From: Pedosphaera sp.
GTDB lineage: Bacteria > Verrucomicrobiota > Verrucomicrobiia > Limisphaerales > SXQI01
Direction of reading: 5' to 3'
Length of the DNA: 64,000 bases
NCBI GenBank assembly: GCA_025359965.1
Contig: JANYDC010000027.1
Location: forward strand, 15 to 64,014
Part shown: piece by piece, positions 1 to 64,000 of the stretch
Numbering within the stretch: the stretch's first letter is position 1
How the letters are laid out: the number at the start of each line of letters is the position of its first letter
Notes under the pieces: generated by a model
The model's database searches: none
What the model was told of the DNA's origin: nothing
What the model saw: the letters and a program-made list of their open reading frames with translations, nothing else
Translations under genes and position numbers: made by a program

Positions 1-2073
1 GTGAAGATCGTGGGGGCGGGAATGCATCAAACCACGCTTCAACTAGTTGGCGTCGAGCAGAAATATGATTCAAATTTGATGCCCAAAACAACATCCACCC
101 CCATCATTGCCCAAGCTTTTTCGACCCTTGTTGACGACGTGGAGATCTCGGATCTGACACTGGACTGCAACGGCCACCGGCAGGGGGTGTTCCAGTATGG
201 GCGGATTGTTCAACCCACGGTGATGGTTCATGGGATTTTCCTTTCCGGCAGCAACCTCAGTTTCCGCCGGGTGCGCGTGATCAATTGGGGCACCTTTTCT
301 CCCCGGAATGGTTTGGAGTGTTTTCCCATGGCCGCTGGCGCATCGCCCTACAATAGCTCTCACCCCGTTTTTCAGAACGGATTGATTGAGGATTGCATTG
401 TCGAACAACCCTGCCGCAATCAAGGCCGCGAGAGCACATGCATTGTACTGGGGGGCGGATTGGAGGATTCCGACAGCCGAAAACGGGTCTATTTCAAAAA
501 CGCGCGGGTGCGGAACAATTACGTCAACGGGGAACTGGTTAACCCCACGTATCCGGTCCTCACCGCCAAATCCGGCATCTTCAATTACTCTTATCGCGGC
601 GCGGGCAATCTGTGGACCAACCTTGCCCTGCCTAATACTGCCGTCATCACCAATGATTTTGAATCAGTGGGGCGTTTGGCCAGCACCACTCTGCGACAGT
701 CCGGCGGCACCGTGACCAACCGGCATACCTACACCTACAACGTGGCCGGCCAACGCACCGTCATGGCCCGGACCGATGCCAGCACCGTAACCTACTCCTA
801 TGACAACATCGGCGAGGTAAGCAAAGCCCTTGGCAGCGGCGGGGTTTCCACGGAGAATCTGGGGTACGGATATGACGCGGCCTTTAACCTCTCCAAAAAA
901 ACCAACGGTTCGGTGTCCACCTTCTCGGTGGACAGCAGAAACCAACTGACCAGCGATGGCACCTATCCCTACGCCTACGACGCCAACGGCAACCTGACCA
1001 ACAAAAACACCGGCTACTGGGTTTACAACTACGACGCAGAGAACCGTCTCGTCACCGTCCAAAACGCGGTCTATTACAAAACCACCTTTCAATACGACGG
1101 CAAAAGCCGGTTGAGAAAAAGAGTGGAATGGACCGGCTGGAACGGCAGTTATTTCGCTTCCAGCAACGCAGTCAACTACCTGTACGACGGAATGCGCGTC
1201 ATTCAAGAGAGGGATGACAGCAACACTCCGCTCGTTTCCTACACCCGTGGACTGGACCTGAGCGGGAGTATCGAAGGCGCAGGAGGCATCGGCGGATTAT
1301 TGGCCCGCAGCCACTCCTACTCCGCCGGAAACTGGAACACCCACAGCTTCTACCACGCCGACGGCGGTGGCAACGTCACCATGCTGCTGAACAGCAGCCA
1401 GTCCATGGTGGCCATGTACAAGTACGACCCCTACGGCAACACCCTGACCAGCAGCGGCACACTAGCCAGCGCCAACACCTACCGCTTCAGCAGCAAGGAA
1501 ATCCACGCCAACAGCGGCATGTACTACTACGGCTACCGCTTCTATGACCCGTCTTCACAACGGTGGCTGAATCGGGATCCAATTGAGGAAAAGGGAGGGA
1601 TCAACTTGTATGATTTTTGTGCCAATAATCCATGCAATAAGGTGGATTATCTTGGCCAATGCGGCTCGGACTGCGAGTTTGCTTGTGCGAAATACAAGCC
1701 GGGAAGCCCTGGTGGCTTCGATAAAGACACCGAAGGTGCAATAGTCTGTTGCGATGGTAAACCTATTACCTGTGTCTACAAAACTTCTCCAAACTCAAAA
1801 GCAAACGACATTTTGAAAAAATGTATTTCAAAGCATGAAAACTCTCACATAGATCAAAGTGAGCCATGTCCGCCCGATGGCATTGCAAAAGGAGGTAAAG
1901 CGAAAAATAAGAATAAAATGGCATCCGATGAGTGCAACGCTTGGAGAATTTCATTAGATTGTTACACCAAGTCTATTGGGGATTGTGGTGGCGATAAGGC
2001 CTGCGAAGACGCCGTATGGGCTGCGATCTATGACGCATTAAACACTTTGGAGAACATGAAATGCCCAAAATGA
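1..2073 (+). CDS. RHS/YD-repeat polymorphic toxin (5-prime truncated by window edge) with Cys-rich C-terminal toxin tip
   Basis: ORF open from base 1. Multiple YD motifs (YDANGNLT, YDAENRLV, YQYDGKSRL, YKYDPYGNTL). RHS repeat-associated core signature YRFSSKEI...YYYGYRFYDPSSQRWLNRDPIEEKGGINLYDFCANNPCNKVD. Followed by an unrelated 137-aa Cys-rich tail. Confidence 0.85.
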   Translation: MKIVGAGMHQTTLQLVGVEQKYDSNLMPKTTSTPIIAQAFSTLVDDVEISDLTLDCNGHRQGVFQYGRIVQPTVMVHGIFLSGSNLSFRRVRVINWGTFSPRNGLECFPMAAGASPYNSSHPVFQNGLIEDCIVEQPCRNQGRESTCIVLGGGLEDSDSRKRVYFKNARVRNNYVNGELVNPTYPVLTAKSGIFNYSYRGAGNLWTNLALPNTAVITNDFESVGRLASTTLRQSGGTVTNRHTYTYNVAGQRTVMARTDASTVTYSYDNIGEVSKALGSGGVSTENLGYGYDAAFNLSKKTNGSVSTFSVDSRNQLTSDGTYPYAYDANGNLTNKNTGYWVYNYDAENRLVTVQNAVYYKTTFQYDGKSRLRKRVEWTGWNGSYFASSNAVNYLYDGMRVIQERDDSNTPLVSYTRGLDLSGSIEGAGGIGGLLARSHSYSAGNWNTHSFYHADGGGNVTMLLNSSQSMVAMYKYDPYGNTLTSSGTLASANTYRFSSKEIHANSGMYYYGYRFYDPSSQRWLNRDPIEEKGGINLYDFCANNPCNKVDYLGQCGSDCEFACAKYKPGSPGGFDKDTEGAIVCCDGKPITCVYKTSPNSKANDILKKCISKHENSHIDQSEPCPPDGIAKGGKAKNKNKMASDECNAWRISLDCYTKSIGDCGGDKACEDAVWAAIYDALNTLENMKCPK
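1660..2070 (+). other. Variable C-terminal toxin module of the RHS protein (about 137 aa, 16 Cys, HENSH = HExxH motif around nt 1834-1848). Lower GC than the upstream repeat region
   Basis: Begins immediately after the core-domain end ...NKVDYLGQ. Contains CxxxC and CC pairs and KHENSHIDQSEPC. The DNA here is visibly A/T-richer (runs such as aaaacttctccaaactcaaaagcaaacgacattttgaaaaaatg). Confidence 0.6.
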
Positions 2074-2666
2074 AAACTCAGATTGCGAGTGTCGGCATGT
2101 TCTTTTTGTCGGCTGCCGTACTAGTCGCCCAGAATCAATTCCCATTGGGCCCCACCTCTGCCACTAATTTAATTTTTGTCTGGCAAGATCGGAGCCCAAC
2201 CTTCGGCGTGCGTCGGGCATTGGAGGTGTCTTTGGAAGGTCAGGCGACGATTTTCGTTTCCAACCTTGTCTTCAAGACGACAAAAATTCCTGCCGCGACT
2301 TTCACGAGCCTGACAAACCAGTTAACAGGATTACTGTTGAGAGCAAATGGGTATACCAACAGTTCTTTAGGGATGAACATGTTCGATGTCGGTTGCGACC
2401 AAGTCAGAGCTGCGGTCAATGGACTTAGCTTGGAACTCGAGTCTGTACACCCGCACCTTACAGATACCCCCGGCGAAATGTGGATGGAAGGCGGTGAGAA
2501 AGTGCGGAAAAAAGGGGAGTCCAAAGCAAAAGCACTTGAACAATCCTCTAGAGAATACCAGCAATTTCGCAAGCTCTGGAATGATCTGGAGGTGATCATG
2601 AACAAGCATGGAGTCCCGGCACCAGGGAGAAAATGGGAAGCCCCGCTCGACGAGGAAAACCCTTGA
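2061..2666 (+). CDS. Secreted small protein, putative cognate immunity protein of the RHS toxin
   Basis: ATG overlaps the toxin stop by 13 nt. N-terminus MPKMKTQIASVGMFFLSAAVLVAQNQ is a signal peptide. Position directly 3-prime of a polymorphic toxin tip. No recognisable family. Competing antisense ORFs 2240-2671 and 2367-2609 judged to be shadows. Confidence 0.5.
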   Translation: MPKMKTQIASVGMFFLSAAVLVAQNQFPLGPTSATNLIFVWQDRSPTFGVRRALEVSLEGQATIFVSNLVFKTTKIPAATFTSLTNQLTGLLLRANGYTNSSLGMNMFDVGCDQVRAAVNGLSLELESVHPHLTDTPGEMWMEGGEKVRKKGESKAKALEQSSREYQQFRKLWNDLEVIMNKHGVPAPGRKWEAPLDEENP

Positions 2667-2734
2667 GTCACAAAAACAAGAACCCTTAATGGTTTGGCCT
2701 TGCTTGTGCGGCGGTTTGGGCCTAACTACAAAAC

Positions 2735-4081
2735 ATGAACCGCCGCGAATTTCTTCAGCTCAGCGCTGCCAGCGCCGCCGCTTCCGCTTTGGGCAAATCG
2801 GCCTTTGCTGATGTCATCAATGGAAAACCCAAACGCGTCGGCCTCATCGGCCCAGGCTGGTATGGCAAAGCCGATCTCTTTCGGTTGATCCAAGTCGCCC
2901 CGGTCGAAGTCGTGTCCCTCTGCGATGTAGACAAGAAGATGCTGAACGATGCGGCGGACATGGTAGCCCAACGGCAGGTTTCCAAGAAGCGTCCCCGCAC
3001 TTATGCCGACTACCGGCAGATGCTGAAGGAGAAGGATCTGGATATCGTGCTCATTGCCACCCCTGATCATTGGCATGCCCTGTCCATGATCGAAGCGGTC
3101 GAGGCAGGCGCGGATATTTATGTGCAAAAGCCCATCAGCGTCGACGTGCGCGAGGGTCAGGCCATGCTGGCGGCGGCACGCAGAACCAAGCGCGTAGTGC
3201 AGGTCGGCACCCAGCGCCGCAGCACTCCCCACCTCATCGAGGCCCGTGATCGTTTTCTAAAGACGGGCGCGCTGGGCAACATCGGCATGGTGGAGATTTA
3301 CTGCTACTACCACATGCGCAATGGCAGCAACCCGCCCGACACCGCGCCGCCCGAGAATCTTGATTACGAGATGTGGACCGGCCCCGCGCCCATGCGCCCC
3401 TACAATTCCATCGTCCACCCACGCGGTTGGCGTGCTTTCATGGAGTACGGCAACGGCATCGTCGGCGATATGTGCGTCCACATGCTCGATATGGTGCGGT
3501 GGTCCATGGAACTCGGTTGGCCTGATCGCGTAACTTCCACGGGCGGGATCCTTTCGGACAAGACGGCCAAGGCCAATATTTCAGACACCCAGGGGGCCGT
3601 CTTCCAGTTTGGCAACCTGCCCGTCATCTGGCAGCACCGCAGCTACGGCCACGCCGCCGATCCCAAATATCCATGGGGCGCGACCATCTACGGCGACAAG
3701 GGCACCCTCAAAATGAGCGTCCAAGGCTATGATTTCATCCCCATGAGGGGCGACGCCATCCATAAGGATGTCGTTTACGAGTTCGACAAATATCCCGAGG
3801 ATAAAACCGAAAAGGATCTCGAAACCCACGTTGCCCCAGCCATTCGCGGCCACATGAATGATCTGCTGGCCAACATCGCCACGCGCGGCCGGCCGGTGGC
3901 GGATATCGAGCAGGGCTACATCTCTTCGACCTCCTGCATCCTGGCCAATCTCTCCATGAAACTGGGCGGACGCTCCTTGAAATGGGATTCCGTGAAACAG
4001 GAAGTGGCAAATGATCCTGAAGCCAACGCCCAGCTGGCACGTCCCTATCGCGCCCCTTGGAAACATCCTTATGCGGCTTAA
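2735..4081 (+). CDS. Gfo/Idh/MocA family oxidoreductase, TAT-exported (periplasmic)
   Basis: MNRREFLQLSAASAAASALGKSAFA twin-arginine signal. VGLIGPGWYG Rossmann motif. IATPDHWHA and QKP motifs typical of the family. Confidence 0.9.
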   Translation: MNRREFLQLSAASAAASALGKSAFADVINGKPKRVGLIGPGWYGKADLFRLIQVAPVEVVSLCDVDKKMLNDAADMVAQRQVSKKRPRTYADYRQMLKEKDLDIVLIATPDHWHALSMIEAVEAGADIYVQKPISVDVREGQAMLAAARRTKRVVQVGTQRRSTPHLIEARDRFLKTGALGNIGMVEIYCYYHMRNGSNPPDTAPPENLDYEMWTGPAPMRPYNSIVHPRGWRAFMEYGNGIVGDMCVHMLDMVRWSMELGWPDRVTSTGGILSDKTAKANISDTQGAVFQFGNLPVIWQHRSYGHAADPKYPWGATIYGDKGTLKMSVQGYDFIPMRGDAIHKDVVYEFDKYPEDKTEKDLETHVAPAIRGHMNDLLANIATRGRPVADIEQGYISSTSCILANLSMKLGGRSLKWDSVKQEVANDPEANAQLARPYRAPWKHPYAA

Positions 4082-4703
4082 ACCTATCCGCCTTCTCGCA
4101 GGCTTCGCCCTACTGCTCTCGGCCTTCACCGCCACAGCCCAAACCGCTGTTCCGTTGTTTAACGGAACCAATCTGACCGGATGGAAAGCCGTTTCATTTG
4201 GAGGCGAGGGAGAAGTCAGCATCGAAAAAGGCGAACTCCGACTGCCAGCCGGAGCCGCCATGACCGGCGTGGCCTATACCAACAAAGTCCCCTCAGACCG
4301 ATACGAACTGGTCGTGGAAGCCAAGAAAATCGACGGCAACGATTTCTTTGCCACCATCACGTTCCCGGTGGGCACCAATTTCTGCTCTCTGGTCACCGGA
4401 GGATGGGGAGGAGCCGTCGTGGGACTTTCAAGCGTGGATGGCCAGGATGCCTCTGAAAACGAAACCACCAAGTACATCAAGTTCGAGCGGGAACAGTGGT
4501 ACACCTTTAAGATTCAAGTCACACCTGAGAATATCTCGGCCTGGGTGGATACCAACCAGGTGATTAAACTTCCTTTGGCCAACCGCAAGATCAGTCTGCG
4601 GCGCGGTTCCATCGACCTTTGCAAACCCCTGGGCCTGGCCAGTTACCAGACCACTTCATCCATCCGTAAAATAGAACTTCGGCCCCTGCCCGAAAAGCAG
4701 TGA
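4071..4703 (+). CDS. DUF1080 (3-keto-disaccharide hydrolase-like) secreted protein
   Basis: Start MRLKPIRLLAGFALLLSAFTATAQT (signal peptide), overlapping the upstream stop. LFNGTNLTGWK motif typical of DUF1080. Confidence 0.8.
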   Translation: MRLKPIRLLAGFALLLSAFTATAQTAVPLFNGTNLTGWKAVSFGGEGEVSIEKGELRLPAGAAMTGVAYTNKVPSDRYELVVEAKKIDGNDFFATITFPVGTNFCSLVTGGWGGAVVGLSSVDGQDASENETTKYIKFEREQWYTFKIQVTPENISAWVDTNQVIKLPLANRKISLRRGSIDLCKPLGLASYQTTSSIRKIELRPLPEKQ

Positions 4704-4736
4704 GCCGAAGTGGCGTTAAAACGTGTGCTGAAGTGA

Positions 4737-5465
4737 TTAGTTTCGGCCCTGGAATTTCCTGAGCAGGTTCAGAATTTCCACATAGATCCAGACCAGGGTA
4801 ACGACCAGTGAAAAGGCCGCGTACCATTCCATGTACAGCGGGGCTCCACGGTCGATCCCGTCTTCAATCACAGCGAAATCGAGGATCAGGTTCATTGCGG
4901 CAATACCAACAACCAACAGGCTGAAACCAATGCTGAGAGTGCTGCTGCCCTGCATGACAGGAGCAATGCCGAACATGCTTAGCACCAAGGAAACCAGATA
5001 AAACACCAAAATACCCGCCGTGGCCGCCACGACGCCCTTCACAAATCGGGGAGTGGCCCGCAGCCAGCCCATGCGATAAACGGCCAGCATAACCAGCAAG
5101 ACGCTCAGGGTAAGTCCAACCGCGTTAAGGACCAGCCCGGGATATTTGGTTTCAAACAAAGCCGAAAGTCCTCCCAGAAACAAGCCCTTGCACAAGGCAT
5201 AGCAAGGGGCGGTGAACGCGGCCCACTCGGATTTAAACACGGTGACCAGACAAAGCACCAATGCGCCGATCATGCCCCCGAAGACCCAGGGAACGTAATT
5301 CTCGCCATGAGTCACCTGATACCAGGTGTACGTTGCCGAGCAAAACACCAAAAACAGCAGGGCCGCTGTTTTCATGATCGTGCCGTTGAGAGACATGCGA
5401 GTGCCGACCAAAGAGTCCGACGCATTCGCAAAACCGCGTTTTAAAACAGGATTTGAGCTTTCCAT
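4737..5465 (-). CDS. Bax inhibitor-1/YccA family membrane protein
   Basis: About 240 aa, 7 predicted TM helices, C-terminal ...WIYVEILNLLRKF characteristic of BI-1/YccA. Start taken at MESSNPVLKRG. Confidence 0.75.
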   Translation of the reverse strand: MESSNPVLKRGFANASDSLVGTRMSLNGTIMKTAALLFLVFCSATYTWYQVTHGENYVPWVFGGMIGALVLCLVTVFKSEWAAFTAPCYALCKGLFLGGLSALFETKYPGLVLNAVGLTLSVLLVMLAVYRMGWLRATPRFVKGVVAATAGILVFYLVSLVLSMFGIAPVMQGSSTLSIGFSLLVVGIAAMNLILDFAVIEDGIDRGAPLYMEWYAAFSLVVTLVWIYVEILNLLRKFQGRN

Positions 5466-5572
5466 ATACCTAATAAAGTTGTGGTCAATGTGGAACATTC
5501 CACGCAGGACGCAACCAAAATCGGCGATGCGCTCACCTTTCCCCTTGCGCGAATAACCACACTCTTCATCCT

Positions 5573-6973
5573 TTGGCCATGCGTATCACCTTCCTCGGAG
5601 CCGTCCGAACCACCACTGGCTCGCAGTATCTGCTCGAGGTCAACGGCAAAAAACTTTTGCTGGAGTGCGGCCTCTACCAAGGGCACCGGGATGAGGCGCG
5701 CGACCGCAACTGTTGCTTCAAATTCAACCCCGCCGAGATCGATGCGGTCATCCTGTCCCACGCCCACATTGACCATTGCGGAAACCTGCCGAACTTGTGC
5801 AAGCAGGGTTTCAAGGGAAGCATCTACTGCACTTTCGCCACGCGGGATCTGGCCAGCATTATGTTGGAGGACAGTGCGCGGATCCAAACATCCGACGCGG
5901 CCTACGTTTCCAAGAAACGAGCCAAGCAGGGTCTGCCCCCCGTCCAGGCGCTCTATAGCGTGACGGAAGCTGAAGTGGCGCTCCGCCAATTTGTGGCCTT
6001 GGGATACGACCGCCCGATTTCCGTTGAGGATGGCGTCAAGCTGACCTTCAAGGAGGCAGGCCATATCCTCGGCTCAGCCCAAATCGTTTTGGACATCAAT
6101 GAAAACGGACGCAAATACCGGTATCTGTTCACCGGCGACGTGGGACGGGGTGGTGACTTGATTCTGCGCGATCCGGTGGGCGTTGAGAATGTGGACTATC
6201 TTCAGATTGAAAGCACCTATGGCAACCGACTGCACGAGGCGAAGTCCTCGGTGGAAGCCAGCATCGTACCCTTGGTGAAGGACACCATCCGCCAGGGAGG
6301 CAAAGTGATCATCCCCGCCTTCGCCGTGGGCCGCACTCAGGAGATTGTCTATGCCCTGAACCGCATCATCAAAGAGGAACAGCTTCCGCGAGTGCCAATC
6401 TTCGTGGACAGCCCGCTGGCGGTCAACGCCACCGAAGTCCACCGGTTGCATCCAGAGTGCTTTAATGCCGAAGTCTACCAATTTTTGCGCGAGGTCCGGA
6501 ATCCCTTTGAGATGGAGGACCTCACCTACATCAGGACAGTGCAAGAATCGAAAAATATTAATGAAATCATTGGCCCGGCCATTGTCATCAGCGCCTCCGG
6601 CATGGCCGAAGCGGGACGCATCCTGCACCACTTGAAAAACGGGATTGGCAACCCTGTGAACTTGATTCTTTTCGTGGGTTATTGCGCTGAGAACACGCTG
6701 GGCGCACAAATACTTTCAGGCAAAAGCCCCGTCAACATTTTGGGCGAACCCCATGCGGTCAGAGCACGCGTGGCAAAAATGGACGCTCTGTCAGGCCACG
6801 CGGATCGCCACGAATTGGAGGCCCACGTTCGCCGGATGACCGGCAACATTAAGAAGGCTTTTGTGGTCCACGGCGAGGAGGAGCAATCACTGGCTTTCGC
6901 CACATTGCTCGGCACGCTTTTGCCAGGGGCTGAAGTGCTGGTGCCAACTCTGGGGCAGTCAGTGGAGATTTAA
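5573..6973 (+). CDS. MBL-fold beta-CASP family RNA-metabolising hydrolase
   Basis: MAMRITFLGAVRTTTGSQYLLE...HAHIDHCGNLP (HxHxDH metallo-beta-lactamase motif). Length 466 aa with beta-CASP C-terminal region. Confidence 0.85.
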   Translation: MAMRITFLGAVRTTTGSQYLLEVNGKKLLLECGLYQGHRDEARDRNCCFKFNPAEIDAVILSHAHIDHCGNLPNLCKQGFKGSIYCTFATRDLASIMLEDSARIQTSDAAYVSKKRAKQGLPPVQALYSVTEAEVALRQFVALGYDRPISVEDGVKLTFKEAGHILGSAQIVLDINENGRKYRYLFTGDVGRGGDLILRDPVGVENVDYLQIESTYGNRLHEAKSSVEASIVPLVKDTIRQGGKVIIPAFAVGRTQEIVYALNRIIKEEQLPRVPIFVDSPLAVNATEVHRLHPECFNAEVYQFLREVRNPFEMEDLTYIRTVQESKNINEIIGPAIVISASGMAEAGRILHHLKNGIGNPVNLILFVGYCAENTLGAQILSGKSPVNILGEPHAVRARVAKMDALSGHADRHELEAHVRRMTGNIKKAFVVHGEEEQSLAFATLLGTLLPGAEVLVPTLGQSVEI

Positions 6974-7578
6974 AGCACGATGTCCTCGGCGCGAACCTCC
7001 AGGCATTCATCCTGATCCTCCCAAATGGCGGCAGGATAAAACTCGAGCAAGCGCAACGCATGCTGACGCCCGCAGACCACCAGCAAACGCTCCGCTTCGG
7101 ACGCAGCGGTCTCAACTGCTTCCTCATAGTCGTAGCAATCAGACTTCTGATTTTCATCCCAGTGAGCCACCTCATGAATGGGATGGTATTCATCAGCCCA
7201 CGCTTTGAAAGGCCGCTGGAGTTCAGGGGGTAAATCCTCAAATGGAACGGCCGTGCCACTGCAATGCTCACAGATTAGGCCGGTGTTGGGGACATCCCGG
7301 GTCAGCAAAGGCAAGAGCGGAGCCCTGCAGCAGGGAGACTCCGTGTAGTTCCCCGGCATCGAAACCAGCCTTTTCAACCAGACTTGGCGTTCATGACCGA
7401 GGCCCGCCGCCAAACGATACGCACCCACCAGCGGGTGGGAAAGTCGCCATGCACGCCCCTGCATCTGGGTGAGTGTTTGAGACATCCAACGGGCGAGGCT
7501 CAAATCATCAAAATCCCGCAAAGGAAGGGTGTACTCCTTCCAAAGACGTTCAAGCGGATCATCAGGATTTTTCGACAT
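6970..7578 (-). CDS. Hypothetical protein with CC...CxxC Cys cluster and HEVAH motif
   Basis: Start MSKNPDDPLERLW. Contains CCRAPLL...CEHCSGT and IHEVAHWDENQ. No family recognised. Confidence 0.5.
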   Translation of the reverse strand: MSKNPDDPLERLWKEYTLPLRDFDDLSLARWMSQTLTQMQGRAWRLSHPLVGAYRLAAGLGHERQVWLKRLVSMPGNYTESPCCRAPLLPLLTRDVPNTGLICEHCSGTAVPFEDLPPELQRPFKAWADEYHPIHEVAHWDENQKSDCYDYEEAVETAASEAERLLVVCGRQHALRLLEFYPAAIWEDQDECLEVRAEDIVL

Positions 7579-7684
7579 GGTCGGGCAAACTATCCATTGC
7601 GGGCTTGTGCTCCAAGGATTAAGTGGGCCTAAGAAGCAAGGCATGAACGCCATGCACACTCAAATAACGCATCGAAGGCTACTG

Positions 7685-8440
7685 TTAACGTGCTTGGGAA
7701 GCCCCTGCACTCAACTTTTCGCCTCGAACCAACCTACCTGTGTTGACGCCTTTACCTGGGCGTCTAGCGAGGAGTTTGGTTAACCGGAGAAGATCCTCCT
7801 CATCAACGTCCACAAAAGAATCGAGTGACCGAATAGCGGCGACAACCTCTTCGTGCGTGGGTGAATCCAAGAAATCATCCGCCACCATCCTTAACGGGCG
7901 GGCGGGACTGTTCAAAATGGCCGGATAACGCCGCCATTTGAAAAAGCTATTGATGATAATGGCCAGGAACACCATAAGCAGGGCATTGGCGAGCACCGGA
8001 AAGAACACAAATTTAAAACCCAAACTGCGTATCGCGTCTCCACCCATCACCGCTGTGAACGCCGTGGCACCACCGGGCGGATGGATGCACTTGAACTGAT
8101 GCATCGCTCCTATGGCTAAACCCACCGCACATGCAGCCGCGATGATCGGCTGAGAAATGAGGTGAACGCAGGCAACCCCAATGACAGCGGAAAATCCATG
8201 GCCGGCAATGACCGGCCATGGCTGCGACAGCTGGCCGTGAGGCGCGGCGAAGAGCAAAACTGCGCTGGCCCCCATTGATGTGATCACTGCCATGGCTCCG
8301 GCTTCGGGCAATGCCCATCGCGAAAAAATGATAAGAGCCAGTATTGAAAGCCCCCCTCCGAGGGAGGCGACCACTTTCTCGGAGACGCTGACTTCGATCA
8401 GTTCAATTCCAAGCCATTTATGCAGGGTGAGTTTGGGCAT
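7685..8440 (-). CDS. HPP family membrane protein with C-terminal CBS-like region
   Basis: MPKLTLHKWLGIELIEVSV... followed by 4-5 hydrophobic helices typical of the HPP family. Start chosen so as not to overlap the upstream MarR gene. Confidence 0.7.
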   Translation of the reverse strand: MPKLTLHKWLGIELIEVSVSEKVVASLGGGLSILALIIFSRWALPEAGAMAVITSMGASAVLLFAAPHGQLSQPWPVIAGHGFSAVIGVACVHLISQPIIAAACAVGLAIGAMHQFKCIHPPGGATAFTAVMGGDAIRSLGFKFVFFPVLANALLMVFLAIIINSFFKWRRYPAILNSPARPLRMVADDFLDSPTHEEVVAAIRSLDSFVDVDEEDLLRLTKLLARRPGKGVNTGRLVRGEKLSAGASQAR

Positions 8441-8495
8441 TCGGGGTGGGTTGAGTCCAAAAACAATGATCTTCCTGGTGATTGTCCCAGAGGCT

Positions 8496-8966
8496 TCAGG
8501 TCCTCGCTTCGGCACGTTTTGCATCGAGGAGCGACAACGACTGCTTGTCGCCATTGCCAAGACGCTCCAGCAACTGCTTTAGCTCCGGTCCAATTTTATC
8601 CAACTGTGCTTTATGGGCCGATGATAGATTGTCCAGAATTTGCTCTCCGCGCGTGGTCAGCAGAACATGAACTTGCCGACGGTCATCCGATGATTGTTCG
8701 CGCGTAAGGAGGCTCAGGTCCACCATTCGATCCACCAACTCAACCGTGCTGTTGGGACGAAGCTGCAGCCGTTCCGCCAATTCACCAACTGTAACCGCAT
8801 CGCGTCCGGGAAATCCCTTGATCGCCAGCAGTGCCTGATGTTGTTGAGGCGTCAGCCCAGCCTCCTGCGCGGCATTCTCGCTGAAACGAAGAAACTGTCG
8901 CAAGGCGTAGCGAAAAGCGGCGAGACTCTCGTATTGGGCTTTGGAAAGTTTTTTTTGGGTAACCAT
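8496..8966 (-). CDS. MarR family transcriptional regulator
   Basis: 156 aa. Winged-helix region LTPQQHQALLAIKGFPGRDAVTVGELAERLQLRPNSTVELVDRMVDLSLLTREQSSDDRRQVHVLLTTRGEQI. Confidence 0.85.
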   Translation of the reverse strand: MVTQKKLSKAQYESLAAFRYALRQFLRFSENAAQEAGLTPQQHQALLAIKGFPGRDAVTVGELAERLQLRPNSTVELVDRMVDLSLLTREQSSDDRRQVHVLLTTRGEQILDNLSSAHKAQLDKIGPELKQLLERLGNGDKQSLSLLDAKRAEART

Positions 8967-9179
8967 TCAAATGGAAGACACACTCAACCAGTTTGCAAAC
9001 AGCACTACCGAGTTGACTTGTATCGTTCTACGACATATTGTTCAGCCGTACTTGTGGAAGTCAAGCGTCCAAATCTGCTTCCACTCACTCAATATCGTCA
9101 TTCATGATCTGGAAAATATTCCTGCTAAAATCGTTAATCGCCGCCCTTTCGGGTTGGGCGATTTTGAATTTGCTCTGAT

Positions 9180-9566
9180 ATGAAAAGCTTCGCCTACCTG
9201 CGCGACAGGCTCTTCCTCTTTGGGTGCGCGGTGTATGCCATTAATCGCTGGCTCGTGAAACCGCACTTTTCCGATGGATTTTTTCACTCCTACTTTAACG
9301 ACCTTTGGCTGATCCCCTGCGCATTGCCGATTGTCCTCTGGTTGCATCGCGAACTGGGCTTGCGAATGGACGATGATTTTCCGCGAGTCGCCGAAATAGT
9401 GTCTCATCTTATTTTCTGGTCTGTATTATTCGAGTGGATCGGACCCAAATGGGTTTCACATACCACGTCCGACCCACTCGATGTGCTGGCTTATGGCGCA
9501 GGCGCGATGGCAGCGGGGCTCTGGTGGCGTCGCGAGCAGTGGGCGAACCGGTTTTCCCGACCATGA
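9180..9566 (+). CDS. Small polytopic membrane protein (possibly DUF2809/VanZ-like)
   Basis: 128 aa with 3-4 hydrophobic segments. Divergent from marR. Family assignment from weak motif memory only. Confidence 0.45.
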   Translation: MKSFAYLRDRLFLFGCAVYAINRWLVKPHFSDGFFHSYFNDLWLIPCALPIVLWLHRELGLRMDDDFPRVAEIVSHLIFWSVLFEWIGPKWVSHTTSDPLDVLAYGAGAMAAGLWWRREQWANRFSRP

Positions 9567-10027
9567 GCTTCGACAGACTCGCCCGCCATTATCGATGGAT
9601 GGAGTGGCTTCTGGCCGGTGAAAAACTGCAACGGTGCCGGACAGCGTTCCTGACCGTGATCCCGTCCCCCGGCAACATCCTTCTATTGGGTGAGGGAAAT
9701 GGAAGATTCCTCACAGTGTGCCGCGAACGGTTCCCCAACGCTCAAATCACCTGTGTGGACGCAAGTTCGAGGATGTTAGACCAGGCTCGGAGACGCACGA
9801 AGTTGGCAGGACTAAACCACGATGCAATCACGTTTGCTCATGCTGATATCCTGTCGTGGAAACCTTCAGCGGCGGACTCCTATGATCTGGTCGTCACGAA
9901 TTTTTTTCTCGACTGCTTTCCAGCCAGCCAACTCGAAACAATCATTTCCAAAGTAGGCTGTCTGGCATCGAACAAGGCAAGTTGGCTCGTGGCCGATTTT
10001 CAAGTGGCTTCAAAAGGACCGGAGTGA
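9563..10027 (+). CDS. Class I SAM-dependent methyltransferase
   Basis: LLLGEGNGRFL glycine-rich SAM motif I. Acidic motif II VDAS. ATG overlaps the previous stop. Confidence 0.7.
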   Translation: MSFDRLARHYRWMEWLLAGEKLQRCRTAFLTVIPSPGNILLLGEGNGRFLTVCRERFPNAQITCVDASSRMLDQARRRTKLAGLNHDAITFAHADILSWKPSAADSYDLVVTNFFLDCFPASQLETIISKVGCLASNKASWLVADFQVASKGPE

Positions 10028-10244
10028 GCGCGAAGCAAGGTGATTCTTTGGATGATGTACACGTTTTTCTGTAGAGCAACCCAGCTTCCTGCTCGTCAAC
10101 TGACTCAGCCGGATCAGTTCCTGCAAGCAGCCGGTTTTAACCTGGTCCAAAAAGTTCAGTCTGAGTGGGGATTATTGGGCAGCAATTGGTGGAAGCGGAC
10201 CTACGAGCAAATCCAATCACGTTGACCATTTCCACAGCCTCGAA

Positions 10245-11678
10245 TCAGGTTTTGGATGGAATCCTGACTCTAAAACAGGAGCCGGAACCCAGGGTGCTGG
10301 ATGCCTGAATGGCGCCTCCGTGAGCCTCAACAATTGCCTTGCTTATGGCAAGCCCAAGCCCGGTGCCTCCAGTCGCGCCAGTGCGCGATGCGTCCGCACG
10401 ATAGAAGCGCTCAAAAATACGAGCCAAATCCGCCTCGGCGATTCCCGGGCCGTTATCTGTAACAGTAATGACGGCGAATGACGGCTCAGTGAAAGACGCC
10501 ACGCGGACCTCACCGCCACTTCTATTATGAACAATGGCATTGGTGAGCAGATTGGCCATGACCTGCGCCAAACGGTCAGTATCCGCCATGCACGGAGCAG
10601 CTTTAAGATCAACGATAAGACTCACGCCCCGTTCGTCAGCAAAGGGGCGTATGAGATCAGCTGATTCCCGCGTCAAATCGGCAAGATCGCAAGGCTGCTG
10701 CCTAAAGGACTCCTGGCCCGCATCAAACCGGGCCAACTGCAACAATGATTCAATCAGCCGGCGCATCCGCTGTGCGGCGCGCTGACATGTCTCCGCCGTC
10801 GCCTTGTAATCGGCCGCCGTGCGCTCGCGCGCGAGTGTGGTCTGGGTCTGGGATAAGATCACAGTGACTGGAGTGCGAAGCTCATGAGAGGCATCAGAGG
10901 TGAAGCGGGCCTGCTGGGTAAACGCGGCGTCAAGACGAGCGAACGTGGAATTGAGCACCGCCGCCAACTGTCCAAACTCGCTGTCAGTTTCAGTGGCGCT
11001 GATCCGGTGGGAAAGGTCTCCGCCGGCGATTTTGGCAGCTGCCTCGGTAATTTCATGGATCGGGCGAATTGCGCGCGTGGCAAGCCACCAACCCCCGGCC
11101 AAACCCAGCGTCAAAACCACACCACCAAACAGCAACATCCAGAGCGCAAGCTGGCGCAAACGGCCGATCTCCGGGGCAACTGAACGCCCCACCAGAACAC
11201 ATTCTCCTGGCGGGGTGAACTCATAAAGCTCACGCGAATCGCCCTGCATTCGAAATTGGGATCGGGGCATGCCTCGAAGAAATGGCGGGGGTTGAAACAC
11301 CACTGCAGGCCCATTTTCGGATCGCTTTGACACTACGCCGCCAGGCTCCCAAACGATGAAATAAAACCCATCTTCATTGGCTTCAAAGAGATCGGAAACG
11401 TTTTCCCGGGGCCGCCTGCCTCCAGGCGGAGGAAAACCCCCTTCATCCGGAGGGGGATCCATGCGCAAACCAGGTCGCCCCTCAGGCCTTCCTCCACGAG
11501 GAGGGGGACGAAGCGATTCCGACAGCAGCCTCAAACGATGTTGCAGCCCCTGGTCAACTCGTCTCATTTCATCGCCTTGCTGAAGCCGGTGGGCCGTGAA
11601 GCCAAACCCCGCCAGCACCAGCACCAGAATAAGTCCGTGCCAGATCTGCAACCGCCAACGTATGGAATGAAAGATCAT
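10245..11678 (-). CDS. Sensor histidine kinase (2 TM, periplasmic loop, HAMP, HisKA, HATPase_c)
   Basis: H-box SHELRTPVT, N/G boxes (NLLTNAIVH, TGLGLAI). Periplasmic loop is Pro/Gly/Arg-rich (PPPRGGRPEGRPGLRMDPPPDEGGFPPPGGRRP). Confidence 0.9.
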   Translation of the reverse strand: MIFHSIRWRLQIWHGLILVLVLAGFGFTAHRLQQGDEMRRVDQGLQHRLRLLSESLRPPPRGGRPEGRPGLRMDPPPDEGGFPPPGGRRPRENVSDLFEANEDGFYFIVWEPGGVVSKRSENGPAVVFQPPPFLRGMPRSQFRMQGDSRELYEFTPPGECVLVGRSVAPEIGRLRQLALWMLLFGGVVLTLGLAGGWWLATRAIRPIHEITEAAAKIAGGDLSHRISATETDSEFGQLAAVLNSTFARLDAAFTQQARFTSDASHELRTPVTVILSQTQTTLARERTAADYKATAETCQRAAQRMRRLIESLLQLARFDAGQESFRQQPCDLADLTRESADLIRPFADERGVSLIVDLKAAPCMADTDRLAQVMANLLTNAIVHNRSGGEVRVASFTEPSFAVITVTDNGPGIAEADLARIFERFYRADASRTGATGGTGLGLAISKAIVEAHGGAIQASSTLGSGSCFRVRIPSKT

Positions 11679-11680
11679 GC

Positions 11681-12334
11681 TCAGGTCTCTATGGAATAAC
11701 CGTGGCCGCGCCGGGTGATGATGAATTCATGGCCCAGCTTTTTGCGAATGTTGGAGACGTGAACATCCAACAGATTGGAAAGACTGCTGTCATCCTCATC
11801 AAACAAATGCTCGTAAAGAGCCGTGCGCGTGACCACCTCACCCCGATGCAAGGCCAGAAACGCCACCAACCCATATTCCCGCGCGGTGAGTTCAACTACT
11901 GCGCCTGCACGCGTGACAAGCCGGGCGGCCGTGTCGATGCTGACATCGCCGATATCGAGCGTGTTGCAGGTTTGTCCGGCACTACGGCGAATCAGGGCCC
12001 GCAGACGGGCCAGCAATTCATCGAGATCAAATGGTTTGACGACATAATCATCCGCGCCTGTATCAAGACCGCGCACGCGATCCATGGTCCGATCCCGGGC
12101 CGTCAACATGAGCACGGGCGTCTTCTTTGTTTTGCGCAGCCGGGCGAGAAGTTGCCAGCCGTCTAGTTTGGGAAGCATGACGTCGAGGACAATGGCGTCA
12201 TATTCCCAGCTCTCGGCCTTGTGCAGCCCCTCGTCCCCATCAGCGGCAGTGTCGACCGCGTAGCTCTCCTCGCGCAGGGCCTGTGCCAGGCTGCGGAGCA
12301 AATCGGGTTCATCTTCGACAACCAAAATTCTCAT
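11681..12334 (-). CDS. OmpR/PhoB family response regulator
   Basis: MRILVVEDEPDLL receiver start, D in LDVMLP, winged-helix C-terminus ...RRGHGYSI. Stop abuts the kinase start. Confidence 0.9.
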   Translation of the reverse strand: MRILVVEDEPDLLRSLAQALREESYAVDTAADGDEGLHKAESWEYDAIVLDVMLPKLDGWQLLARLRKTKKTPVLMLTARDRTMDRVRGLDTGADDYVVKPFDLDELLARLRALIRRSAGQTCNTLDIGDVSIDTAARLVTRAGAVVELTAREYGLVAFLALHRGEVVTRTALYEHLFDEDDSSLSNLLDVHVSNIRKKLGHEFIITRRGHGYSIET

Positions 12335-12636
12335 GGCATGTGGATCAGAAGTGTAAGGCAAACGCTGGGGATTGCACCAGAACCGACATCATGATCCAGC
12401 AAACCTTAAGGGAAGATGAAGAGATTATTTGCAGCCCGAGAAAATAATCAAAAACATTTTCGAACCTTCACCTTCCCTTAAGGTGGCCCAGCGTAAGGTG
12501 ACGGCGTGATCGAAATTAAACACATCAGAAAAGACTCTGGAAAAACTTGATCACATTGTTTGCGCCTCAACCGGTTTATTGAATGCATCGTGTCGATGCA
12601 GCGGCAGGCGCAAGGACAACGCAGCAATCAGAACCC

Positions 12637-13179
12637 ATGATGAAAATGAAACTCGTCCTCCTTACACTGGCACTCGGGATTTCCGCGAGCCTTCTCACCG
12701 CCCAAGACGCCCCAGCGCGCCCTGATGGACAACGCCCGCCTCCCCCTCGCGAAGGCGGACCCGGTCGCCAGGACCGTGAACATCGAGGGCCTGGCGGACC
12801 TGAAGAGGATCGTCGCGGCCCGGGTGGCCATGATGGCCCCGGAGGCCCGGAAGGTGATCGCCGAGGACCGCGTCCCCCGATGCCTCTCCTCGTCGCACTG
12901 GACTTGAATCACGACGGAGTCATTGACGCTGAGGAGATCGCCAAAGCCAGCGAGTCCTTGAAGAAATTGGACAAAAACGGCGACGGCAAACTAACCCCGG
13001 ATGAAATACATCCGCCCCGTCCCGGCGGACGAGGAGGACCCGGCGGCCCCGGACCTGATGGTCGCCCTGAAGGTCCTGGTCCACGGCATGACGATCGACC
13101 ACGCCATGAAGGTGGCCCCCGAGGGGACGATGCACCGCGCGGGGAAGGACGCCCACCCCGCCCTGCTCCAGAAAACTAA
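12637..13179 (+). CDS. Secreted EF-hand calcium-binding protein with Pro/Gly/Arg-rich low-complexity flanks
   Basis: MMKMKLVLLTLALGISASLLTAQD signal peptide. Two EF loops DLNHDGVIDAEE and DKNGDGKLTPDE. Flanks are GPGGP/RRGP repeats. Confidence 0.65.
   Translation: MMKMKLVLLTLALGISASLLTAQDAPARPDGQRPPPPREGGPGRQDREHRGPGGPEEDRRGPGGHDGPGGPEGDRRGPRPPMPLLVALDLNHDGVIDAEEIAKASESLKKLDKNGDGKLTPDEIHPPRPGGRGGPGGPGPDGRPEGPGPRHDDRPRHEGGPRGDDAPRGEGRPPRPAPEN
12700..13170 (+). repeat. GC-rich low-complexity coding repeats (ggaccc/ggcggccc/cgaggacc codon runs)
   Basis: Repeated GGPGGP / DRRGPGG / GPRP coding units visible in the DNA. Generates many overlapping shadow ORFs on both strands. Confidence 0.6.
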
Positions 13180-13393
13180 GCATCCCGAGTCGAAAGGCGC
13201 GTCAGCCATGACGCTGCCTTCCGGGAAGCTAATGATGCGCCGAACCACTCGCGCCCACGGGTGGTTTCGGGGCATTTTTGCCCCCCCCGGAGCACGCCAA
13301 ACAAACAGCATTTGGCACCCAGCCTGCTGCAACAATGAGGTTGCCAAAATAGCGAAAAAGCGAAGAATTAAACTGTACCGAGATTGCAAACCA

Positions 13394-16300
13394 ATGATTG
13401 AACGCCTGAATGATCCGCTTCGTCCGAGGGCGGGATGGACTACGACTCCGAACTTACGACTCTGGATGCAGTTGACCTTGTTAGGCGTGCTTTTGCTGGT
13501 TGGGCTTGGAGGAAGTGCTCTTGGACATCCAATCATTTCTGAATTTCTCGCCAGCAATACCCGAGGATTGCTTGATGAAGACCGGCAAACCAGCGATTGG
13601 ATTGAATTGTATAATCCCACCTTCGCATCGATCGACCTAGGCAACTATGCACTGACTGATACCGCCGGCGATTTGCTTAAATGGAAATTCCCATCAACAA
13701 ACCTGGCGTCAGGTCAGTTTATGGTGGTCTTTGCCTCAGGCAAGAACCGCCGGATAACGGGGCAGCCTCTCCATACTAGCTTCAGTTTGGCTGCCACGGG
13801 GGAGTATCTTGCGCTGACCACAATTGACGAAACGACCATCGTTTCTGAGTTTGGGCCGGTTTACCCCGCGCAATCACCGGATATATCCTATGGATGGATT
13901 GGCAGCACCAACGAGCTGGCCACATTTTTTAATCCCCCCACACCTGGCCAACCCAATCCAATGGTCCCCTTTGAGACTGCGGCGAACGTAGGGTTCTCCC
14001 TGCCAAGTGGGGGGTACGCCACCAATACCACAGTGATTCTTTCCAGCTCAGAAACCAATGGGTTCATTCGATTCACGATCAATGGTACAGAACCCAAGGC
14101 CACCTCGCCGGTATATGTCAACCCCTTGCAAATCTTCAAAACCACCGTGGTCAGGGCCCGCGTTTTTGCGCCCGACAAGGCTCCAGGCCCACTCCGCTCG
14201 GAAACCTACCACTTGATTGAACCCGGGCTGGCGTCGTTCTCATCGAACCTGCCCCTGCTCATCCTCAGCACTTTCGGCGCTGGAGTTAGCGAATCAACCA
14301 AAACAATCACATCTTTCACATTGGCCGAACCGCGCAAAGATACGGGTCGAACAACCCTTACAAGCCCGGCAACAGCGGAAGGACGTGGAGTGATCAAAGT
14401 GCGTGGCAGTAGTTCATTGCAGTTCCCAAAACACAGCCTCGCCTTTGAGATTCAGGATGAGTTCGGCGCCGACCGTAAAATGTCACTTCTCGGCCTTCCA
14501 GAGGAATCCGATTGGGTTCTCTATGCTCCTTACACAGAAAAGACCCTCATTCGTGACGTTCTGTCGTACGAGCTTTTCGGAAAGATGGGCCACTACAGTG
14601 TGCGAACCCGTTATGTGGAGGTGTTTCTGGACACGAGCGGGAACAAGGTGGCAACCAGCGATTACGCGGGAGTTTATATTTTGGTCGAGAAGATCAAGCG
14701 AGGCAAGGACCGGGTGGACATCCAACAATTATTACCAAGTCACTCGACGCCACCCGAGGTTACGGGTGGATACATCTTCAAGAAGGACCGATTAGACCCG
14801 GGCGACAGCGGATTTTTCACGCCGCAACAACAACTGGCGTTTGTTGAACCCAAGGAGCAGGAGATCACCAAGCCTCAAAGATCATACCTGAGCCAGTTTT
14901 TTGGCAACTTTGAAACGGCTTTGTATGGCGCCAATTTCGCGAACCCCACCAATGGATGGTTAGCATACATAGACGCCTCGTCGTTCATCGACAACCACTT
15001 GCTCGTGGAGGGCACCAAAAACATCGATGGATACCGACTTAGCTCGTACATGTTTAAGGACCGTGACCAAAAACTGAAAATGGGGCCTGCGTGGGATTTC
15101 AACTTGGTCATGGGAAATGCCAATTACCTCAATGGGTGGTTGACCAATGGCTGGTATTACGACGATGTGGGGGACGCGGAGTACCCATGGTATCGACGGC
15201 TCTTTCAGGATCCCAACTTCAAACAAATGTGGATTGATCGATGGGCGGAGTTGCGGGACGGCCCATGGTCGACCACTTCGCTGCTTCGCTCGGTTGATGA
15301 AAAGGCCGCCTACCTCAACGAGGCTCAAGCCAGAAACTATCGCACCTGGCCCATTCTCGGCACCTACGTCTGGCCCAATTGGTACATCGGAAACACCTAT
15401 GCCGAGGAGGTTGACTGGATGAAACAATGGATTGTGGGGAGAATGGCGTGGATGGACGGACAAAACGCGCGACGACCGAAACTGAGCAGAGCCACTGGTC
15501 CTGTGGCCAGTGGTGATTCCGTGCTGCTCTCCGGACCGAGCACCCCTATTTACTTCACCACCGATGGCTCTGATCCGAGGCTGCCTGGGGGAGCCATATC
15601 GCTGAAAGCAAAGATTTATTCCGTAAAATTGACTATTACAAACAATGTGAGGATCGTGGCGCGGGCCAAAACATTAAGTGGATGGAGCGCGCCCCTCGCT
15701 GCCTCATACATTGTTAATCCGTCCCCCCTGATCATCACTGAGATCATGTATCACCCCGCGGTGGCGGACACCGGTTTCATCGAGCTAATGAACACTGGCA
15801 AGGTCCCTCTGCCGTTGGTGGGTTTCAAAATTTCGGGGGGTATTGATTTTGATTTCAACACCAGCGCGATCACCCAAATCCTTCCTGGCGCACGAGTGGT
15901 CGTTGTGGCGAACCTTGCAGCTTTCAATGGCTTTTATGGCAACACCAACAACGTTGCCGGTGTTTACAAGGGCAGCCTTTCCAATTCAAAAGCCCAACTG
16001 ATCCTAACAGGTCCGATGGGTGAACCAATCCTTGATTTCAGCTATGAAGACAATTGGTGCCCCGCCACCGACGGCAAAGGGTTTTCCCTCGTGATCCGCG
16101 ATGAGCAAGGCGACCCGGCCTTGTGGAATCTAAGTAGGGGATGGCGTGCCAGTGGGCTTCCAAACGGCACGCCAGCGGGCACTGATCCTGGCTCCTCTAT
16201 ACCAGAGATCTGGATTAACGAAATTCTCACTCGCAGTACGCCCCCATTCTCGGACACGATCGAGATCTACAATCCGGGCAACTCCACGGCTGATATCAGC

Positions 16301-17815
16301 AACTGGATTCTCTCCGACGAAACCGCCACCACCAACGGGTACGTTTTTCCAGCAGACAGCAAAATAGCCCCGAATGAGTATCTCATCGTGACTGGTGACC
16401 AACTTTCTTCGACCACTGCGACCCGAACCGGGTTCTCCCTCCGTGCCGCAGGCGAAACCGTCTATCTCTGGTCCGCCGACACCAACCATATTCTCACCGG
16501 TTACGCGAACCGTTTTAACTGCCAGGATGCTTTTGAGAATGTTTCCTTTGGTCGGCAAACCAGGTCAGATGGAAAACTGGAACACCCGCCTCAAAAACGC
16601 CCGACGTTTGGGCGCGAAAACTTCGTTCCAAAAGTGGGACCCCTTGTCATCACCGAAATTTTCGCCTCACCCAACGTCCCGGGTCATTCCTTCATCGAAC
16701 TCAAGAACGTCAGCCTAGTGCCCCTGACTCTTGCTCAACCGGGTGATCCCGCGAAGACATGGGAAATCGCAGGGATAGACTTCCAGTTTCCAACCGCCGC
16801 CTTGATACCAGCGGATGGTTTTGCCCTGATCGTAAAAACCAACCCCGCCGGTTTCAGGACGCGCTTTCAAGTTCCTGCCGAAGTCCCCATCTTCGGCCCG
16901 TTTCTTGGCGAATTGAACGCCTTTGGAGAGGAGCTATCTATCCTCCAGCCTCAAGTCCATACAAACTCTCTGGGCGTCACGCAAATATTGAAACCCAAAT
17001 CGGATGAGGTTGCATTTCTTGACAGCAGCGCATGGCCGGGACTTCTTGCCAATGGCGATGTAAATATTGAAAGAGTGTTTTTGACTGGCTACGGCAAAGA
17101 CCCAGCCAACTGGCGTGAACCACCGGGAGGCATTTCTCCTGGCAGATACAATGTCAATGCCGCCAAACTCCCCCCGGCTCTGGTGATCAATTCACCGAAC
17201 CCAGTTTACGATGGAGTGCGAAGCCTCCTTGCTGGATGGGCCTCGCGCGACACCGCTTTGGACGGTGGACCTGTCACGGTTGAATGGAGCCTGACTTCAG
17301 GTCCGGCACCGCTCGAATTTGAAAGCCGCCAAAGTGAATCGACTGTCGCGCGGTTCCGGATCCCAGGAATCTACGACGTCAGATTCTCCGCCTCAGATGG
17401 CTTCACCAACACATCGATTAGCAAAACCATTTCCGTTCTGCCTAATTCGGAGTACCAGCAATGGGCGACATCCATTTTTAACCCAAGCCAGCTGGCTGAT
17501 CCCGTCATCAGCGGCATGACGGCCGATCCCGATTCCGATGGGGCCACCAACGCCGACGAATGGCTCGCCGGAACCGACCCCCTTGATGGCAAGAATTTCC
17601 TTGGGCTCAATTTAGTCTCCGCCTCAGCTAATGGGATTGCTCTTCAATTCCAGGGTCAAACAGGACTCTGGTATGCGGTGCAAAAGCGCGGATTGGTAAA
17701 AGATTCAGAATGGGAAACACTTGCGACTGTGGCAGGCTCCGCATCCGTACAAATTACGGTTCCCGTTCAAGATGCGAGTAGTTATTTTCGAGTCTCCACA
17801 CTCCCGGCCCAATAG
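13394..17815 (+). CDS. Giant secreted protein: four lamin-tail domains, CotH kinase-like domain, PKD-like domain
   Basis: Lamin-tail motifs ISEFLASN...DWIELYNPT, IITEIMYHP...GFIELMNTG, IWINEILT...DTIEIYNPG, VITEIFASP...SFIELKNVS. CotH-like core LPLLILSTFG...VIKVRGSSSLQFPKHSLAFEI...DWVLYAPYTEKTLIRDVLSYELFGKMG. PKD-like TVEWSLTSGPAPLEF. Signal-like MQLTLLGVLLLVGLGGSALG. Start ambiguous (13208, 13394 or 13466, all in frame). Confidence 0.8.
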   Translation: MIERLNDPLRPRAGWTTTPNLRLWMQLTLLGVLLLVGLGGSALGHPIISEFLASNTRGLLDEDRQTSDWIELYNPTFASIDLGNYALTDTAGDLLKWKFPSTNLASGQFMVVFASGKNRRITGQPLHTSFSLAATGEYLALTTIDETTIVSEFGPVYPAQSPDISYGWIGSTNELATFFNPPTPGQPNPMVPFETAANVGFSLPSGGYATNTTVILSSSETNGFIRFTINGTEPKATSPVYVNPLQIFKTTVVRARVFAPDKAPGPLRSETYHLIEPGLASFSSNLPLLILSTFGAGVSESTKTITSFTLAEPRKDTGRTTLTSPATAEGRGVIKVRGSSSLQFPKHSLAFEIQDEFGADRKMSLLGLPEESDWVLYAPYTEKTLIRDVLSYELFGKMGHYSVRTRYVEVFLDTSGNKVATSDYAGVYILVEKIKRGKDRVDIQQLLPSHSTPPEVTGGYIFKKDRLDPGDSGFFTPQQQLAFVEPKEQEITKPQRSYLSQFFGNFETALYGANFANPTNGWLAYIDASSFIDNHLLVEGTKNIDGYRLSSYMFKDRDQKLKMGPAWDFNLVMGNANYLNGWLTNGWYYDDVGDAEYPWYRRLFQDPNFKQMWIDRWAELRDGPWSTTSLLRSVDEKAAYLNEAQARNYRTWPILGTYVWPNWYIGNTYAEEVDWMKQWIVGRMAWMDGQNARRPKLSRATGPVASGDSVLLSGPSTPIYFTTDGSDPRLPGGAISLKAKIYSVKLTITNNVRIVARAKTLSGWSAPLAASYIVNPSPLIITEIMYHPAVADTGFIELMNTGKVPLPLVGFKISGGIDFDFNTSAITQILPGARVVVVANLAAFNGFYGNTNNVAGVYKGSLSNSKAQLILTGPMGEPILDFSYEDNWCPATDGKGFSLVIRDEQGDPALWNLSRGWRASGLPNGTPAGTDPGSSIPEIWINEILTRSTPPFSDTIEIYNPGNSTADISNWILSDETATTNGYVFPADSKIAPNEYLIVTGDQLSSTTATRTGFSLRAAGETVYLWSADTNHILTGYANRFNCQDAFENVSFGRQTRSDGKLEHPPQKRPTFGRENFVPKVGPLVITEIFASPNVPGHSFIELKNVSLVPLTLAQPGDPAKTWEIAGIDFQFPTAALIPADGFALIVKTNPAGFRTRFQVPAEVPIFGPFLGELNAFGEELSILQPQVHTNSLGVTQILKPKSDEVAFLDSSAWPGLLANGDVNIERVFLTGYGKDPANWREPPGGISPGRYNVNAAKLPPALVINSPNPVYDGVRSLLAGWASRDTALDGGPVTVEWSLTSGPAPLEFESRQSESTVARFRIPGIYDVRFSASDGFTNTSISKTISVLPNSEYQQWATSIFNPSQLADPVISGMTADPDSDGATNADEWLAGTDPLDGKNFLGLNLVSASANGIALQFQGQTGLWYAVQKRGLVKDSEWETLATVAGSASVQITVPVQDASSYFRVSTLPAQ

Positions 17816-18005
17816 CAGCCCCCCCCTGCGAAAGCGTGGCTCCATTGGATAGTGGGTTTAACTTCAATTGCGAAAGTATCCGTTTTGGAGACACTCGTAT
17901 TGGCTCCCACATCACAAATTGTCCTGAAATTAAGTTCTCCTAAGCCACAGTTGCACTCCCGCCCCTGATTGTGGCATACCTAGCCCACATGAGTTCGGAA
18001 ATCGT

Positions 18006-18722
18006 ATGACAGCCATAATTCTTGCCGGCGGCAAAGGCACGCGGTTGAAGCCGTTCACCATGACCATCCCCAAGCCACTACTGCCCCTGGGTGATGTTCC
18101 GGTGTTGGAAATCGTTATAGCACAACTTGCAAAAGCCGGGTTCCAGCGCGTCGTATTGTCCTTGGGACACATGGCCCCGCTCTTCACTGCTTTGCTGGGG
18201 GATGGTTCAAGATGGGGTTTGCGTATAGATACCGTCATTGAGGACCAACCTCTCGGCACCGCTGGATCCCTTCGCCTTGTTCAGGATTTATCGGAGCATT
18301 TTCTGGTGATGAACGGTGACCTTCTCACCACGCTCGATTACCGGGGGCTCATGGAACACCACGTCGCCAAGAAATCCTGGGCCACCATAGCGGTCAACCG
18401 CCGCAAGGTTCATATCGATTACGGCGTCATCGTTTCCGATAAATCGGGCAACCTCAGCAAGTATCGTGAGAAACCCACCATCAAATATGATGTGAGCATG
18501 GGGATATATGTATTTTCAAAAAAAGCCCTTCGATTCATTCCGGCAGAAGGCCGTTTTGATGTGCCCCAACTCATGTTGGGAATCAAAGATGCGGGCAAGC
18601 CTGTGCAGTGCTACAAAACCGAATGTTATTGGCAGGATATTGGGCGTTTTGATGATTACCAAGCCGCAAGCGACGATTTCGTAAAAGATCCCAATCGTTT
18701 CCTGTCCGGAACTCATGCGTAA
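18006..18722 (+). CDS. Sugar-phosphate nucleotidyltransferase
   Basis: MTAIILAGGKGTRLKPFT signature G-x-G-T-R-L of NTP_transferase. Confidence 0.85.
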   Translation: MTAIILAGGKGTRLKPFTMTIPKPLLPLGDVPVLEIVIAQLAKAGFQRVVLSLGHMAPLFTALLGDGSRWGLRIDTVIEDQPLGTAGSLRLVQDLSEHFLVMNGDLLTTLDYRGLMEHHVAKKSWATIAVNRRKVHIDYGVIVSDKSGNLSKYREKPTIKYDVSMGIYVFSKKALRFIPAEGRFDVPQLMLGIKDAGKPVQCYKTECYWQDIGRFDDYQAASDDFVKDPNRFLSGTHA

Positions 18723-19650
18723 AATCCTGATCACAGGTGCATCCGGTTTTCTGGGGCGGCATGTATTGGACCGAATCCGCCTTCGCGAGCGCGCCTCCGT
18801 CATCGGAGTGGGGAGATCCATCCCCAGTTTTGCCTCCGATTTTGACCGGTTTGATACGTTGGATTTCCAGCAGCCTGGCGCGGCTTCAGCCCTGATTGAG
18901 TCCATAAAACCTGATTGGATTTTTCACCTGGCTGGCAGCGTGAAAGGAAGCAATCTCGACCTTTATCAGGGAAATCTGATGACCTCCGTTGATCTCCTCG
19001 ACGCAGCGGAAAGCCATTGTCCAAAAGCAAAAATCCTGCTCACAGGTTCGGCGGCAGAGTATGGATTCTCAGCACTGAATGACGGCGTGCCCATCAGCGA
19101 AGAAACGCCGTGCCATCCCGCGGGTTCTTATGCGACTAGCAAGCACGCCATGACGAGGCATGCACTCGACCTCCATGCTCGTCGCGGCATGCATCTCAAT
19201 ATTGTGCGCCCGTTCAATCTGATTGGCGCTGGCATTCCATCGTCCCTTCTGCTGGGCGCAATTCTGGAGCGCGCCAACAAGGCCATCGCCGAAGGTCTTC
19301 CCGGGATCGTAGTGGGCAATCTCGCGCCGGAGCGTGATTTTCTCTCGGTTACGGACGCTGCAGAGGCTTGCGTTCGCGTGATGGAACGCAATATTGATGG
19401 CGAAATAATCAACTTATGCTCAGGCATACCCACTTCAATCCAATGGATGGTCGAGTCGGCGCTGAAGTGTTTTCCTCGAAACCTTGCTTACGAAGTTGAC
19501 CCGTCTCTTGTCAGGGTCAGTGATCCCAAAAGAGTGGTTGGAAACAATGAAAAGGCACGACGACTGCTCGATTTCCAACCAGAGACTCACCTCAACGATG
19601 CACTTCGGTCTGCGTGCGAGTTCGCACTCGCCAATCAAAGGAAAACTTGA
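18715..19650 (+). CDS. NAD-dependent epimerase/dehydratase family protein
   Basis: MRKILITGASGFLGRHV Rossmann GxxGxxG. YxxxK (YATSK). Overlaps the upstream stop by 8 nt. Confidence 0.85.
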   Translation: MRKILITGASGFLGRHVLDRIRLRERASVIGVGRSIPSFASDFDRFDTLDFQQPGAASALIESIKPDWIFHLAGSVKGSNLDLYQGNLMTSVDLLDAAESHCPKAKILLTGSAAEYGFSALNDGVPISEETPCHPAGSYATSKHAMTRHALDLHARRGMHLNIVRPFNLIGAGIPSSLLLGAILERANKAIAEGLPGIVVGNLAPERDFLSVTDAAEACVRVMERNIDGEIINLCSGIPTSIQWMVESALKCFPRNLAYEVDPSLVRVSDPKRVVGNNEKARRLLDFQPETHLNDALRSACEFALANQRKT

Positions 19651-19664
19651 AAACAGCCATTCTT

Positions 19665-20759
19665 ATGAATCTGGCCAGCCCATGGGCCAGAAAAACCGCC
19701 CTGGCTTTGGCTGACTTAGGGCAGGAAGTGCACGTGATCGATTTTTCCACAGCCCGACAGGGACGTGGAACAATCAAGAAGGAGGACGAGTTTCAAGTTG
19801 AGGCGGTTCAGGCATTTAGGAACAAGATGGCGGGGGTTCACCTGCTCGAAACGCGGTTCTCCTCCAGCCTTCGTTATTTTACTGCGCTTCCAGCATTCAA
19901 AAAAATCCTTGAGAAGGTCCGCCCTGATGTCCTTCTCACATTATATGCTGGAGGTTTTGCCAATCTTGCCTTGTTAAGCGGTTTCAGGCCATACGTCGTC
20001 TACGTGGTAGGCAGTGATGTGTTACTTTCAAAAGGCATTTCGCGTCAGCTAGGCAGCTCGGCCCTGACCCATGCATCACTGGTGTTGGCTAATGGCGGGT
20101 TCCTAGCCCAAAAAACCCGCGAAATGAGTTCGGCGGCCAAAGTGAAATGCCTGCTTCTGGGCGTTGACACCGAAAGCTTTACCCCGCCTGCCCGTCCACC
20201 CGGACCTAAAGTGGTCTTCTTTAACAATCGCGGTTTCTCCCCGATCTACAATAACGAATACATCATCGAGGCACTGTCACTGCTTAAGCCGCCACTGCCC
20301 GAGTTCCACTTCCATTTCGCCTCGCTCGGCCCCGGCTTGGAATCCACCAAACAACTGGCGGCACGAATCCTTTCACCTGCGATGCTTGCGAACATCACTT
20401 TTTGGGGTGGCGTGAATCAGGCTAAGATGTTGGAACTCCTGCGCCAATCACACTATTTTGTGAGCGTAAGTCGATCGGACGGCACTGCCACTTCCCTTCT
20501 GGAAGCCATGTCGTGTGGGCTCTACCCCATACTCTCAGATATCCCCCAGAATCGTGAATGGGTGGATTCCGCCGATAGCAACGGGATACTGGCCCCTCTT
20601 GATCAACCCAAAGACTTCGCGGACGTTCTCACGCATGCTCTATTGCACCCCGAGGAGGCGGCACAAAAGTCTCCCATTAATCGACGCCTAATTCAATCTC
20701 GCGCGGACTCGCACAAATCGATGCAATCGCTGGGAAGCATGCTTTCATCAGCAGTTTAG
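19665..20759 (+). CDS. Glycosyltransferase (GT4-like)
   Basis: C-terminal SDGTATSLLEAMSCGLYPILSDIPQNREWV matches the GT-B E-x7-E region. Confidence 0.7.
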   Translation: MNLASPWARKTALALADLGQEVHVIDFSTARQGRGTIKKEDEFQVEAVQAFRNKMAGVHLLETRFSSSLRYFTALPAFKKILEKVRPDVLLTLYAGGFANLALLSGFRPYVVYVVGSDVLLSKGISRQLGSSALTHASLVLANGGFLAQKTREMSSAAKVKCLLLGVDTESFTPPARPPGPKVVFFNNRGFSPIYNNEYIIEALSLLKPPLPEFHFHFASLGPGLESTKQLAARILSPAMLANITFWGGVNQAKMLELLRQSHYFVSVSRSDGTATSLLEAMSCGLYPILSDIPQNREWVDSADSNGILAPLDQPKDFADVLTHALLHPEEAAQKSPINRRLIQSRADSHKSMQSLGSMLSSAV

Positions 20760-20852
20760 AGAAAGGGGGTTGGGCATTTTCGATCCATTTCAGGTATTTT
20801 GAAAATAATTGAAACCACGCGGCGCATTCAGGTGTCTTAACGATAGCCAAAC

Positions 20853-22178
20853 ATGACCACAGCCAAAAAGAAGAGTCGGGGAAAGTTAATCTGGATCATT
20901 CTCGTCATCCTTGTTGTTGCGGGCGCAGGCACCGCGTATGGCTTGAGGAAGAGGGAAAAGCCCATTACCGTTCAGACCGAAAAAGTGGGCCGACGCAACA
21001 TCACGGAAGTGGTGGTTGCCAATGGAAAAATTCAGCCGGTTCTCCAAGTGACGATTAATCCGGAGGTGAGCGGTGAAATCATCGAACTTCCGGTTAAAGA
21101 GGGCCAGACCGTCAAAAAAGGCGATCTTTTGGTGAAACTCAAACCTGATAACTATCAGGCCAGCCGCAACTCGGCCGATGCCAACTACAAATCGAGTCTG
21201 GCCAACGTGAATCTTGCTCAGGCCAACCTCGACAAAGCTGTGCTTGAATTCAAGCGGTACGAGCGTCTGTACGGCGACAAATTGGTCTCAGATTCGGACT
21301 ATTTGTCAGCCAAAACCAGCTGGGACGTTCAAAAAGCGACCTACGAAACCTCCACACACGGAGCCGCGCAGGCGAAGGCCGCGCTGGCGAAGGCAGAGGA
21401 TGAACTAGCCAAAACCATCATTTACTCGCCGATGGATGGAACCATCACCAAATTGCGGTCTCAAATGGGTGAGCGAGTGGTCGGCACGGCCATGATGGCA
21501 GGCACGGAAGTTATGAATATCGCCAATCTGGAGGTAATCGAAGCTCGTGTGGACATCGGCGAGGTTGATATTCCCCTGATCGCCACCGGTCAAGTGGTAC
21601 GGATCGAGATTGAGGCCTATCGCAACAAAAAATTTGGCGGCATCGTTACCGATATTGCCAACGCTTCCAAAAACAATCCCACCGGTAATTCTGCGGCTGC
21701 AAATAGCACTTCAAGCGGTGGCACTGCTGAGGCGACAAAGTTTGAAGTCCGCATCAGGGTGAAGGATCAGGGGATTTTCCGCCCCGGCATGTCAGTCACG
21801 GCTGAAATCGAGTCCCGCTCCCGCACTAACGTGCTGGCCGTCCCCCTACAAAGCGTCACCACTCGAATGGCCAAAAAGCCGGACGCAGGAAAAATGGATG
21901 AGCAGCCGAAGTCGGATGAAAACAAACCCAAAGCATTTACCAAGGTTGACAATAAACCGGCCGAGGTGGTTTTTAAGATGGACGGTGACAAAGTGAAACT
22001 CACCCCGGTCAAAACAGGCATCAGCGACGATGGTTATGTGGAACTAACCGAGGGTCTGAATGAAGGGGAAGTCATCGTTTCAGGAGGATACAAAGCGGTG
22101 AGTCGAGAGCTGGAGGATGGTAAAGCCGTGAAGATTGAGGCCAAGGAAGACAAAAAGCCTTCAACGCCGGGAACCTGA
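20853..22178 (+). CDS. Efflux adaptor (HlyD/MacA family membrane fusion protein)
   Basis: N-terminal TM, lipoyl/beta-barrel motifs ([23 protein letters not shown]), coiled-coil segment. Confidence 0.85.
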
Positions 22179-22185
22179 GTCCATC

Positions 22186-22893
22186 ATGCCCCTGCTTGAA
22201 CTAAAAAACATTGCCCGCCGCTATGTCATGGGCACCGAAACCATCCATGCCCTGCGGGATGTGTCGCTATGCATCGAGCGCGGCGAATACGTGGCTTTGA
22301 TGGGCCCATCAGGTTCAGGAAAATCCACGATGATGAATCTCCTCGGCTGTCTGGATACCCCCACGGCCGGCGATTTCCTTTTGAACGGCAACCATGTCAG
22401 GGAAATGGATGACAATGAGCTGGCGGAATTGAGAAATCGTGAAATAGGTTTCGTGTTCCAAAGTTTTCATCTTCTTCCGCGTTCTGACGCCCTGCACAAT
22501 GTGGAGCTTCCTCTCATTTATGCGGGTGCCGACTCCACGCAACGGCGTGAGCAGGCCCTCAAGGTTTTGGCCCAGGTCGGACTGGCAGAGCGGGTCCATC
22601 ACAAACCAAACGAAATGTCAGGCGGGCAACGACAAAGGGTCGCCATTGCCCGGGCCCTGGTCAACAATCCCTCCATTCTTCTTGCTGATGAGCCCACCGG
22701 GAATCTTGACTCCCGTACTGGGGAAGAAATCATGGCTCTGTTCGAAGCACTTTGGAAACAGGGTAATACGATTATTCTCGTGACGCATGAGGAGGACGTG
22801 GCCCGCCATGCCAAGCGCATCGTCCGCCTTCGCGATGGACTGGTTGCGAGCGATGAACCCAACCTCAACCCCATCATTCCTGCCCAAGCATGA
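22186..22893 (+). CDS. ABC transporter ATP-binding protein (MacB/LolD-like)
   Basis: Walker [10 protein letters not shown], signature [15 protein letters not shown], Walker [13 protein letters not shown]. Confidence 0.9.
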
Positions 22894-24119
22894 GATTCTG
22901 GCAGGAAATCCGGGAAGGCCTAATCATCTCGTTTGCCTCTATTCGCGCCAATAAACTCCGCAGCGCCCTGACCACGCTTGGCATCATCATCGGCATTGTC
23001 ACCGTAACGCTCGTGGGCACCGCGATCAATGGCTTGAACAATGCCTTTAACAAGAGTATTTCCGCGCTCGGCAGCGACACTTTATATGTGCGCCGGGGAA
23101 GTTGGTTTATCGATTCTGATGCCGAATGGCAAAAAATGAGAAAACGTCCTCCTGTGACGCTGGATCAGGTCGAAAAAGTCAGCCGCCAAATGACGCTGGC
23201 CCGGGCTGTCGCCCCTTTTGCGATCACCCGCCAATCAGTATCCTACAAGAATAAGAACTCCTCCAGCATCGTGGTGATCGGGACCACGGAGGATTTCGTC
23301 AATATCGCCGGGAATAGCGTCGCCTCGGGGCGTTTTTTTACTTCTCTTGAGGCGGCGGGCGGGCGTCCGGTTTGTTCCATCGGCAACGAGGTTGCGACCA
23401 ATTTGTTCAAAGGAGAGGATCCAGTGGGCAAACGAATCCGGGTGGGCAACCAGACACTTGAAATCTTGGGAGTAATGACCAAGCAGGGAAGCTTTCTTGG
23501 CCAGTTCAGTCTGGACAACCAGATCATTATTCCGGTGCGCCAGTACATAAGCATGTTCCGGCGTGAGGAGGATTTTGAAATCCAAATCAGGGCCGTCTCA
23601 ACAGAGCAGGTGGAAGAGGCCAAAGAGGAGCTCCGCGGCATCATGCGACGCATCCGCCACGTTCCTCCTGGAGTTGAGGACAACTTCGCCATCAACCAGC
23701 AGGAGATGTTTATCAAGACTTTCAACCGAGTGGGCGGGACCATCGCCAGCGCAGGGCTTTTCATCACCGGGCTATCCCTGTTTGTCGGGGGCATCGGGAT
23801 CATGAATATCATGTTTGTCTCGGTTGCAGAACGCACCAAGGAAATTGGAATTCGCAAGGCCATTGGGGCGAAAAAGAGGACCATTCTGCTTCAGTTCCTC
23901 GCTGAGGCTGCCGGAATTTGCCTTTTTGGAGGAGTGCTCGGATTGATGATTGCCTTCCCCTTAACGCTTGTGATGAACCAATTCCTGCCTGCCACCATGA
24001 ACCTGACCATTGTGGGAATCGCCCTATTGGTTTCTGCAATAACCGGTGTCGTTTCAGGATTTCTTCCCGCGTGGAGGGCTGCCCGAATGAACCCGGTTGA
24101 TGCCCTTAGGAGCGAATAG
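22890..24119 (+). CDS. ABC transporter permease, FtsX/MacB family
   Basis: N-terminal TM, large periplasmic domain, C-terminal 3 TM with [27 protein letters not shown] motif. Confidence 0.9.
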
Positions 24120-24122
24120 ATC

Positions 24123-25364
24123 ATGCGCACCGCAGAACTAAGGGAAGGTCTAAGGATGGCACTCAATGCAGTCGCTTCGCACAAGCTGCGTTCAATGCTG
24201 ACGATGTTGGGGGTGCTGGTGGGCGTTTTTTCAATTATCGTGGTCATGACTGCGGTGCGAGTGCTTCAGTCCAAAATTGAATCAGAGATGAGCGGTCTCG
24301 GTGCCAATACTTTTGCGGTTCAAAAATGGCCGGGATTTTATTTCGGCGGCCCCGACGGGTTTGAAAAATTCTGGCGGCGCAAAAACTTGACCCTTGCCGA
24401 TGCGGAGAAGTTGCGGGAGCGCGCAACCATGGCCCTAAACGTCGGGGTGGAGGATGAATTTTGGCAGGGCGAGGTCGGCTCGCGCTATCTCAAATCCACC
24501 CCAAACGTGACGCTGCGCGGGGCCAGCCCGGGGGCATTCCCGGCAAAAAACTGGATTGTTACAGAGGGGCGGCCGCTCATGGAGCAGGACATGAACAGTG
24601 CCCGTGACGTCGCTGTCCTTGGATATAATCTCGCAACAAACCTTTTTCCATTCGGCTCCGCTCTCGGCGAAAAGGTGAAGCTGGACGGGATCAATTACAC
24701 AGTGGTGGGCGTCCTCGAATCGAAGGGTGCGTCCATGGGTGGTGACCAGGAAAAATTCGCCATCGCACCCATCACCGCAGTTCAAAACCGCTACGGCCGC
24801 ATCTGGCGCAGCCTTACCATTCTGGTGCAGGCTCCCGATTCACTCTCGTATGAGGACACCATGGAGCAGGTTCGAGGTGTGATGCGCACCCTCCGTAAAG
24901 TGCCCGCAGGAAGGGATGACGACTTTGAGCTTTTTTCCAACGATTCATTGATCAGCCAGTTTCAGTCTTTCACCCTTAGCGTCAGGCTTGGAGTCGCTCT
25001 GATTAGCTCGATCGCCCTTGTTGCAGCCGGCATCGGCATTATGAACATTATGCTGGTTTCAGTCACTGAGCGAACCCGCGAGATCGGCATCCGACGCGCC
25101 ATCGGAGCCAAAAAACGAAACATCATGACCCAGTTTATTATGGAGGCGGTGGTGCTTTGTGAATTGGGCGGGATCGCCGGAGTTATCCTTGGAATCTTGG
25201 GAGGCAACTTCGCAGCCTATTATTTGGAGCTTCCGCCGGTAATCCCTGTGGATTGGACCATTTTCGGTTTGGCGATTTGTTCGGTGGTCGGCATCGTCTT
25301 TGGAACTTACCCAGCCTACAAAGCCGCCAATCTGGATCCCATCGAATCCCTCCGCTACGAGTAA
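24123..25364 (+). CDS. ABC transporter permease, FtsX/MacB family (second copy)
   Basis: Same architecture. [27 protein letters not shown]. Confidence 0.9.
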   Translation: MRTAELREGLRMALNAVASHKLRSMLTMLGVLVGVFSIIVVMTAVRVLQSKIESEMSGLGANTFAVQKWPGFYFGGPDGFEKFWRRKNLTLADAEKLRERATMALNVGVEDEFWQGEVGSRYLKSTPNVTLRGASPGAFPAKNWIVTEGRPLMEQDMNSARDVAVLGYNLATNLFPFGSALGEKVKLDGINYTVVGVLESKGASMGGDQEKFAIAPITAVQNRYGRIWRSLTILVQAPDSLSYEDTMEQVRGVMRTLRKVPAGRDDDFELFSNDSLISQFQSFTLSVRLGVALISSIALVAAGIGIMNIMLVSVTERTREIGIRRAIGAKKRNIMTQFIMEAVVLCELGGIAGVILGILGGNFAAYYLELPPVIPVDWTIFGLAICSVVGIVFGTYPAYKAANLDPIESLRYE

Positions 25365-25412
25365 ACGCACTTTCTGTTGGTCTTTGGCCGTTGCGGCGGG
25401 CAGAAAGAGGGG

Positions 25413-27647
25413 ATGACACAACCGGCCCAAAATCCAGTCCCAGAAAAGAAGCGAATGTCCGCTTTGAAAATCGCGCTTTTCTTCGTTGTAGTGGTGGGAA
25501 TCTGCTTTCCGGGCCCGCTTAGCTCAATTACCAGTTTTGTCTACCGCGATTTTGGTGTGATGGGGTGGCCCACGGCAGAGTTTGCGCGGGACGCTTTTTG
25601 GAAAGCAGAATTTCCTCTCTGGAATCCCTACAGCAACTGTGGTGTCCCCTTTCTCGCGCAATGGGGCACGATGGTGTTGTACCCCCCGTCACTCCTCTAT
25701 TACGTGATTCCCCTGCCTTGGGGGCTGAATCTTTTTGAACTGGTCCATTTGGTCTGGGCCGGCCTGGGCGGCTGGATGTTTTTCAGATCCCGGGCGCTGA
25801 GCGATGACGCTACGTTGGTGGGTTCGACGGCCTTCGTTTTCTGTGGCATCGGTCTGGCCACTTTGACATGGCCCAACTACGTGGCGGCATACAGTTGGGT
25901 GCCTTGGCTGGCCATGATGTTGCCTGCGGCGGCGGGGGGACATAAACCCATTCGCACCATTCTAGCCGCATCCATGCAGATGATGACGGGAGCCCCAGAA
26001 CTAATCATTTTGACATGGCTCTTCGTATGGGGATTAAGCCTGTCAACCTGCGAACCCTCTGCATGGGTTCGAAAAACAGTGCGTTTCACTGGGCTGGGAC
26101 TTGTGGTGCTGGGCGTGTGTGCCGTGCAGCTGTTGCCATTCATTGAACTGCTCAATCTCTCTCAACGCGTTGGTCAACCAGCCGCAGCCATTCGCTGGCA
26201 ACTTCCTCTGAATGGTTTGGGCAATTTGGTTGCGCCACTGTTGCATACCTTCAAAACGGCGGCCAATACCTATTTCACGGACGGACAATTCTTTCTGTCT
26301 TCCGTGTATGTTGGCCTGATCACGCTGCTGCTAGCCACATCCGCCAACCTTGGGAAAAGACGTGATCTCGCCGCAGCGTGGGGTGCTATCATCCTATTCG
26401 TTTGGCTGGCCCTTGGACCTGATGGATACCTTTATCAATGCCTCGTTCAGATTGTTCCGGGCATGGGCATAGCCCGATTCCCAGTGAAATTTCTGTTGAT
26501 GGTTCCCCTGCCCTTGGCACTGCTTGCCGCTGAGGGCTACGATGCACTTCGGGACTTGCCCGACCACGCGCGACGCATGCGGATCATGGTCAGAAATTTG
26601 ATGATCTCCGGCGTGCTGGTCGGTGTGACGCTGCTAGGAATGGCCAAACCGATGCCATATGAACAGCCTTCTGTGTTCCTTACCAACTCGGTCATTCGTC
26701 TCGTCCTCCTTGGATCGGCGGCAGCCACATTGTTAATCGTTGGTCCACGCCAAAAAAAGTGTGCCTGGATCGTGGCCGGTTTGATGGTGTTGGACGCACG
26801 TTTTCACCTCCCCAGACAAAACCCGGAAACAGCTACTTCTGCATTTCACGGACATATTGAACCCCCCAAGACGGCTGAAATACGACAGCCAGAACGCATT
26901 TTTATAACCCCTGAAGCAGAGGAGAGGTTCCTGAAAAGCAACCTGGCTGATTTAGGCAATATCCTGATTGGCCAACGTTTGGGCCAATGGTCCCATTTAA
27001 ATCTCGTTGAACGGACAGCCAAGGTCAACGGATCAGCTACCCTCCAACTTCAGTGGCAGAAAGAAGTTCAGAGTGAGATGTATCTCAGCAATCGCACTGA
27101 CAACACCGCCCTTCTGGATTTTCTCGCCGTGACCCATCAGACCTCTCCCACCAACGTCGTTGAATGGTTGGCTCGACCTCATCCTCGTCCGCTGATCACC
27201 GGCGATGCGAAATTGCGCTTAGCGACGCATTCCCAGATCAAAACCCAGATTTTTGCCACAACGTTCGATCCTTCCGAGACTGTCTGGCTGGAATCGGGAC
27301 TGCTAAGCGGCGCCGAGCCCTACACCAACCCGGTCACCATCAGCGGGGTTGAGTTCGAAGCTAACCGTATACGTATCAACATCGCTAACAGCGGTGCCGG
27401 AGTGGTTGTGATAGCACAATCCTACCACCCGGGCTGGGAGGTTTCGGTGGACGGAAAGACCGCGCCGCTGCTACGAGCAAATTTTGCGTTTCAAGCGGTG
27501 CCGGTGCCAGCTTATGCCAGCGTGATCACCCTGGAGTTCGGCGGTAGCTCATGGCGGTGGGGGGTGGGGATCAGTGCTTTGACCCTAGGCTGCGCTTTGC
27601 TTAAAGGATGGCGTGCCTGGATCATCAAAAAAGCGCACACCGATTAA
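25413..27647 (+). CDS. Large polytopic membrane protein, YfhO-like (glycosyltransferase-associated)
   Basis: About 745 aa, more than 10 N-terminal TM helices, soluble C-terminal domain. SD gaaagagggg precedes the ATG chosen. Confidence 0.55.
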   Translation: MTQPAQNPVPEKKRMSALKIALFFVVVVGICFPGPLSSITSFVYRDFGVMGWPTAEFARDAFWKAEFPLWNPYSNCGVPFLAQWGTMVLYPPSLLYYVIPLPWGLNLFELVHLVWAGLGGWMFFRSRALSDDATLVGSTAFVFCGIGLATLTWPNYVAAYSWVPWLAMMLPAAAGGHKPIRTILAASMQMMTGAPELIILTWLFVWGLSLSTCEPSAWVRKTVRFTGLGLVVLGVCAVQLLPFIELLNLSQRVGQPAAAIRWQLPLNGLGNLVAPLLHTFKTAANTYFTDGQFFLSSVYVGLITLLLATSANLGKRRDLAAAWGAIILFVWLALGPDGYLYQCLVQIVPGMGIARFPVKFLLMVPLPLALLAAEGYDALRDLPDHARRMRIMVRNLMISGVLVGVTLLGMAKPMPYEQPSVFLTNSVIRLVLLGSAAATLLIVGPRQKKCAWIVAGLMVLDARFHLPRQNPETATSAFHGHIEPPKTAEIRQPERIFITPEAEERFLKSNLADLGNILIGQRLGQWSHLNLVERTAKVNGSATLQLQWQKEVQSEMYLSNRTDNTALLDFLAVTHQTSPTNVVEWLARPHPRPLITGDAKLRLATHSQIKTQIFATTFDPSETVWLESGLLSGAEPYTNPVTISGVEFEANRIRINIANSGAGVVVIAQSYHPGWEVSVDGKTAPLLRANFAFQAVPVPAYASVITLEFGGSSWRWGVGISALTLGCALLKGWRAWIIKKAHTD

Positions 27648-27679
27648 GGCGTGCGCTTTGCGAAGAGTTTTCCGTTCGC

Positions 27680-28042
27680 TCAGAACGGGGCCAGAGTGTG
27701 TCCCTCCTGATTGCAGGAAGGCACCGACCCAATGGTGCCGAGGTCATAAACCCCGTTCCCTGGGCAGCTCGGCTTCTTTTTCATGTAAAGAGCGGGACCA
27801 AACAACTCGGCGTCGACTGGCACATCACCATCCTTCTTGCCGGTTTCAACACCCCAGATCTGCTTGGCGGATTCGATCTGCGAGAGATTCTCGATGCAGA
27901 TGTTTTTCCGCGCAGTAACACGGGTCTTGAAGAAATTGGGGAGGGCGATTGCCAGAATCGTTCCGATGATCGCGATCACAATCATGATCTCAATCAGTGT
28001 GAATCCGCAGGCTTTACCGGAGTGGACGTTTGATGTTTTCAT
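27680..28042 (-). CDS. Prepilin-type N-terminal cleavage/methylation domain protein (pilin/pseudopilin-like)
   Basis: KACGFTLIEIMIVIAIIG class III signal peptide. CIENLSQIESAKQIW motif common to the PVC pilin-like family. Confidence 0.85.
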   Translation of the reverse strand: MKTSNVHSGKACGFTLIEIMIVIAIIGTILAIALPNFFKTRVTARKNICIENLSQIESAKQIWGVETGKKDGDVPVDAELFGPALYMKKKPSCPGNGVYDLGTIGSVPSCNQEGHTLAPF

Positions 28043-28119
28043 CCTATACTCCTTTTTGCGGGAAAAGGCCCGGCCCTTTCAGGCCAAGCCTTTTGCGTCA
28101 GAATTCCGAGGAATACTGA

Positions 28120-28467
28120 TCAGATCGAGTGTAGGAGCGCCGCAGGAGCCGCGCAAGTGGGAAGGTTGTCGACCACATTTGGGGTGTAGGCGAAACCAGC
28201 GGGGCAGGTAGGCTGGCCACCTTTGACATAAGCATAGATCTCAGCGTCAACAGCAGCGGCGCCAGGTGCCAGCTTTTTCTCCAAAGCCCATTGTTCCTTC
28301 GCGCCATCGATCTGGCGGAGGTTATTGATGCAGGCGTTGCGCTGTGCAGTACCACGAGCCTTCACGAAGTTGGGGATCGCGATCGCAGCCAAGAGGCCGA
28401 TGATGGCGACAACGATCATGATTTCCACGAGGGTGAAGCCTGCTTTACGATTGGTCTTAATTTGCAT
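28120..28467 (-). CDS. Prepilin-type N-terminal cleavage/methylation domain protein
   Basis: RKAGFTLVEIMIVVAIIG. CINNLRQIDGAKEQW. Confidence 0.85.
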   Translation of the reverse strand: MQIKTNRKAGFTLVEIMIVVAIIGLLAAIAIPNFVKARGTAQRNACINNLRQIDGAKEQWALEKKLAPGAAAVDAEIYAYVKGGQPTCPAGFAYTPNVVDNLPTCAAPAALLHSI

Positions 28468-28688
28468 AACGGTTCTGTTCTTTCTGTCGTTTGCTCAGCG
28501 TGAACGAGACACAGGGCGGTTATATTTAGTATTTCGAGTCGTTCACAAATGGCCCCGTGTCGACTGTGCAAATGACACTGTAGCAGACGGTATGCCAGAT
28601 CATTTGATTCTCAAGTTCATTTTTTTGAGCCGGCATGGTTGATTTTGTCTCCATCTGCTGCTTCATACTGAGACACTCCAAAGCTGAT

Positions 28689-29045
28689 TTAGTTTCCCGA
28701 CAAAGTGTGGCCCTCGATAGTACAGGTGGCCGAAGTGCCTATGGCACCGAAGTCGTAAATGCCGCCAGCGGGGCAGTCGGGGCTTCGTTTCATGTAGAGC
28801 TGAGGTCCAATCAAATCGCTTGTTGAAGCAATATCCCCCGTGGTTTTGCTTTTTTCCATTCCCCAAATCTGTTTGGAAGCTTCTATCTCAGAAAGGTTTG
28901 TGATACAAATCTTCTTACGCGCTTCGTAGCGGGTCTTGTTGTAAGCAGGCACCGCAAGGGAGAGGATTACACCTAGGATTGCGATGACAATCATCAACTC
29001 CAACAAGGTGAAAGCTCTGGGATTTTTGACTGTACGGTTTTTCAC
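28689..29045 (-). CDS. Prepilin-like protein, variant with Ala at the -1 cleavage position
   Basis: NPRAFTLLELMIVIAILG. CITNLSEIEASKQIW. Paralog of the two preceding genes. Confidence 0.8.
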   Translation of the reverse strand: MKNRTVKNPRAFTLLELMIVIAILGVILSLAVPAYNKTRYEARKKICITNLSEIEASKQIWGMEKSKTTGDIASTSDLIGPQLYMKRSPDCPAGGIYDFGAIGTSATCTIEGHTLSGN

Positions 29046-29139
29046 TTATTCTCTGAGAAGCAAGAAAGAGGCCTGCGATCCAGGGTGGTATAAGGAGGAT
29101 TAACCCATCGAGCTACCCCTCAACACAAAGTATTATCCT

Positions 29140-30270
29140 TCAATGTTTTAAGCCAAGCACCAAGATCACCAAATCAATTACAAAAAGCACAACGATGGTG
29201 ATTTCCAAAATCAACATCATCCGGTTGTTCTGGTCGCCTGCCAGCAACTGATAAAGGTCGTTGAGGGTTCTAAGTTTCTCGTCGACATTTTTGCGCCATT
29301 CGGCCAAATGAAAACGTCCGGCCATGATGGAATAAATCCGCGCTAAGTGCCAGTCACCGAAGAACTTGGTGATGTTTGACATCTCGTCATTCATTCGAGC
29401 TAAATCAATGCGTAAATCGCGCAGGTCGGCGAGAACTTCCGTCTTACGCCGAAGCGCGCGGTTTCGTAAATCACGATAAGCACTCTGGAGTGCGTCATCG
29501 AGCAGTCGATCATAGGCTTCCAACTCGGCGAGCTGTAGATTCGCAAGTTCCATCACGTAAAGAACCTCTTCAAAATCACTTGGCGCATCGATGAGTAAAG
29601 CCGCGTCCCAGTCCATCACAACAATGTCATCCCCGTAATACGACAGCCAGTGCTGGGTCGATTCCTCCGCTTCCTGATCGGATAGTTCGGAACTATCATC
29701 CTCTTGAGTGAGGAGGCCAGCCACTTCCCGCCGGTGGTTCTTGAGCCAAGCCTCGGCATTAAGATTTTCTCCAGTGCTGCCCTGCAACGGGCCATTAAGG
29801 CAGAACACTGTAAATGCTTCTTCATCAATTATTTGAGCAATCGGCCTAACCAGATGGAGAACCAATTCATCACGAATATTTAGGGCCATCTGCCGCACTT
29901 CATCCTGCAAAGATCCATGGGCAAAATGAAAATCATGGTAGCCGACCAATTCAGAAATGGATTCCGTCTCAAATGGCAAGCGAACGGTAATGGTGATGGC
30001 ACCCACCGTGAGCAATTTCACCGTTGTTTCAACTCTCACTAATCCCGCAGGACCCATTCGTTCCGTAGGAGGCAACTTCACCATTCGCGGCCGGTAAAAA
30101 AACAGGTGGCGAGGACTCCGTTTGCTTTGGTCCAGAGCGTATTCGGCCATCGGTTGGCCCAGCAAAGTGCTGATGGCAGCTGTATCCTTGAGTTCGTAGG
30201 CCAGATCAAAGGCGAACATATAAGCCACATAACCACGATAGCGGCTGGGGTCAGAATTGTTCGCACTCAT
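29140..30270 (-). CDS. Hypothetical C-terminally membrane-anchored protein (possibly RMD1/DUF155-like)
   Basis: About 376 aa, acidic stretch QEDDSSELSDQEAEES, single C-terminal TM ILEITIVVLFVIDLVILVLGL. Family call is weak. Confidence 0.55.
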   Translation of the reverse strand: MSANNSDPSRYRGYVAYMFAFDLAYELKDTAAISTLLGQPMAEYALDQSKRSPRHLFFYRPRMVKLPPTERMGPAGLVRVETTVKLLTVGAITITVRLPFETESISELVGYHDFHFAHGSLQDEVRQMALNIRDELVLHLVRPIAQIIDEEAFTVFCLNGPLQGSTGENLNAEAWLKNHRREVAGLLTQEDDSSELSDQEAEESTQHWLSYYGDDIVVMDWDAALLIDAPSDFEEVLYVMELANLQLAELEAYDRLLDDALQSAYRDLRNRALRRKTEVLADLRDLRIDLARMNDEMSNITKFFGDWHLARIYSIMAGRFHLAEWRKNVDEKLRTLNDLYQLLAGDQNNRMMLILEITIVVLFVIDLVILVLGLKH

Positions 30271-30449
30271 GCTGCAAATATACCAGTGTCCCATAGTTCT
30301 GCCCAGAAATTCGACAATGCTAGATTTTGCCGGGTAAAAATTGCCGGAGTTCTACTGCCACATTTTGGACCAAGAATGGTTGAAACAAAGACAATCCAAT
30401 GCTCCGAATCCGCTCGACGCCAAGCTCCCACATGAAAAGATTCTCAGGC

Positions 30450-31088
30450 ATGACAATTGCAGACCTGCGACAAGAATACACTCTGGCCGGACTTCGACGA
30501 TTGGACCTGAACCCGGACCCTTTCAAGCAGTTTCCAAAGTGGTTTGATGAATCGGCAAGCGCAGGAGTGACAGAACCGAATGCCATGACCCTCTCAACTG
30601 TGGATGCGAGTGGTCAACCGAGCGGCCGCACGGTCCTCTTAAAAGTATTCGACGCCCGAGGTTTTGGATTCTTCTCCAACTATGAGAGCCGCAAAGGCAA
30701 TGATATGGCAGCAAATCCGCGCGTTTGCCTGACTTTCTTGTGGCAGCAACTGGAACGTCAGGTGATCGTGCGAGGGGAAGTCAGTAAGCTTGGAAGGGAA
30801 GAGAGCACGAAATATTTTCACAGCCGCCCCTTGGGGAGCCAACTGGGTGCCTGGGTCTCACAACAATCCAGCATTGTTCCCAGCCGTGAATTTTTGGAAG
30901 GCAAGCTCACCGAAGTCACCGAGCGATATCAGGGGGAGACGATTCCCTTACCCGAACATTGGGGCGGATACATGGTGACTCCCAGTGAATTTGAATTTTG
31001 GCAGGGCCGGAGAAACCGACTGCATGACCGCTTTCTTTATAGCAGACAATTCGATGGCATCTGGAAATTGGAGCGACTGGCCCCTTAA
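30450..31088 (+). CDS. pdxH: Pyridoxamine 5-prime-phosphate oxidase
   Basis: RTVLLKVFDARGFGFFSNYESRKG ... EFWQGRRNRLHDRFLY classic PdxH motifs. Confidence 0.85.
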   Translation: MTIADLRQEYTLAGLRRLDLNPDPFKQFPKWFDESASAGVTEPNAMTLSTVDASGQPSGRTVLLKVFDARGFGFFSNYESRKGNDMAANPRVCLTFLWQQLERQVIVRGEVSKLGREESTKYFHSRPLGSQLGAWVSQQSSIVPSREFLEGKLTEVTERYQGETIPLPEHWGGYMVTPSEFEFWQGRRNRLHDRFLYSRQFDGIWKLERLAP

Positions 31089-31133
31089 CAGCAAAGGAGG
31101 AGGCCGGATTCCCGGCCTCCCATGAATTCGATA

Positions 31134-32915
31134 TCAACTCTTCTTAAGTTTGCCCGATTGCAGCATGGTGGAGAGAAGCGCATCAGCAAGGCCTCCGGTT
31201 CCACTTTGCCCCGTGACGGCGACATCAGGCACGATGCGCACGTTCTTGTCTCCGACAATCTGCATCAATTGCATAATAGTGTAGCTTTCGGAGCCAAGGG
31301 ACTCCACACCCGCACGATAGGCTTCGGCCTTGGCGTTGCCGGTGGCTCGGATGGCCTCAGCCTCGCCATGGGCGCGCAGGCGGATTGATTCCGCTTCGCC
31401 ATCCGCTTTTTTGACCGCAGCCCGAGCGTGCAGTTCGGCAATGCTCACCCCCTGCTCCGCTCCCACCACTTGTTGCTGGATGTCGGCGAGCGAGGTCTGG
31501 CGGACCAATTGTTGGCGTTGAATCTGGGCCGCTTCCTGCACCTCGAAAGTCTTGCGTTGCTCCTCGGCAATCTTTCGATCCGTCTGCGTGAGCATGAGTT
31601 CCTGTGGCGGAGTGATGTCGCCTATGAGGGTGTCGATGGCCTGAACATCGTAGGCTCCAAGAGCGGTACGGATATGGCGAGCCGCCTCACTCTGCCGCTG
31701 ACTGCGCGCGCTCAAGAAATCCAGCACTGAGAAATCCTGGGCTGAATTGCGGAAGTAATTTCCTACGATTGGCTGAAGCACGTGATCCACCATGTTCTGC
31801 ATGGAACCCACCCGCGAGATGACCTTAGGGGCGTCAAGCGCGCCGACGTGAATGATTTGGGCCACATCCAGATTGAATCCAAAGCCGTCCTTGGACCGCA
31901 CTGTGATGCTGGAAAGTTTGGCATCAAAATGATGGGCTTCAGTGCGGTTCGCCCAGTTGAGAACAATGTTGGTGGTGGGCACCAACTCGATTTTCATAAC
32001 GCGGGGATTAATCGGGTGCTTGCCGGGATACAATGGAGTCACCCACACTCCCTTGTGCCCGGCCGCGACCAGATCACCATGCTTGAAGTCCGCGCCGCTG
32101 ACGTCGATGTGGGCACGACCCACAAAGGAAATCACCACGCCCACGTAACCAATGGGAATCTCCAGCATGTGGACCTGCTCCACGTTGACAAACCACGGGT
32201 TCAGATTCCAGGAACCACTCAGCATGGGCTGCTCCTGCAAACCGCGATGGCCGCCATTATCGAGGAATGCCTGAGGATTCTGGAAGTTATCATGGGCTGG
32301 CACATTGGGTCCGGCGATTTCGCCTTCGGAGATGGGCTGTCCATCCAGCGTTGTTACCACTCCCACCATGTCGGGTGAAACATGATAAACACGCAAATAT
32401 TCTGAGTTCATTCCCAGCTCACCCGCATTGTAAGAGGTGATGATCTGGAACAACTCCGTGTTGATGCGGTAGGTGCCGGCGGTGATAATGGCTAGTTGAC
32501 GGCCACGCTCGCCGCCGCCTGTCAGGAAGCGGCGCGCATCCTGAAAGTGATCGCAATCCACAGCCCGGGCCAGGATTCGCCCTGGAGGAATGGGAGAGCC
32601 GTCAGCCGCCATGACCAGAGCGATCTCGCCCTGACAAACGCGGACGACTGGAACTTTATCCACGCGGTACTGCCATTTCCATAACCCGAAATGAAGCCCG
32701 GGAGGCAGTGTGTCGGCCTGGATGCCTGATTCATTGGCCAAGGCAATCAATCGGCCCGGTTCCAGTGAACGCGAACCGAATTTTTTAATGACAATCCCCA
32801 CCTCCTGTTCCCGTATGTAAACCGCCCCGAGCCAAAAGGCCCAGAGGATGAACAAAACAATGCCCATCGTCCAAATCATCCAAGGATGAATGAGCCCAAG
32901 AATTCCCGTTGTCAT
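31134..32915 (-). CDS. Flotillin-like SPFH/band-7 protein (YqiK/FloT-like)
   Basis: N-terminal hairpin membrane anchor MIWTMGIVLFILWAFWLGAVYI, SPFH domain, long EA-rich coiled coil AEEQRKTFEVQEAAQIQRQQL...AKAEAYRAG. Confidence 0.85.
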   Translation of the reverse strand: MTTGILGLIHPWMIWTMGIVLFILWAFWLGAVYIREQEVGIVIKKFGSRSLEPGRLIALANESGIQADTLPPGLHFGLWKWQYRVDKVPVVRVCQGEIALVMAADGSPIPPGRILARAVDCDHFQDARRFLTGGGERGRQLAIITAGTYRINTELFQIITSYNAGELGMNSEYLRVYHVSPDMVGVVTTLDGQPISEGEIAGPNVPAHDNFQNPQAFLDNGGHRGLQEQPMLSGSWNLNPWFVNVEQVHMLEIPIGYVGVVISFVGRAHIDVSGADFKHGDLVAAGHKGVWVTPLYPGKHPINPRVMKIELVPTTNIVLNWANRTEAHHFDAKLSSITVRSKDGFGFNLDVAQIIHVGALDAPKVISRVGSMQNMVDHVLQPIVGNYFRNSAQDFSVLDFLSARSQRQSEAARHIRTALGAYDVQAIDTLIGDITPPQELMLTQTDRKIAEEQRKTFEVQEAAQIQRQQLVRQTSLADIQQQVVGAEQGVSIAELHARAAVKKADGEAESIRLRAHGEAEAIRATGNAKAEAYRAGVESLGSESYTIMQLMQIVGDKNVRIVPDVAVTGQSGTGGLADALLSTMLQSGKLKKS

Positions 32916-33283
32916 ATACACTATCTCCGAAGTCGGTCCATGCGGGCGCGTCAGAGCGCGACCGCACAGGCCAGGTTTGAACTTGGGGAGACCGCGAGAA
33001 CCCACCACAAGATGGGGCCGGAGGATCGCCCTTCCAGTTGCCGACGAGGTTAGCTGACGGGCTGAGTCCTAGAAGTGACCCGGAACCATGTTGCCATGAT
33101 TCCCACGCCCCATCCCCGCGTCGTCCGGCGAATGCCGAAAAACCCGGGGAACTTGGTTCCCCCGTGTGTCAGCCCAGGAAGGGGCCGCCACTTAGGCTGC
33201 TGAGCAAGCAATACCACCTCCCCTCAGAATGTCAAAAGCAATTGGATTTCTGCAATTCGCAAATTTACCCAGCGATATTGGGC

Positions 33284-34360
33284 TTAACGGGGAATCAAAT
33301 GAACATGAGGAGCCTTGATGACCGCTGTAACATTGTCGCCGGATTTAAGATTCATTTCCTCGCAGGACTGATTTGTCACAAGCGCAGAAAGGTTAAAACC
33401 GCAGTTCAATTCCACTCGGACGAGAGGGCCTTCACGGGCTAGGGATTCGATAATGGCGGGCAGATGATTTCGAGCACTGTTTGGGCTGTCGCAATCTCTG
33501 GCAACCACCACATCTTCAGCGCGGATACAGACGTGGACGGCACTCGAATTTGCAGGTAAAGCCTGTGGCACAGCAGAGAGCAGGGATGAGCCAACAGCCA
33601 CAGTCAGAAGGTCGTTTTCGTTTTTCACCACGCGGCCAGGAAGAATTGTTTCCACGGTAAAGAGGCTCGCCACTTGAAGGTTGGCCGGTCGGCTGAAAAC
33701 CTCACGCACCGGACCAGTTTGAGCGACTTTGCCATCGATTAAAACAATCATTTCATCCGCCAGAGCAAGAGTCTCAAACCGGTCGTGGGTCACATATAGC
33801 ATTGCAACGCCAAACTCATCGCGGATGCGGGCCAGATAGGGAATGATTCTGGCCTTTAATTTTCGATCTAGGCTTGCCAAAGGTTCATCAAGCAAAAGCA
33901 GAACGGGCGAGGCAAGAAGGGCGCGGGCAAGAGCCACGCGCTGCTTCTCGCCGCCGGAAAGCTCGGTCACTCCGCGTTGGGTAAGCGACTTAATTTCCAA
34001 AACTTCGACGATGCGATCAAAAGTGAATAATGGGGCTTTATCGCCACCAGATTTTTGTCCGTAGCAAAGATTTTGACGCACGGTCAAATGCGGAAACAAG
34101 GCCATATCTTGTGGCACGTAGCCAACACCGCGATGGCGTGTGGGCACGAACAGTCCTTGGGAAACATCAGTCAATACACGGCCATTAAGCTCGATGAAAG
34201 CGCTTTTGGGCGAGCGCAACCCAGCCACAAGCTCCAGCAGGGAGGTTTTACCTGCGCCGGAAGGGCCAAAGATGGCGGTCACCCGTCCCTGAATCTCGGC
34301 ATTCACCTCAAGATTGAAGGCCGCAAGAGGCAGTAGAATATTCTTAAGGATCAGGCTCAT
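33284..34360 (-). CDS. modC: Molybdate ABC transporter ATP-binding protein with C-terminal TOBE domain
   Basis: Walker A GPSGAGKTS, signature LSGGEKQRVALARAL, Walker B LLLLDEP, about 120-aa C-terminal TOBE extension. In a modABC operon. Confidence 0.85.
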   Translation of the reverse strand: MSLILKNILLPLAAFNLEVNAEIQGRVTAIFGPSGAGKTSLLELVAGLRSPKSAFIELNGRVLTDVSQGLFVPTRHRGVGYVPQDMALFPHLTVRQNLCYGQKSGGDKAPLFTFDRIVEVLEIKSLTQRGVTELSGGEKQRVALARALLASPVLLLLDEPLASLDRKLKARIIPYLARIRDEFGVAMLYVTHDRFETLALADEMIVLIDGKVAQTGPVREVFSRPANLQVASLFTVETILPGRVVKNENDLLTVAVGSSLLSAVPQALPANSSAVHVCIRAEDVVVARDCDSPNSARNHLPAIIESLAREGPLVRVELNCGFNLSALVTNQSCEEMNLKSGDNVTAVIKAPHVHLIPR

Positions 34361-34362
34361 TG

Positions 34363-35031
34363 TTAGCGCGTTTTGCGGCGCAGCAGGCATTCACTCCACC
34401 ACACGGCCATGAAAGCCAGCGCAACAGAGACACCAAGCAGCCGAAAAGCATCGGCGTCCTGTCCGATTTGGACTGATTGATAAATGGCCAAGGAAAGTGT
34501 GGAAGTCTGGCCCGGAATATTACCAGCCAACATGATGGTAGCGCCGAATTCTCCCAAGGCCCTCGCAAAGGCCAAAAGCATCCCTCCCAATATACCGCGT
34601 GATGCGAGCGGCAAGGAAATAGTGAAAAACACACGCCAGTCCCCCGCTCCAAGGGTGCGTGCAATTTGTTCAAGGCGCGGGTCCACTCCCTCAAAAGCCA
34701 ATCTGGACGAGCGAACCAGCAAGGGAAAAGACATCACTCCCAGAGCAATCAAAACACCACGCCAGGTAAAAACAAAATCAAAGCCAAAGTGATCATGAAA
34801 AAATCCACCCACCGCACCTCGCCGTCCCAAAATCTTCAGCAAAATAAGTCCGGTAGCCACAGGAGGCATCACCAGAGGCAGGGAAACAATCGTTTCCAGC
34901 AGTGATTTGCCCGGCCATTTGAAACGGGCCAACAGCCAAGCGACACCCAGCCCAAAAGGCAGAATGATGATGGTGCTTAGAGCCGACACCCAGGCGGTGA
35001 ACCAAATGATTTGCCACTCTTCGGCGCTCAT
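34363..35031 (-). CDS. modB: Molybdate ABC transporter permease
   Basis: EAA-loop region. 222 aa, 5 TM. Adjacent to modA and modC. Confidence 0.85.
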   Translation of the reverse strand: MSAEEWQIIWFTAWVSALSTIIILPFGLGVAWLLARFKWPGKSLLETIVSLPLVMPPVATGLILLKILGRRGAVGGFFHDHFGFDFVFTWRGVLIALGVMSFPLLVRSSRLAFEGVDPRLEQIARTLGAGDWRVFFTISLPLASRGILGGMLLAFARALGEFGATIMLAGNIPGQTSTLSLAIYQSVQIGQDADAFRLLGVSVALAFMAVWWSECLLRRKTR

Positions 35032-35049
35032 GTGGTGGCACGCTACGCC

Positions 35050-35808
35050 TTACTTGGGAATGATAAAACCAAATTTCTCAAAGACTTTCGCAGCATCCAC
35101 GGAATCAATGAAGTGAAGGAATTTTTTTGCCGCTTCAGGTTGCGCGGCATCTTTCACCATGGCCAGCGGATAGCTGATATTTGGGGTGTCGGAAAGCGGG
35201 ATTTCGTAGGCGATTTTGACTTTTTTTGAGATGGCCGCATCCGTCTTATACACAATACCTGCCTCCGCATTCCCTGATTCCACCACAGCCAGAGCAGCGC
35301 GGACATTTTCAGTGGGGACGACCTTGGCCTCGATGGTGGACCAAAGATTTTGTTTTAGGAGATATTCTCTGGCATAAATACCTGCCGGTACCGTTTTAGG
35401 TTCGGCCAGGGCAAGATGCTTTACCTTTTCTGTCGTCAGATCCCTGACATTGTCAATTGCCGCACCTCCGTCGGCAGCGACAACAATGACCAGTGAGTTT
35501 GACAAACGGCTTTTGCGGGTAGTTTTCAGGATAAGCCCCTTCTTTTCCAAACCATCCATTTTAGCCTCATCAGCTGAGAAGAAAATGTCGGCGGGCGCCC
35601 CTTCTTCGATTTGGCGAGCAAGTGTGCTGGATGAGCCAAAATTGAAAATGATTTTGTCTCCAGACTGTTTCTCGTGAATCCCAGCAATCTCCTTAAGCGA
35701 TTCAGTAAGACTAGCGGCAGCAAAAACGATGACGTTCGCAGCGTGCAGGCTGACGGTGGCAATGAGTGCCAGAGCGACGCACGAAGCATATAATGAACGA
35801 AGCCTCAT
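35050..35808 (-). CDS. modA: Molybdate-binding periplasmic protein
   Basis: Signal peptide MRLRSLYASCVALALIATVSLHA. VFAAASL...FNFGSS motif of ModA. Confidence 0.85.
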   Translation of the reverse strand: MRLRSLYASCVALALIATVSLHAANVIVFAAASLTESLKEIAGIHEKQSGDKIIFNFGSSSTLARQIEEGAPADIFFSADEAKMDGLEKKGLILKTTRKSRLSNSLVIVVAADGGAAIDNVRDLTTEKVKHLALAEPKTVPAGIYAREYLLKQNLWSTIEAKVVPTENVRAALAVVESGNAEAGIVYKTDAAISKKVKIAYEIPLSDTPNISYPLAMVKDAAQPEAAKKFLHFIDSVDAAKVFEKFGFIIPK

Positions 35809-36128
35809 CGCGCCTGAGTTAAAGAGTGAGTTCGATTTGAATGCACGACACGACCTGCGGCAGGAAGACCGGTTCGAAGCCCAACAAAACGCCTAAGAGT
35901 TGGAATCGAAAGAATCCGAAACCGGGGTGTGGGCGAAATCGGGTTGCAAGGTTGTGTCTTCATTTCCTTGAGCGAAGGTAAACGGCAAATTAGCCAAGGT
36001 ACAGGGATAGTAATTTCAGGCCTTTGGCGACGAGAGAAATTTTGACTGCGCTGAAGTGATACGCCGACGCAGTTTTGGTTTGGAAAAATGCCAGGTCTTA
36101 ATCTCAGCTTAAGGAGGAGCGTGGTAAT

Positions 36129-37208
36129 TTGTCGGCAGTCAGCGAAATCAATGATATGAAAACCAACGAATCGTCAATAGCAACGGATGTGGGTCCCAAG
36201 TGCTTCTACATTCCGATGGGGCGCCGCCGCTTTCTGCACAGCATCGCAACCACCTCGTCCGGTTTTGCGTTGTCTGGGTATTTGGCCGAGGCGCTCACAG
36301 TCACACCCCAAGTCACACAGGGGCCTTATTATCCTCTGGCCAAAAACATTCCACTAGACAAGGACAACGACCTTGTACAACTCAATGACAGCCTCACGGC
36401 AGCGACTGGAATTGTCACATATGTAAGCGGCAGGGTGTTGAATAGTAGTGGCGATCCAATCCGTGGCGCACTGGTCGAACTGTGGCATGCGGACGCCGGA
36501 GGAAATTATACCTATGCCACCAATGCGGCGAGAAATCCCGCCGCAGACCCGAATTTCGCCGGTTTTGGCCAGTTCCTGACCGGATCAAGCGGCGGATACC
36601 GTTTTCGCACAGTCAAAGCAGGTCTATATCGCGGACGCACGCGGCACCTCCATTTTGGTGTCACAATCCCAGGACAGTTGAAGCGCTACACGACGCAGTT
36701 GTTCTGGAACGAGGTGGCTAAGGACGCCAACGGAACTGTATGGGACACAACCAATGCCAATGATATGGTGCTCACCGGGATCACCAATTCAGCCCAGCGA
36801 GCCTCAGTCGTTAAGGATTTTACGGCTGTGGCCGGGACCACCACTGGAGAACAGGAGGCAAGTTGGGATATTGTGATGGGCCTGACTCCTATTGAGCCCA
36901 ATTATCCAGGGAGCGGAGGCTTGGTCGTGGCAGGGAGGGCCGTGTCGGGTCCGAACGGGAATCCACGTTACAAGATCACCCTGCCCGTCTACAGCGGCTA
37001 CAGCTACGAGGTTTATTCAAACCCGACCTTCGCTAGTCTGGCCTGGTCGGCCCGACCTTTTTCGCTTAGCCAGACCGGCAGTATTGATCGAAACATTTAT
37101 ACTGCAACGGCGGAGGGAAGTCTGGACATCTACCTTGATGCGGCAGCGGTGAAAGGATTTTACTACGTGTCATTCCGAGAGCCGAACGCAAATGTTGGCA
37201 CCCCGTGA
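36129..37208 (+). CDS. TAT-exported intradiol ring-cleavage dioxygenase-like protein with C-terminal extension
   Basis: TTG start 10 nt after strong SD aaggagga. RRRFLHS TAT motif. VELWHADAGGNY and RTRHLHF motifs of dioxygenase/protocatechuate-dioxygenase-like fold. Confidence 0.65.
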   Translation: MSAVSEINDMKTNESSIATDVGPKCFYIPMGRRRFLHSIATTSSGFALSGYLAEALTVTPQVTQGPYYPLAKNIPLDKDNDLVQLNDSLTAATGIVTYVSGRVLNSSGDPIRGALVELWHADAGGNYTYATNAARNPAADPNFAGFGQFLTGSSGGYRFRTVKAGLYRGRTRHLHFGVTIPGQLKRYTTQLFWNEVAKDANGTVWDTTNANDMVLTGITNSAQRASVVKDFTAVAGTTTGEQEASWDIVMGLTPIEPNYPGSGGLVVAGRAVSGPNGNPRYKITLPVYSGYSYEVYSNPTFASLAWSARPFSLSQTGSIDRNIYTATAEGSLDIYLDAAAVKGFYYVSFREPNANVGTP

Positions 37209-37290
37209 CGAATGCTCGGTGCCTGCCGAAAGCAAAAGCCAGCACCACAAGATCATCAGAGCAACGAAATGTAATGACTGAACCCTTCGG

Positions 37291-38010
37291 TTACTTTCGA
37301 CCTTCCGCAACGCCTCTTGCCATCCGTCTGGGCACAAGGTTGAGAATCAGCCGGCAAACAGGGCTGGGAAGGAATTTACCGATGATTTCTACAGGATCGC
37401 GGCGCATTTTGCTCAACTGACGTTGGGCAGCCTGCAGACTCGACGCCGAAGGTTGCGGCTTAAGTTTGCGGGCTTGGAAAAGACCCTCGACGCTGATGTC
37501 ATGTAGTTTGCAATCCCAGTTATCAAGCACGGAAACATAAGGAATCAGCCATTTGCCCTTGCGAAGCTTTGCGTCATGAGAAAAAAGCTGGCCTCCGACT
37601 GGAATGCGGTCGGCCAACAGCAAAAACTCATCTATTTGTTCCATTGGATTATTTCCGCCATCAAGAAATACGACATCCAAATTGAATTCCTGCCCCTGCT
37701 TCTTAAGCCAATCCGGAATGACCTTCTGCGAAAAACCGAACAGAGGCGTAAATCGCCCCCAAGCATCGGGTGCCAACCGCTTGATGTTGGCCACCATTTG
37801 TTCATACACGGCAGGATCAGCCTCGATCCCCCACAGATGGCCCTCCTGATTTTTGTGCAGTGCGAGCAGAAACTGGGCAGTGCTGCCGCCTCCCATCCAC
37901 GTTCCCACCTCCAGTACGGCACGAGGCTTAGTTTTTTCGCCCAGTACGGCTTGCGTGAGTGTATCGCGCTCCGTCTGATTCAGTTGTCCCTCAATTTCCT
38001 CGGCTGGCAT
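37291..38010 (-). CDS. Class I SAM-dependent methyltransferase
   Basis: VLEVGTWMGGGS motif I, VFLDGG motif. Confidence 0.75.
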   Translation of the reverse strand: MPAEEIEGQLNQTERDTLTQAVLGEKTKPRAVLEVGTWMGGGSTAQFLLALHKNQEGHLWGIEADPAVYEQMVANIKRLAPDAWGRFTPLFGFSQKVIPDWLKKQGQEFNLDVVFLDGGNNPMEQIDEFLLLADRIPVGGQLFSHDAKLRKGKWLIPYVSVLDNWDCKLHDISVEGLFQARKLKPQPSASSLQAAQRQLSKMRRDPVEIIGKFLPSPVCRLILNLVPRRMARGVAEGRK

Positions 38011-38282
38011 CAAACAAAAATCTATGGATTTTATCGAGGATGGCAACCTTACTCTGGAGTTCGGTCAGGGTTGCGAGGTGCGAGCTACGTTGGGTGCCGA
38101 TGGGGGTGGCATCCACAACCACAAAGCAGTTGCGGCTGTCCGACCAGAGCCAATGTGACCTAATGGTTGCCCCATCGGGCAACCATTGGGTTGGTGGATA
38201 AAATCCCTTGGGGATTTTAAGCTACTGATAAGGCGAGGAAATCGAAGGAAGAATTTCGTCTCGCACCCTTGCGAAAACGGCG

Positions 38283-38316
38283 CAAAAAAGCGGCACCCGC
38301 CGGGGTGCCGCTTTCT
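38283..38316 (-). terminator. Rho-independent terminator of the PEP-CTERM gene
   Basis: On the minus strand aagcggcacccc-ggcg-ggtgccgctt GC-rich hairpin followed by ttttttgcg, starting about 15 nt past the stop. Confidence 0.55.
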
Positions 38317-38330
38317 GAATAAGAAACTGA

Positions 38331-38909
38331 TTATGCTTTGGCAGCGCGACGACGGAAGCCAGTCGCAACCAGACCTGCGAGAACACCCGCTGCGGCCAAT
38401 GTGCCGACTTCAGGCACGGGTTGACAATCCACGAATCGCGTGTCTTGATCAAGAATGAGATTCACACCGCTGGGTCCACTAAAATCCTCAAAAAAACGGA
38501 CTTCGAAGGAATGAATTCCCGCTGTCAAAAAGGCGGCGCCAGGCACGGTATTGGGGCCATGGCCTCCTCCATTATCGATGATCTGTACGTTGTCGATGAA
38601 AAGACTTGAGCCGTCGTCAGAATCCAATTGAAAGAGGTGAACATCAGTGCTACCCACTTCGATACAGCCAGTTAAAACAGCACCAAAGGATTGCAGACCG
38701 AAAGGATGCCAAGCGTAGCTGGTTGGGTTGACAAAATCGGCATCAGGGTTGGTGAAACTCCCCGCCAAATCGCTGAATGGAGTACCGTCGTATGTTCCGA
38801 AGCTTCTGTAGACATCCACCTTGACAGGACCAGCCGCCTGAACGTTGACCATGCCCACGACCGCCAGAGCAGCAGCTCCAAGCCATTTACCGATGAGACT
38901 TTTCTTCAT
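38331..38909 (-). CDS. PEP-CTERM sorting-domain protein with PA14-like domain
   Basis: Signal peptide MKKSLIGKWLGAAALAVVGMVNVQAAG. C-terminus VPEVGTLAAAGVLAGLVATGFRRRAAKA = PEP motif + TM + Arg cluster. Confidence 0.8.
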   Translation of the reverse strand: MKKSLIGKWLGAAALAVVGMVNVQAAGPVKVDVYRSFGTYDGTPFSDLAGSFTNPDADFVNPTSYAWHPFGLQSFGAVLTGCIEVGSTDVHLFQLDSDDGSSLFIDNVQIIDNGGGHGPNTVPGAAFLTAGIHSFEVRFFEDFSGPSGVNLILDQDTRFVDCQPVPEVGTLAAAGVLAGLVATGFRRRAAKA

Positions 38910-39618
38910 AGTTTTGTGGTTATTTTTTCCGACATTAAACCCACTTAAGAGCAGGAGAGAACTTTCAACGCCACGCATGGCATTGAACTGACCTATTCAC
39001 AGTGGGCGCACTTTTCATTACCAGAACACCCTGCCAAGCGCAATCATTTTGTGTTATTTTAATACTATATAAGGCCTTAATAGAACCATCACAAAAGCGG
39101 CAATTATTACCGCCTGCAAGTTATGTCTTCCAAATGCTTTTGCTGCAATTGATTGCGACAAATTCAAATTCCCACACGAGATTCGCCCTTCGTTTTATGC
39201 GCCGGCAAAGCCAGCGAAACAAACTTCTCACAGTGTTTACGCCCACCGCTTATTGCACTGAAAAATCATGCACTCATTTTAATCAACGCGAAATTGCCGA
39301 AGAGGAAGAAATTCCGAAGGACTATTCAGCAGCCGTTGTAGCTGAGTTCCCTCCAAAAAAACCAGCATTATGACGGCCACTGAAGTCGGACACCAAAATG
39401 ATGCCCAAGTAGAAGGGGAATAGGAGTGTTTCAAAGTGACGTGTGACATTGATTTCACTCCGCTTGGGGCGCTTGGGCATCAAGACGCGTGAACATCATC
39501 ATCAGCTCAGCCCGGCTTTTAGTGAGTTTCTTAAAAGGCGGGCCAACGGAAATTTGCTGACTTACCGTTGCCCATTCAATGCCACCGCCTTACTGTGGGG
39601 CAGTTCAAAGAATCAACT
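38910..39618. other. About 700-bp A/T-rich non-coding region
   Basis: No convincing ORF (39002-39373 ORF is low-complexity, no SD). Strongly lower GC than the flanks. Confidence 0.4.
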
Positions 39619-40674
39619 ATGACCGAGACATCATCGACTTTAGCTTCTGTCGCCCCGGGCGGCACACTGGTTCCATCCGGTGATGTGGAGGCGATCAAGG
39701 AATTGCGGGGCCTTTACGAAAGCCTGCGCCAGGAAATCGGGAAGGTGATCATCGGGCAACACGAGGTGGTTGAACGCTTGCTGATCTGTATCCTGGCCCG
39801 GGGGCACGCGTTGCTGATGGGTGTTCCGGGGCTGGCAAAAACCACCATTATCAATGCGCTCTCACAGGCGATGTCGCTCGAGTTTAATCGCATTCAGTTC
39901 ACGCCTGACTTGATGCCCTCCGACATCACCGGAACGGATATCTTGCAGGAGACAGATCAACCGGGCCGCCGGGCCTTTGTGTTTGTCAAGGGACCTATTT
40001 TCGCCAATATCGTGCTGGCAGATGAAATCAATCGCACCCCCCCAAAAACGCAAGCGGCCTTGCTCGAAGCCATGCAGGAACACCGGGTCACGGTGGCGGG
40101 CCGTCTTTTCAGCCTGCCTTCGCCGTTCTTCGTGCTGGCCACGCAAAACCCCATTGAACAGGAAGGCACCTACGCCCTTCCGGAAGCGCAGTTGGACCGG
40201 TTCATGTTTTTCATCCACGTGGATTACCCAACGCGGGACGAGGAACGCCGGTTGGCGCGTGAAACCACCGGAGGCGAGCGGCCGAACCTTAACCACATCC
40301 TTTCCGGGGCTGACGTTCTTCGCTTTCAGGAAATCGTGTCACGCGTGCCTGTGCCTGATCACGTATACGATGCCGCTGTTGATCTAGTCCGAAAAACGCG
40401 CCCTGCGTCTCCTGAGGCACCAGCAGCGATTCGGAAAATGGTGACATGGGGGGCGGGGCCACGCGCCATTCAGTATTTGATACGTGGCGCCAAGGCTCAC
40501 GCGGTCTTGCGTGGAAGCTATCTGGTGCGCATGGAAGACCTGGAAGCAGTGGCCCATCCCGTGTTAACCCATCGCATCCTCACCAATTTTCAAGCCCAGG
40601 CTGAGGGTGTGACGAGCAGGGCGATTATTGATCAGCTGCTGACTGAAATGCGCGGAGCAAGCGTGCGTGAGTGA
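39619..40674 (+). CDS. MoxR family AAA+ ATPase
   Basis: Walker A GVPGLAKTT, Walker B VLADEINR, sensor motifs. Typical MoxR length. Confidence 0.9.
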   Translation: MTETSSTLASVAPGGTLVPSGDVEAIKELRGLYESLRQEIGKVIIGQHEVVERLLICILARGHALLMGVPGLAKTTIINALSQAMSLEFNRIQFTPDLMPSDITGTDILQETDQPGRRAFVFVKGPIFANIVLADEINRTPPKTQAALLEAMQEHRVTVAGRLFSLPSPFFVLATQNPIEQEGTYALPEAQLDRFMFFIHVDYPTRDEERRLARETTGGERPNLNHILSGADVLRFQEIVSRVPVPDHVYDAAVDLVRKTRPASPEAPAAIRKMVTWGAGPRAIQYLIRGAKAHAVLRGSYLVRMEDLEAVAHPVLTHRILTNFQAQAEGVTSRAIIDQLLTEMRGASVRE

Positions 40675-41578
40675 GTCGCTGGCCAGCAAGTATCTCGATT
40701 CGGCGGTGCTGAGCCGGCTCATGGCCCAGCCGTTGCTAACCACAATGGCCATGCAAGGGACCGTCTCCGGACTTCACCGAAGCCCGCACAAGGGGTCGAG
40801 CGTGGAATTCGCTGAGTACCGGAATTATGCGCCGGGAGATGATTTGCGCCGCCTTGACTGGAGGGTGTTTGCACGAACGGACCGGTTTTTTCTCAAGGAA
40901 TTTGAGGCCGAAACAAATCTGCGCTGCCATCTTGTCCTTGATGGAAGTGGGTCCATGGCCTTCTCGTATAAAACCAACCCCGCTAAATTTGATTACGCCC
41001 GGCGACTGGTCGCCACTTTCGCTTATCTTTTGGTCCATCAAGGCGACGCGGCTGGATTGACCATCTGTAGCCGGACCCCACCCCCGGAGATCCCCCCCAA
41101 GCGCACGCCAAGCCACGTCCAGCTCATCCTGGAATCCATTGATACCGCCACGGCCGAAGGGGAAACACTTGTTGTTAAAGAGTTGCACGCGATGGCCGAG
41201 CGTATTCGCCCGCGTGCGATGGTGGTGGTGATCTCCGATTTTTTCTGCGACCTGGAGGAACTTGTGGGAGCGGTGCAGCATCTGCGCTTCAAGAAGCATG
41301 ACGTGGTGATGCTTCAATTGCTGGACCGCCAGGAAGTGGAGTTTAAGTTTGACCACCCGGTGCGCTTTCAGGATTTGGAAAGCAGCACAAGCATCGTGGC
41401 CGAGCCACAATTGATCCGTGAGGAATATTTAAGGCAACTTTCGCTCTTCCAGGATTCACTGCGACAAAAGGCATCGGAAATGAGGGTGGACCTGCGGACC
41501 TTCATGACCGATGAACCCATCGAGAAAGCGGCCTCGGGGCTGCTGTTGGCTCGAGCCCAACTGGCCACTGCTGGATAG
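40667..41578 (+). CDS. DUF58 domain protein (MoxR partner)
   Basis: GTG start overlapping the moxR stop. HRSPHKGSSVEFAEYRNYAPGDDLRRLDWRVFAR DUF58 signature. Confidence 0.85.
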   Translation: MSESLASKYLDSAVLSRLMAQPLLTTMAMQGTVSGLHRSPHKGSSVEFAEYRNYAPGDDLRRLDWRVFARTDRFFLKEFEAETNLRCHLVLDGSGSMAFSYKTNPAKFDYARRLVATFAYLLVHQGDAAGLTICSRTPPPEIPPKRTPSHVQLILESIDTATAEGETLVVKELHAMAERIRPRAMVVVISDFFCDLEELVGAVQHLRFKKHDVVMLQLLDRQEVEFKFDHPVRFQDLESSTSIVAEPQLIREEYLRQLSLFQDSLRQKASEMRVDLRTFMTDEPIEKAASGLLLARAQLATAG

Positions 41579-41584
41579 AATCGC

Positions 41585-43597
41585 GTGACGTTTCTTCAAC
41601 CTATAGTTTTCTGGGGGCTGCCCCTTTTGTTGCTGCCGGTGATCATTCATTTGATCAACCGGCTGCGTCACAAGCCGCAGGTCTGGGCCGCCATGCGCTT
41701 CCTTCAGGCGGCCACAAGGAGCGCGGTAAGCCACGCCAAATTAAAACAGTTTCTAATTCTGGCCATGCGTGTTTTGGCGGTGTTGCTGCTGACCCTGTTT
41801 CTTGCCCGCCCTCTTTCAGGCGACTGGCTCGGCTGGATGTGGCATCCCGCGCCCGATGCCATCGTGCTGATGCTTGACCGGTCCGCGAGCATGGAAGCGC
41901 GCGCGGCCGACGGGACCAAAAGCCTAAGGGAGGAAGCACTCAATATTTTTGCACAAAACGCCAAAGCCTTCGACGGCCGGGCACGTTTTGTCCTGCTCGA
42001 CAGCGCGACCCAACGCGTTGAGGAACTGGCATCCATCAACTCTCTCATGAGCCTGAGTTCTGTTCGAGCCACCGATACCGCTGCGGATTGGCCTTCCATG
42101 TTCGGAAGTCTCCTGAAATGGAGTCTCGATGCCAAACCTGGCTCGCTGGAAGTGTGGGTTGCAACCGATTTACAAAAATCTAACTGGCGGCCCTCGGATC
42201 CCGTGTGGAGAAGCCTCGAAGCCCAATTTGCGGGCGCAGGCTTGCAGGTGCGCTTCCGGTTATTGGAATTGATCCACACCGGCAGAGGTGAACAGTCCCT
42301 CCGTGTCGATGAGGTGACAGGACCATCTAACCGATCCCGGGACGCGGTCCATTTTTCAGCATTGGTACAAGGTGATTTGGCCCAGGGAAAAACAGCCATC
42401 TCCTCTTCGCTGAGTGTCAACCTAAACGGCTCAAGCACCGATCAGTCTGTTTCACTGAGGGAAGGTTCCACACGCGTGCGACGTTCTTTGAATTTGGGCG
42501 CAAACACCAACGGAGGTTGGATCAGCCTAAGCCTGCCTCCCGATGGCAGCCCCCAGGATAATACAGCCTACGGTGTTTATGGACCGGCCCAACCTTCGCG
42601 CGCTCTTGTTGTGGCAGAGGATAAACGGGTGGGGAGATTGTTGGAGCTGGCGTTACGAACAGCGGGGTCCGCCCAGCGCGTCGAACCGACCGCGACCTTG
42701 CCGGTTCTGCAAAATTTTCAAGTGATCGTCTGGCAGGGAGCCATTCCCTCTCAAACCGTGGGGGATGCCTTGCGTCAGCATGTGACAGCCGGAGGAACCC
42801 TCTTATTCTTGCCATCGACCGCGCAAGTGACGAATTCTCCCGCAGCAGGTGAACTGTTGGCTGGTCTTGTCTGGACATCCATTGATGCGATTACCAACAC
42901 AGCAGCCCTTCGGGTGGAACGTTGGAATGAGGAGGAAGGGCCGTTCGCCAGAACGGAAGAGGGTTACAGCCTGCCGCTGCGGCAAACTGAATTTGGAAAA
43001 CGTTGGATCATATCAGGAGCAACCAACACACTAGCTGCCTTCGCCGATGGAGCACCACTGCTAGCGAGACAGAGTGTTGGAGATGGGAAAATTTATGTCA
43101 TAACCACCCTGCCCCTTCCAGGCTGGTCCACACTGGGTGAGGGCCGAGTGTTGGTGCCCATGCTGGCCCGCCTCGCCGAGACGGCACTCAGCCGCAATGC
43201 CAATGCCCGCATGAGCGAAGCGGGCAAACTCTCCAGCCGCGAACTAGAGGGAAACTGGCGGGTCATGGCGGGACCCACAGGGGGGGATCCACGCATCAAT
43301 GCAGGAGTGTATCGCGATGGTGACCGATGGCTGGCGCTTAACCGGCCCGCAAGTGAGGACGACTCGGAACGGGTCACCGCTGATGAAATGCAATCAGCAT
43401 TGAAGGGTTTGAGTTGGAATTTTTGGCAGGAAAAACAAAAAACTGACAGTCCATTTCGCGGGGAAATCTGGCGGATTTTCCTGATGTGCATGTTGCTGGC
43501 CCTGCTATTTGAAGGCTGGCTCATTCTTCCGCGCAAGGAAGTCGTGATCAGCGGCCTGGGCAGTCCAACGGCCCGAACAGGAGGAGTTGCACCTTGA
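41585..43597 (+). CDS. BatA-N-domain (aerotolerance-like) membrane protein
   Basis: GTG start. Double-TM N-terminal domain MTFLQPIVFWGLPLLLLPVIIHLINR...LKQFLILAMRVLAVLLLTLFLARP typical of BatA_N. Confidence 0.75.
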   Translation: MTFLQPIVFWGLPLLLLPVIIHLINRLRHKPQVWAAMRFLQAATRSAVSHAKLKQFLILAMRVLAVLLLTLFLARPLSGDWLGWMWHPAPDAIVLMLDRSASMEARAADGTKSLREEALNIFAQNAKAFDGRARFVLLDSATQRVEELASINSLMSLSSVRATDTAADWPSMFGSLLKWSLDAKPGSLEVWVATDLQKSNWRPSDPVWRSLEAQFAGAGLQVRFRLLELIHTGRGEQSLRVDEVTGPSNRSRDAVHFSALVQGDLAQGKTAISSSLSVNLNGSSTDQSVSLREGSTRVRRSLNLGANTNGGWISLSLPPDGSPQDNTAYGVYGPAQPSRALVVAEDKRVGRLLELALRTAGSAQRVEPTATLPVLQNFQVIVWQGAIPSQTVGDALRQHVTAGGTLLFLPSTAQVTNSPAAGELLAGLVWTSIDAITNTAALRVERWNEEEGPFARTEEGYSLPLRQTEFGKRWIISGATNTLAAFADGAPLLARQSVGDGKIYVITTLPLPGWSTLGEGRVLVPMLARLAETALSRNANARMSEAGKLSSRELEGNWRVMAGPTGGDPRINAGVYRDGDRWLALNRPASEDDSERVTADEMQSALKGLSWNFWQEKQKTDSPFRGEIWRIFLMCMLLALLFEGWLILPRKEVVISGLGSPTARTGGVAP

Positions 43598-45783
43598 GTC
43601 ACTGGGCGATTTCCACAGGGGTTTGGGAGGTGCTAGCCTGCCTCTTGGTTGCCGCTGTCGCAGCAAGGCTAAGTTTGCTCAATTGGCGGCGCTCAGGAAA
43701 ACGGCGTGCCATCGCGGGATTGGAGACACTGCGCCTGATGTTGGTTGCCCTGCTATTGCTCACGCTCCTGCGACCGGAATCAGTACGCTCAGTCAAGAAG
43801 GACCGGCAGCCTGAAGTGGCAGTTTTGCTGGATGACTCCGGCAGTATGGAAACCAGAGACGTCACGTCCGGGCCGAAGGAAGTGATTAGCCGTCAGGAAT
43901 GGATTCGTGAAAAAACCAACGCCCCGGCATGGGATAGAATTCGTAAGACGGCGTCCGTGGCGTTCGAGAATTTCTCCACTCCAACCACCGCCACCAATTC
44001 AATCTCGCCCGGGACGGATCTTGCCACGCCCTTGGAAGAGGCACTGCAACCGCAGCGAAATCTAAAAGCGGTAGTCGTGCTGACTGACGGAGATTGGAAC
44101 AACGGAAATTCCCCGCTTGGGGCGGCAACGCGCCTGCGGCAGGAAGGGGTTCCTATTTTTCCAGTAGTGGTGGGCCGAGATCGTCCGTTACCGGATGTTG
44201 CGCTGGAAATAGGCAATCCTCCCTCCTACGGACTGGTGGGAGAGCAAGTGACTCTGCCATTCAAAATCCGCAACACCCTGGGGCACTCACTGCAGACTTC
44301 GATTATTCTCAGCCAGAGTGGACGCGAATTGACGAGGCGTCCCATAACCGTGGCGCCAAACGCGGAAGTTACAGAATCTCTGCTCTGGCTGCCGGAAATT
44401 GTTGGCACTTCCACACTCTCGCTCTCTGTGCCAGTGGATGAGCAGGAGGTTCTTACCAACAACAATACGGGAACTCTCACCATCAACATCCGGCAGGAAA
44501 GTCTCAAAGTTCTTCTTGTCGATTCCTATCCGCGCTGGGAGTACCGATACCTGCGCAATGCGCTGGCACGTGATCCAGGCGTGGAGATGTCCTCCATACT
44601 GTTCCATCCCGAATTGGGTCCGGGCGGCGGCCGCAATTACCTGACAGCGTTTCCTGACACCAAAGAGGCCATCGGTAAATACGATGTGATTTTTCTGGGA
44701 GACGTAGGGATTGGTCGTGGAGAACTCACGAAGGAACAGGCGACACTGATCAAGGGTTTGGTCGAACAACAAGCCGCAGGACTGGTATTTATCCCGGGAC
44801 GCCGAGGACGCCAGATCAGTTTTGATCAGAGCGACTTGGGGGAACTCATGCCCGTGATTCTGGATTCATCAAGGCCTGAAGGAATCCCTCTGCAAAACGA
44901 GGCCACACTCACCCTGTCCTCCATGGGCATGCGGCATCTCTTGACACGTTTCGATATTGACCAGACGCGCAACGAAAACTTGTGGCAACAGTTGCCCGGG
45001 TTCTTCTGGTCGGCTGCGGTGACGCGCAGTCGTCCAGGCTCGGATGTGCTGGCAGTGCATTCAGGCCTAAGAGGTGAGAGTGGGCGTATGCCCCTGTTGG
45101 TCACGAAGTCCGCTGGCGCGGGCAAAGTTCTATTCCTCGGTACGGATAGCGCCTGGCGCTGGAGGCGGGGTGTGGAAGACAAATATCATTACCGGTTTTG
45201 GAGCCAAGTGGTCCGATGGATGTCGCATCAACGTCATCTGGCCGGTGAGGAAGGAATTCGCCTTGCCTATACTCCTGAAACGCCGCGGCCCGGCGATGTC
45301 ATTCATTTTCAGGCTTCGGTGCTTACTCAGGCAGGCCTTCCTGTGGAGGAGGGCCCCATTGATATCCGCATCCAAAACCCTGCCGGACAGACAGAAACTG
45401 CCACCATGGAATCCTCCCCGGGCGGCTGGGGAGTCTTCGGCTATTCTCAAGCATTCGCCAATGCCGGCCAGTACCGCATTACTGTGGAATCCGCCAAACA
45501 TGCCCGGAAATTGGAGGCCAAAATTGAGGTGAAAGAGCCAGAAAGGGAACGACGCGGCCAACCGGTCAACCGCCAAATATTGGATGAAATCGCTTCACTT
45601 ACCGGCGGCAAAGTTTATACGACCGACACGTTTGATCAATTAACGGCGCATCTTGCGTTGCTTCCTGAACCGGAGCCCGCCCAAATACGACTGCAACTTT
45701 GGAGCCACCCTCTTTGGGGCGGCCTGATTCTTTTTCTTCTCACCGCCTACTGGCTTGGCCGAAAATGGGCTGGGCTGGTGTAG
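43594..45783 (+). CDS. von Willebrand factor A domain membrane protein (BatB-like)
   Basis: TTG start preceded by aggagg SD, overlapping the upstream stop. TM then VAVLLDDSGSM MIDAS-type VWA motif. C-terminal TM LWGGLILFLLTAYWLG. Confidence 0.75.
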   Translation: MSHWAISTGVWEVLACLLVAAVAARLSLLNWRRSGKRRAIAGLETLRLMLVALLLLTLLRPESVRSVKKDRQPEVAVLLDDSGSMETRDVTSGPKEVISRQEWIREKTNAPAWDRIRKTASVAFENFSTPTTATNSISPGTDLATPLEEALQPQRNLKAVVVLTDGDWNNGNSPLGAATRLRQEGVPIFPVVVGRDRPLPDVALEIGNPPSYGLVGEQVTLPFKIRNTLGHSLQTSIILSQSGRELTRRPITVAPNAEVTESLLWLPEIVGTSTLSLSVPVDEQEVLTNNNTGTLTINIRQESLKVLLVDSYPRWEYRYLRNALARDPGVEMSSILFHPELGPGGGRNYLTAFPDTKEAIGKYDVIFLGDVGIGRGELTKEQATLIKGLVEQQAAGLVFIPGRRGRQISFDQSDLGELMPVILDSSRPEGIPLQNEATLTLSSMGMRHLLTRFDIDQTRNENLWQQLPGFFWSAAVTRSRPGSDVLAVHSGLRGESGRMPLLVTKSAGAGKVLFLGTDSAWRWRRGVEDKYHYRFWSQVVRWMSHQRHLAGEEGIRLAYTPETPRPGDVIHFQASVLTQAGLPVEEGPIDIRIQNPAGQTETATMESSPGGWGVFGYSQAFANAGQYRITVESAKHARKLEAKIEVKEPERERRGQPVNRQILDEIASLTGGKVYTTDTFDQLTAHLALLPEPEPAQIRLQLWSHPLWGGLILFLLTAYWLGRKWAGLV

Positions 45784-45829
45784 CCAGAATAAGGAACCAA
45801 AGTGAACGAGGGCAAGTGGCGCTGACTTC

Positions 45830-46720
45830 TTAGCGGCGGAACATGCCGGAGCGCCATTCATTGAGTACTCGGTCGTCAACGAGGTGAAAGCCGAGTTTGG
45901 CGTATGCCTCCTGTACTCTTTCAAATTGAGTTGAGAGAATTCCTGCAAGAACCAGATGTCCAGCCGGCTTCACGCGCCGGGAAATTTTCTCCCGCTCTTG
46001 CACCAAAAGATCGGCCATGAGGTTGGCGCAGACCACATCGTAAGCAGTGCCTTTGGACGAGGCCTTGGTGATGTCCTGACGGGTGAAGCTCAGTTTTTCA
46101 TCCACACGATTGCGCTTGGCGTTGGCCTTGGCGATCCGCACAGCGACAGGATCAAAATCAAATCCACGGACCAACGGATATCCAAGCTTGGCGGCTGCGA
46201 TGGCCAAAATGCCGGTGCCGGTGCCCATATCCAAAATAGACTTGGAAGAAGCTCGAAGCGCCACCAATTGCTCGAGGCAGAAATGAGTGGTGGGATGCTG
46301 GCCTGTGCCGAAGCTAAGACCCGGATCGAGAACAACGACTGCCTGATTCTTGTAGGCCTTGCGTTTGCTCCAACTGGGCTTGATCAGGAGGGCACGACCG
46401 ATCTCGATATTCTTGAAAAACTTCTTCCATGATTCGGCCCAATCCTCCTTGGGCACACGCTGAATGACAATGCGTGCTTCACCAAGATTAAGTCGAAGAG
46501 CACGAAGGGAATCCAAACCGGCCAGAAGCGCCGGTTCAAGCTTGCGGACCTCAGGCACCCGCTTTTTGAGAAAGACAGTCACGGTTGCAACCTTGGTATC
46601 CTCATCGACATAAGCCGATGCCGTGAGGCCGCTCGCACGTTCAAGCATCATGGACACGGCGTCCTCGGCTTCAGCAGTGGTGACGATGCTTAGTTTTGCG
46701 AGGGGTGCGGGTGAAGCCAT
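45830..46720 (-). CDS. prmA: Ribosomal protein L11 methyltransferase
   Basis: DMGTGTGILAIAAAKLG SAM motif, FDFDPVAVRIAKANAKRN. Confidence 0.85.
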   Translation of the reverse strand: MASPAPLAKLSIVTTAEAEDAVSMMLERASGLTASAYVDEDTKVATVTVFLKKRVPEVRKLEPALLAGLDSLRALRLNLGEARIVIQRVPKEDWAESWKKFFKNIEIGRALLIKPSWSKRKAYKNQAVVVLDPGLSFGTGQHPTTHFCLEQLVALRASSKSILDMGTGTGILAIAAAKLGYPLVRGFDFDPVAVRIAKANAKRNRVDEKLSFTRQDITKASSKGTAYDVVCANLMADLLVQEREKISRRVKPAGHLVLAGILSTQFERVQEAYAKLGFHLVDDRVLNEWRSGMFRR

Positions 46721-46724
46721 AGTT

Positions 46725-47360
46725 TTAGTGGGCAAGAATTCCGGGAAGGTCACGCCATGGTGTGAAATTATGGAGCTCAATCTCAGACCGGCGGGCACGA
46801 TGAACCACTTTGGTCAGGCTGGCATAGTCCACTTCAAATATGCTCATCTGGCGGAATGGCAGTTCGCACAAGATGGAAAGAATCATGCGAATGACTCCAC
46901 CATGACAATAAACTGCCACAGTCCGGCCACCGGCCTCATCCAAAATTTGACGCAGAGCTGATTCGACTCTCTCTCGAAAAATCACAGTCGTTTCAGCGTC
47001 TGGAATGGCACCAGTTTCGAGAAGTTCAAGCCAATCGAAGGCGCTCTTATTGAAGCGCTCCTGAACCTCGTCCCAGCTCATGCCGGTCCACGCACCGAAA
47101 TCCACCTCACGCAGGCCGGGCAAAATAACCTGCTCTAGCTTGGTTTGACGAAGCAGAGGGGCCACCGTTTGTTGCACCCGTTGCATCGGGCTAGAGTAGA
47201 GAAGATCGGGGGGATTTGCCGTCAAATAATCCGCCGTGGCTTGAACCTGGCGCAAACCACGATCAGAAAGATTCATATCAATTCGTCCACCGAAGGTCCG
47301 GTGGTAGCGGTCCTCCACTTCTCCGTGGCGGATCAGATACAGACGGGTGGCGATTTCCAT
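46725..47360 (-). CDS. Histidine phosphatase family protein (phosphoglycerate mutase-like)
   Basis: LYLIRHGEV RHG catalytic motif. Confidence 0.8.
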   Translation of the reverse strand: MEIATRLYLIRHGEVEDRYHRTFGGRIDMNLSDRGLRQVQATADYLTANPPDLLYSSPMQRVQQTVAPLLRQTKLEQVILPGLREVDFGAWTGMSWDEVQERFNKSAFDWLELLETGAIPDAETTVIFRERVESALRQILDEAGGRTVAVYCHGGVIRMILSILCELPFRQMSIFEVDYASLTKVVHRARRSEIELHNFTPWRDLPGILAH

Positions 47361-47372
47361 ATTAGCCCAAGA

Positions 47373-48113
47373 TTACGACAAAGCCTGCTTTTGGAACTCA
47401 AGCAACCTCGAGATTCCGGCACGTCCGAGCTGGAGCATGGCCTGCAACTCGACATCGCTGAAAGTGGATTCCTCCCCCGTTCCCTGAAGCTCGATGAACT
47501 GGCCTGTCGCAGTCATCACCAGATTCATATCCACGGCGGCAGCCACGTCCTCCACATAGCACAAGTCAAGGCATGGCGTCCCCTGAACGACACCGATACT
47601 CACCGCAGCCACTGAATTGACCACAGGGCTTGCGGCGAGCAAGCCTAGTTTTTGGAGTTTGCGGAAGGCGAGCTCCAAGGCAACGAAGCTTCCCGTAATT
47701 GCAGCAGTGCGAGTGCCTCCGTCCGCTTGCAGCACATCGCAGTCGATGCAAATCGTGCGCGCGCCAACTTTTTCGAGGTCCACAGCGCTGCGAAGGGATC
47801 GACCGATCAGTCGTTGGATCTCTTGGGAACGCCCATCAATTTTGCCTTTGGAAATATCGCGGGTCTTGCGGGTATGGGTGGAGTACGGGAGCATGCTGTA
47901 CTCGGCGGTGATCCATCCGCCGGTTTTTCCCTGCTCCTTCATCCAGCGCGGGACTGTTTCCTCGATGGTCACACCGCAGATGACGCGAGTGTTGCCCCAC
48001 TCAATCAACGTCGAGCCCGTGGCGTTGGGCGCGAAATCGTTGACGAACTTCACCGGACGAAGCTGATCAAAGCGACGGTTGTCATGGCGGGAAAAAGCGA
48101 TGGATTCAGACAT
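47373..48113 (-). CDS. rph: Ribonuclease PH
   Basis: GSTLIEWGNTRVICGV...DCDVLQADGGTRTAAITGSFVAL conserved RNase PH motifs. Confidence 0.9.
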   Translation of the reverse strand: MSESIAFSRHDNRRFDQLRPVKFVNDFAPNATGSTLIEWGNTRVICGVTIEETVPRWMKEQGKTGGWITAEYSMLPYSTHTRKTRDISKGKIDGRSQEIQRLIGRSLRSAVDLEKVGARTICIDCDVLQADGGTRTAAITGSFVALELAFRKLQKLGLLAASPVVNSVAAVSIGVVQGTPCLDLCYVEDVAAAVDMNLVMTATGQFIELQGTGEESTFSDVELQAMLQLGRAGISRLLEFQKQALS

Positions 48114-48127
48114 ATTGAAAATTAGTA

Positions 48128-49054
48128 TTAGTCGAAGGCGGATTCGAGTGGATTAAGCGGTTCCGGCGGGAGCACGGACACAGGCTGCAAAACCTGCTGC
48201 AAGTAAACCAGTGCGTCGGCAGCCGTTTGGACCGATTTGGGAAGAGTCGCACCTGAAGCGTTGGGATGTCCCCCACCCTGCAGTTTTCCAGCGACCTCCA
48301 GGGCCTCCCCATTACGACTGCGCAGGCTGACAACATGCGTGTTGGCGCTTTTGCGATAAAGGGTTGCCAGCACTTTATAAGGAGTGGTTTCGGCATCGAG
48401 CATTTGATGAATGATGAGGTTCGTGTTGCCAATCACGGTATTGACCAAGCCAACAGTGGGGCTGATCTCACGAACATGCTGACGACTCCAGTCGAAACCA
48501 AGAGGATCCTCAATCCGGCGCTTAATCGACATCACTTCCAGCAGCGGATGATTCAAAATGTTTTCGAGTTTTCCCCCTAGCAGTGTGTGTATATTCCAAA
48601 AGCCGTAGCTTTTGATAAGCCCGGCATAGTCCACCGCCAAGAGAAACTCAGGGTCCTTGTTCAGAAACATGTCAGCCACGTTGTTGAGTTGAACCAGGCG
48701 ATCCAACTCGGGGCTGGCAAGGCCAGCATCCCGACATGCGTCGTAGCAGATGGATCCAGCAGACCGGTTGGCGTCGTGGATCAAAGTGGCTTTCTTAGGC
48801 GAAGACTCAGCCAGATGATGGTCAAAAATGACCCAACTGGGACGATCCAACCGGCTTTCAAAGGAAAAATCACTAACCCAGGCGCACTTTTCGTTCATGG
48901 GCCGCTGACGCCAGTTATGGTTATGGTAGGCCTCAATGCGCGGGGTTTGTTGAAAAAGATGAGTGGCCAGACGCTGGAGGAGCAGACCGGAGACAAAACC
49001 ATCGAGATCACTTTCGTGTGTCAGGATGACCGAGGGTTGAGGAAAACGCTCCAT
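48128..49054 (-). CDS. nrnA: DHH/DHHA1 phosphoesterase (NrnA-like oligoribonuclease/pAp phosphatase)
   Basis: HESDLDGFVSG (DHH motif I region), DHH, GGGHPNASGA DHHA1 motif. Confidence 0.75.
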   Translation of the reverse strand: MERFPQPSVILTHESDLDGFVSGLLLQRLATHLFQQTPRIEAYHNHNWRQRPMNEKCAWVSDFSFESRLDRPSWVIFDHHLAESSPKKATLIHDANRSAGSICYDACRDAGLASPELDRLVQLNNVADMFLNKDPEFLLAVDYAGLIKSYGFWNIHTLLGGKLENILNHPLLEVMSIKRRIEDPLGFDWSRQHVREISPTVGLVNTVIGNTNLIIHQMLDAETTPYKVLATLYRKSANTHVVSLRSRNGEALEVAGKLQGGGHPNASGATLPKSVQTAADALVYLQQVLQPVSVLPPEPLNPLESAFD

Positions 49055-49157
49055 TTTGAAAAGAATAGCTAAAATCGAAACCGCACTCCAGCGGCGAATT
49101 GACGAAAAAGGACGTCCCAAAAGGGACGTCCATTCGTCAAAATATTTTGAGACCTGA

Positions 49158-49568
49158 TCAGCCGCGACGGCGACGCTTGACGTTCAACTGGGTCAACGAG
49201 TGCAGCAGCGAGGCGCTTACCATGGCTACTTCCTCGTCGGTCAGTTTTTCTTGGAGCCGGGCTTCGGCACGTTTCTTGGCTTCTTCGGCCCTGGCTTCGT
49301 CGATGTCGTCAGCCTTGATGGCCATGTCAGTAAGAATAGAGACATGGTCACCGGCAATTTCGGCAAAACCCTCGCCGATGGCCAGAAAATAGTCCTGACC
49401 ATTCTTGCGCACCGAGATTTCGCCAGCTACCACCTGGGTCATCAACGGGACGTGCATGGGATAAATCCCCATCTCGCCATCAATACCGGGCAAGGTAACC
49501 ATGTCAACGTTCTCCGAGTAAGTTTTGGCCTCGGGAGTGACAATCTCTAATCGCAAAGTGTTGGACAT
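49158..49568 (-). CDS. atpC: F0F1 ATP synthase subunit epsilon
   Basis: LRLEIVTPE...VTLPGIDGEMGIYPMHVPLMT. Confidence 0.9.
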   Translation of the reverse strand: MSNTLRLEIVTPEAKTYSENVDMVTLPGIDGEMGIYPMHVPLMTQVVAGEISVRKNGQDYFLAIGEGFAEIAGDHVSILTDMAIKADDIDEARAEEAKKRAEARLQEKLTDEEVAMVSASLLHSLTQLNVKRRRRG

Positions 49569-49592
49569 CGCTTCAATCTCGGCTTGAGGCTA

Positions 49593-51065
<1,473 letters not shown>

Positions 51066-51094
51066 TCAATATTCCAACCGCGTTAAAAAGATGA

Positions 51095-51973
51095 TCAACC
51101 CATCGCCATCTGGGCGGTGGTGATTTCGAGGAGTTCCTTGGTGATGTTGGCCTGGCGCAGCTTGTTGTACTCCAAGGTCAAATCCTTGATGATCTGCTTG
51201 GCGTTGTCCGTGGCGTTTTTCATGGCCACCATTCGAGCACTCTGTTCCGAAGCCTTGGCTTCGCGCAAAAGATGAAAAACTTTATAGTTCAAGTAATGCG
51301 GAAGCAGGCTGCTCAGCACTTCTGAAGCTCCAGGTTCAAACAAATATTCTGTCGCTTCAGCCGTCAAAAGCTCAGGAGCGGCTTCACCCTTAAAGTCAGA
51401 TTCCACCTTTTCAATGGCTCCAATCGGCAGGAGTGTTCTGATTTCAGGTTTTTGTACCAGAGTGGAGACGAAATTAGTGAACAGTACGTCCACTCGATCC
51501 ACTTTTCCTTCCAAAAAGATCTGTTGAGCCATCTTGGAAATGGCGCGTGCTTCGGCAAAAGACGGGGTGTCCTTATAGGAGAATTCAGCAGCCAACTCAC
51601 GCTTCGAGCGCGCCACCCACTGGCTGCTCTTGCGTCCAGCGCAGATATAAACGGTCGTGTCCTTATCAAATTTGCCCGCTTCGCGCAGAAGGTTGGTGTT
51701 CAAGGCACCGCAAAGACCCTTGTCGGTGCTGATGACAATCAAGCCGCGCTTTACGACACTGCGCTTCTCAATCAAAGGGTGAGTAAAATCACCCGCGCCG
51801 GCGGTGGTGGCAGCCAGCACTTTGTTCATCAGATCGGCGTAGGGCCGGCCTGCGAGGGCCGCCATCTGCGCCTTGCGCATTTTAGCCGAGGCAACCATCT
51901 CCATCGCCTTGGTGATCTGCGCTGTATTCTTGACCGACTTAATTCGCCGGCGTATGTCGCGTGTGCTGGGCAT
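51095..51973 (-). CDS. atpG: F0F1 ATP synthase subunit gamma
   Basis: MPSTRDIRRRIKSVKNTAQITKAMEMVASAKMRKAQ. Confidence 0.9.
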   Translation of the reverse strand: MPSTRDIRRRIKSVKNTAQITKAMEMVASAKMRKAQMAALAGRPYADLMNKVLAATTAGAGDFTHPLIEKRSVVKRGLIVISTDKGLCGALNTNLLREAGKFDKDTTVYICAGRKSSQWVARSKRELAAEFSYKDTPSFAEARAISKMAQQIFLEGKVDRVDVLFTNFVSTLVQKPEIRTLLPIGAIEKVESDFKGEAAPELLTAEATEYLFEPGASEVLSSLLPHYLNYKVFHLLREAKASEQSARMVAMKNATDNAKQIIKDLTLEYNKLRQANITKELLEITTAQMAMG

Positions 51974-52036
51974 TTGACAAATTCTTATTGTGCTCGGAAT
52001 GCTCGCTCCGGAAAGGTTCCGGAACTTGCCTACCGC

Positions 52037-53569
52037 CTACTTGTACGACTGTTTCAACTCGGTGATAGCTGCTTTCAATTCGGCAGCCAAAGCGTCGCTG
52101 AAAGCTTTTTCGACGCGGATTTTTTCCAACAAAGCAGGCTTGCGAGTGGTCAGCATGTCGGTCAGCTTCAACTGGAAATCCTTGACCTTGTCAACCGCCA
52201 CGTCATCCAACTGGTTGTTTTGCATGGCCCATAGGAGGGAGGATTGAATCTCAACTGGAATGGGGTTGTATTGAATCTGCTTAAACAACTCGACGATGCG
52301 CTTGCCGCGTTCAAGCGTGGCTTGGGTTTTGGCATCCAAGTCGGAACCAAACTGTGCGAACGCAGCCAATTCACGGTACTGGGCCAAATCCAACTTAATA
52401 CGACCGGCCACCTGTTTCATGGCTTTGATTTGGGCGGCTGAACCGACTCGGCTCACCGACAAACCGACGGAAATAGCAGGACGAATACCTTGGTAGAACA
52501 AGTCGGTTTCCAGATAAATCTGGCCGTCCGTGATGGAAATCACATTGGTGGGGATGTATGCGGAAACGTCACCAGCCTGGGTTTCAATGATAGGCAGGGC
52601 AGTCAGGGAGCCGTTACCATATTTCGGACTGACACGGGCGCTACGTTCGAGCAAGCGACTGTGGAGATAGAATACATCGCCAGGATAAGCTTCTCGGCCG
52701 GAGGGGCGTTTCAACACCAGCGAAACCTGTCGGTAGGCCACGGCCTGCTTGGAAAGATCGTCGAAAATGATCAATGCATCCATGCCGTTGTCCATGAACC
52801 ATTCACCCATGGAAGCTCCGGCAAAAGGAGCCAGATACTGGTTGGCGGCGGAATCAGAGGCAGTAGCAGCCACTACGATGGTGTCTTCCATGGCCCCGGC
52901 TTTTTCCAACTCGGCGATGACGCGGGCCACATTGGACTGCTTCTGACCCACGGCGACGTAGATGTTGTAAACAGGGCGGAAATTCTTATCACCTGAAGCG
53001 CGGCCCACTTTGTTCATGCGGGCCTGATTGATCATCGTGTCGACGCCAATCGTGGTTTTGCCCGTCGAACGGTCGCCAATGATCAGCTCGCGCTGACCAC
53101 GACCGATGGGAATCATGGCGTCGATGGACATGATGCCAGTCTGGAGAGGCTGGTTGACCGACTGGCGTTTGATAATGCCGGGCGCGATTTTCTCAATGGG
53201 GTAGGAAACATCACTGACGATGGGGCCTTTGCCGTCAATGGGTCGGCCAAGAGTGTCGACCACGCGGCCGAGAAGACCTTTGCCAACGGGAACGGACAAC
53301 ACTTTGCCAGTGGTGCGGACTTCCGCGCCTTCTTTCACGGAGGTGTATTCACCCAAGATGATGGCGCCGACCTCATTCTCTTCAAGGTTGAGGGCGAGGC
53401 CCACCACTCCGTTGCCGAAATCGAGCATTTCGTTCAACATTGCATCGGTCAAACCTTCGACCTTGGCCACGCCGTCGGAAATTTCGCGGACAACGCCGAC
53501 ATTCTGGCGGGCCACAGTCGTTTTCACCCCTGCAATCTGGGCCTCGATATCTTGAAGTAATGTGCTCAT
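52037..53569 (-). CDS. atpA: F0F1 ATP synthase subunit alpha
   Basis: Walker [10 protein letters not shown]. Length 510 aa. Confidence 0.95.
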
Positions 53570-53613
53570 GGAATCCGAAAATAAATCCAGTACTTAAAAA
53601 ACTATGCTATCAA

Positions 53614-54006
53614 TTAAAAAGTCTCTTGCAATGCGTTGAGTCGCGCCAACACTGATCCGTCGTAAACATCGCTGCCGACCTTGATGCGCAAACCACCCAA
53701 AAGAGCGGGATTGCTACCGAAGGTCATGGTCAACCCAGGACCATAGGTCTTGGTCAGGCTGGCCTGAAGCTTTGCTTTCATTTCCGCATCAAGCTCAACA
53801 GGGCTTTCGACATGAGCTGAGCGGCGGACAACCTCCAACTTCACCAATCTTTCAAGATGCGAGAGGATACCGGCGTAACCGCGGGGCTTCTGCGCGATTA
53901 CCAGACGAAAGGCTTCCCGGACCCGGTTTTCATCCATCACTCCGTTGACCAAGGAGGCGCGGAACAAACCTTTGGCTTCGCGACGGGCTAGTTTGGAGCT
54001 CTTCAT
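53614..54006 (-). CDS. atpH: F0F1 ATP synthase subunit delta (short, 130 aa)
   Basis: Position between atpF and atpA. OSCP-like C-terminal region LGGLRIKVGSDVYDGSV. Confidence 0.7.
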   Translation of the reverse strand: MKSSKLARREAKGLFRASLVNGVMDENRVREAFRLVIAQKPRGYAGILSHLERLVKLEVVRRSAHVESPVELDAEMKAKLQASLTKTYGPGLTMTFGSNPALLGGLRIKVGSDVYDGSVLARLNALQETF

Positions 54007-54016
54007 GTCAGGTTAC

Positions 54017-54580
54017 TCAGGCGGCCAGTTGGCGATTGGTCTCATCAGCCAATCGTTTTTGATCTTCGATGGTTAGAACCTTACCAGTCGCTTGAATAGT
54101 GGTACGAACCACCAGTTGGCCAATCTCGCGCTTCAACTCTGCGAGCATCAAGGCATGATCGGCAGCAGCTGCCTCGCGGGCCTTGGAAATGATCTGTTCG
54201 GCGGCAGCAATGGCTTTCTGGGTCTCAACCTCTTGGACTTTTGCGGCGGCCGCGCGCGCCTCTTCAATTAGCTTCATGGCTTGCGCGTTTGCTTGGCTCA
54301 TGGTTTCGCGACGGGAAGCTTCCGCTTTGGCCAGTTCCTGCTTAATCTTCTCGGCATTCTCAAGGCCCTGTGCAATGAGTTTACGGCGCTCGGCCAAAAC
54401 AGCCAGCACAGGTTTGTAGGCAAGCATGCGCAGTAAAAAGGCGACCAGCAAAAAGCTAATCACCTGCGAGAGAAGCAGGGAGCCGTTCACACCGAACTGC
54501 TCACCAGTGTTCTGCGCGGTTTTGGCCAGGCTTGCCACAAGACCGTCGTCAGCAGCTGCAAGAAGGGCAAAGGAGGTCAT
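54017..54580 (-). CDS. atpF: F0F1 ATP synthase subunit b
   Basis: Single N-terminal TM then long Ala/Glu/Lys-rich helix. Start taken at MTSFALLAA. Confidence 0.8.
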   Translation of the reverse strand: MTSFALLAAADDGLVASLAKTAQNTGEQFGVNGSLLLSQVISFLLVAFLLRMLAYKPVLAVLAERRKLIAQGLENAEKIKQELAKAEASRRETMSQANAQAMKLIEEARAAAAKVQEVETQKAIAAAEQIISKAREAAAADHALMLAELKREIGQLVVRTTIQATGKVLTIEDQKRLADETNRQLAA

Positions 54581-54647
54581 AATAAAATAATCAAAAAACG
54601 AGAATGCCGGGCGGGACCGCTTTGAAACGGTCCCGCCCAAAGCTTTC

Positions 54648-54893
54648 TTACTTCACTAGGAAGATCGCGAAAAACACGATACCTTCAGCGAAGGCAGTGC
54701 TCAGAATCGCCTGCACGAGGATTTTCGTGGCAGCACCGGGATTGCGGCCCACTGCTTCAGAGGCGCGCATACCGATCATTCCGACACCAATCGCAGCACC
54801 GGCTGCTGCTGCGGCGACGTGAACATTTCCGGTAAGTTCGGCCAACATTGGAATTAACATATTCAGTCCTTCGATTTTTGCTGTGATCAACAC
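54648..54893 (-). CDS. atpE: F0F1 ATP synthase subunit c
   Basis: GAAIGVGMIG...RNPG...FAEGIVFFAIFL hairpin with conserved Glu. Confidence 0.85.
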   Translation of the reverse strand: MLITAKIEGLNMLIPMLAELTGNVHVAAAAAGAAIGVGMIGMRASEAVGRNPGAATKILVQAILSTAFAEGIVFFAIFLVK

Positions 54894-54937
54894 CCCCCGC
54901 AGTCAAAGCCACGGTCAGAATGCCGAAATTATAGAAT

Positions 54938-55891
54938 CTAGTGCTTGTGCTCCCCGGCGTGGCCGTGAGCGGGTTCGTGAGCGTGCTCCTCATCATGGGA
55001 GCAAATGAGCAGAGTGAAGACGGCGGTCAGCAGCATGAACACCAAGGCCTGAACCATACCGACCAGCAACTCCATGAAATAGAAAGGAATGGGAATCAAC
55101 CAACCAAAGCCAGGAACGAGCGTGGCCATTGTTTCCAACATGTTCTCACCAGCGAATATATTTCCATACAAACGGAAGCTCAAGGAAACAGGGCGGAAGG
55201 CAATCGAAACCACTTCCAACACACCGACAGCGAGGAACACGACAATCATGCCCCATTTCATGATGCCGGTAGTATCCCCTTTAGGCCCAAAAATATGCAT
55301 AACGAAACCGCCAGGGCCGTTTGCTTGCAGCGCCCAGACAATCCAGCAGGCGAAGAAAACCAACGACATTGCCAACGTCATGTTCAGATCAGCATTAGCA
55401 CCACGCAGAAGCGATGTTGTGAAATGATGGAAATGGCCGTTCTCATCAGGATGCCCCCAACCTATTGAGCCCACCCCTGGTATCAAACCAGCCCAGTTTG
55501 TGGCCAAAACCAGAATGAAAAGCGTGGCAAAAAACCAAAATGTTTTGCGAGCCAGATCTGCCCCCATAATTCCACCCAGAAAATCGTCAAGCCCTTCGAC
55601 AAGCCATTCCCAGAAATTCTGCGCGCCTTGAGGCACCATGCGAACGTTGCGCATGGCCAATTGTGCACCAATGATCAGGAGAATTGCCACCGCCCATGTG
55701 ATGACCATGGAATTAGTGAGGACAAGCGGTCCAAACTTGGCCACAGGAGCTGCGTAGAGCGGAATACCTTCCTTTTCGGCATGCTCCGCATGGCCAGCAG
55801 GTGCAGCCACAGCATGACCTTCAGCCGCAAAGGCCAATGGCGCGAAGGCGATTCCCAAAACTCCAACCAAAAATAGCAAAAATGTCCGCAT
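54938..55891 (-). CDS. atpB: F0F1 ATP synthase subunit a with N-terminal signal-like extension and His-rich termini
   Basis: Core a-subunit motifs (LSFRLYGNIFAGE). N-term MRTFLLFLVGVLGIAFAPLAFAAEGHAVAAPAGHAEHAEKEG. C-term HDEEHAHEPAHGHAGEHKH. Confidence 0.85.
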   Translation of the reverse strand: MRTFLLFLVGVLGIAFAPLAFAAEGHAVAAPAGHAEHAEKEGIPLYAAPVAKFGPLVLTNSMVITWAVAILLIIGAQLAMRNVRMVPQGAQNFWEWLVEGLDDFLGGIMGADLARKTFWFFATLFILVLATNWAGLIPGVGSIGWGHPDENGHFHHFTTSLLRGANADLNMTLAMSLVFFACWIVWALQANGPGGFVMHIFGPKGDTTGIMKWGMIVVFLAVGVLEVVSIAFRPVSLSFRLYGNIFAGENMLETMATLVPGFGWLIPIPFYFMELLVGMVQALVFMLLTAVFTLLICSHDEEHAHEPAHGHAGEHKH

Positions 55892-56399
55892 GAAACTGTG
55901 ACGCTTGTTTGGCCGTTCAGAGAAAACAATTCCCCTCGGCTAAACATGTGTGTTCCGAAATTCGATAGCAAAATGACAGATCGTGAAATTTTTCACAAGC
56001 AGTTTTTGCAGGATTTTTTACACCGAGATGAATAAGCACTGGAAATGGATGGTTCGCAGACATTTAAGTAAGATGAATGATGCGCGTTGCAGCTAAGGCA
56101 CTTGGTCGTCTCCCCGCCGGAAAGTTTCCATCAGCGAAACCCTTTTCACCTTGCAAGCGAAATGCTTCGATCGAATGAGAAAACCTACGACACATGATGT
56201 GTTTACGGACCATCAACCACTGGCACGGTTTGTTACCAATGTGAGTAATGTCGTGCCACACATGGTAAATGTATGACCACATTGAGGCAGCGGGAAATGC
56301 AAATTTTGGCGTATGCTTGTGCTTTTTGAACCAGAGAACTCTTGATGCGAGCAGCGGCGAATGGATCAGGGAATTATCTTGGGGCCGCTGATGAAAATC

Positions 56400-58163
56400 T
56401 CATGATCCCACCGGCAGCCGCAACGTAAAAATTGTGCCCTTGGCTGGGCGGGATTTGACTTCAATGCGGCCGTGATGTGCCTCCATAATTCTCGCCACGA
56501 TAGCCAAACCCAAACCAGTCCCCTTGCGTTTTGTTGTCTTCAGCAAAGACGAAAACACTCTCTTACACTGCTCTTCTGTCATGCCGTCGCCGTTATCACG
56601 GAATTCGATCATGACCATGGCTCCTGCCTCGCCCGCATTCTGAACCTTGGTGGTAATGGTCAGCTTTCCGCCCTTTGGCATCGCTTCAACCGCATTTAGG
56701 GTGAGATTGAGGAAAACCTGTTCCAACTGAGCGGAATCAGCGGAAACCATAGGCAGGTTTTCGCCGAGCTTGTGAATCCAGGCAATATTTTGGTTACGGA
56801 GCTTGTGCCGGACCAAAAGCGCGAGATCGTTGAGGAGGCGGTTAATATCCACCGGTCCAATTTGAGGTTCGCTGGTTCGGGCAAAATCGAGAATTTGTTC
56901 CACGATGCGGTTCAGCTGATCCATCTTCTCGCTCATCACCTTGACGTCGCGCACACGGGGATCACTCGGTTCGAAACGCAAGTCCAGAGAGTGGAACAGC
57001 ATCTTGATCACGGTCAGCGGGTTGCGAATCTCATGGGCCACCTCGGCCGCCAACAAACCGATGGCACTTAGTTTTTCGTTCTGACGGATATGCTCTTCCA
57101 TATCGACCAGACGTTCGTAAAGACGGGCTTTCTCGATGGCGATGCCGCTAAGCTCGGCCAAAGCTGATAGAATACGTATTTCTTCGTTGGAAAAATTGGT
57201 GAGTGAGGCCGTGTAAACATTCAGCGCGCCTATGGGCTCTCCGAGATACATCAAAGGAACGCTGAGTAGAGAAACCAGCCCTTCGCGCCTGGCCACCCCC
57301 ACGTTTTGGTAGCGGGTGGAAGTCTGCACGTTTTCGACTTGAAGGGCCTTTTTCCGTCGGACCACGATGCCCAGGAAACTTTCGGCAATACTGAGTCTTG
57401 GCTTGTTGATGTAGGCATCCCCTGCCCCATAACTTGCGCGTAAGTCCAGCCATTCGTGTGTTTCGTCCAGCAAAAGCAACGAACACATTTTCCCGCTCAT
57501 CAACTCACACGCCTCGTACGTAATCACCTTGAGCGCCTCATCCAGGTTCAAAGTGGAGTTAATGGTCTGCCCCACGCTGAAAAGGGACTCGAACAAACGA
57601 GCTTTGAGACGGTTTTGCTCATAAAGCCACGTGTTCTTGATGACGCGCGAGGCCTGCCGCGCCACATCATGCAAGAGTGCCTCGTCCTGCGGGGAGAACG
57701 CATCAGGCTGGCTGGAATCCACATTCAAGACCCCGCGAATCTCACCATCAACCTCAATGGGCACGGCCATCTCTGAAACCACGCTGGCCTTGGCCGGGAT
57801 ATATCGCGCATCCGCCCGGACGTCTCCCACACGCGCTCCTTTGCCGTGCAAGGCCACCCAACCTGTGATGCCCTCCCCTACTTTGAGCCGCAGAGCTTCA
57901 CCAGAAAGGGGCAGACCGTGCGAAGCCTGGATCTCCAAAAATTGCGTGGTGGGATTCACCAAAATAACCGATCCACTGGTGGCCCGCGTAACACGAACTG
58001 TTTCGCGCATGATCAACTCAAGCACACGCTGGGGTTCCAGCGTGGAGTGGATGACATCATTGACCTGAGCCAGTACCTGCAGGCGGTCGAATCGTGCCTG
58101 TAAGGCACGATAAGCGGCGGCGGAGACTTTCTCTTCTTTCAGCGGGTTCTTTGCGTTAGCCAT
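56400..58163 (-). CDS. Cytoplasmic GAF-domain sensor histidine kinase (2 GAF + HisKA + HATPase_c), no adjacent response regulator
   Basis: AHEIRNPLT H-box, N box LNLTLNAVEAM, G boxes DNGDGM / GTGLGLAI. No TM segments. Start MANAKNP overlaps lptF/G-like gene end by about 25 nt. Confidence 0.85.
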   Translation of the reverse strand: MANAKNPLKEEKVSAAAYRALQARFDRLQVLAQVNDVIHSTLEPQRVLELIMRETVRVTRATSGSVILVNPTTQFLEIQASHGLPLSGEALRLKVGEGITGWVALHGKGARVGDVRADARYIPAKASVVSEMAVPIEVDGEIRGVLNVDSSQPDAFSPQDEALLHDVARQASRVIKNTWLYEQNRLKARLFESLFSVGQTINSTLNLDEALKVITYEACELMSGKMCSLLLLDETHEWLDLRASYGAGDAYINKPRLSIAESFLGIVVRRKKALQVENVQTSTRYQNVGVARREGLVSLLSVPLMYLGEPIGALNVYTASLTNFSNEEIRILSALAELSGIAIEKARLYERLVDMEEHIRQNEKLSAIGLLAAEVAHEIRNPLTVIKMLFHSLDLRFEPSDPRVRDVKVMSEKMDQLNRIVEQILDFARTSEPQIGPVDINRLLNDLALLVRHKLRNQNIAWIHKLGENLPMVSADSAQLEQVFLNLTLNAVEAMPKGGKLTITTKVQNAGEAGAMVMIEFRDNGDGMTEEQCKRVFSSLLKTTKRKGTGLGLAIVARIMEAHHGRIEVKSRPAKGTIFTLRLPVGS

Positions 58164-59257
58164 AAGCCTGTGCCTCCAAACAAAAGATTCGGCAGCCAAC
58201 CCGCCGCAAGGGCCGGAATATGTCCTCCGGTTCCCAAAGCCAAGGCGAAACGCAGCACTATAAAATAAGCAAAACAGATGAAGATACTGCTGGCCACACC
58301 GACAAACACATTGCGCCTGCCCGAAGCCGCACCGAAAGGCAGAGCGATTAAAACCACCACCAGCGGCATCCACGGCTGAGCCAGCCGGGCATGCCATTGC
58401 GTGCTCAGCATGGCTCGGTCGCGCTGGTTGAGATCGAGATGTGTGCTAAGATAAACCAACTCCTGCAAGGTCAGATGAGGCTTGCGTGCGGCGTCGATGC
58501 TGCTGAGGCGGTTGAATTTCATGACCACACGGAAATCCTCAGGCGTCTCTGCCAGTTCTGGCATAAAGACATAATTGGTCCGCCCGGTCTGCAAGCCCGA
58601 TTCGAAATCGGTTTGGTTTTTGTAGCGAAAGGTTTGCACGTCAGAAAAACCCCACGCGCCGTTGGTTGGGGAGGCCCTTTTTGCAAACAGGCGGTTCATG
58701 GTCCCGTTCGTGCCAGGCCATTCCACCTGAACCGCACGCATCTCCGAGGTAATTGTGTCAAACGCACCAATGGCCCAAATGCGGCCATCCCGCGCATTGC
58801 GGAAATGCACTGTCGGATGAACCCGGCTTGCCGCGGATTCCGCGCTTTCGTTCTTGTTTAAGATACTCAGGCTGCGTGCCGTCGCCACGGGCACTACATA
58901 TTCACCCAGCAAAAAGACCGTGATGCTGAAGGTCAGCCCAAGCGCGAGGTAGGGCAGACAAATGCGCCACAGACTAAGACCAGCCGACCTCATGGCGGTC
59001 AATTCATGGTGTCGCGCGTGGTTGGTCAGGGCGTACAAAAGCGCCAGCATTAGGGCCACGGGCATGACAAAAACGAGCATCTCCGGTGCTCGCATTGCGT
59101 AATAAAAACCGATATCGCCAAAGGAAAGATGCCTCTCCTGCAAGGACGCAAAATTGTTAAACGCCTCGAAAGTGACCCAAAACAGCAGGAACCCGCTCAG
59201 AGTATAACTGAGCGGGACAAGAACTTCGCGGAAGACGTACCGATCCAGCAAACGCAC
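58139..59257 (-). CDS. LptF/LptG family permease (YjgP/YjgQ)
   Basis: MRLLDRYVFREVLVPLSYTLSGFLLFWV typical N-terminus. 6 TM with large periplasmic loop. Confidence 0.8.
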   Translation of the reverse strand: MRLLDRYVFREVLVPLSYTLSGFLLFWVTFEAFNNFASLQERHLSFGDIGFYYAMRAPEMLVFVMPVALMLALLYALTNHARHHELTAMRSAGLSLWRICLPYLALGLTFSITVFLLGEYVVPVATARSLSILNKNESAESAASRVHPTVHFRNARDGRIWAIGAFDTITSEMRAVQVEWPGTNGTMNRLFAKRASPTNGAWGFSDVQTFRYKNQTDFESGLQTGRTNYVFMPELAETPEDFRVVMKFNRLSSIDAARKPHLTLQELVYLSTHLDLNQRDRAMLSTQWHARLAQPWMPLVVVLIALPFGAASGRRNVFVGVASSIFICFAYFIVLRFALALGTGGHIPALAAGWLPNLLFGGTGLWLTQRTR

Positions 59258-59689
59258 TAGGTGAGCGTAGGTTTGCCAAGGTCACAAGGCAAGAAGCAGG
59301 TGGATTAGTTGAGGGTCTGCTCCGAACGCTGACTGATCAAAAGATTGCGCTGCACTTACAAAATCCATTCACCGAAGCCGAAGGGATACACCCACAAGAA
59401 GCGGAAAACAGTTAAGTGAGGTGCCGGTCTTACGCGGTCAATTCCAAATACTCCATGTTGGAAAACAACCATGTCGTTCATGCCAAAGCACTTATCCGAC
59501 CCAATAATCTTGGGATTTCACCACAATCCATTTCTTCGGTCTGAGAGAAAAGTCCCACTTGTGCTGTGAGACGCACACTTTGCATTTAGGCGAGGTGCCG
59601 TGTAATTTCGGCGCACACCAAAAAATGGCGGCGGTTTGCGATTGGCAAAACGACTGGGGATTCATTATCCTCCCGCCCCCGATGGGATT

Positions 59690-60649
59690 ATGCGCCAACT
59701 TGGCACCATAGCTTGGAATGCGTTCATGGAACTGGTCCGACAGCCGGTCTTCCTGCTGTTGATGACTTGTGCCGCTGCATTCAACATGCTGCTCGCGAGT
59801 ATGTTCTACTTCAGTTTTGGGGATGACCCGAAGTTGGTGAAGGACAGCGTTCTTGCGGTCATGCTCCTAACAGGGCTTTTCGGCGCGGTGATTAGCGCCT
59901 CGGCCTCAGTCGCCAATGAAATCAGGTCGGGGACTGCTTTGGCGGTTCTTTCAAAGCCGGTGGGAAGGTTTCGTTTCCTGGTGGGAAAATTTCTCGGACT
60001 AGCCGGTGCGCTGTCCGTGATGACATTCGTCAATTTTCTGTGCGCGCTATTGGCAAGTCGCATGGCCTTCGATGCGTACGGCGAGCCGGACAAACCGGCG
60101 CTGGTTATTTTTTTCACCATGTTGCTTTTGGCATACGCCTTGGCCGGGATGAGTAATTTCTTTCTGCGCAGGGTATTTGTGCCTGATGCAGTATTCGGGG
60201 TGGTGATCGGCGCTACTGTCGCCTTCCTGATCATCTGTTTCGTCAGTAAGGACTGGACCCTTCAAGAGTTTGCCAAGGGCGTGGACTGGCGTCTCGTCCC
60301 GGCCTCGATCCTCATTCTGTTCGCCCTTTGGATCATTTCAGGACTGGCTCTGGCGTGCTCGACACGGGTCGACGTCATACCCACACTCAGCATCTGCTCC
60401 GCGTTGTTCCTGATAGGCTTGATGTCGGATTATATGTTTGGACGAGCGGCGGATCACGGTTCAATCATCGCCCGCGTCTGTTATGCGATTTCGCCGAACT
60501 GGCAGCAACTTTGGCTGGCGGATGCCTTGGAAAACGGACGTTCCATCCCGTGGAACTACGTCTGGAACGCTTTTGTTTACGTCGCGTGTTATTTGGGGGC
60601 CGTACTGGCGGTTGCCCTGGTCCTGTTTGAGGACCGCGAGCTTAACTGA
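59690..60649 (+). CDS. ABC-2 type transporter permease-like membrane protein (no ATPase gene adjacent)
   Basis: MRQLGTIAWNAFMELVRQPVFLLLM NosY/ABC-2-like N-terminus, 6-7 TM. Alternative TTG start at 59636. Confidence 0.6.
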   Translation: MRQLGTIAWNAFMELVRQPVFLLLMTCAAAFNMLLASMFYFSFGDDPKLVKDSVLAVMLLTGLFGAVISASASVANEIRSGTALAVLSKPVGRFRFLVGKFLGLAGALSVMTFVNFLCALLASRMAFDAYGEPDKPALVIFFTMLLLAYALAGMSNFFLRRVFVPDAVFGVVIGATVAFLIICFVSKDWTLQEFAKGVDWRLVPASILILFALWIISGLALACSTRVDVIPTLSICSALFLIGLMSDYMFGRAADHGSIIARVCYAISPNWQQLWLADALENGRSIPWNYVWNAFVYVACYLGAVLAVALVLFEDRELN

Positions 60650-60657
60650 TTGGGAGC

Positions 60658-62526
60658 ATGGAAAAAAATTCACCAACGATTGGTATCGTCAACGTCTTCG
60701 TCCTTCTGGCCGCTGGGATCGCGTCCCTTGCCCTTGCGCTTTACGACGGCACTTTTGCAGGACAGATCGTCGCAGTCTTCTTCGCCGCAGGCTTTCTGAC
60801 CGCCGTGGTCGGCCTTATCCAAATGCGTTTGGAGGAAAAGGAGCGTCTTGAAAGGCTGGACTTCGACGAAATGAATAAGACTTCGAAATCATCCAGCCTC
60901 TTTACAGGCGCGGAAGAAGAAGTGCTCCAAGCCAAACAGTCCCGGCTCACCTTCGAGAAATATTTCATCCCAGGTTTTGCGATCCTTTTGATTATCAGCT
61001 TGGGAGCAGCCTCCTATTTGTTGATGCAGTGGCTCCGAGATGCCGCCATTACTCCGCCGCGCGATCCGATGGTTGCCCTCTCGCTTTTTGCGACTGTGGC
61101 AATAATTCTGTTCGTCCTCGGCAAATACGCGGCAAACCTTTCCAAGCTTCAAGGGCTGCGGCTGCTGCGGCCAGCCGCCAGCTATCTCGTACTTGGCTTT
61201 TACCTGTGCACAGCAGTTGCGATTTCCATCGGTTGGGCTTGGAGCGGCGGTGCCAAGGCGGATATGTGGCTGGCCAAAGCCCTGACAGCTCTGCTTGCTG
61301 TGATCTCGGCTGAATTGGTGGTCAACCTCATACTTGAAATTTATCGTCCTCGCCATCGCAAACAGGCTGCCCGTCTGGTGTATGAGAGCCGTCTGGTGGG
61401 CCTTCTTGGCCAGCCTGAAGGACTTTTTACCACGGCTTCCCAAGCCTTGGATTACCAGTTTGGCTTCAAAGTCTCCGAGACTGGGTTCTATCTGTTCATG
61501 CAAAGGAATCTTGCACGAATTGTCCTTTTGCAAATGGCGGTCCTGCTAATCTCGACCAGCATTGTATTCATATCCCCAGGCGAGCAGGGTTTGATTGAGC
61601 GTTTTGGCCGGGCCACCTCGGACAACAACATTTTGGATCCTGGTCCACACTTAAAACTTCCTTGGCCGATTGACCAGGTCTACCGATTCCGCACTCAGGA
61701 AATTCAAAGTTTCAACGTCGGGTTTCAGACCGATGAAAAAGAGGAACACAACAAGGGCCCGATTCTGTGGACCGTGAAGCACTATAAGGAGGAGTTTAAT
61801 TTGCTGGTGGCCAGCCGCGAACAAACCCAATCCTCCACCAATCTCTCGGAACGCTCCGCCCCTGCCGACCTGCTAACGGTCAGCATCCCGGTGCAATTCC
61901 TGATACAGGATTTGCGCGCCTGGGCATATCAGCACACCGATGCTGCAAGGTTATTGGAAAAGGCTGCCACCCGCGAAGTGATCCTGTATTTGGTGGGCGT
62001 GGATATTTTCGACATCATGAGTCATGGCCGCACCAAGGCTGCGGAAGATCTTCGTGGCCTCATCCAAAAGCGGGCCGACGATCTTCATCTGGGGGTCAAG
62101 ATTCTGTTCGTTGGTTTGCAGGATATCCACCCGCCCGTCAAAGTTGCGGCTTCGTTCGAGGCGGTGGTCGGTTCAAAACAGGATAACGAGGCAAAGTTGC
62201 GCATTTCTGAGGGATACGCCAGTCGCACAGTTGCACTGGCCAAGGCAGAAGCCGACAAAAAAGAGCGCGAGGCTGAATCCTACTCGATACGAAAAATCGC
62301 TGGCTCAGCCGCCCAGGCCAAACAGTTTGAGAGCCAACTGCTCGCTTATCAGGCCGCCCCCGAGGTTTATGCACAGCGGGCCTACTTGCAATCCTTCGCC
62401 CGCGGCAGCACTAACAGCCGCAAATATATTATTACTGCAACCAACTCCCAGGAAACGGTTATCCTGAATCTCGAGGACAAGATTCGCCAGGACATCCTTG
62501 ATATCCCCCTCCCTTCGAAACGCTGA
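60658..62526 (+). CDS. Membrane protein with N-terminal polytopic domain and C-terminal SPFH/band-7 domain
   Basis: About 330 aa with 7-8 TM then ISPGEQGLIERFGRATSDNNILDPGPHLKLPWPIDQVYRFRTQEIQSF (SPFH start) and coiled-coil tail. Confidence 0.7.
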   Translation: MEKNSPTIGIVNVFVLLAAGIASLALALYDGTFAGQIVAVFFAAGFLTAVVGLIQMRLEEKERLERLDFDEMNKTSKSSSLFTGAEEEVLQAKQSRLTFEKYFIPGFAILLIISLGAASYLLMQWLRDAAITPPRDPMVALSLFATVAIILFVLGKYAANLSKLQGLRLLRPAASYLVLGFYLCTAVAISIGWAWSGGAKADMWLAKALTALLAVISAELVVNLILEIYRPRHRKQAARLVYESRLVGLLGQPEGLFTTASQALDYQFGFKVSETGFYLFMQRNLARIVLLQMAVLLISTSIVFISPGEQGLIERFGRATSDNNILDPGPHLKLPWPIDQVYRFRTQEIQSFNVGFQTDEKEEHNKGPILWTVKHYKEEFNLLVASREQTQSSTNLSERSAPADLLTVSIPVQFLIQDLRAWAYQHTDAARLLEKAATREVILYLVGVDIFDIMSHGRTKAAEDLRGLIQKRADDLHLGVKILFVGLQDIHPPVKVAASFEAVVGSKQDNEAKLRISEGYASRTVALAKAEADKKEREAESYSIRKIAGSAAQAKQFESQLLAYQAAPEVYAQRAYLQSFARGSTNSRKYIITATNSQETVILNLEDKIRQDILDIPLPSKR

Positions 62527-62539
62527 TTTTTCACAGAAC

Positions 62540-63445
62540 ATGAAACGCAACGCCCTGACCCTAACCGTTGGCCTCGTGGTCCTTCTCATCTTTCTGGCTC
62601 TGCTCTGCACTTTCCAAGTGCGACAGACCGAGGTGGTCGTGGTGACGACTTTTGACAAGCCCAATGATCCCATCACGGAACCCGGACTCTATGCCAAATG
62701 GCCCAGGCCCATTCAACGAGTCTACCGTTTCGACAAACGAATCCAGAATTTCGAGGATAATTTCGAGGAAACACTCACCATCGACAACTACAACCTGCTC
62801 ACCATGGTCTACGTGGGTTGGTCAATCAGTGATCCGAAGCTGTTCTTCAACAGCTTTCCCTCAGGAGAGGCTGAGGCTGCCGAGCCTTCGCTGAAGGGCT
62901 TGATCCGTTCCGCCAAGAATGCGGTCATGGGTCAGTATAAATTCTCCGATTTTATTTCCACTGACCCGAAGCAGCTTAAGTTTGTCGAGGTAGAGGGCAA
63001 AATGCTCGGACAGGTTAAGGATGCAGCCCAGTCCAAGTACGGCATTAATGTACAGTTCCTCGGCATCAAGAAACTCGGCCTGCCAGAAAGCGTCACCACC
63101 AAAGTCTTTGACCGCATGGCGGCTGAACGGCAGCGCGAAGTGGAGCGCCTGAAAGCCACCGGCGAAGCCGAGGCCATGAAAGTCCGCAGCGCGGCTGATC
63201 GTGATCGCAACGAGATCCTGGCCAAAGCCGAAGCCACCGCCAGCGCCATTCGTGGTCAAGCTGATGCCGAAGCTGCAAAATCCTTCGAAATCTTCAAAAG
63301 CAGCCCGGATCTCGCCATCTTCTTGCTCAAACTCACCGCTCTTGAACAATCATTGAAAGAGCGGTCCACCCTAATTCTCGACGAGCGGACCCCGCCCTTC
63401 GATCTCTTGAATCAATCGTTCAAGAGCTCAACCCCGAAGAATTGA
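62540..63445 (+). CDS. SPFH domain protein, HflC-like
   Basis: N-terminal TM LTLTVGLVVLLIFLALL then QVRQTEVVVVTTFDKP...GLYAKWPRPIQRVYRFDKR. EA-rich coiled coil. Confidence 0.75.
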   Translation: MKRNALTLTVGLVVLLIFLALLCTFQVRQTEVVVVTTFDKPNDPITEPGLYAKWPRPIQRVYRFDKRIQNFEDNFEETLTIDNYNLLTMVYVGWSISDPKLFFNSFPSGEAEAAEPSLKGLIRSAKNAVMGQYKFSDFISTDPKQLKFVEVEGKMLGQVKDAAQSKYGINVQFLGIKKLGLPESVTTKVFDRMAAERQREVERLKATGEAEAMKVRSAADRDRNEILAKAEATASAIRGQADAEAAKSFEIFKSSPDLAIFLLKLTALEQSLKERSTLILDERTPPFDLLNQSFKSSTPKN

Positions 63446-63449
63446 GCGC

Positions 63450-64000
63450 ATGAGCGAACCTCACGACCACGATCACGATCACGGCCATAGCCATGATCAC
63501 ATTCCGCTCAAACCGGCACCTTCACCGATTGCGGAGCCAATTGCTGCCACCGCGCCCCAAGACGAATCTGCCTCACAAGCCTTGTCGGACGCATTGAGCA
63601 GCAGCTTTGCCATCGTCAAGGTCGTAATGGTTATTCTGGTGGTCGTATTCTTTGCGCGCGGCATCTTTACGGTTCCTTCCCAGCAAAAAGCCATCATCCT
63701 ACGTTTTGGCAAACCTATCGGAGTGGGAGCGGAACAATTGCTCGGGCCGGGATTGCACTGGTCTTTCCCCTACCCCATTGATGAAGTGAAATGGCTTCCA
63801 GTTGGCGAGATTCAACGAGTAACCTCCACAGCCGGTTGGTACGCCACCACTCCAGAACTGGAAGCCAGCAACTCTGAATCTCCAGCAGGGCCATCCTTGA
63901 ATCCTGGCTACGATGGCTACACCCTGACGGCTGACGGTAATATCATCCACGTTCGCGCCACACTGAGCTATCGAATCTCCGACCCGCTTACCCACGAATT
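63450..64000 (+). CDS. SPFH domain protein, HflK-like, with His/Asp-rich N-terminus. 3-prime truncated by window edge
   Basis: My own translation from about 63450: MSEPHDHDHDHGHSHDHIPLKPAPSP...TM (IVKVVMVILVVVFFA)...AIILRFGKPIGVGAEQLLGPGLHWSFPYPIDEV. Not in the supplied ORF track because no stop is reached. Start coordinate +/-1. Confidence 0.65.
   Translation, partial: MSEPHDHDHDHGHSHDHIPLKPAPSPIAEPIAATAPQDESASQALSDALSSSFAIVKVVMVILVVVFFARGIFTVPSQQKAIILRFGKPIGVGAEQLLGPGLHWSFPYPIDEVKWLPVGEIQRVTSTAGWYATTPELEASNSESPAGPSLNPGYDGYTLTADGNIIHVRATLSYRISDPLTHE

Follow-up and report, generated by a model that had tools for sequence, protein, structure and literature searches.

What ties a bacterial two-component system to a secreted EF-hand protein whose gene is read away from it, and does a peculiar amino acid composition common to both form part of that tie? 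The question arises from a 64,000-nucleotide stretch of DNA (the window) in which, according to the original prediction, a sensor kinase and its response regulator face a divergently transcribed gene for a secreted EF-hand protein, the kinase loop and the EF-hand protein sharing a Pro/Gly/Arg-rich (P/G/R-rich) low-complexity sequence. The same prediction saw in the arrangement a likeness to periplasmic accessory proteins of the CpxP/ZraP type. The genes and coordinates are as claimed (Table 1). Kinase and regulator genes are co-oriented on the minus strand, 2 nt apart, and encode a classical pair of HisKA-type kinase and OmpR/PhoB-type regulator, with all Pfam scores above their cut-offs. The regulator ORF (11681-12361, minus strand) is longer than the likely gene and reaches TTG 12361. 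The three antisense shadow ORFs that had been noted all exist, P/G/R-rich antisense reading holding for two of them; they were rejected as genes, having no Pfam match. The Logan gene calls on the same contig miss the EF-hand gene and extend a CotH ORF across its place, and an exact look-up of the window's EF-hand protein in the contig index found nothing.

Table 1. Positions of the genes, protein domains and operator boxes discussed in the text, numbered along the 64-kb window.
Feature	Position	Strand	Remarks
Sensor histidine kinase	10245..11678	-	477 aa; Pfam HAMP, HisKA, HATPase_c
Periplasmic sensor domain, residues 30-176 (roughly 145 aa)	11151..11591	-	PDC/PAS-like fold
Pro/Gly/Arg-rich disordered insert RPPPRGGRPEGRPGLRMDPPPDEGGFPPPGGRRPRE, residues about 57-93	11403..11510	-	78% P+G+R
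OmpR/PhoB-family response regulator	11681..12334	-	217 aa from likely ATG 12334; Response_reg and Trans_reg_C
Box A TTCATCTTCCCTTAAGG, hexamer-N5-hexamer	12404..12420	-	faces regulator-kinase operon
Box B TTCACCTTCCCTTAAGG	12467..12483	+	faces EF-hand gene; -10-like TAAGGT at 12494-12499
Antisense shadow ORFs 12628-12912 and 12920-13183	within 12628..13183	-	from GGN/CCN-rich coding sequence
Sec-exported EF-hand protein gene	12637..13179	+	180 aa; ORF from 12583
Signal peptide MMKMKLVLLTLALGISASLLTAQ	12637..12705	+	read from sequence; cleavage between ...LTAQ and DAP
Two canonical EF-hand loops	12901..13005	+	DLNHDGVIDAEE 12901-12936; DKNGDGKLTPDE 12970-13005
Third box, TTAATC variant TTAATCTCAGCTTAAGG	36098..36114	+	upstream of TAT-signal Dioxygenase_C-like gene 36156-37208

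The reading that we favour, and consider reasonably probable, is that a two-component system of the OmpR family in Verrucomicrobiota regulates itself and counts the divergent EF-hand gene among its direct targets. At the level of sequence, the analysis establishes the gene arrangement, the conservation of the operator, regulon membership, the periplasmic loop, and the Pro/Gly-rich (P/G-rich) hallmark with its co-variation between kinase and partner.

The kinase is predicted to have a first transmembrane helix at about residues 12-29, a periplasmic domain at about 30-176 and a second transmembrane helix at about 177-199, followed by HAMP, HisKA and HATPase_c. In the AlphaFold model (pLDDT 80.7), fold comparison places the periplasmic domain among PDC/PAS-like sensors of the PhoQ, PhoR, CusS and ResE type, in which a long N-terminal helix precedes a five-stranded antiparallel sheet, all between two transmembrane helices. 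The fold resembles the CusS sensor domain; a sequence search of the domain against the PDB gave no match. The P/G/R-rich insert is disordered in the model (pLDDT about 52). Since it sits within a sensor fold between two predicted transmembrane helices and ahead of HAMP, the loop is periplasmic, in agreement with the original prediction. Full-length homologues at 50-72% identity occur in Verrucomicrobiota, and the family comprises 272 loci among GTDB species representatives. At the insert position, 120 of 120 homologues are P/G/R-rich over a length of 25-90 aa, with a median P+G+R content of 61% vs 22% in the remaining protein.

The best NCBIfam match of the regulator is PmrA, although its 213.5 bits fall short of the curated cut-off of 330 for the PmrA equivalog (NF007928), and among solved structures the nearest are DrrD (1kgs) and BasR/PmrA (4s04/4s05), with E 2.6e-49. 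Its candidate operator is a PmrA-box-like direct repeat of hexamers, CTTCAY-N5-CTTAAG. Two inverted copies between the regulator and EF-hand genes, boxes A and B, form a 19-nt inverted repeat and are the only exact matches in the 64 kb. Across orthologous loci, CTTAAGG is present in 52 of 68 regulator-upstream regions, and conserved copies of the box precede 59 orthologous regulators, 22 EF-hand genes, 25 YHYH genes and others. Together, the window and the orthologous loci (1.02 Mb) contain 135 boxes; for the loci by themselves, chance predicts about 8. The spacing from the box to the -10 element (TAnnnT) is fixed across loci, and in many the start codon lies 39 nt past the box start. In the window, 170 nt separate the EF-hand gene from its box, vs 39-90 nt in many other loci, which implies a long leader. 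On metagenome contigs, a box in sense orientation precedes 30 of 65 EF-hand family genes by no more than 400 bp, among them 13 of the 35 at loci that have no adjacent regulator (chance expectation about 0.002 per locus). Because the box recurs at orthologous regulators and at EF-hand genes, unlinked ones included, the window's EF-hand gene is very probably a direct target of the two-component system. Conservation and the PmrA-box resemblance point to the box as the regulator's binding site, and the position of the box relative to the -10 element suggests activation of the EF-hand gene rather than repression.

How far does the likeness to PmrA/PmrB (BasR/BasS of Enterobacteria) extend? Both regulators belong to the OmpR/PhoB family, BasR/PmrA being among the closest structures, and both systems are autoregulated, as predicted from sequence in the present case. 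The periplasmic loop of PmrB is short and carries ExxE iron-binding motifs, whereas the sensor described here is a PDC-like domain of about 145 aa with a P/G/R-rich insert. The pmra-box consists of two XTTAAY hexamers 5 nt apart that overlap the -35 element, and the operator found here likewise has two hexamers of this type, with N5 spacing, in place of a -35 element (PMC10570014). Differently from PmrA, which controls lipopolysaccharide-modification genes (PMC10570014), the regulator would govern secreted EF-hand, YHYH, PSCyt1 and similar proteins. Within the window, the TAT-signal Dioxygenase_C-like gene behind the third box is probably a further regulon member, its family also being box-preceded in loci L009 and L033. 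Across genomes, the box-preceded families include YHYH, PSCyt1/EF-hand, MbnP-MauG-linked, Dioxygenase_C-like and LTXXQ proteins, many with P/G-rich segments. A literature search for EF-hand proteins with two-component systems in Verrucomicrobia, or for MbnP/YHYH, found nothing directly relevant.

The EF-hand protein probably starts at 12637 (MMKMKLV...) and is identical (100%) to database protein P0001. Homologues share its signal peptide, in which A-Q-D/E follows the hydrophobic core. Both 12-residue loops are canonical: Asp or Asn occupies positions 1, 3 and 5, Gly position 6 and Glu position 12, and the loop columns are invariant in the family alignment; EF-hand_5 (38.9 bits, cut-off 25.9) and EF-hand_1 (30.8 bits, cut-off 25.4) score above threshold, as does EF-hand_6. 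The AlphaFold model has helices at residues 83-124 only and tails with pLDDT below 50, that is, one EF-hand pair between disordered tails rich in P, G, R, E and D, and Ca2+ would be bound through this single canonical pair. More than 1,900 proteins belong to the family, each with 1-4 EF-hand pair units. Two other assignments were rejected, XopAW for a score below the curated cut-off and lanmodulin (NF053806) for one of 18.6 vs 135 bits; lanmodulin EF loops have Pro at position 2, where Leu or Lys stands here.

Taken as an autoregulated system with an EF-hand target, the locus would work as follows. The kinase would sense an envelope or cation-related cue through its PDC-like periplasmic domain with the disordered insert and phosphorylate the regulator, which would then bind the direct repeat that stands in for a -35 element. 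One box would drive the regulator-kinase operon and the inverted copy the EF-hand gene, whose product, with its long disordered P/G/R-rich tails, would be exported by Sec and bind Ca2+ through the EF-hand pair. A Ca2+ response of the system is suggested only by the nature of its target. In Pseudomonas, another two-component system, CarSR (BqsSR), governs the gene of an EF-hand protein, EfhP, to which it is unlinked; we know of no P/G-rich low-complexity feature reported in the CarSR kinase or in EfhP. In P. aeruginosa, EfhP transcription depends on the Ca2+-regulated CarSR; the protein itself, predicted to be periplasmic, has two canonical EF-hands and binds Ca2+ (PMC11559002). Control of an EF-hand gene, here predicted from sequence, is thus common to both systems, but their kinase families and operators are not the same.

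Could the cue instead be a heavy metal? Were the system a CusRS/CopRS homologue of the Cu/Ag type, the EF-hand protein might soak up metal in the periplasm as part of a copper-homeostasis regulon. The cytoplasmic part of the kinase is most similar to the heavy-metal sensor kinase subfamily TIGR01386 (CusS/CopS/CzcS), its best NCBIfam match, several homologues are named "heavy metal sensor kinase" by JGI, and copper-associated MbnP/MauG-type genes, as well as YHYH genes, are box-linked or adjacent in relatives. However, the TIGR01386 match (258.9 bits, cut-off 292.55) covers residues 173-474 only and leaves out the sensor domain. Across the homologues, that domain conserves neither His, Cys nor Met, and it lacks any acidic patch suggestive of a ligand. 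The CusR box of E. coli is a palindrome of different sequence. The EF-hand loops of the partner are canonical Ca2+ sites with oxygen ligands and the operator resembles the PmrA box (PMC10570014), which leaves a copper system quite improbable.

Is the pairing of the two genes more than an accident of position? In 25 of 80 orthologous kinase loci, a gene of the EF-hand family lies within 8 kb, always upstream and on the opposite strand (p ~1e-15), and 17 of the 25 are directly adjacent. Close relatives at 71% identity retain the kinase-regulator/EF-hand arrangement, and their downstream flank differs. The anticipated linkage to orthologous pairs thus recurs in part of the family; the other 55 loci have YHYH, PSCyt1 or other proteins as divergent partners. 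Since these 55 systems have a different partner, the system can do without the EF-hand protein.

Composition raises the same issue. Within the window, 30-residue segments with at least 70% P+G+R are confined to two places, the loop of the kinase and the EF-hand gene, and to the antisense frames of both. The resemblance between the two proteins is compositional: composition-adjusted BLASTP detects no ordered similarity of kinase loop and EF-hand protein (E=16), the window's loop aligns locally to the tails no better than shuffled loops do (p=0.54-0.78), and no DNA-level repeat connects the two genes. At the level of the family, only the simple 4-mers RPPP, GGPG and PGGP are over-represented in loops and tails alike. 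The shared P/G/R-rich sequence of the original prediction therefore stands as a composition, one that recurs in the kinase family, and not as an ordered motif within the window. Were adjacency and composition both coincidental, P/G-rich linkers would merely be common in exported proteins of the lineage, and it would fit that the loop and tails are predicted to be disordered, vary in length and are encoded by GGN/CCN repeats, which expand readily. But across the 80 loci P/G/R-rich segments are denser in the 1.5 kb preceding the regulator gene (2.0 per 10 kb) than elsewhere (0.3 per 10 kb), and a P/G-rich window is found in 50% of box-preceded genes vs 2% among 630 neighbours and 3% among the remaining signal-peptide-like genes. 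In a second (metagenome) set of loci, the non-EF box-preceded genes are P/G-rich in 18% of cases vs 3%, a difference that is not significant with n=17. Together with the uniform orientation of the linked EF-hand genes and the shared operator boxes, these figures make coincidence very hard to credit.

Does the EF-hand protein then act back on its kinase? CpxP inhibits its kinase, and in the CpxAR-CpxP and ZraSR-ZraP systems of E. coli, as here, the gene of a small periplasmic protein is divergent from the two-component operon that controls it. By analogy, the EF-hand protein might bind the P/G/R-rich loop, perhaps in a Ca2+-dependent manner, and modulate the kinase, becoming both target and feedback regulator; this would add a step to the autoregulated system favoured above and is compatible with it. 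Beyond the cpxP-like position and the system's own operator at the EF-hand gene, the co-variation of loop and tail speaks for such a role. The distance in composition between loop and tail is 0.201 vs 0.242 +/- 0.009 for permuted pairs, and the glycine contents of loop and partner tail are correlated (rho 0.69-0.71; partial correlation on GC content 0.66), although the loop-tail pairs compared are not phylogenetically independent. Moreover, 20 of 20 kinases with loops of at most 35 aa have no EF-hand neighbour (Fisher p=0.0002), an association confounded with clade.

A second Verrucomicrobial kinase family points in the same direction. It is CpxA/CpxR-like, has a Pro-rich periplasmic insert of its own, and faces a gene of the same EF-hand family in 7 of 9 inspected loci and a pure P/G/R/Q-rich secreted protein in an eighth. 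It also has a GTAAA-N6-GTAAA-type box, like that of the CpxR consensus (PMC5063474).

Against a feedback role, median loop length and P/G/R content are similar with or without a nearby EF-hand gene, and both were rejected as predictors of EF-hand adjacency. Loop and tail have no ordered similarity within the window, unrelated families fill the partner slot in most loci, and the co-variation could reflect lineage-wide drift of periplasmic low-complexity segments among related pairs. The CpxP/ZraP comparison itself holds for the divergent position and the operator and fails for the protein family. Members of the CpxP/Spy/ZraP (LTXXQ) family have LTXXQ motifs and match Pfam PF07813 or PF13801, whereas the partner here, with disordered P/G-rich tails in place of a helical LTXXQ protein, matches EF-hand families only. 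Genuine LTXXQ proteins in the regulon of some genomes, such as the box-preceded protein of loci L059/L035 that matches PF07813 with 25.4 bits, could be the CpxP-like components instead. The window's own system, moreover, is closer to PmrA/CusR than to Cpx. An accessory or feedback role of the EF-hand protein is a plausible proposal, and its specific form as a CpxP-like ligand of the loop seems to us on the doubtful side.

A further and unlikely possibility is that the P/G-rich segments are themselves the functional link. The loop would mimic the secreted tails, both competing for or co-binding a common partner, such that the system gauges the load or state of its regulon products, a solution that no fewer than two kinase families, the PmrA/CusR-like and the CpxA-like, would have reached by convergence. 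Proline-rich proteins bind polyphenols, and candidates for the common partner would include environmental ligands of this kind as well as the Ca2+-loaded EF-hand domain, a periplasmic protease or chaperone and an envelope polymer.

If loop and tails are linked physically or by competition, the kinase would have a new way of monitoring its own output, and bacterial EF-hand proteins would gain a defined regulatory context. If the similarity reflects only lineage drift, nothing unusual is left at the locus: a two-component system that regulates itself and a target gene divergent from it. Soil, peat and freshwater harbour Verrucomicrobiota in abundance, yet to our knowledge hardly any of their signalling systems has been studied. 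For a widespread and uncharacterised two-component family, the analysis offers an operator sequence, a candidate regulon and a predicted promoter architecture, together with an unusual feature, a disordered Pro/Gly-rich sensor insert that is mirrored in the secreted targets of the system.

The best-supported reading of this locus is an autoregulated OmpR-family two-component system whose regulator, judging from its predicted binding sites, would directly activate a divergent EF-hand gene. As originally described, the ORF map and Pfam scan give a kinase/regulator pair beside a divergent gene for a secreted EF-hand protein (see table). The regulator start is the one chosen by gene callers and homologues. 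From its own start, the EF-hand protein begins MMKMKLVLLTLALGISASLLTAQ/DAP (Sec signal peptide) and carries two canonical EF-hand loops, DLNHDGVIDAEE and DKNGDGKLTPDE, above Pfam cut-offs. It is a member of a very large secreted family (more than 1,900 matches) with one to four EF-hand pair units per protein, each unit lying between RPPPP...PL..ALD and ELRPPRP, with P/G-rich linkers from one unit to the next. The product would bind Ca2+ in the periplasm and have disordered tails. The 3' end of the EF-hand gene is also covered, in a different frame, by the long CotH/lamin-tail ORF, and it is this ORF that public Logan annotation calls, leaving the EF-hand gene uncalled; CotH itself probably starts near 13466, with signal peptide MQLTLLGVLLLVGLGGSALG. 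The three antisense ORFs listed in the original prediction do exist, have no family match and are shadow ORFs, two of them being mirror-image P/G/R-rich translations.

Features of the window and of relatives' loci (L-numbers; coordinates within each locus)
Feature	Position	Strand	Remarks
Methyltransferase and MarR-family regulator			Upstream of kinase gene; Pfam scan
Sensor kinase	10245-11678	-	477 aa; HAMP, HisKA, HATPase_c; ORF map, Pfam scan
OmpR-type regulator	ORF 11681-12361	-	2 nt upstream of kinase gene; start ATG 12334, 217 aa
Operator box, operon-facing	12404-12420	-	TTCATCTTCCCTTAAGG
Operator box, EF-hand-gene-facing	12467-12483	+	TTCACCTTCCCTTAAGG
EF-hand protein	ORF 12583-13179	+	Start 12637, backed by identical database protein P0001 and all homologues
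CotH/lamin-tail-domain protein, large	13001-17815		1604-aa ORF; downstream of EF-hand gene; Pfam scan
ModB-/ModA-like molybdate transporter genes	34363-35808		Divergent, upstream of Dioxygenase_C-like gene
Third box, TTAATC variant	36098-36114		TTAATCTCAGCTTAAGG; ~40 nt upstream of gene for TAT-signal Dioxygenase_C-like secreted protein
Dioxygenase_C-like gene with box	36098-37208		Likely start 36156
LTXXQ-motif proteins, box-preceded	L059 ~3181; L035 ~9409	-	
Membrane protein, ~590 aa	L086 5304-7085; L089 80-1732; L121 121-1872; L125 586-2352		

The intergenic region contains a 19-nt inverted repeat, each arm of which is a hexamer-N5-hexamer direct repeat (the box, a predicted operator). The published pmra-box has the same architecture, with two XTTAAY hexamers 5 nt apart that overlap the -35 element (PMC10570014). 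BasR/PmrA is also among the closest solved structures to the regulator, and PmrA is its best NCBIfam match, but under the cut-off. The two intergenic boxes are the only exact matches in the 64 kb. Among relatives, CTTAAGG is present upstream of the orthologous regulator in 52 of 68 cases. Orthologous loci totalling 1.02 Mb and the 64-kb window together contain 135 strict boxes, where chance would give about 8 for the loci without the window. An ORF follows 132 of these boxes: they precede regulator (59), YHYH (25) and EF-hand (22) genes, the rest lying before PSCyt1, secretin-N, Dioxygenase_C-like, LTXXQ, PQQ-propeller, receiver-only and GT-C-like genes. The promoter consensus reads CTTCAy-N5-CTTAAGGT, a 10-11 nt gap, then TAnnnT, which puts the box in the place of a -35 element. 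In many orthologous loci (e.g., L018, L073, L083; L012-L091) the start codon comes 39 nt downstream of where the box begins, a spacing found in most YHYH genes and several regulator genes. Since the start codon then falls only ~7 nt past the -10 element, leaderless mRNAs are suggested for box-regulated genes in these relatives. In the window, a -10-like TAAGGT comes after the EF-facing box, and the place where many relatives have their leaderless ATG, at exactly this spacing, is taken by GTG 12506. Only 14 codons can be read from this GTG, in a frame other than that of the EF-hand gene, which would be preceded by a leader of ~130 nt. Transcription is predicted to start at about 12506 for the EF-hand gene and at about 12381 for the operon.

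How constant is the pairing? In a relative 71% identical, the order MarR, methyltransferase, kinase, regulator and divergent EF-hand gene is kept, with LexA as the downstream gene instead. The regulator gene is directly upstream of the kinase gene in 80/80 orthologous loci. Linkage of the EF-hand gene to these pairs held only in part: a family member lies within 8 kb in 25 of the 80 loci (directly adjacent in 17), always upstream and on the opposite strand (25/25). Elsewhere the divergent partners include YHYH-domain proteins (some PEBP-fused), PSCyt1 proteins that have EF-hand motifs and P/G-rich linkers, and small secreted P/G-rich proteins. In a reverse search, the starting point was EF-hand family genes from metagenome contigs: of 65 loci with sufficient upstream sequence, 30 have a sense-oriented box within 400 bp of the gene start (chance ~0.002 per locus). 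These 30 include 13 of the 35 loci without an adjacent regulator. Boxes thus occur upstream of linked and unlinked genes alike, and the EF-hand family is therefore a predicted core member of the regulon.

The Dioxygenase_C-like gene behind the third box is probably in the same regulon, because its family is also box-preceded in two relatives' loci, L009 and L033. The neighboring ModB/ModA-like genes, identified by reading translations, are probably unrelated to the EF-hand/kinase finding. LTXXQ motifs are a hallmark of the CpxP/Spy/ZraP superfamily, and LTXXQ-motif proteins are box-preceded in a few genomes; the L059 protein scores 25.4 bits against PF07813, barely over the cut-off, while a small P/G-rich box-preceded protein (L025, ~2608) scores under it. 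A multi-pass membrane protein of ~590 aa, with a P/G-rich C-terminal region and no Pfam match, is repeatedly box-preceded and looks like a GT-C-type glycosyltransferase. Box-linked operons of YHYH, MbnP and MauG-type dihaem peroxidase genes (L008/L009 and L175) lie beside both this kinase family and the CpxA-like one described below, a hint that part of the regulon may have to do with metals, perhaps copper.

Full-length homologues of the kinase (50-72% identity) come essentially all from Verrucomicrobiota, and scanning its N-terminal alignment against one genome per species gave 272 kinase loci. Membership tests for a heavy-metal sensor kinase failed. An AlphaFold model of residues 1-225 (18 homologues as input; mean pLDDT 80.7) has a long helix formed by TM1 and a periplasmic extension (6-56), a disordered stretch (57-93, pLDDT ~52), a five-stranded sheet (105-166) and a helix running through TM2 into HAMP (168-218). 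All of the 120 homologues listed carry a P/G/R-rich insert at the same position, of variable length (25-90 aa) and with a median P/G/R content of 61% vs 22% in the rest of the kinase.

The unusual composition common to this loop and the EF-hand protein was borne out: in the 64-kb window, 30-residue stretches with at least 70% Pro+Gly+Arg are confined to the kinase loop (57-92), the EF-hand protein and their antisense frames. The resemblance is one of composition only. Composition-adjusted BLASTP between the two proteins found nothing (E=16), loop-to-tail local alignments were no better than those of shuffled loops (p=0.54-0.78), and the two genes share no DNA-level repeat. In the 80 loci, the 1.5 kb upstream of the regulator contain strict P/G/R-rich segments at 2.0 per 10 kb, a density 6-7 times that found elsewhere (0.3 per 10 kb); 22 of 71 loci have such a segment there, and nine of these 22 are non-EF-hand proteins. 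With regulator and kinase genes left out, a 20-aa window of at least 60% P+G is found in 27 of 54 (50%) box-preceded genes, vs 2% of 630 other genes and 3% of signal-peptide-like genes. The share is still 38% after removal of the EF-hand family (Mann-Whitney p=3e-10); a smaller second locus set gave the same direction, non-significantly.

Could the EF-hand protein be a CpxP/ZraP-like periplasmic modulator of its kinase, perhaps Ca2+-responsive, as was proposed? Indirectly in its favor, loop and tail compositions co-vary: over 28 pairs, which are not phylogenetically independent, their distance is 0.201 vs 0.242 +/- 0.009 permuted (p<0.0002). The closeness comes mainly from glycine content (rho 0.71; 0.69 without near-duplicates, n=25; partial correlation on locus GC content 0.66). 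Rho is 0.77 inside the window's own PmrA/CusR-like family (n=17) and 0.68 in the other families (n=8, p=0.06), and the cytoplasmic part of the kinase does not track the tails (rho 0.24). This co-variation is suggestive but short of proof. The same pairing also recurs in a second kinase family, represented by the kinase beside the EF-hand homologue P0044, with the N-terminus M..FPLYAKILxWFFLN and homologues named CpxA by JGI. The regulator of this family best matches CpxR (200 bits, under the cut-off of 341), and TGTAAA-N5-TGTAAA in its intergenic region fits the CpxR consensus, GTAAA-N(4-8)-GTAAA (PMC5063474). A Pro-rich periplasmic insert is again present (median maximum 33% Pro in 30 aa; 120 homologues), and the divergent partner is an EF-hand family gene in seven of nine inspected loci; of the other two, one has a signal-peptide protein that is almost all P/G/R/Q, the other a small secreted protein rich in G/M. 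EF-hand, YHYH and MbnP/MauG genes make up the divergent operon of one locus. Against a modulator role, the divergent partners are interchangeable, and loop and tails have no ordered motif in common. On balance such a role is plausible but less likely than not. The original observation is confirmed, and its interpretation is partly supported.

The preferred reading, a regulator acting on its own operon and on the divergent EF-hand gene, has its closest architectural analogues in cpxP/cpxRA and zraP/zraSR. The closest precedent for system-dependent EF-hand expression is that of Pseudomonas aeruginosa, where EfhP, a periplasmic EF-hand protein, depends on CarSR for its expression (PMC11559002). 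Two-component systems that face the gene of a periplasmic target are of a known kind; unusual, and recurrent here, is the low-complexity P/G-rich sequence common to the sensor loop and the proteins of the regulon.

Follow-up and report, generated by a model that had tools for sequence, protein, structure and literature searches.

A predicted Sec-exported protein with lamin-tail and CotH kinase domains, encoded beside a two-component and EF-hand gene block in Pedosphaera sp.

Genes and domain organization at the locus

The window analyzed here is a 64,000-nucleotide stretch of a Pedosphaera sp. contig that carries, on its forward strand, a long CotH/lamin-tail open reading frame (ORF) next to a gene for an EF-hand protein (Table 1). 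The EF-hand gene encodes a 180-residue product (P0274, NCBI-derived) that matches the Pfam families EF-hand_5 (38.9 bits, in two stretches) and EF-hand_1 (30.8 bits) and has an orthologue, P0280, with 71% identity. It lies on the same strand as the adjacent CotH gene and is divergent from the response regulator (RR) and histidine kinase (HK) pair. On the other side, the region downstream of the CotH stop codon (17810-17960) contains no unusual structure (fold z -0.5), and no paralogue of the CotH or lamin-tail domains (LTDs) was found elsewhere in the window.

Table 1. Features of the locus. Residues are numbered from the methionine at 13394; Pfam cutoffs are 23.8 bits for PF08757, 34.3 bits for PF00932 and 23.5 bits for PKD.
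Feature	Position	Strand	Evidence or remark
EF-hand gene, secreted Ca2+-binding product with Gly/Pro/Arg-rich tail	12637..13179	+	Neighbor, outside the CotH unit
CotH/lamin-tail ORF	13001..17815	+	1604 codons
Conserved 3' hairpin of the EF-hand transcript	13179..13230	+	Inside the 'extended' CotH frame
Terminator-like GC-rich hairpin, T5 run at 13275-13279	13234..13279	+	Fold -29.1 kcal/mol, z -2.9
Sigma-70-like promoter candidate, TTGCCA-16-AAGAAT	13341..13368	+	26 nt upstream of ATG 13394
Optional Arg-rich n-region of the signal peptide	13394..13465	+	Only with the 13394 start
Signal-peptide hydrophobic core and cleavage site, MQLTLLGVLLLVGLGGSALG / HP	13466..13525	+	Translation
Lamin-tail domain 1 (ISEFLASN...WIELYNPT)	13529..13888	+	PF00932 47.9 bits, aa 60-143
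CHB_HEX_C_1 / Fn3_assoc beta-sandwich 1	14003..14209	+	aa 204-272; PF13290 53.6 bits, PF13287 41 bits
CotH atypical-kinase domain	14393..15454	+	PF08757 176.9 bits, model 1-322/322, aa 334-687
Catalytic Asp D545 (NIDG)	15026-15028	+	Profile alignment to 5jd9
Metal-binding Asp D568 (WDFN)	15095-15097	+	Profile alignment to 5jd9
CHB_HEX_C_1 / Fn3_assoc beta-sandwich 2	15494..15673	+	aa 701-760; PF13290 24.6 bits, PF13287 23.6 bits
Lamin-tail domain 2	15725..16042	+	PF00932 36.6 bits, aa 778-883
Lamin-tail domain 3	16193..16489	+	PF00932 55.8 bits, aa 934-1032
Lamin-tail domain 4, divergent	16637..17143	+	PF00932 only 16.3 bits, aa 1082-1150
PKD / K319L-like Ig domain, divergent	17177..17440	+	PF00801 18-20 bits, below cutoff
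Extreme C-terminal module	17441..17815	+	aa 1350-1473; helical linker, TSP3-like Ca2+ site, beta-sandwich

The encoded protein consists of a signal peptide, LTD1, a CHB_HEX_C/Fn3_assoc sandwich, the CotH domain, a second CHB_HEX_C sandwich, LTD2 to LTD4, a PKD-like domain and, at the C-terminus, a TSP3-like Ca2+ motif followed by a beta-sandwich. The secreted architecture of four LTDs with a CotH and a PKD-like domain given in the initial annotation is thus borne out. Three LTDs (LTD1, LTD2 and LTD3) exceed the PF00932 cutoff, and LTD4 is identified by its homology to LTD2 (blastp, 34% identity over about 100 residues, E 5e-9); LTD1, in turn, resembles LTD3 (E 7e-10). The assignment of the PKD-like domain is supported by five of eight aligned homologues that match K319L-like_PKD (PF22352; best E 4e-10), and by a predicted fold that superposes on PKD domains (6ihb_R, TM 0.76, rmsd 2.4 Å; 2yrl, TM 0.60), the matches being named as the PKD domains of AAVR and KIAA1837.

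We further note that the two CHB_HEX_C_1/Fn3_assoc domains flanking CotH and the conserved extreme C-terminal module were absent from the initial annotation. The Ca2+ site of the latter is formed by D1378, D1380, D1382, N1386 and E1389, a D-x-D-x-D...N..E pattern that is invariant in alignment A2, and the terminal beta-sandwich closes with YFRV directly before the stop codon. In 93 of 95 homologues the module, modeled with a pLDDT of 84, lies no more than 12 residues from the C-terminus. Pfam reports a match to TSP3_bac under its cutoff (16.3 bits), and NCBIfam nothing but a sub-threshold Amuc_1099 match on the TSP3-like motif. A profile search retrieved 49,642 representative proteins at E<=1e-3. 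The TSP3-like half accounts for most of these matches, and their number is no measure of the full module because proteins with many TSP3-like repeats dominate it.

Reading frame and start of the CotH gene

The CotH frame runs back into the EF-hand ORF (12583..13179), and the two share 179 nt read in different frames (418 mod 3 = 1). The initial annotation had drawn attention to this overlap; the open frame is real, yet composition suffices to explain its openness and we attach no biological meaning to it. Within the tail of the EF-hand gene, T occupies codon position 2 in only one of 60 codons, which all but precludes a stop codon in the CotH frame along this stretch, and the 71 intergenic codons that follow remain without a stop in 7% of shuffles (p about 0.07). 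Past the tail, the extension has non-coding codon statistics (log-odds of -0.05 for 13181-13393, compared with +0.25 from 13466 on) and holds both the 3' hairpin of the EF-hand gene and the terminator-like hairpin. The 393-nt upstream extension is non-coding, a compositional accident of a Gly/Pro/Arg-rich tail and 71 codons left open by chance.

Automatic pipelines have nevertheless called two long forms at this same locus (P0121 and P0001), which differ in length at 1561 and 1604 residues, and the longer call truncates the EF-hand gene. We regard a genuine N-terminus overlapping the EF-hand gene, from 13130 or 13001, respectively, as extremely improbable. Positions 13001-13179 do score as 'coding' in the CotH frame (+0.57, GC3 0.95), but this score is the codon-position-1 G/C signal of the EF-hand gene read in a shifted frame. 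The region also contains the conserved 3' hairpins of that gene and a synteny breakpoint, a long form would bury the signal peptide at least 150 residues inside the protein, and a comparable extension is found in none of the inspected homologues that begin with an LTD.

The breakpoint comes from alignment A4, in which DNA similarity to a related genome is lost after about 13276, placing it at about 13277-13283. Because similarity ends there, the start must be one of the two ATG codons read directly from the sequence at 13394 and 13466, which encode 1473 and 1449 residues, respectively. Of the three starts that the initial annotation had left in play, these two stand and 13208 falls away, as it sits in a 3' stretch of the EF-hand gene that is conserved; the starts at 13001 and 13130 are likewise excluded. 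Between the two remaining candidates, codon log-odds are uninformative (-0.11 over the 24 codons of 13394-13465). Lysine or arginine is found in the n-regions of homologues; in LTD-first homologues the leader before the LTD motif is mostly 13-42 residues long (mode 23-27), and the 13466 start gives 22. Cleavage between ALG and HP is predicted to yield the same mature protein from either start.

The region between the two genes is also structured. Folding of 13175-13325 gives -64.8 kcal/mol (z -4.57), and none of 200 shuffles is equally stable. The related loci L088-L090 conserve the 3' hairpin of the EF-hand gene, and at one pair the change is compensatory, U-A in the window being C-G in L088. 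A consensus terminator scan found no plus-strand terminator between the EF-hand and CotH genes, the hairpins having emerged on folding, and the terminator-like hairpin leaves just three unpaired U residues beyond its extended stem. The promoter candidate is weak evidence, since such sites are no more numerous in the region than expected by chance.

The CotH kinase domain and its relatives

The identification of an atypical kinase domain of the CotH type holds, with a full-length match to PF08757 and the fold of Bacillus cereus CotH. The AlphaFold2 model of the domain (pLDDT 80.6) finds B. cereus CotH (5jda/5jd9) as its best Foldseek match (E 6e-12, probability 1.00, TM 0.60/0.69), and the next matches, HipT kinases, have E > 0.02. 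In sequence searches, phmmer with the whole protein against the PDB gave no match, 5jd9 included, and that structure was reached only with a profile built from the CotH domain. In the resulting alignment D545 and D568 fall on D224 and D247 of the 5jd9 chain, with the same 23-residue spacing as D228 and D251 of B. subtilis CotH. Both B. subtilis residues serve as our catalytic reference, and the D228Q and D251A variants are inactive (PMC7821199).

Both aspartates, for which the initial annotation had proposed a check against Bacillus CotH, are present and are 100% conserved in 119 homologues that are 38-70% identical within the CotH domain, as are K346, E432, D465 and R557. Similarly, among the nearest orthologues no part of the protein is better conserved than the CotH domain (70% identity against 49% overall). 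In the N-lobe, where the HMMER alignment to 5jd9 stopped short, K346 and E352/E432 are invariant candidates for the ATP-binding lysine and its ion pair; we propose K346 as the former from its invariance alone. Taken with the predicted fold, the invariant aspartates suggest that the domain looks catalytically competent.

The same domain could instead be a non-catalytic binding module of an adhesin or a structural surface protein. [quoted passage not shown] We nevertheless consider it unlikely. The catalytic pair and the other charged residues are invariant despite identities as low as 38%, and this conservation leads us to expect an enzyme rather than a purely structural module.

CotH of B. subtilis and B. 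cereus (5JD9, 5JDA), a Ser/Thr kinase of the spore coat, shares the PF08757 family, the fold and both essential aspartates with the window protein, with an identity of only about 12% when the structures are aligned. Bacillus CotH, however, consists of a single domain of about 360 residues and works in the cytoplasm of the mother cell, on the spore-coat proteins CotB and CotG, whereas the window protein has a signal peptide and about ten further modules. A strict orthologue of the spore-coat kinase is ruled out by the signal peptide, the multidomain build of about 1,450 residues and the failure of phmmer to match 5jd9. Taxon-named homologues come from Verrucomicrobia or Planctomycetes metagenome-assembled genomes, and spores are not known in Verrucomicrobia-type bacteria.

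The secreted CotH proteins of Clostridium thermocellum, Cthe_0239 (LTD-LTD-Fn3-CotH) and CseP (Cthe_0044), are described as cellulosome components of a Gram-positive bacterium (PMC6083626, PMC12484212) and likewise combine CotH with LTD and Fn3-type modules. The window protein differs in lacking any dockerin domain reported by Pfam, in its order of one LTD, CotH and three LTDs, and in its C-terminal module. SIR_1594 of Streptococcus intermedius is also a secreted, non-spore CotH protein with Ig-like (FN3) modules adjoining polysaccharide genes, and both Pel levels and aggregation fall when it is deleted (PMC12345266); it has no LTDs and belongs to a defined exopolysaccharide operon, whereas the window protein has sugar genes as neighbors only, in an arrangement that is not conserved. 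Secreted exoenzymes of the Shewanella ExeM type carry an LTD straight after the signal peptide, as here, and envelope targeting or help with the substrate has been suggested as the role of this LTD (PMC6085458). They differ from the window protein, with its kinase domain and four LTDs, in having nuclease catalytic domains and a single LTD. The Mucorales invasins CotH2, CotH3 and CotH7 also expose a CotH-family domain at the surface, in a eukaryotic setting and a different architecture. These invasins are described as binding the host receptor GRP78.

Gene neighborhood and proposed role

A scan of genome contigs returned 86 loci with a match, none of them from the window's own genome. Since 56 of these proved to be LTD-only, with no CotH domain, neighborhood statistics were limited to 28 true CotH loci, and the 195 neighbor ORFs were compared through BLAST clustering. 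No neighbor family is common to more than four of the 28, the five orthologue contexts all differ, and a homologue of the EF-hand protein is absent from all 81 related loci. In L088-L090, from the closest relative found, the block MarR-methyltransferase-HK-RR-EF-hand is kept (RR 93.5% identical) and is followed by LexA and a Y-family polymerase in place of CotH.

These observations bear on the suggestion, made from adjacency in the initial annotation, that the CotH gene shares a regulon with the two-component system (TCS) and EF-hand genes. In a wider version the genes would form one operon, for instance a Ca2+-responsive surface module, and the overlap would reflect coupling. The TCS-EF-hand-CotH arrangement is not conserved, and the suggestion does not survive the comparison. 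The adjacency on one strand, the secretion of both products, each with Ca2+-binding motifs, and the presence of an HK and RR upstream of a distant CotH locus (L022) speak for it, and transcription continuing out of the EF-hand gene, or regulation by the RR, could conceivably still reach the CotH gene. Against it stand the retention of the block without CotH, the breakpoint and the terminator-like structure and promoter-like site between the two genes, and an upstream frame that is non-coding by statistics and explained by composition. With the neighbors of CotH homologues unrelated to one another, a shared regulon is unsupported, and we judge it improbable.

A link to glycans deserves somewhat more weight but is still doubtful. 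Genes for an NTP_transferase, an epimerase and a GT4 glycosyltransferase begin 190 nt downstream on the same strand, which raises the possibility that the kinase acts on an exopolysaccharide or other glycan rather than on protein, in a functional link with these sugar-nucleotide and glycosyltransferase genes. Its domain is flanked by CHB_HEX_C_1 modules, and an orthologue with 49% identity lies 2-5 kb from Wza/Wzz-type export genes. Elsewhere, the stalk-formation (sfz) genes of Zetaproteobacteria have a CotH-domain protein, Sfz6, associated with them, and aggregation and the level of Pel in S. intermedius are affected by the secreted CotH and FN3 protein from its pel cluster (PMC12345266). However, tblastn at the other loci found no NTP-transferase, no GT4 and a single epimerase, the last at a locus without a CotH domain (L044); polysaccharide genes occur in only two of six inspected contexts, and the known substrates of CotH are proteins (PMC7821199).

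The reading that we favor, and hold to be likely, is that of an independent Sec-exported LTD-CotH-LTD protein that starts at 13394 or 13466, has a non-coding upstream frame and retains a predicted catalytically competent kinase core. The gene would most likely be transcribed alone, and the TCS/EF-hand block would form a separately conserved unit with no functional tie to it. The mature protein, of about 1,430 residues, would be exported by Sec to the envelope or the exterior, where a kinase of the CotH (Fam20C-like) type may phosphorylate an extracytoplasmic substrate with a nucleotide as donor; the scarcity of ATP outside the cytoplasm, which bears on the identity of that donor, counts against this reading. 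The four LTDs, two CHB_HEX_C/Fn3_assoc sandwiches and PKD-like domain may serve as spacers and as ligand- or surface-binding modules, and the C-terminal Ca2+ site and sandwich may function in anchoring or sorting. More speculatively, the LTD-CotH-LTD proteins of PVC bacteria might be extracytoplasmic kinases of envelope or matrix glycans or of Ser/Thr-rich surface proteins, with the C-terminal module, which many other giant secreted proteins would share, as a previously undescribed anchoring or sorting signal, a broader proposal that we rate as unlikely as it stands.

For annotation, the locus offers a practical lesson. Two public calls over-extend the start (1561 and 1604 residues), one of them at the expense of a real EF-hand gene; the artifact is created by a Gly/Pro/Arg-rich upstream gene, and similar cases are to be suspected elsewhere. 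The gene itself belongs, as an ordinary case, to a very large secreted family of the Verrucomicrobia type, also present in other PVC bacteria, whose thousands of members already bear the name "CotH kinase family protein" or, from public pipelines too, "lamin tail domain-containing protein". As the initial annotation stated, extracellular CotH-LTD proteins are uncharacterized in PVC bacteria, in that the literature searched yielded no functional study of them. If studied, the wider family would matter as thousands of secreted proteins that retain an intact kinase active site in a low-ATP compartment.

Domain architecture and the C-terminal module

The CotH ORF begins inside the EF-hand ORF, sharing its final 179 nt in a different frame, and ATG codons read directly in the sequence at 13394 and 13466 give proteins of 1473 and 1449 aa. 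The four lamin-tail domains (LTDs) proposed in the initial annotation are borne out. Although LTD4 is sub-threshold in Pfam, blastp identifies it as a homologue of LTD2 (E 5e-9), and likewise relates LTD1 to LTD3 (E 7e-10); the protein therefore carries four LTDs of two subtypes. The PKD module, whose own sequence is sub-threshold, finds indirect support: five of eight aligned homologues match K319L-like_PKD (best E 4e-10), and when aa 1255-1473 are modelled with AF2 (pLDDT 84) the first beta-sandwich superposes on PKD domains (AAVR 6ihb_R, TM 0.76, rmsd 2.4 Å; 2yrl, TM 0.60).

Features of the CotH gene and its product (window positions; residues numbered from the Met at 13394)
Feature	Location	Details
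EF-hand ORF	12583..13179 (+)	198 codons
CotH ORF	13001..17815 (+)	1604 codons
Hairpin 1	13179-13230	within folded stretch 13175-13325
Hairpin 2	13234-13276	GC-rich; runs into TTTTT (13275-13279)
Signal-peptide core	aa 25-44	MQLTLLGVLLLVGLGGSALG then HP; read from translation
LTD1	aa 60-143	PF00932, 47.9 bits
CHB_HEX_C_1 / Fn3_assoc 1	aa 204-272	53.6 / 41 bits
CotH	aa 334-687	PF08757, 176.9 bits (cutoff 23.8), whole model
D545	15026-15028	aligned aspartate of CotH domain
D568	15095-15097	aligned aspartate of CotH domain
CHB_HEX_C_1 / Fn3_assoc 2	aa 701-760	24.6 / 23.6 bits
LTD2	aa 778-883	36.6 bits
LTD3	aa 934-1032	55.8 bits
LTD4	aa 1082-1150	16.3 bits, below 34.3 cutoff
PKD-like	aa 1288-1348	18-20 bits, below 23.5 cutoff
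C-terminal module	aa 1350-1473 (17441-17812)	
TSP3-like motif	from aa 1377	sub-threshold

The initial annotation lacked both CHB_HEX_C modules, as well as the C-terminal module, which comprises a helix, a DxDxDG..N..E Ca2+ site and a beta-sandwich ending YYRV-P (alignment A2); no Pfam model covers the sandwich part. Of 95 homologues with this module, 93 carry it no more than 12 aa from the C-terminus, irrespective of the middle domains, and its D-x-D-x-D...N..E site is invariant. The invariant site and near-terminal position suggest that the module may act in Ca2+-dependent anchoring or sorting. Full-length matches to it are also found at the C-termini of other proteins, the shortest of 286 aa and the longest of over 6,000 aa.

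The CotH domain as a putative enzyme

A phmmer search with the whole protein found no match in the PDB. A profile of 14 CotH domains (alignment A1) matches Bacillus cereus CotH (5jd9) at E 0.005, aligning KNIDGYRL and WDFNL of the window with QNFDGF and WDYD of the 5jd9 chain. In each protein 23 residues separate the two aspartates, the same spacing as between D228 and D251 of B. subtilis CotH, where the substitutions D228Q and D251A abolish catalysis (PMC7821199). D545 and D568, together with K346, E432, D465 and R557, are 100% conserved in a set of 119 homologues whose CotH domains show 38-70% identity. The active-site aspartates, on whose presence the kinase reading depended, are thus in place. 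The alignment with 5jd9 did not extend to the nucleotide-binding lysine, for which K346 is a candidate by invariance only. The structure predicted by AF2 for aa 281-700 (pLDDT 80.6, pTM 0.81) strongly matches only 5jda and 5jd9 in the PDB (E 6e-12, probability 1.00, TM 0.60/0.69), with HipT kinases matching far more weakly. The main rival on function, that the protein is a non-catalytic adhesin, is improbable in view of this invariant active site.

Translation start and gene neighbourhood

Five independent lines of evidence place the CotH start at 13394 or 13466. Homologues with an LTD as first domain typically have a leader of 13-42 aa (mode 23-27) ahead of the motif [ILV]3-[ST]-E-[FI]; here the leader measures 22 aa from 13466 and 46 aa from 13394. 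Starts at 13208, 13130 and 13001 were ruled out, their leaders being 108, 134 and 177 aa and the sequence before ~13283 belonging to the EF-hand unit. A codon log-odds score trained on the long genes of the window gives -0.05 for 13181-13393, against +0.25 to +0.28 for the sequence that begins at 13466. The segment 13001-13179 scores as 'coding' in the CotH frame (+0.57, GC3 0.95) only because position 3 of that frame is position 1 of the EF-hand codons. The EF-hand tail is rich in Gly, Pro, Arg, Asp and Glu and has T at position 2 in only one of its 60 codons, and a stop in the CotH frame would need such a T; the remaining 71 codons of the upstream frame are open in 7% of shuffles. These observations, with the non-coding log-odds, argue against any meaning in the frame overlap that the initial annotation had highlighted.

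The stretch 13175-13325 folds far better than its shuffles (-64.8 kcal/mol, z -4.57, 0/200), and the second hairpin with its T run is terminator-like, though missed by a consensus terminator scan. The fifth line is comparative. Divergent from the EF-hand gene, an OmpR-type response regulator (RR) and a HAMP histidine kinase (HK) lie on the minus strand. The EF-hand protein has a 71%-identical orthologue, P0280, which sits in the same block, ordered MarR, small ORF, methyltransferase, HK(-), RR(-) and EF-hand(+), on three contigs of a related genome (L088-L090). Comparison of this block with the window gives protein identities of 93.5% (RR), 77% (MarR), 72% (HK), 66% (methyltransferase) and 66% (EF-hand). 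There the EF-hand gene is followed by LexA and a Y-family polymerase, not CotH, and neither LexA nor IMS has a match within the 64-kb window. DNA similarity persists for ~100 nt beyond the EF-hand stop, taking in hairpin 1, where one base pair has changed from U-A to C-G in a compensatory manner, and is lost after ~13276; a synteny breakpoint therefore lies inside the 'extended' CotH frame. On this sequence comparison, everything upstream of ~13283 is assigned to the EF-hand unit.

Public gene calls disagree, with P0001 (1561 aa) starting at 13130 and P0121 (1604 aa) at 13001, and the annotation with the latter call cuts the EF-hand gene to 60 aa. Both calls over-extend the CotH start, within the region 13001-13393. 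A start at 13394 adds an Arg-rich n-region, as in homologues, and with one at 13466 the leader has the modal length; either start yields the same mature protein. A downstream start served by an independent promoter, considered at the outset, is partly borne out: the start lies at 13394 or 13466, and a promoter-like TTGCCA-16-AAGAAT is present at 13341-13368, but sites of this kind are no more frequent than chance.

The shared regulon proposed for the two-component system (TCS), EF-hand and CotH genes is not supported by comparison: the block occurs without CotH in L088-L090, and neighbours are unrelated around the nearest CotH orthologues (49% identity; L001, L086) and in L082, L083 and L085. 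Across 81 related loci the EF-hand protein has no match and an HK or RR is present in one or two, and clustering of 195 neighbour ORFs from 28 true CotH loci yielded no family common to more than four.

The conserved MarR to EF-hand block (8500-13280), which takes in the 3' hairpin beyond the EF-hand stop codon, may itself constitute a Ca2+-related TCS module. Inside the HK ORF, a 99-nt 'tRNA-Ile(tat)' called by ARAGORN at 11165-11263 (-) is probably a false positive. Farther along the window, a c-di-AMP riboswitch at 33024-33208 (-) (RF00379, 42.4 bits; gathering score 38) lies directly upstream of a 624-aa ORF at 31134..33008 (-).

Family membership and proposed role

Of 8,000 candidates scored with a full-length query, over 3,000 proteins were recovered, and almost all of them combine CotH, LTD, Fn3_assoc and CHB_HEX_C_1; Ig or PKD domains are frequent additions. 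Homologues with names are labelled 'CotH kinase family protein' or 'lamin tail domain-containing protein' and come from MAGs of Verrucomicrobia and Planctomycetes, and named EF-hand homologues are also mostly Verrucomicrobia, which makes the earlier PVC assignment plausible. In a scan of genome contigs, 86 related loci gave a match, and 56 of these (within L010-L081) match through LTD modules alone and have no CotH domain. Giant LTD-rich proteins predicted to be secreted occur widely in Planctomycetota, Verrucomicrobiota and beyond. Contig L083 encodes, 6 kb from the CotH orthologue P0016, a second LTD-CotH-LTD protein (3437 aa; 18279-20050 and beyond) with He_PIG, Big_9 and RibLong repeats; several large CotH-LTD paralogues are therefore possible per genome.

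The cellulosome of C. thermocellum includes a protein of LTD-LTD-Fn3-CotH architecture (PMC6083626). What CotH proteins do in cellulosomes is described as 'not clear yet' (PMC12484212), and the role played by LTDs in bacteria 'has not yet been elucidated' (PMC6085458). Sfz6, a CotH-domain protein, is associated with stalk-formation (sfz) genes in Zetaproteobacteria. Our literature search found nothing on PVC members, in agreement with their description as functionally uncharacterised. The CotH gene is thus a further member of an already known, uncharacterised LTD-CotH family.

Downstream on the same strand (18006-27647) lie NTP_transferase, NAD-epimerase and GT4 genes, then HlyD-like, ABC ATPase and FtsX/MacB permease genes (these three annotated from L087, the same locus) and a last 756-aa ORF. 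A MacB/ABC/OEP set is also found upstream of P0016 in L083. The sugar genes would fit a CotH kinase directed at glycan or exopolysaccharide (EPS), for which the S. intermedius pel cluster offers a precedent, its secreted CotH+FN3 protein affecting Pel levels and aggregation (PMC12345266); conservation lends this alternative no support, and we regard it as unlikely.

The kinase-domain reading and domain architecture of the initial annotation stand, while its frame overlap and shared regulon do not. Taken as a whole, we consider it probable that the CotH protein is a Sec-exported enzyme of the envelope or extracellular space, whose CotH domain would phosphorylate a protein or polymer outside the cytoplasm and whose LTD, CHB_HEX_C and PKD sandwiches may position it on a surface or ligand.

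What the first reader, a model, noticed from the sequence alone, without database searches (positions are those of the whole stretch)
59636..64000. Orphan ABC-2-like permease followed by three tandem SPFH genes, the last with an HDHDHDHGHSHDH N-terminus
The permease has no ATPase partner (upstream is a 430-bp gap). Three SPFH proteins follow with spacings of 8, 13 and 4 nt. The first has a 330-aa polytopic N-domain fused to SPFH. The second is HflC-like. The third is HflK-like with a His/Asp-rich N-terminus, a likely divalent-metal binding segment, and continues past the window end. HflK/C normally pair with FtsH, which is not present here. The triple SPFH + permease arrangement is not a named system that I recognise. 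It could be a membrane-scaffolded transporter or protease-regulatory module.
Basis: partly seen in the sequence, partly recalled or inferred. Interest (0 to 1): 0.6.

Follow-up and report, generated by a model that had tools for sequence, protein, structure and literature searches.

The report
SPFH-caged metal pump operon, Verrucomicrobia
The three tandem SPFH (HflK/HflC-like) genes are the front half of a strongly conserved eight-gene operon that continues past the window end with a histidine-rich heavy-metal P-type ATPase and the "missing" ABC ATPase. It is a larger, undescribed relative of the poorly understood zinc-regulated hmtA locus of Pseudomonas aeruginosa.

Summary
The genes, spacings and His/Asp tract are real. 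The permease is "orphan" only because the window ends too early. Contigs identical to the window show that the next gene is a His-rich CPC-type P1B heavy-metal ATPase. In 80 related Verrucomicrobiota species the order is perm1, S1, S2, S3, P1B ATPase, ABC ATPase, second ABC-2 permease, TPR-like membrane protein. The first five genes are conserved in 69-78 of 69-78 evaluable loci, and the ABC ATPase follows in 53 of 59, while flanking genes differ. No ftsH lies in the window or in 100 loci, but E. coli hflKC is not next to ftsH either, so that test is uninformative.

The four-gene core (long polytopic HflK, HflC-like, HflK-like, P1B ATPase) also occurs in Rhizobium, Burkholderia, Klebsiella and Kosakonia. 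By published annotation it matches the Zur-regulated hmtA locus PA2439-PA2435 of P. aeruginosa. His-rich cytoplasmic tails sit on different SPFH subunits in different lineages. The S1 N-domain resembles a cation-diffusion-facilitator membrane domain that has lost its metal site.

The best reading is an HflK/C-type cage that scaffolds metal and ABC transporters. This is a new variant of a known but uncharacterised kind.

The parts
59560..59585 (+). Conserved upstream cis element TGTGC-N8-GCACA followed by CTTTGCAT. It is a probable operator or promoter element of the operon.
   Evidence: The same element, TG(T/C)GC-N4-10-GC(A/G)CA followed by (C/G)TTT(G)CAA, lies 52-222 nt (mostly 120-200 nt) upstream of perm1 in 23 of 66 related loci. 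The 12-mer RACGCACASTTT occurs exactly once per locus in 16 loci, always at this place and on this strand. It is the only match in the 64-kb window. The stem bases are invariant, so there is no covariation, which favours a protein-binding DNA site. There is no Rfam hit. The binding factor is unknown.
59690..60649 (+). perm1: six-helix ABC-2-type permease of 319 aa, first gene of the operon. The ORF as listed starts at TTG 59636.
   Evidence: PF12679 ABC2_membrane_2 scores 28.0 bits against a cut-off of 27.2. Alignments in relatives start at ORF residue 19, which is the ATG at 59690. The gene is present directly upstream of S1 in 72 of 72 evaluable loci. An orthologue is present, sometimes inverted, in 5 of 5 distant loci.
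60658..61341 (+). S1 residues 1-228: six-transmembrane N-domain with a CDF-like (cation diffusion facilitator) fold and no canonical metal site.
61342..61506 (+). S1 residues 229-283: near-invariant cytoplasmic linker motif YRPR...Y(E/D)SRL.GL..P.G...A..(L/V)(D/N)YQFGF.VS.TWFY.
   Evidence: It holds most of the invariant columns in alignments A1 and A2, down to 26% overall identity. It is retained in all family members printed from the search of 1.84 billion representatives. It is homologous to the corresponding region of the proteobacterial long HflK proteins (hhalign probability 87%). It has low pLDDT in the monomer model, so it is probably an interaction surface (inference).
61507..62526 (+). 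S1 residues 284-622: HflK-type membrane anchor, SPFH domain and C-terminal coiled-coil region.
   Evidence: Band_7 E 5.9e-14. TIGR01933 hflK scores 126.6 bits against a cut-off of 159.4. The closest solved chain is E. coli HflK, at 4e-16.
62540..63445 (+). S2: HflC-like SPFH protein of 301 aa with a single N-terminal anchor.
   Evidence: Band_7 9e-26. TIGR01932 hflC scores 124.5 bits against a cut-off of 134.4. The closest solved chain is E. coli HflC, at 4e-26. BLAST scores are slightly higher to the proteobacterial operon S2 proteins (109-132 bits) than to E. coli HflC (96-101 bits). It follows S1 in 78 of 78 loci.
63450..64000 (+). S3: HflK-like SPFH protein. The window holds 183 of its 385 aa, and the full length is in L001:3785-4942.
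   Evidence: The full length was read from the identical contigs L001 and L002. TIGR01933 hflK scores 128 bits against a cut-off of 159.4. The closest solved chain is E. coli HflK, at 1e-23. It follows S2 in 75 of 75 loci.
63462..63500 (+). His/Asp tract HDHDHDHGHSHDH in the N-terminal tail of S3, presumed cytoplasmic. It is a likely divalent-metal (Zn-type) binding segment.
   Evidence: The sequence is read directly. It is encoded by an imperfect (CAC GAY)n repeat. At least 3 His occur in 40 of 73 orthologous tails, at least 6 in 25 of 73, and 0-1 in 27 of 73. Equivalent tails sit on S2 in Rhizobium and Burkholderia. The peptide DLHDHDH of M. tuberculosis PacL1 binds Zn2+ with a KD of about 6 uM and does not bind Mn2+ (PMC9374683). 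The cytoplasmic location is inferred from the HflK topology.

Best explanation
The region is the 5' half of a single conserved operon of Verrucomicrobiota (Limisphaerales/Pedosphaera group). Its gene order is perm1, S1, S2, S3, P1B ATPase, ABC ATPase, perm2, X.

Proposed mechanism:
- S1 (a CDF-like six-helix domain fused to HflK), S2 (HflC-like) and S3 (HflK-like) co-assemble into an HflK/HflC-type ring or cage on the periplasmic face of the inner membrane.
- Instead of, or in addition to, FtsH, the cage corrals the co-encoded transporters. These are a CPC-type, His-rich P1B ATPase of the kind linked to SPFH triplets in Proteobacteria (the P. aeruginosa hmtA-locus type, probably handling Zn2+ or a similar divalent metal) and a heterodimeric ABC-2 transporter with a membrane-anchored TPR-like partner.
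- The His/Asp tail of S3 lies on the cytoplasmic side next to the His-rich N-terminus of the ATPase. It acts as a local metal-binding antenna or chaperone, like the DLHDHDH motif of the mycobacterial scaffold PacL1.

Shown: the gene content and order, their conservation, the family assignments, the His tracts, and the existence of the same four-gene core in Proteobacteria.

Inferred: co-assembly, the client relationship, the metal identity, the direction of transport, and the sidedness of the tails.
For: - Downstream gene. Contigs identical to the window extend it and show a His-rich P1B ATPase 28 nt after S3.
- Full operon. It was read in the relative L004 and its parts identified by Pfam and NCBIfam. 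The ATPase scores 571 bits on TIGR01525 and 489 bits on TIGR01512 (Cd family).
- Conservation. Co-linear conservation holds in 80 species: perm1 72/72, S2 78/78, S3 75/75, ATPase 69/69, ABC ATPase 53/59, perm2 47/47, X 45/45. Median intergenic gaps are 7, 22, 7 and 34 nt. Flanking genes are not conserved.
- Distant relatives. Five loci whose S1 N-domain is about 30% identical keep perm1, S1, S2, S3, ABC ATPase, perm2 and X in 5 of 5 cases. The ATPase is present in 3 of 5, once at a different position. Each protein is the best match of its own counterpart.
- Proteobacteria. The same core (long polytopic HflK, HflC-like, HflK-like, P1B ATPase, mostly with 4-nt overlaps) occurs in Rhizobium, Klebsiella, Burkholderia and Kosakonia.
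- ATPase kinship. Among at least 5000 plasmid records that encode P1B ATPases, the five best matches to the verrucomicrobial ATPase are those next to SPFH genes. Four (H1-H4) were checked by annotation or coordinates, and the fifth (H5) has S1 and S2 matches within 4 kb.
- Shared ATPase signature. CPC occurs in 61 of 63 ATPases, and a His-x-x-G/S-S/T motif in the last helix in 60 of 63. The proteobacterial ones have HN(M/V)(S/G)T.
- His-rich tails. They sit on S3 in Verrucomicrobiota and on S2 in Rhizobium and Burkholderia.
- Literature. PA2437-PA2439 and hmtA are induced 5-14-fold in a znuA mutant (PMC4542158). Zur binds the PA2439 promoter (PMC8531726). The proteins rise on Zn depletion (PMC11761036). 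P. aeruginosa keeps a separate canonical hflKC (PMC13086221). PacL1-CtpC are described as metal efflux platforms (PMC9374683).
- ftsH. It is absent from the window and from 100 loci totalling 1.54 Mb.
Against: - No physical evidence for co-assembly or for a cage-client relation. AF-multimer could not be run.
- S2 and S3 score only just below the HflC and HflK equivalog cut-offs. S3 is closer to E. coli HflK (97 bits) than to the proteobacterial operon S3 proteins (48-53 bits). They could therefore be the organism's ordinary FtsH modulators.
- I could not check whether these genomes hold another hflKC pair.
- The His tract is absent or minimal in 27 of 73 S3 orthologues. Its His count correlates only weakly with that of the ATPase (rho 0.27, not corrected for phylogeny).
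- Two of five distant loci lack the ATPase.
- Orthology to P. aeruginosa PA2435-PA2439 rests on published annotation only. The sequences could not be retrieved.
- Metal specificity cannot be read from the motifs. The import claim for HmtA is itself described as needing confirmation (PMC10393844).
Confidence: 0.55

Rival explanations
1. These are ordinary HflK/HflC. S2 and S3, with S1 as an extra paralogue, are the organism's normal modulators of the FtsH protease. Their position inside a transporter operon reflects quality control of those membrane proteins by FtsH, or mere synteny, and not a dedicated transport scaffold.
For: The HMM scores are close to the equivalog cut-offs: S2 124.5 against 134.4, S3 128 against 159.4. 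E. coli HflK and HflC are the closest solved proteins. S3 is closer to E. coli HflK than to the proteobacterial operon S3 proteins. E. coli hflKC is not adjacent to ftsH either, so non-adjacency does not exclude an FtsH partnership. NCBI annotation names the family 'protease modulator HflK'.
Against: All three proteins fall below the curated cut-offs. S1 has 7 helices and a domain that no canonical HflK has. The SPFH genes are fixed between transporter genes in 69-78 species and in distant clades. The homologous proteobacterial triplets are welded to a P1B ATPase with 4-nt overlaps. In P. aeruginosa they coexist with a separate canonical hflKC (PMC13086221). Metal-binding tails on the SPFH subunits point to the metal pump, not to FtsH.
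Confidence: 0.2
2. The core function is that of the ABC-2 transporter, for example export or flipping of a lipid or envelope component into an SPFH-defined membrane microdomain. The P1B ATPase is a frequent passenger and not the client.
For: perm1, S1-S3, the ABC ATPase, perm2 and X are present in 5 of 5 distant loci, but the ATPase only in 3 of 5. The ABC ATPase is of the DrrA/GldA ABC-2 type. perm2 has a large periplasmic insert and X is a TPR-like scaffold. SPFH proteins are generally tied to membrane microdomains (PMC10434171, PMC13086221).
Against: The ATPase is present in 69 of 69 close loci. It is the most conserved protein of the cluster between distant loci, at 53-56% identity. In Proteobacteria the SPFH triplet travels with the ATPase and without any ABC genes. 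Six of 59 loci lack the ABC part at this position but keep the ATPase.
Confidence: 0.15
3. The locus is an anti-phage defence or mobile-element cargo module that uses SPFH proteins.
For: The proteobacterial versions sit on conjugative plasmids and next to transposases or integrases.
Against: No PADLOC model matches any protein except generic ABC-ATPase similarity. In Verrucomicrobiota the operon lies in housekeeping chromosomal context next to lptF/G and the ATP synthase genes. It is vertically conserved across many species.
Confidence: 0.02

Closest known systems
P. aeruginosa hmtA locus, PA2439-PA2434 (SPFH proteins PaFlo5-7 plus the P1B ATPase HmtA)
   Same: Three consecutive SPFH genes annotated as HflK family, HflC and HflC/K family are followed by a heavy-metal P1B ATPase in one locus whose first gene is the HflK-family gene (PMC4542158, PMC8531726). 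The same architecture was verified here by sequence in Rhizobium, Klebsiella, Burkholderia and Kosakonia: a long polytopic HflK, then an HflC-like protein, then an HflK-like protein, then a CPC-type ATPase with His in the last helix. S1 and S2 are best matches of their proteobacterial counterparts.
   Different: The verrucomicrobial operon adds perm1 in front and the ABC ATPase, perm2 and TPR-like protein X behind. Its S1 N-domain carries the YRPR...YQFGF motif and a detectable CDF-like signal. The His tail is on S3 and not on S2. S3 is not clearly orthologous to the proteobacterial S3. Zur regulation is unknown here, and the conserved upstream element is not Zur-box-like (own judgement). Identity with the P. 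aeruginosa proteins themselves was not tested.
E. coli HflK/HflC-FtsH complex (PDB 7VHP, 7WI3, 9CZ1)
   Same: All three proteins have SPFH domains plus C-terminal helical regions that are most similar to HflK or HflC. A K-like and a C-like gene are adjacent, with N-terminal membrane anchors.
   Different: There are three paralogues instead of two. All score below the equivalog cut-offs. S1 has six extra helices. The genes are embedded among transporter genes. There is no evidence for or against an FtsH partnership.
M. tuberculosis PacL1-CtpC 'metal efflux platforms' (PMC9374683)
   Same: A membrane-anchored scaffold protein is encoded with a P1B ATPase and carries a short cytoplasmic (H/D)n metal-binding motif: DLHDHDH there, HDHDHDHGHSHDH here. 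PacL1 was proposed to stabilise and feed the pump in high-molecular-weight membrane assemblies.
   Different: PacL1 is a small non-SPFH protein with Glu/Ala repeats, and its platforms exclude the flotillin homologue. The relation is functional analogy only, not homology.
Cation diffusion facilitator transporters (YiiP/FieF, ZnT/SLC30)
   Same: The S1 N-domain has six helices with both ends cytoplasmic. CDFs are the top structural matches by two methods, and the hhalign match is co-linear over the whole CDF membrane domain and lies above the controls.
   Different: The site-A ligands (D45, D49, H153, D157 of FieF) are replaced by hydrophobic residues. The cytoplasmic C-terminal domain is missing. 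Pfam Cation_efflux is not reached, apart from one member of 20 at E 4.7e-4. At best this is a degenerate, probably non-transporting derivative.

Membership tests
HflK/HflC modulators of FtsH | SPFH/Band_7 domain with an HflK- or HflC-type C-terminal region | tested here: met
   Band_7 is found in S1, S2 and S3. The best solved relatives are E. coli HflK for S1 and S3 and HflC for S2.
HflK/HflC modulators of FtsH | Score above the curated equivalog cut-off of TIGR01933 (hflK, 159.4 bits) or TIGR01932 (hflC, 134.4 bits) | tested here: not met
   S1 scores 126.6, S2 124.5 and S3 128.0 bits.
HflK/HflC modulators of FtsH | Single N-terminal membrane anchor and one K plus one C subunit | tested here: not met
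   S1 has 7 hydrophobic helices. There are three paralogues, in the order K-like, C-like, K-like.
HflK/HflC modulators of FtsH | Physical and functional association with FtsH | not testable with these tools
   No ftsH lies within the window or 100 loci. E. coli hflKC is not adjacent to ftsH either, so gene position is uninformative.
SPFH-triplet plus P1B ATPase module (hmtA-locus type) | Gene order of long polytopic HflK-like, HflC-like, HflK-like, P1B ATPase on one strand with short gaps | tested here: met
   Seen in the window plus L001, in 69 of 69 loci, and in the same order in Rhizobium, Klebsiella, Burkholderia and Kosakonia.
SPFH-triplet plus P1B ATPase module (hmtA-locus type) | ATPase of the same subgroup: CPC in the metal-binding helix, His-x-x-G/S-S/T in the last helix, and closest relatives linked to SPFH genes | tested here: met
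   CPC in 61 of 63 and the His motif in 60 of 63. The proteobacterial ATPases have CPC and HN(M/V)(S/G)T. The five best plasmid matches lie next to SPFH genes. A non-linked neighbour in the ranking has QEAGC instead.
SPFH-triplet plus P1B ATPase module (hmtA-locus type) | One-to-one orthology of S1, S2 and S3 with the proteobacterial triplet | tested here: inconclusive
   S1 matches S1 (72-112 bits against 70 to E. coli HflK). S2 matches S2 (109-132 bits against 96-101 to E. coli HflC). S3 is closer to E. coli HflK (97 bits) than to the proteobacterial S3 proteins (48-53 bits).
SPFH-triplet plus P1B ATPase module (hmtA-locus type) | Sequence homology to P. aeruginosa PA2435-PA2439 themselves, and Zur or zinc-starvation control | not tested
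   The P. aeruginosa sequences were not obtainable. The link rests on the annotation in PMC4542158, PMC8531726 and PMC11761036. Regulation is not testable in silico here.
Cation diffusion facilitator (CDF) | Six-helix membrane-domain fold, co-linear with CDFs | tested here: met
Cation diffusion facilitator (CDF) | Transport-site ligands in helices 2 and 5 (DD-HD or HD-HD) | tested here: not met
   The aligned positions are hydrophobic. The invariant polar residues are elsewhere: D202, E219, E227.
Cation diffusion facilitator (CDF) | Pfam PF01545 above threshold, and a cytoplasmic C-terminal domain | tested here: not met
   Only 1 of 20 members gives a weak hit, at E 4.7e-4. A profile search against PDB sequences finds no CDF. 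The domain is followed by a linker and the HflK anchor instead of a CTD.
ABC-2 type transporter | ABC-2 permease with a cognate ABC ATPase in the same operon | tested here: met
   perm1 hits PF12679 at 28.0 bits against a cut-off of 27.2. An ABC_tran ATPase and a second ABC-2-like permease lie downstream in 53 of 59 and 47 of 47 loci. This is not visible for the window organism itself, because the contigs end inside the P1B ATPase gene.

The most novel reading that the evidence does not exclude
S1-S3 form a new class of SPFH cage whose residents are metal pumps and not FtsH. It would be a membrane-delimited metal-handling compartment of the inner membrane and periplasm. One cage subunit (S1) is a fusion of a degenerate CDF transporter domain to HflK. 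Cytoplasmic His/Asp tails, acquired independently on different subunits in different phyla, funnel Zn-type metals to or from an HmtA-like P1B ATPase. In Verrucomicrobiota an ABC-2 motor with a TPR partner works inside the same cage.
Probability: 0.3. Interest if true: 0.8.

Novelty: new variant of a known kind. Interest (0 to 1): 0.6.

Why it matters
What bacterial SPFH cages are for is an open question. FtsH is the only structurally defined client of HflK/C, and knock-outs of the other bacterial SPFH proteins give only subtle phenotypes (PMC13086221).

This operon family links a three-paralogue HflK/C-like assembly to a defined set of transporters across at least two phyla and hundreds of species. 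It also carries built-in hints of function: metal-binding tails, a CDF-derived domain, and Zur control in Pseudomonas. That gives a concrete and genetically tractable candidate client, the P1B ATPase, testable in P. aeruginosa, Rhizobium or Klebsiella.

It could also explain the unusual behaviour reported for HmtA, which has so far been studied without its SPFH partners. In addition, it corrects the routine annotation 'protease modulator HflK/HflC' for thousands of database entries. It defines two uncharacterised families: the S1 N-domain, with 877 clusters at 50% identity, and protein X, with more than 4800 homologues that are all labelled 'hypothetical'.

Tried and rejected
- Upstream RNA element. 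No Rfam family matches the 430-nt upstream region at E up to 1.
- Promoter and terminator scans. The counts are no different from shuffled sequence.
- Adjacent ftsH. Motif scans and tblastn with E. coli FtsH found nothing in the window or in 100 loci. This is uninformative, because E. coli hflKC is also unlinked to ftsH.
- Defence system. PADLOC gives nothing specific.
- P. aeruginosa HmtA/PA2437-9 sequences. The Lewinson 2009 paper is not held. The third homologue search, seeded with the Klebsiella ATPase, returned only Enterobacterales in its top 120. No Pseudomonas record appears among the plasmid hits. The link therefore stays at annotation level.
- Sequence-only detection of CDF. A profile search against PDB sequences found none. 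Only fold comparison and profile-profile comparison show the signal.
- Proteobacterial S1 N-domains against CDF. No signal was found with only three sequences.
- His-tract correlation between S3 and the ATPase. It is weak (rho 0.27, p 0.03, uncorrected) and was not used as evidence.
- sigma-54 or CRP reading of the upstream element. The spacing does not fit the consensus sites as I know them, so no factor is assigned.
- Literature. Searches for SPFH plus P-type ATPase, ABC transporter, Verrucomicrobia or Akkermansia found no description of this operon.

Full report
**1. What is in the window**

On the + strand there are four closely spaced genes.

- perm1 is listed as ORF 59636-60649. Its likely start is the ATG at 59690, because alignments in relatives begin at ORF residue 19.
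- S1 is 60658-62526 (622 aa).
- S2 is 62540-63445 (301 aa). The listed TTG start at 62498 is not supported by the alignments.
- S3 starts at 63450 and runs off the window.

The gaps are 8, 13 and 4 nt. perm1 just reaches the Pfam ABC2_membrane_2 threshold, and all three S proteins have Band_7/SPFH domains. NCBIfam and PDB sequence searches show S1 and S3 to be HflK-like and S2 HflC-like, but all three fall below the curated equivalog cut-offs: 126.6 and 128 against 159.4, and 124.5 against 134.4. S3 begins MSEPHDHDHDHGHSHDH, encoded by an imperfect (CAC GAY)n repeat.

Upstream, after 432 nt, lie a divergent lptF/G gene, a GAF histidine kinase and the ATP synthase genes.

**2. What lies beyond the window end**

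Two public contigs carry proteins identical to S1 (L001 and L002). They give the complete S3 (385 aa). Twenty-eight nt further on they show the start of a protein with the N-terminus ...HEHKHDHDHDHHHHDHDHDHDDCPSCGHDHEH... followed by membrane helices.

In the closest longer relative (L004, S1 65% identical) this gene is a 672-aa P1B heavy-metal ATPase. It has E1-E2_ATPase and Hydrolase domains, scores 571 bits on TIGR01525 and 489 bits on TIGR01512 (Cd family), and carries a CPC motif. It is followed by:

- an ABC ATPase of the DrrA/GldA type;
- a 460-aa ABC-2-like permease with a large periplasmic insert (perm2);
- a 504-aa protein without any Pfam or NCBIfam match (X).

The permease's ATPase partner therefore exists, four genes downstream.

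**3. Conservation**

The best 80 are nearly all titled Verrucomicrobiota or members of that phylum (Limisphaerales, Pedosphaera and others); four carry other titles. tblastn with all cluster proteins shows co-linear, same-strand conservation in every locus long enough to judge:

| Gene | Loci with the gene / loci evaluable |
|---|---|
| perm1 | 72/72 |
| S2 | 78/78 |
| S3 | 75/75 |
| P1B ATPase | 69/69 |
| ABC ATPase | 53/59 |
| perm2 | 47/47 |
| X | 45/45 |

Median gaps are 7, 22, 7 and 34 nt. The flanking genes of the window (lptF/G, kinase) and of L004 (aconitase, AhpC) are not found in the other loci. Selection therefore keeps the cluster, not the neighbourhood.

The S1 N-domain alone finds 877 clusters at 50% identity among 1.84 billion representatives. 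Among the full-length hits (about 600-850 aa) it lies at the N-terminus; shorter hits look like fragments. Five distant members (about 30% identity) were looked up. All five keep perm1, S1, S2, S3, the ABC ATPase, perm2 and X. Three keep the P1B ATPase, once moved to the other side. Each protein is the best match of its counterpart. X belongs to a family of more than 4800 proteins, all labelled "hypothetical".

A conserved DNA element, TGTGC-N8-GCACA followed by CTTTGCA, lies at window 59560-59585. It sits upstream of perm1 in at least 23 of 66 loci and is essentially unique to that position. This marks perm1 as the first gene of the operon. No riboswitch was found.

**4. Relation to known systems**

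A literature search led to the P. aeruginosa hmtA locus. PA2439 (HflK family), PA2438 (HflC), PA2437 (HflC family), PA2436 and PA2435 (HmtA, a P1B ATPase reported to import Zn and Cu) are induced 5-14-fold in a znuA mutant (PMC4542158). [quoted passage not shown] The proteins rise on zinc depletion (PMC11761036).

A 2026 study names the three SPFH proteins PaFlo5-7. It notes that they form one operon of patchy distribution, finds only subtle mutant phenotypes, and does not connect them to HmtA. The same organism has a separate canonical hflKC (PMC13086221).

I could not obtain the Pseudomonas sequences. I did find the same module by sequence in four other places:

| Source | Long HflK (aa) | Second SPFH (aa) | Third SPFH (aa) | P1B ATPase (aa) |
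|---|---|---|---|---|
| Rhizobium plasmid | 672 | 339 | 346 | 651 |
| Klebsiella aerogenes conjugative plasmid | 568 | 334 | 359 | 638 |
| Burkholderia plasmid | 631 | 345 | 347 | 649 |
| Kosakonia chromosomal island | 633 | 332 | 356 | 644 |

Most of the gene junctions in these modules overlap by 4 nt. Among at least 5000 plasmid records with P1B ATPases, the five best matches to the verrucomicrobial ATPase are those next to SPFH genes.

All of these ATPases share CPC plus a His-x-x-G/S-S/T motif in the last helix. In Verrucomicrobiota, 61 of 63 have CPC and 60 of 63 have the His motif.

S1 and S2 are best matches of the proteobacterial first and second SPFH genes. S3 is closer to E. coli HflK than to the proteobacterial third gene, so its orthology is open.

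Notably, His-rich N-terminal tails occur on S3 in Verrucomicrobiota (at least 3 His in 40 of 73) but on the HflC-like S2 in Rhizobium (MTHVHQHEDHDHHHDHHEH) and Burkholderia. This is apparently repeated acquisition of the same feature by different subunits.

A functional precedent is M. tuberculosis PacL1. It is a membrane scaffold encoded with the P1B ATPase CtpC, and its DLHDHDH motif binds Zn2+ with a KD of about 6 uM (PMC9374683).

**5. The S1 N-domain and protein X**

Hydropathy, the positive-inside rule and an AF2 model (pLDDT 78.8) give six helices with both ends cytoplasmic. These are followed by a near-invariant cytoplasmic motif (YRPR...YESRL.GL..P.G...A..LDYQFGF.VS.TWFY), then the HflK-type anchor and the periplasmic SPFH domain.

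Several lines of evidence point to a CDF-like fold:

- Foldseek independently ranks YiiP and the ZnT proteins first, with TM-score about 0.5 but E only 5e-3.
- One of 20 members gives a weak Pfam Cation_efflux hit, at E 4.7e-4.
- hhalign against an alignment of seven bona fide CDFs gives probability 77%, score 44.3 and 188 co-linear columns that cover the whole CDF membrane domain. Reversed, block-shuffled and unrelated six-helix controls give 26.7 or less and 5% or less.

The CDF transport-site residues are not conserved, and the cytoplasmic domain is missing. I therefore read this as a probable degenerate CDF-derived domain, with about 60% confidence. It is not an active CDF.

X is predicted (pLDDT 83) as a membrane-anchored TPR-like solenoid. 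It gives only generic TPR matches.

**6. Interpretation**

The best-supported reading is an HflK/C-type hetero-oligomeric scaffold dedicated to co-encoded transporters. These are an HmtA-type P1B metal ATPase and, in Verrucomicrobiota, an ABC-2 transporter with a TPR partner. The His/Asp tails would act as cytoplasmic metal antennae.

Co-assembly, the client relationship, the metal (Zn-type is favoured by the His/Asp and CxxC-GHDHEH N-termini and by the Pseudomonas data) and the direction of transport are all inferences.

The main rival is that S2 and S3 are simply the organism's HflC and HflK acting on FtsH. I could not exclude it, because whole genomes were out of reach and gene position is uninformative. 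A defence role is rejected.

**7. Verdict**

The "orphan permease" and the "ftsH test" parts of the interpretation fail, and the "scaffolded transporter" idea survives.

The core has a documented but mechanistically unexplored precedent in the hmtA locus. The eight-gene verrucomicrobial form, the CDF-like fusion and protein X were not found described in the searched literature. I rate it a new variant of a known kind, with interest 0.6.

Noticed in passing
window 59560-59585 (+); also L004:8913-8924, L006:459-470, L007:8726-8737 and others: A conserved inverted repeat, TGTGC-N8-GCACA followed by CTTTGCA, lies upstream of the first operon gene in at least 23 of 66 related loci. The 12-mer RACGCACASTTT occurs once per locus, always there. 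It is probably an operator or promoter for an unknown regulator, and it is not Zur-box-like.
   Followed up: partly
window 63462-63500; L001:4998-5062: The His/Asp tracts of S3 and of the downstream P1B ATPase are encoded by imperfect (CAC GAY)n hexanucleotide repeats. Tract length varies from 0 to at least 18 His between species (counted in the first 45 residues), which suggests expansion and contraction by slippage.
   Followed up: partly
L004:18610-20124 and orthologues (L083:17468-19651, L085:17739-19745): Protein X, the last operon gene, belongs to a family of more than 4800 database proteins. All are annotated 'hypothetical' and none has a Pfam domain. It is predicted to be a membrane-anchored TPR-like solenoid with many invariant Trp, Arg and Asp residues.
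   Followed up: partly
L025, L047, L049, L052, L059, L064: These six related loci keep perm1, S1, S2, S3 and the P1B ATPase but lack the ABC ATPase, perm2 and X at the usual downstream position. I did not determine whether these genes lie elsewhere in those genomes.
   Followed up: no
window 56400-58397 (-) and 58139-59257 (-): The GAF-GAF-HisKA-HATPase kinase ORF as listed overlaps the lptF/G ORF by about 260 nt. Its real start is probably the internal Met (MANAKNPLKEEK...).
   Followed up: no
window 39568-45783 (+): A BatA-type aerotolerance-like gene set is present. The ORF at 41585-43597 has a BatA N-terminal domain, and the ORF at 43594-45783 has a weak VWA match. The neighbouring ORFs were not examined.
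   Followed up: no
window 49593-55891 (-): An F1Fo ATP synthase gene cluster (a, b, alpha, gamma and beta subunits) lies here. It shows that the operon sits in housekeeping chromosomal context.
   Followed up: partly
window 13001-17815 (+): A very long ORF of 1604 aa. It was not examined.
   Followed up: no
L091 (Enterobacter hormaechei plasmid pEhoE1-2) 7259-9806: A P1B ATPase ranking just below the SPFH-linked ones lies next to the antimonite-responsive repressor AntR. It has QEAGC instead of the His motif in its last helix, so it belongs to a different subgroup.
   Followed up: no
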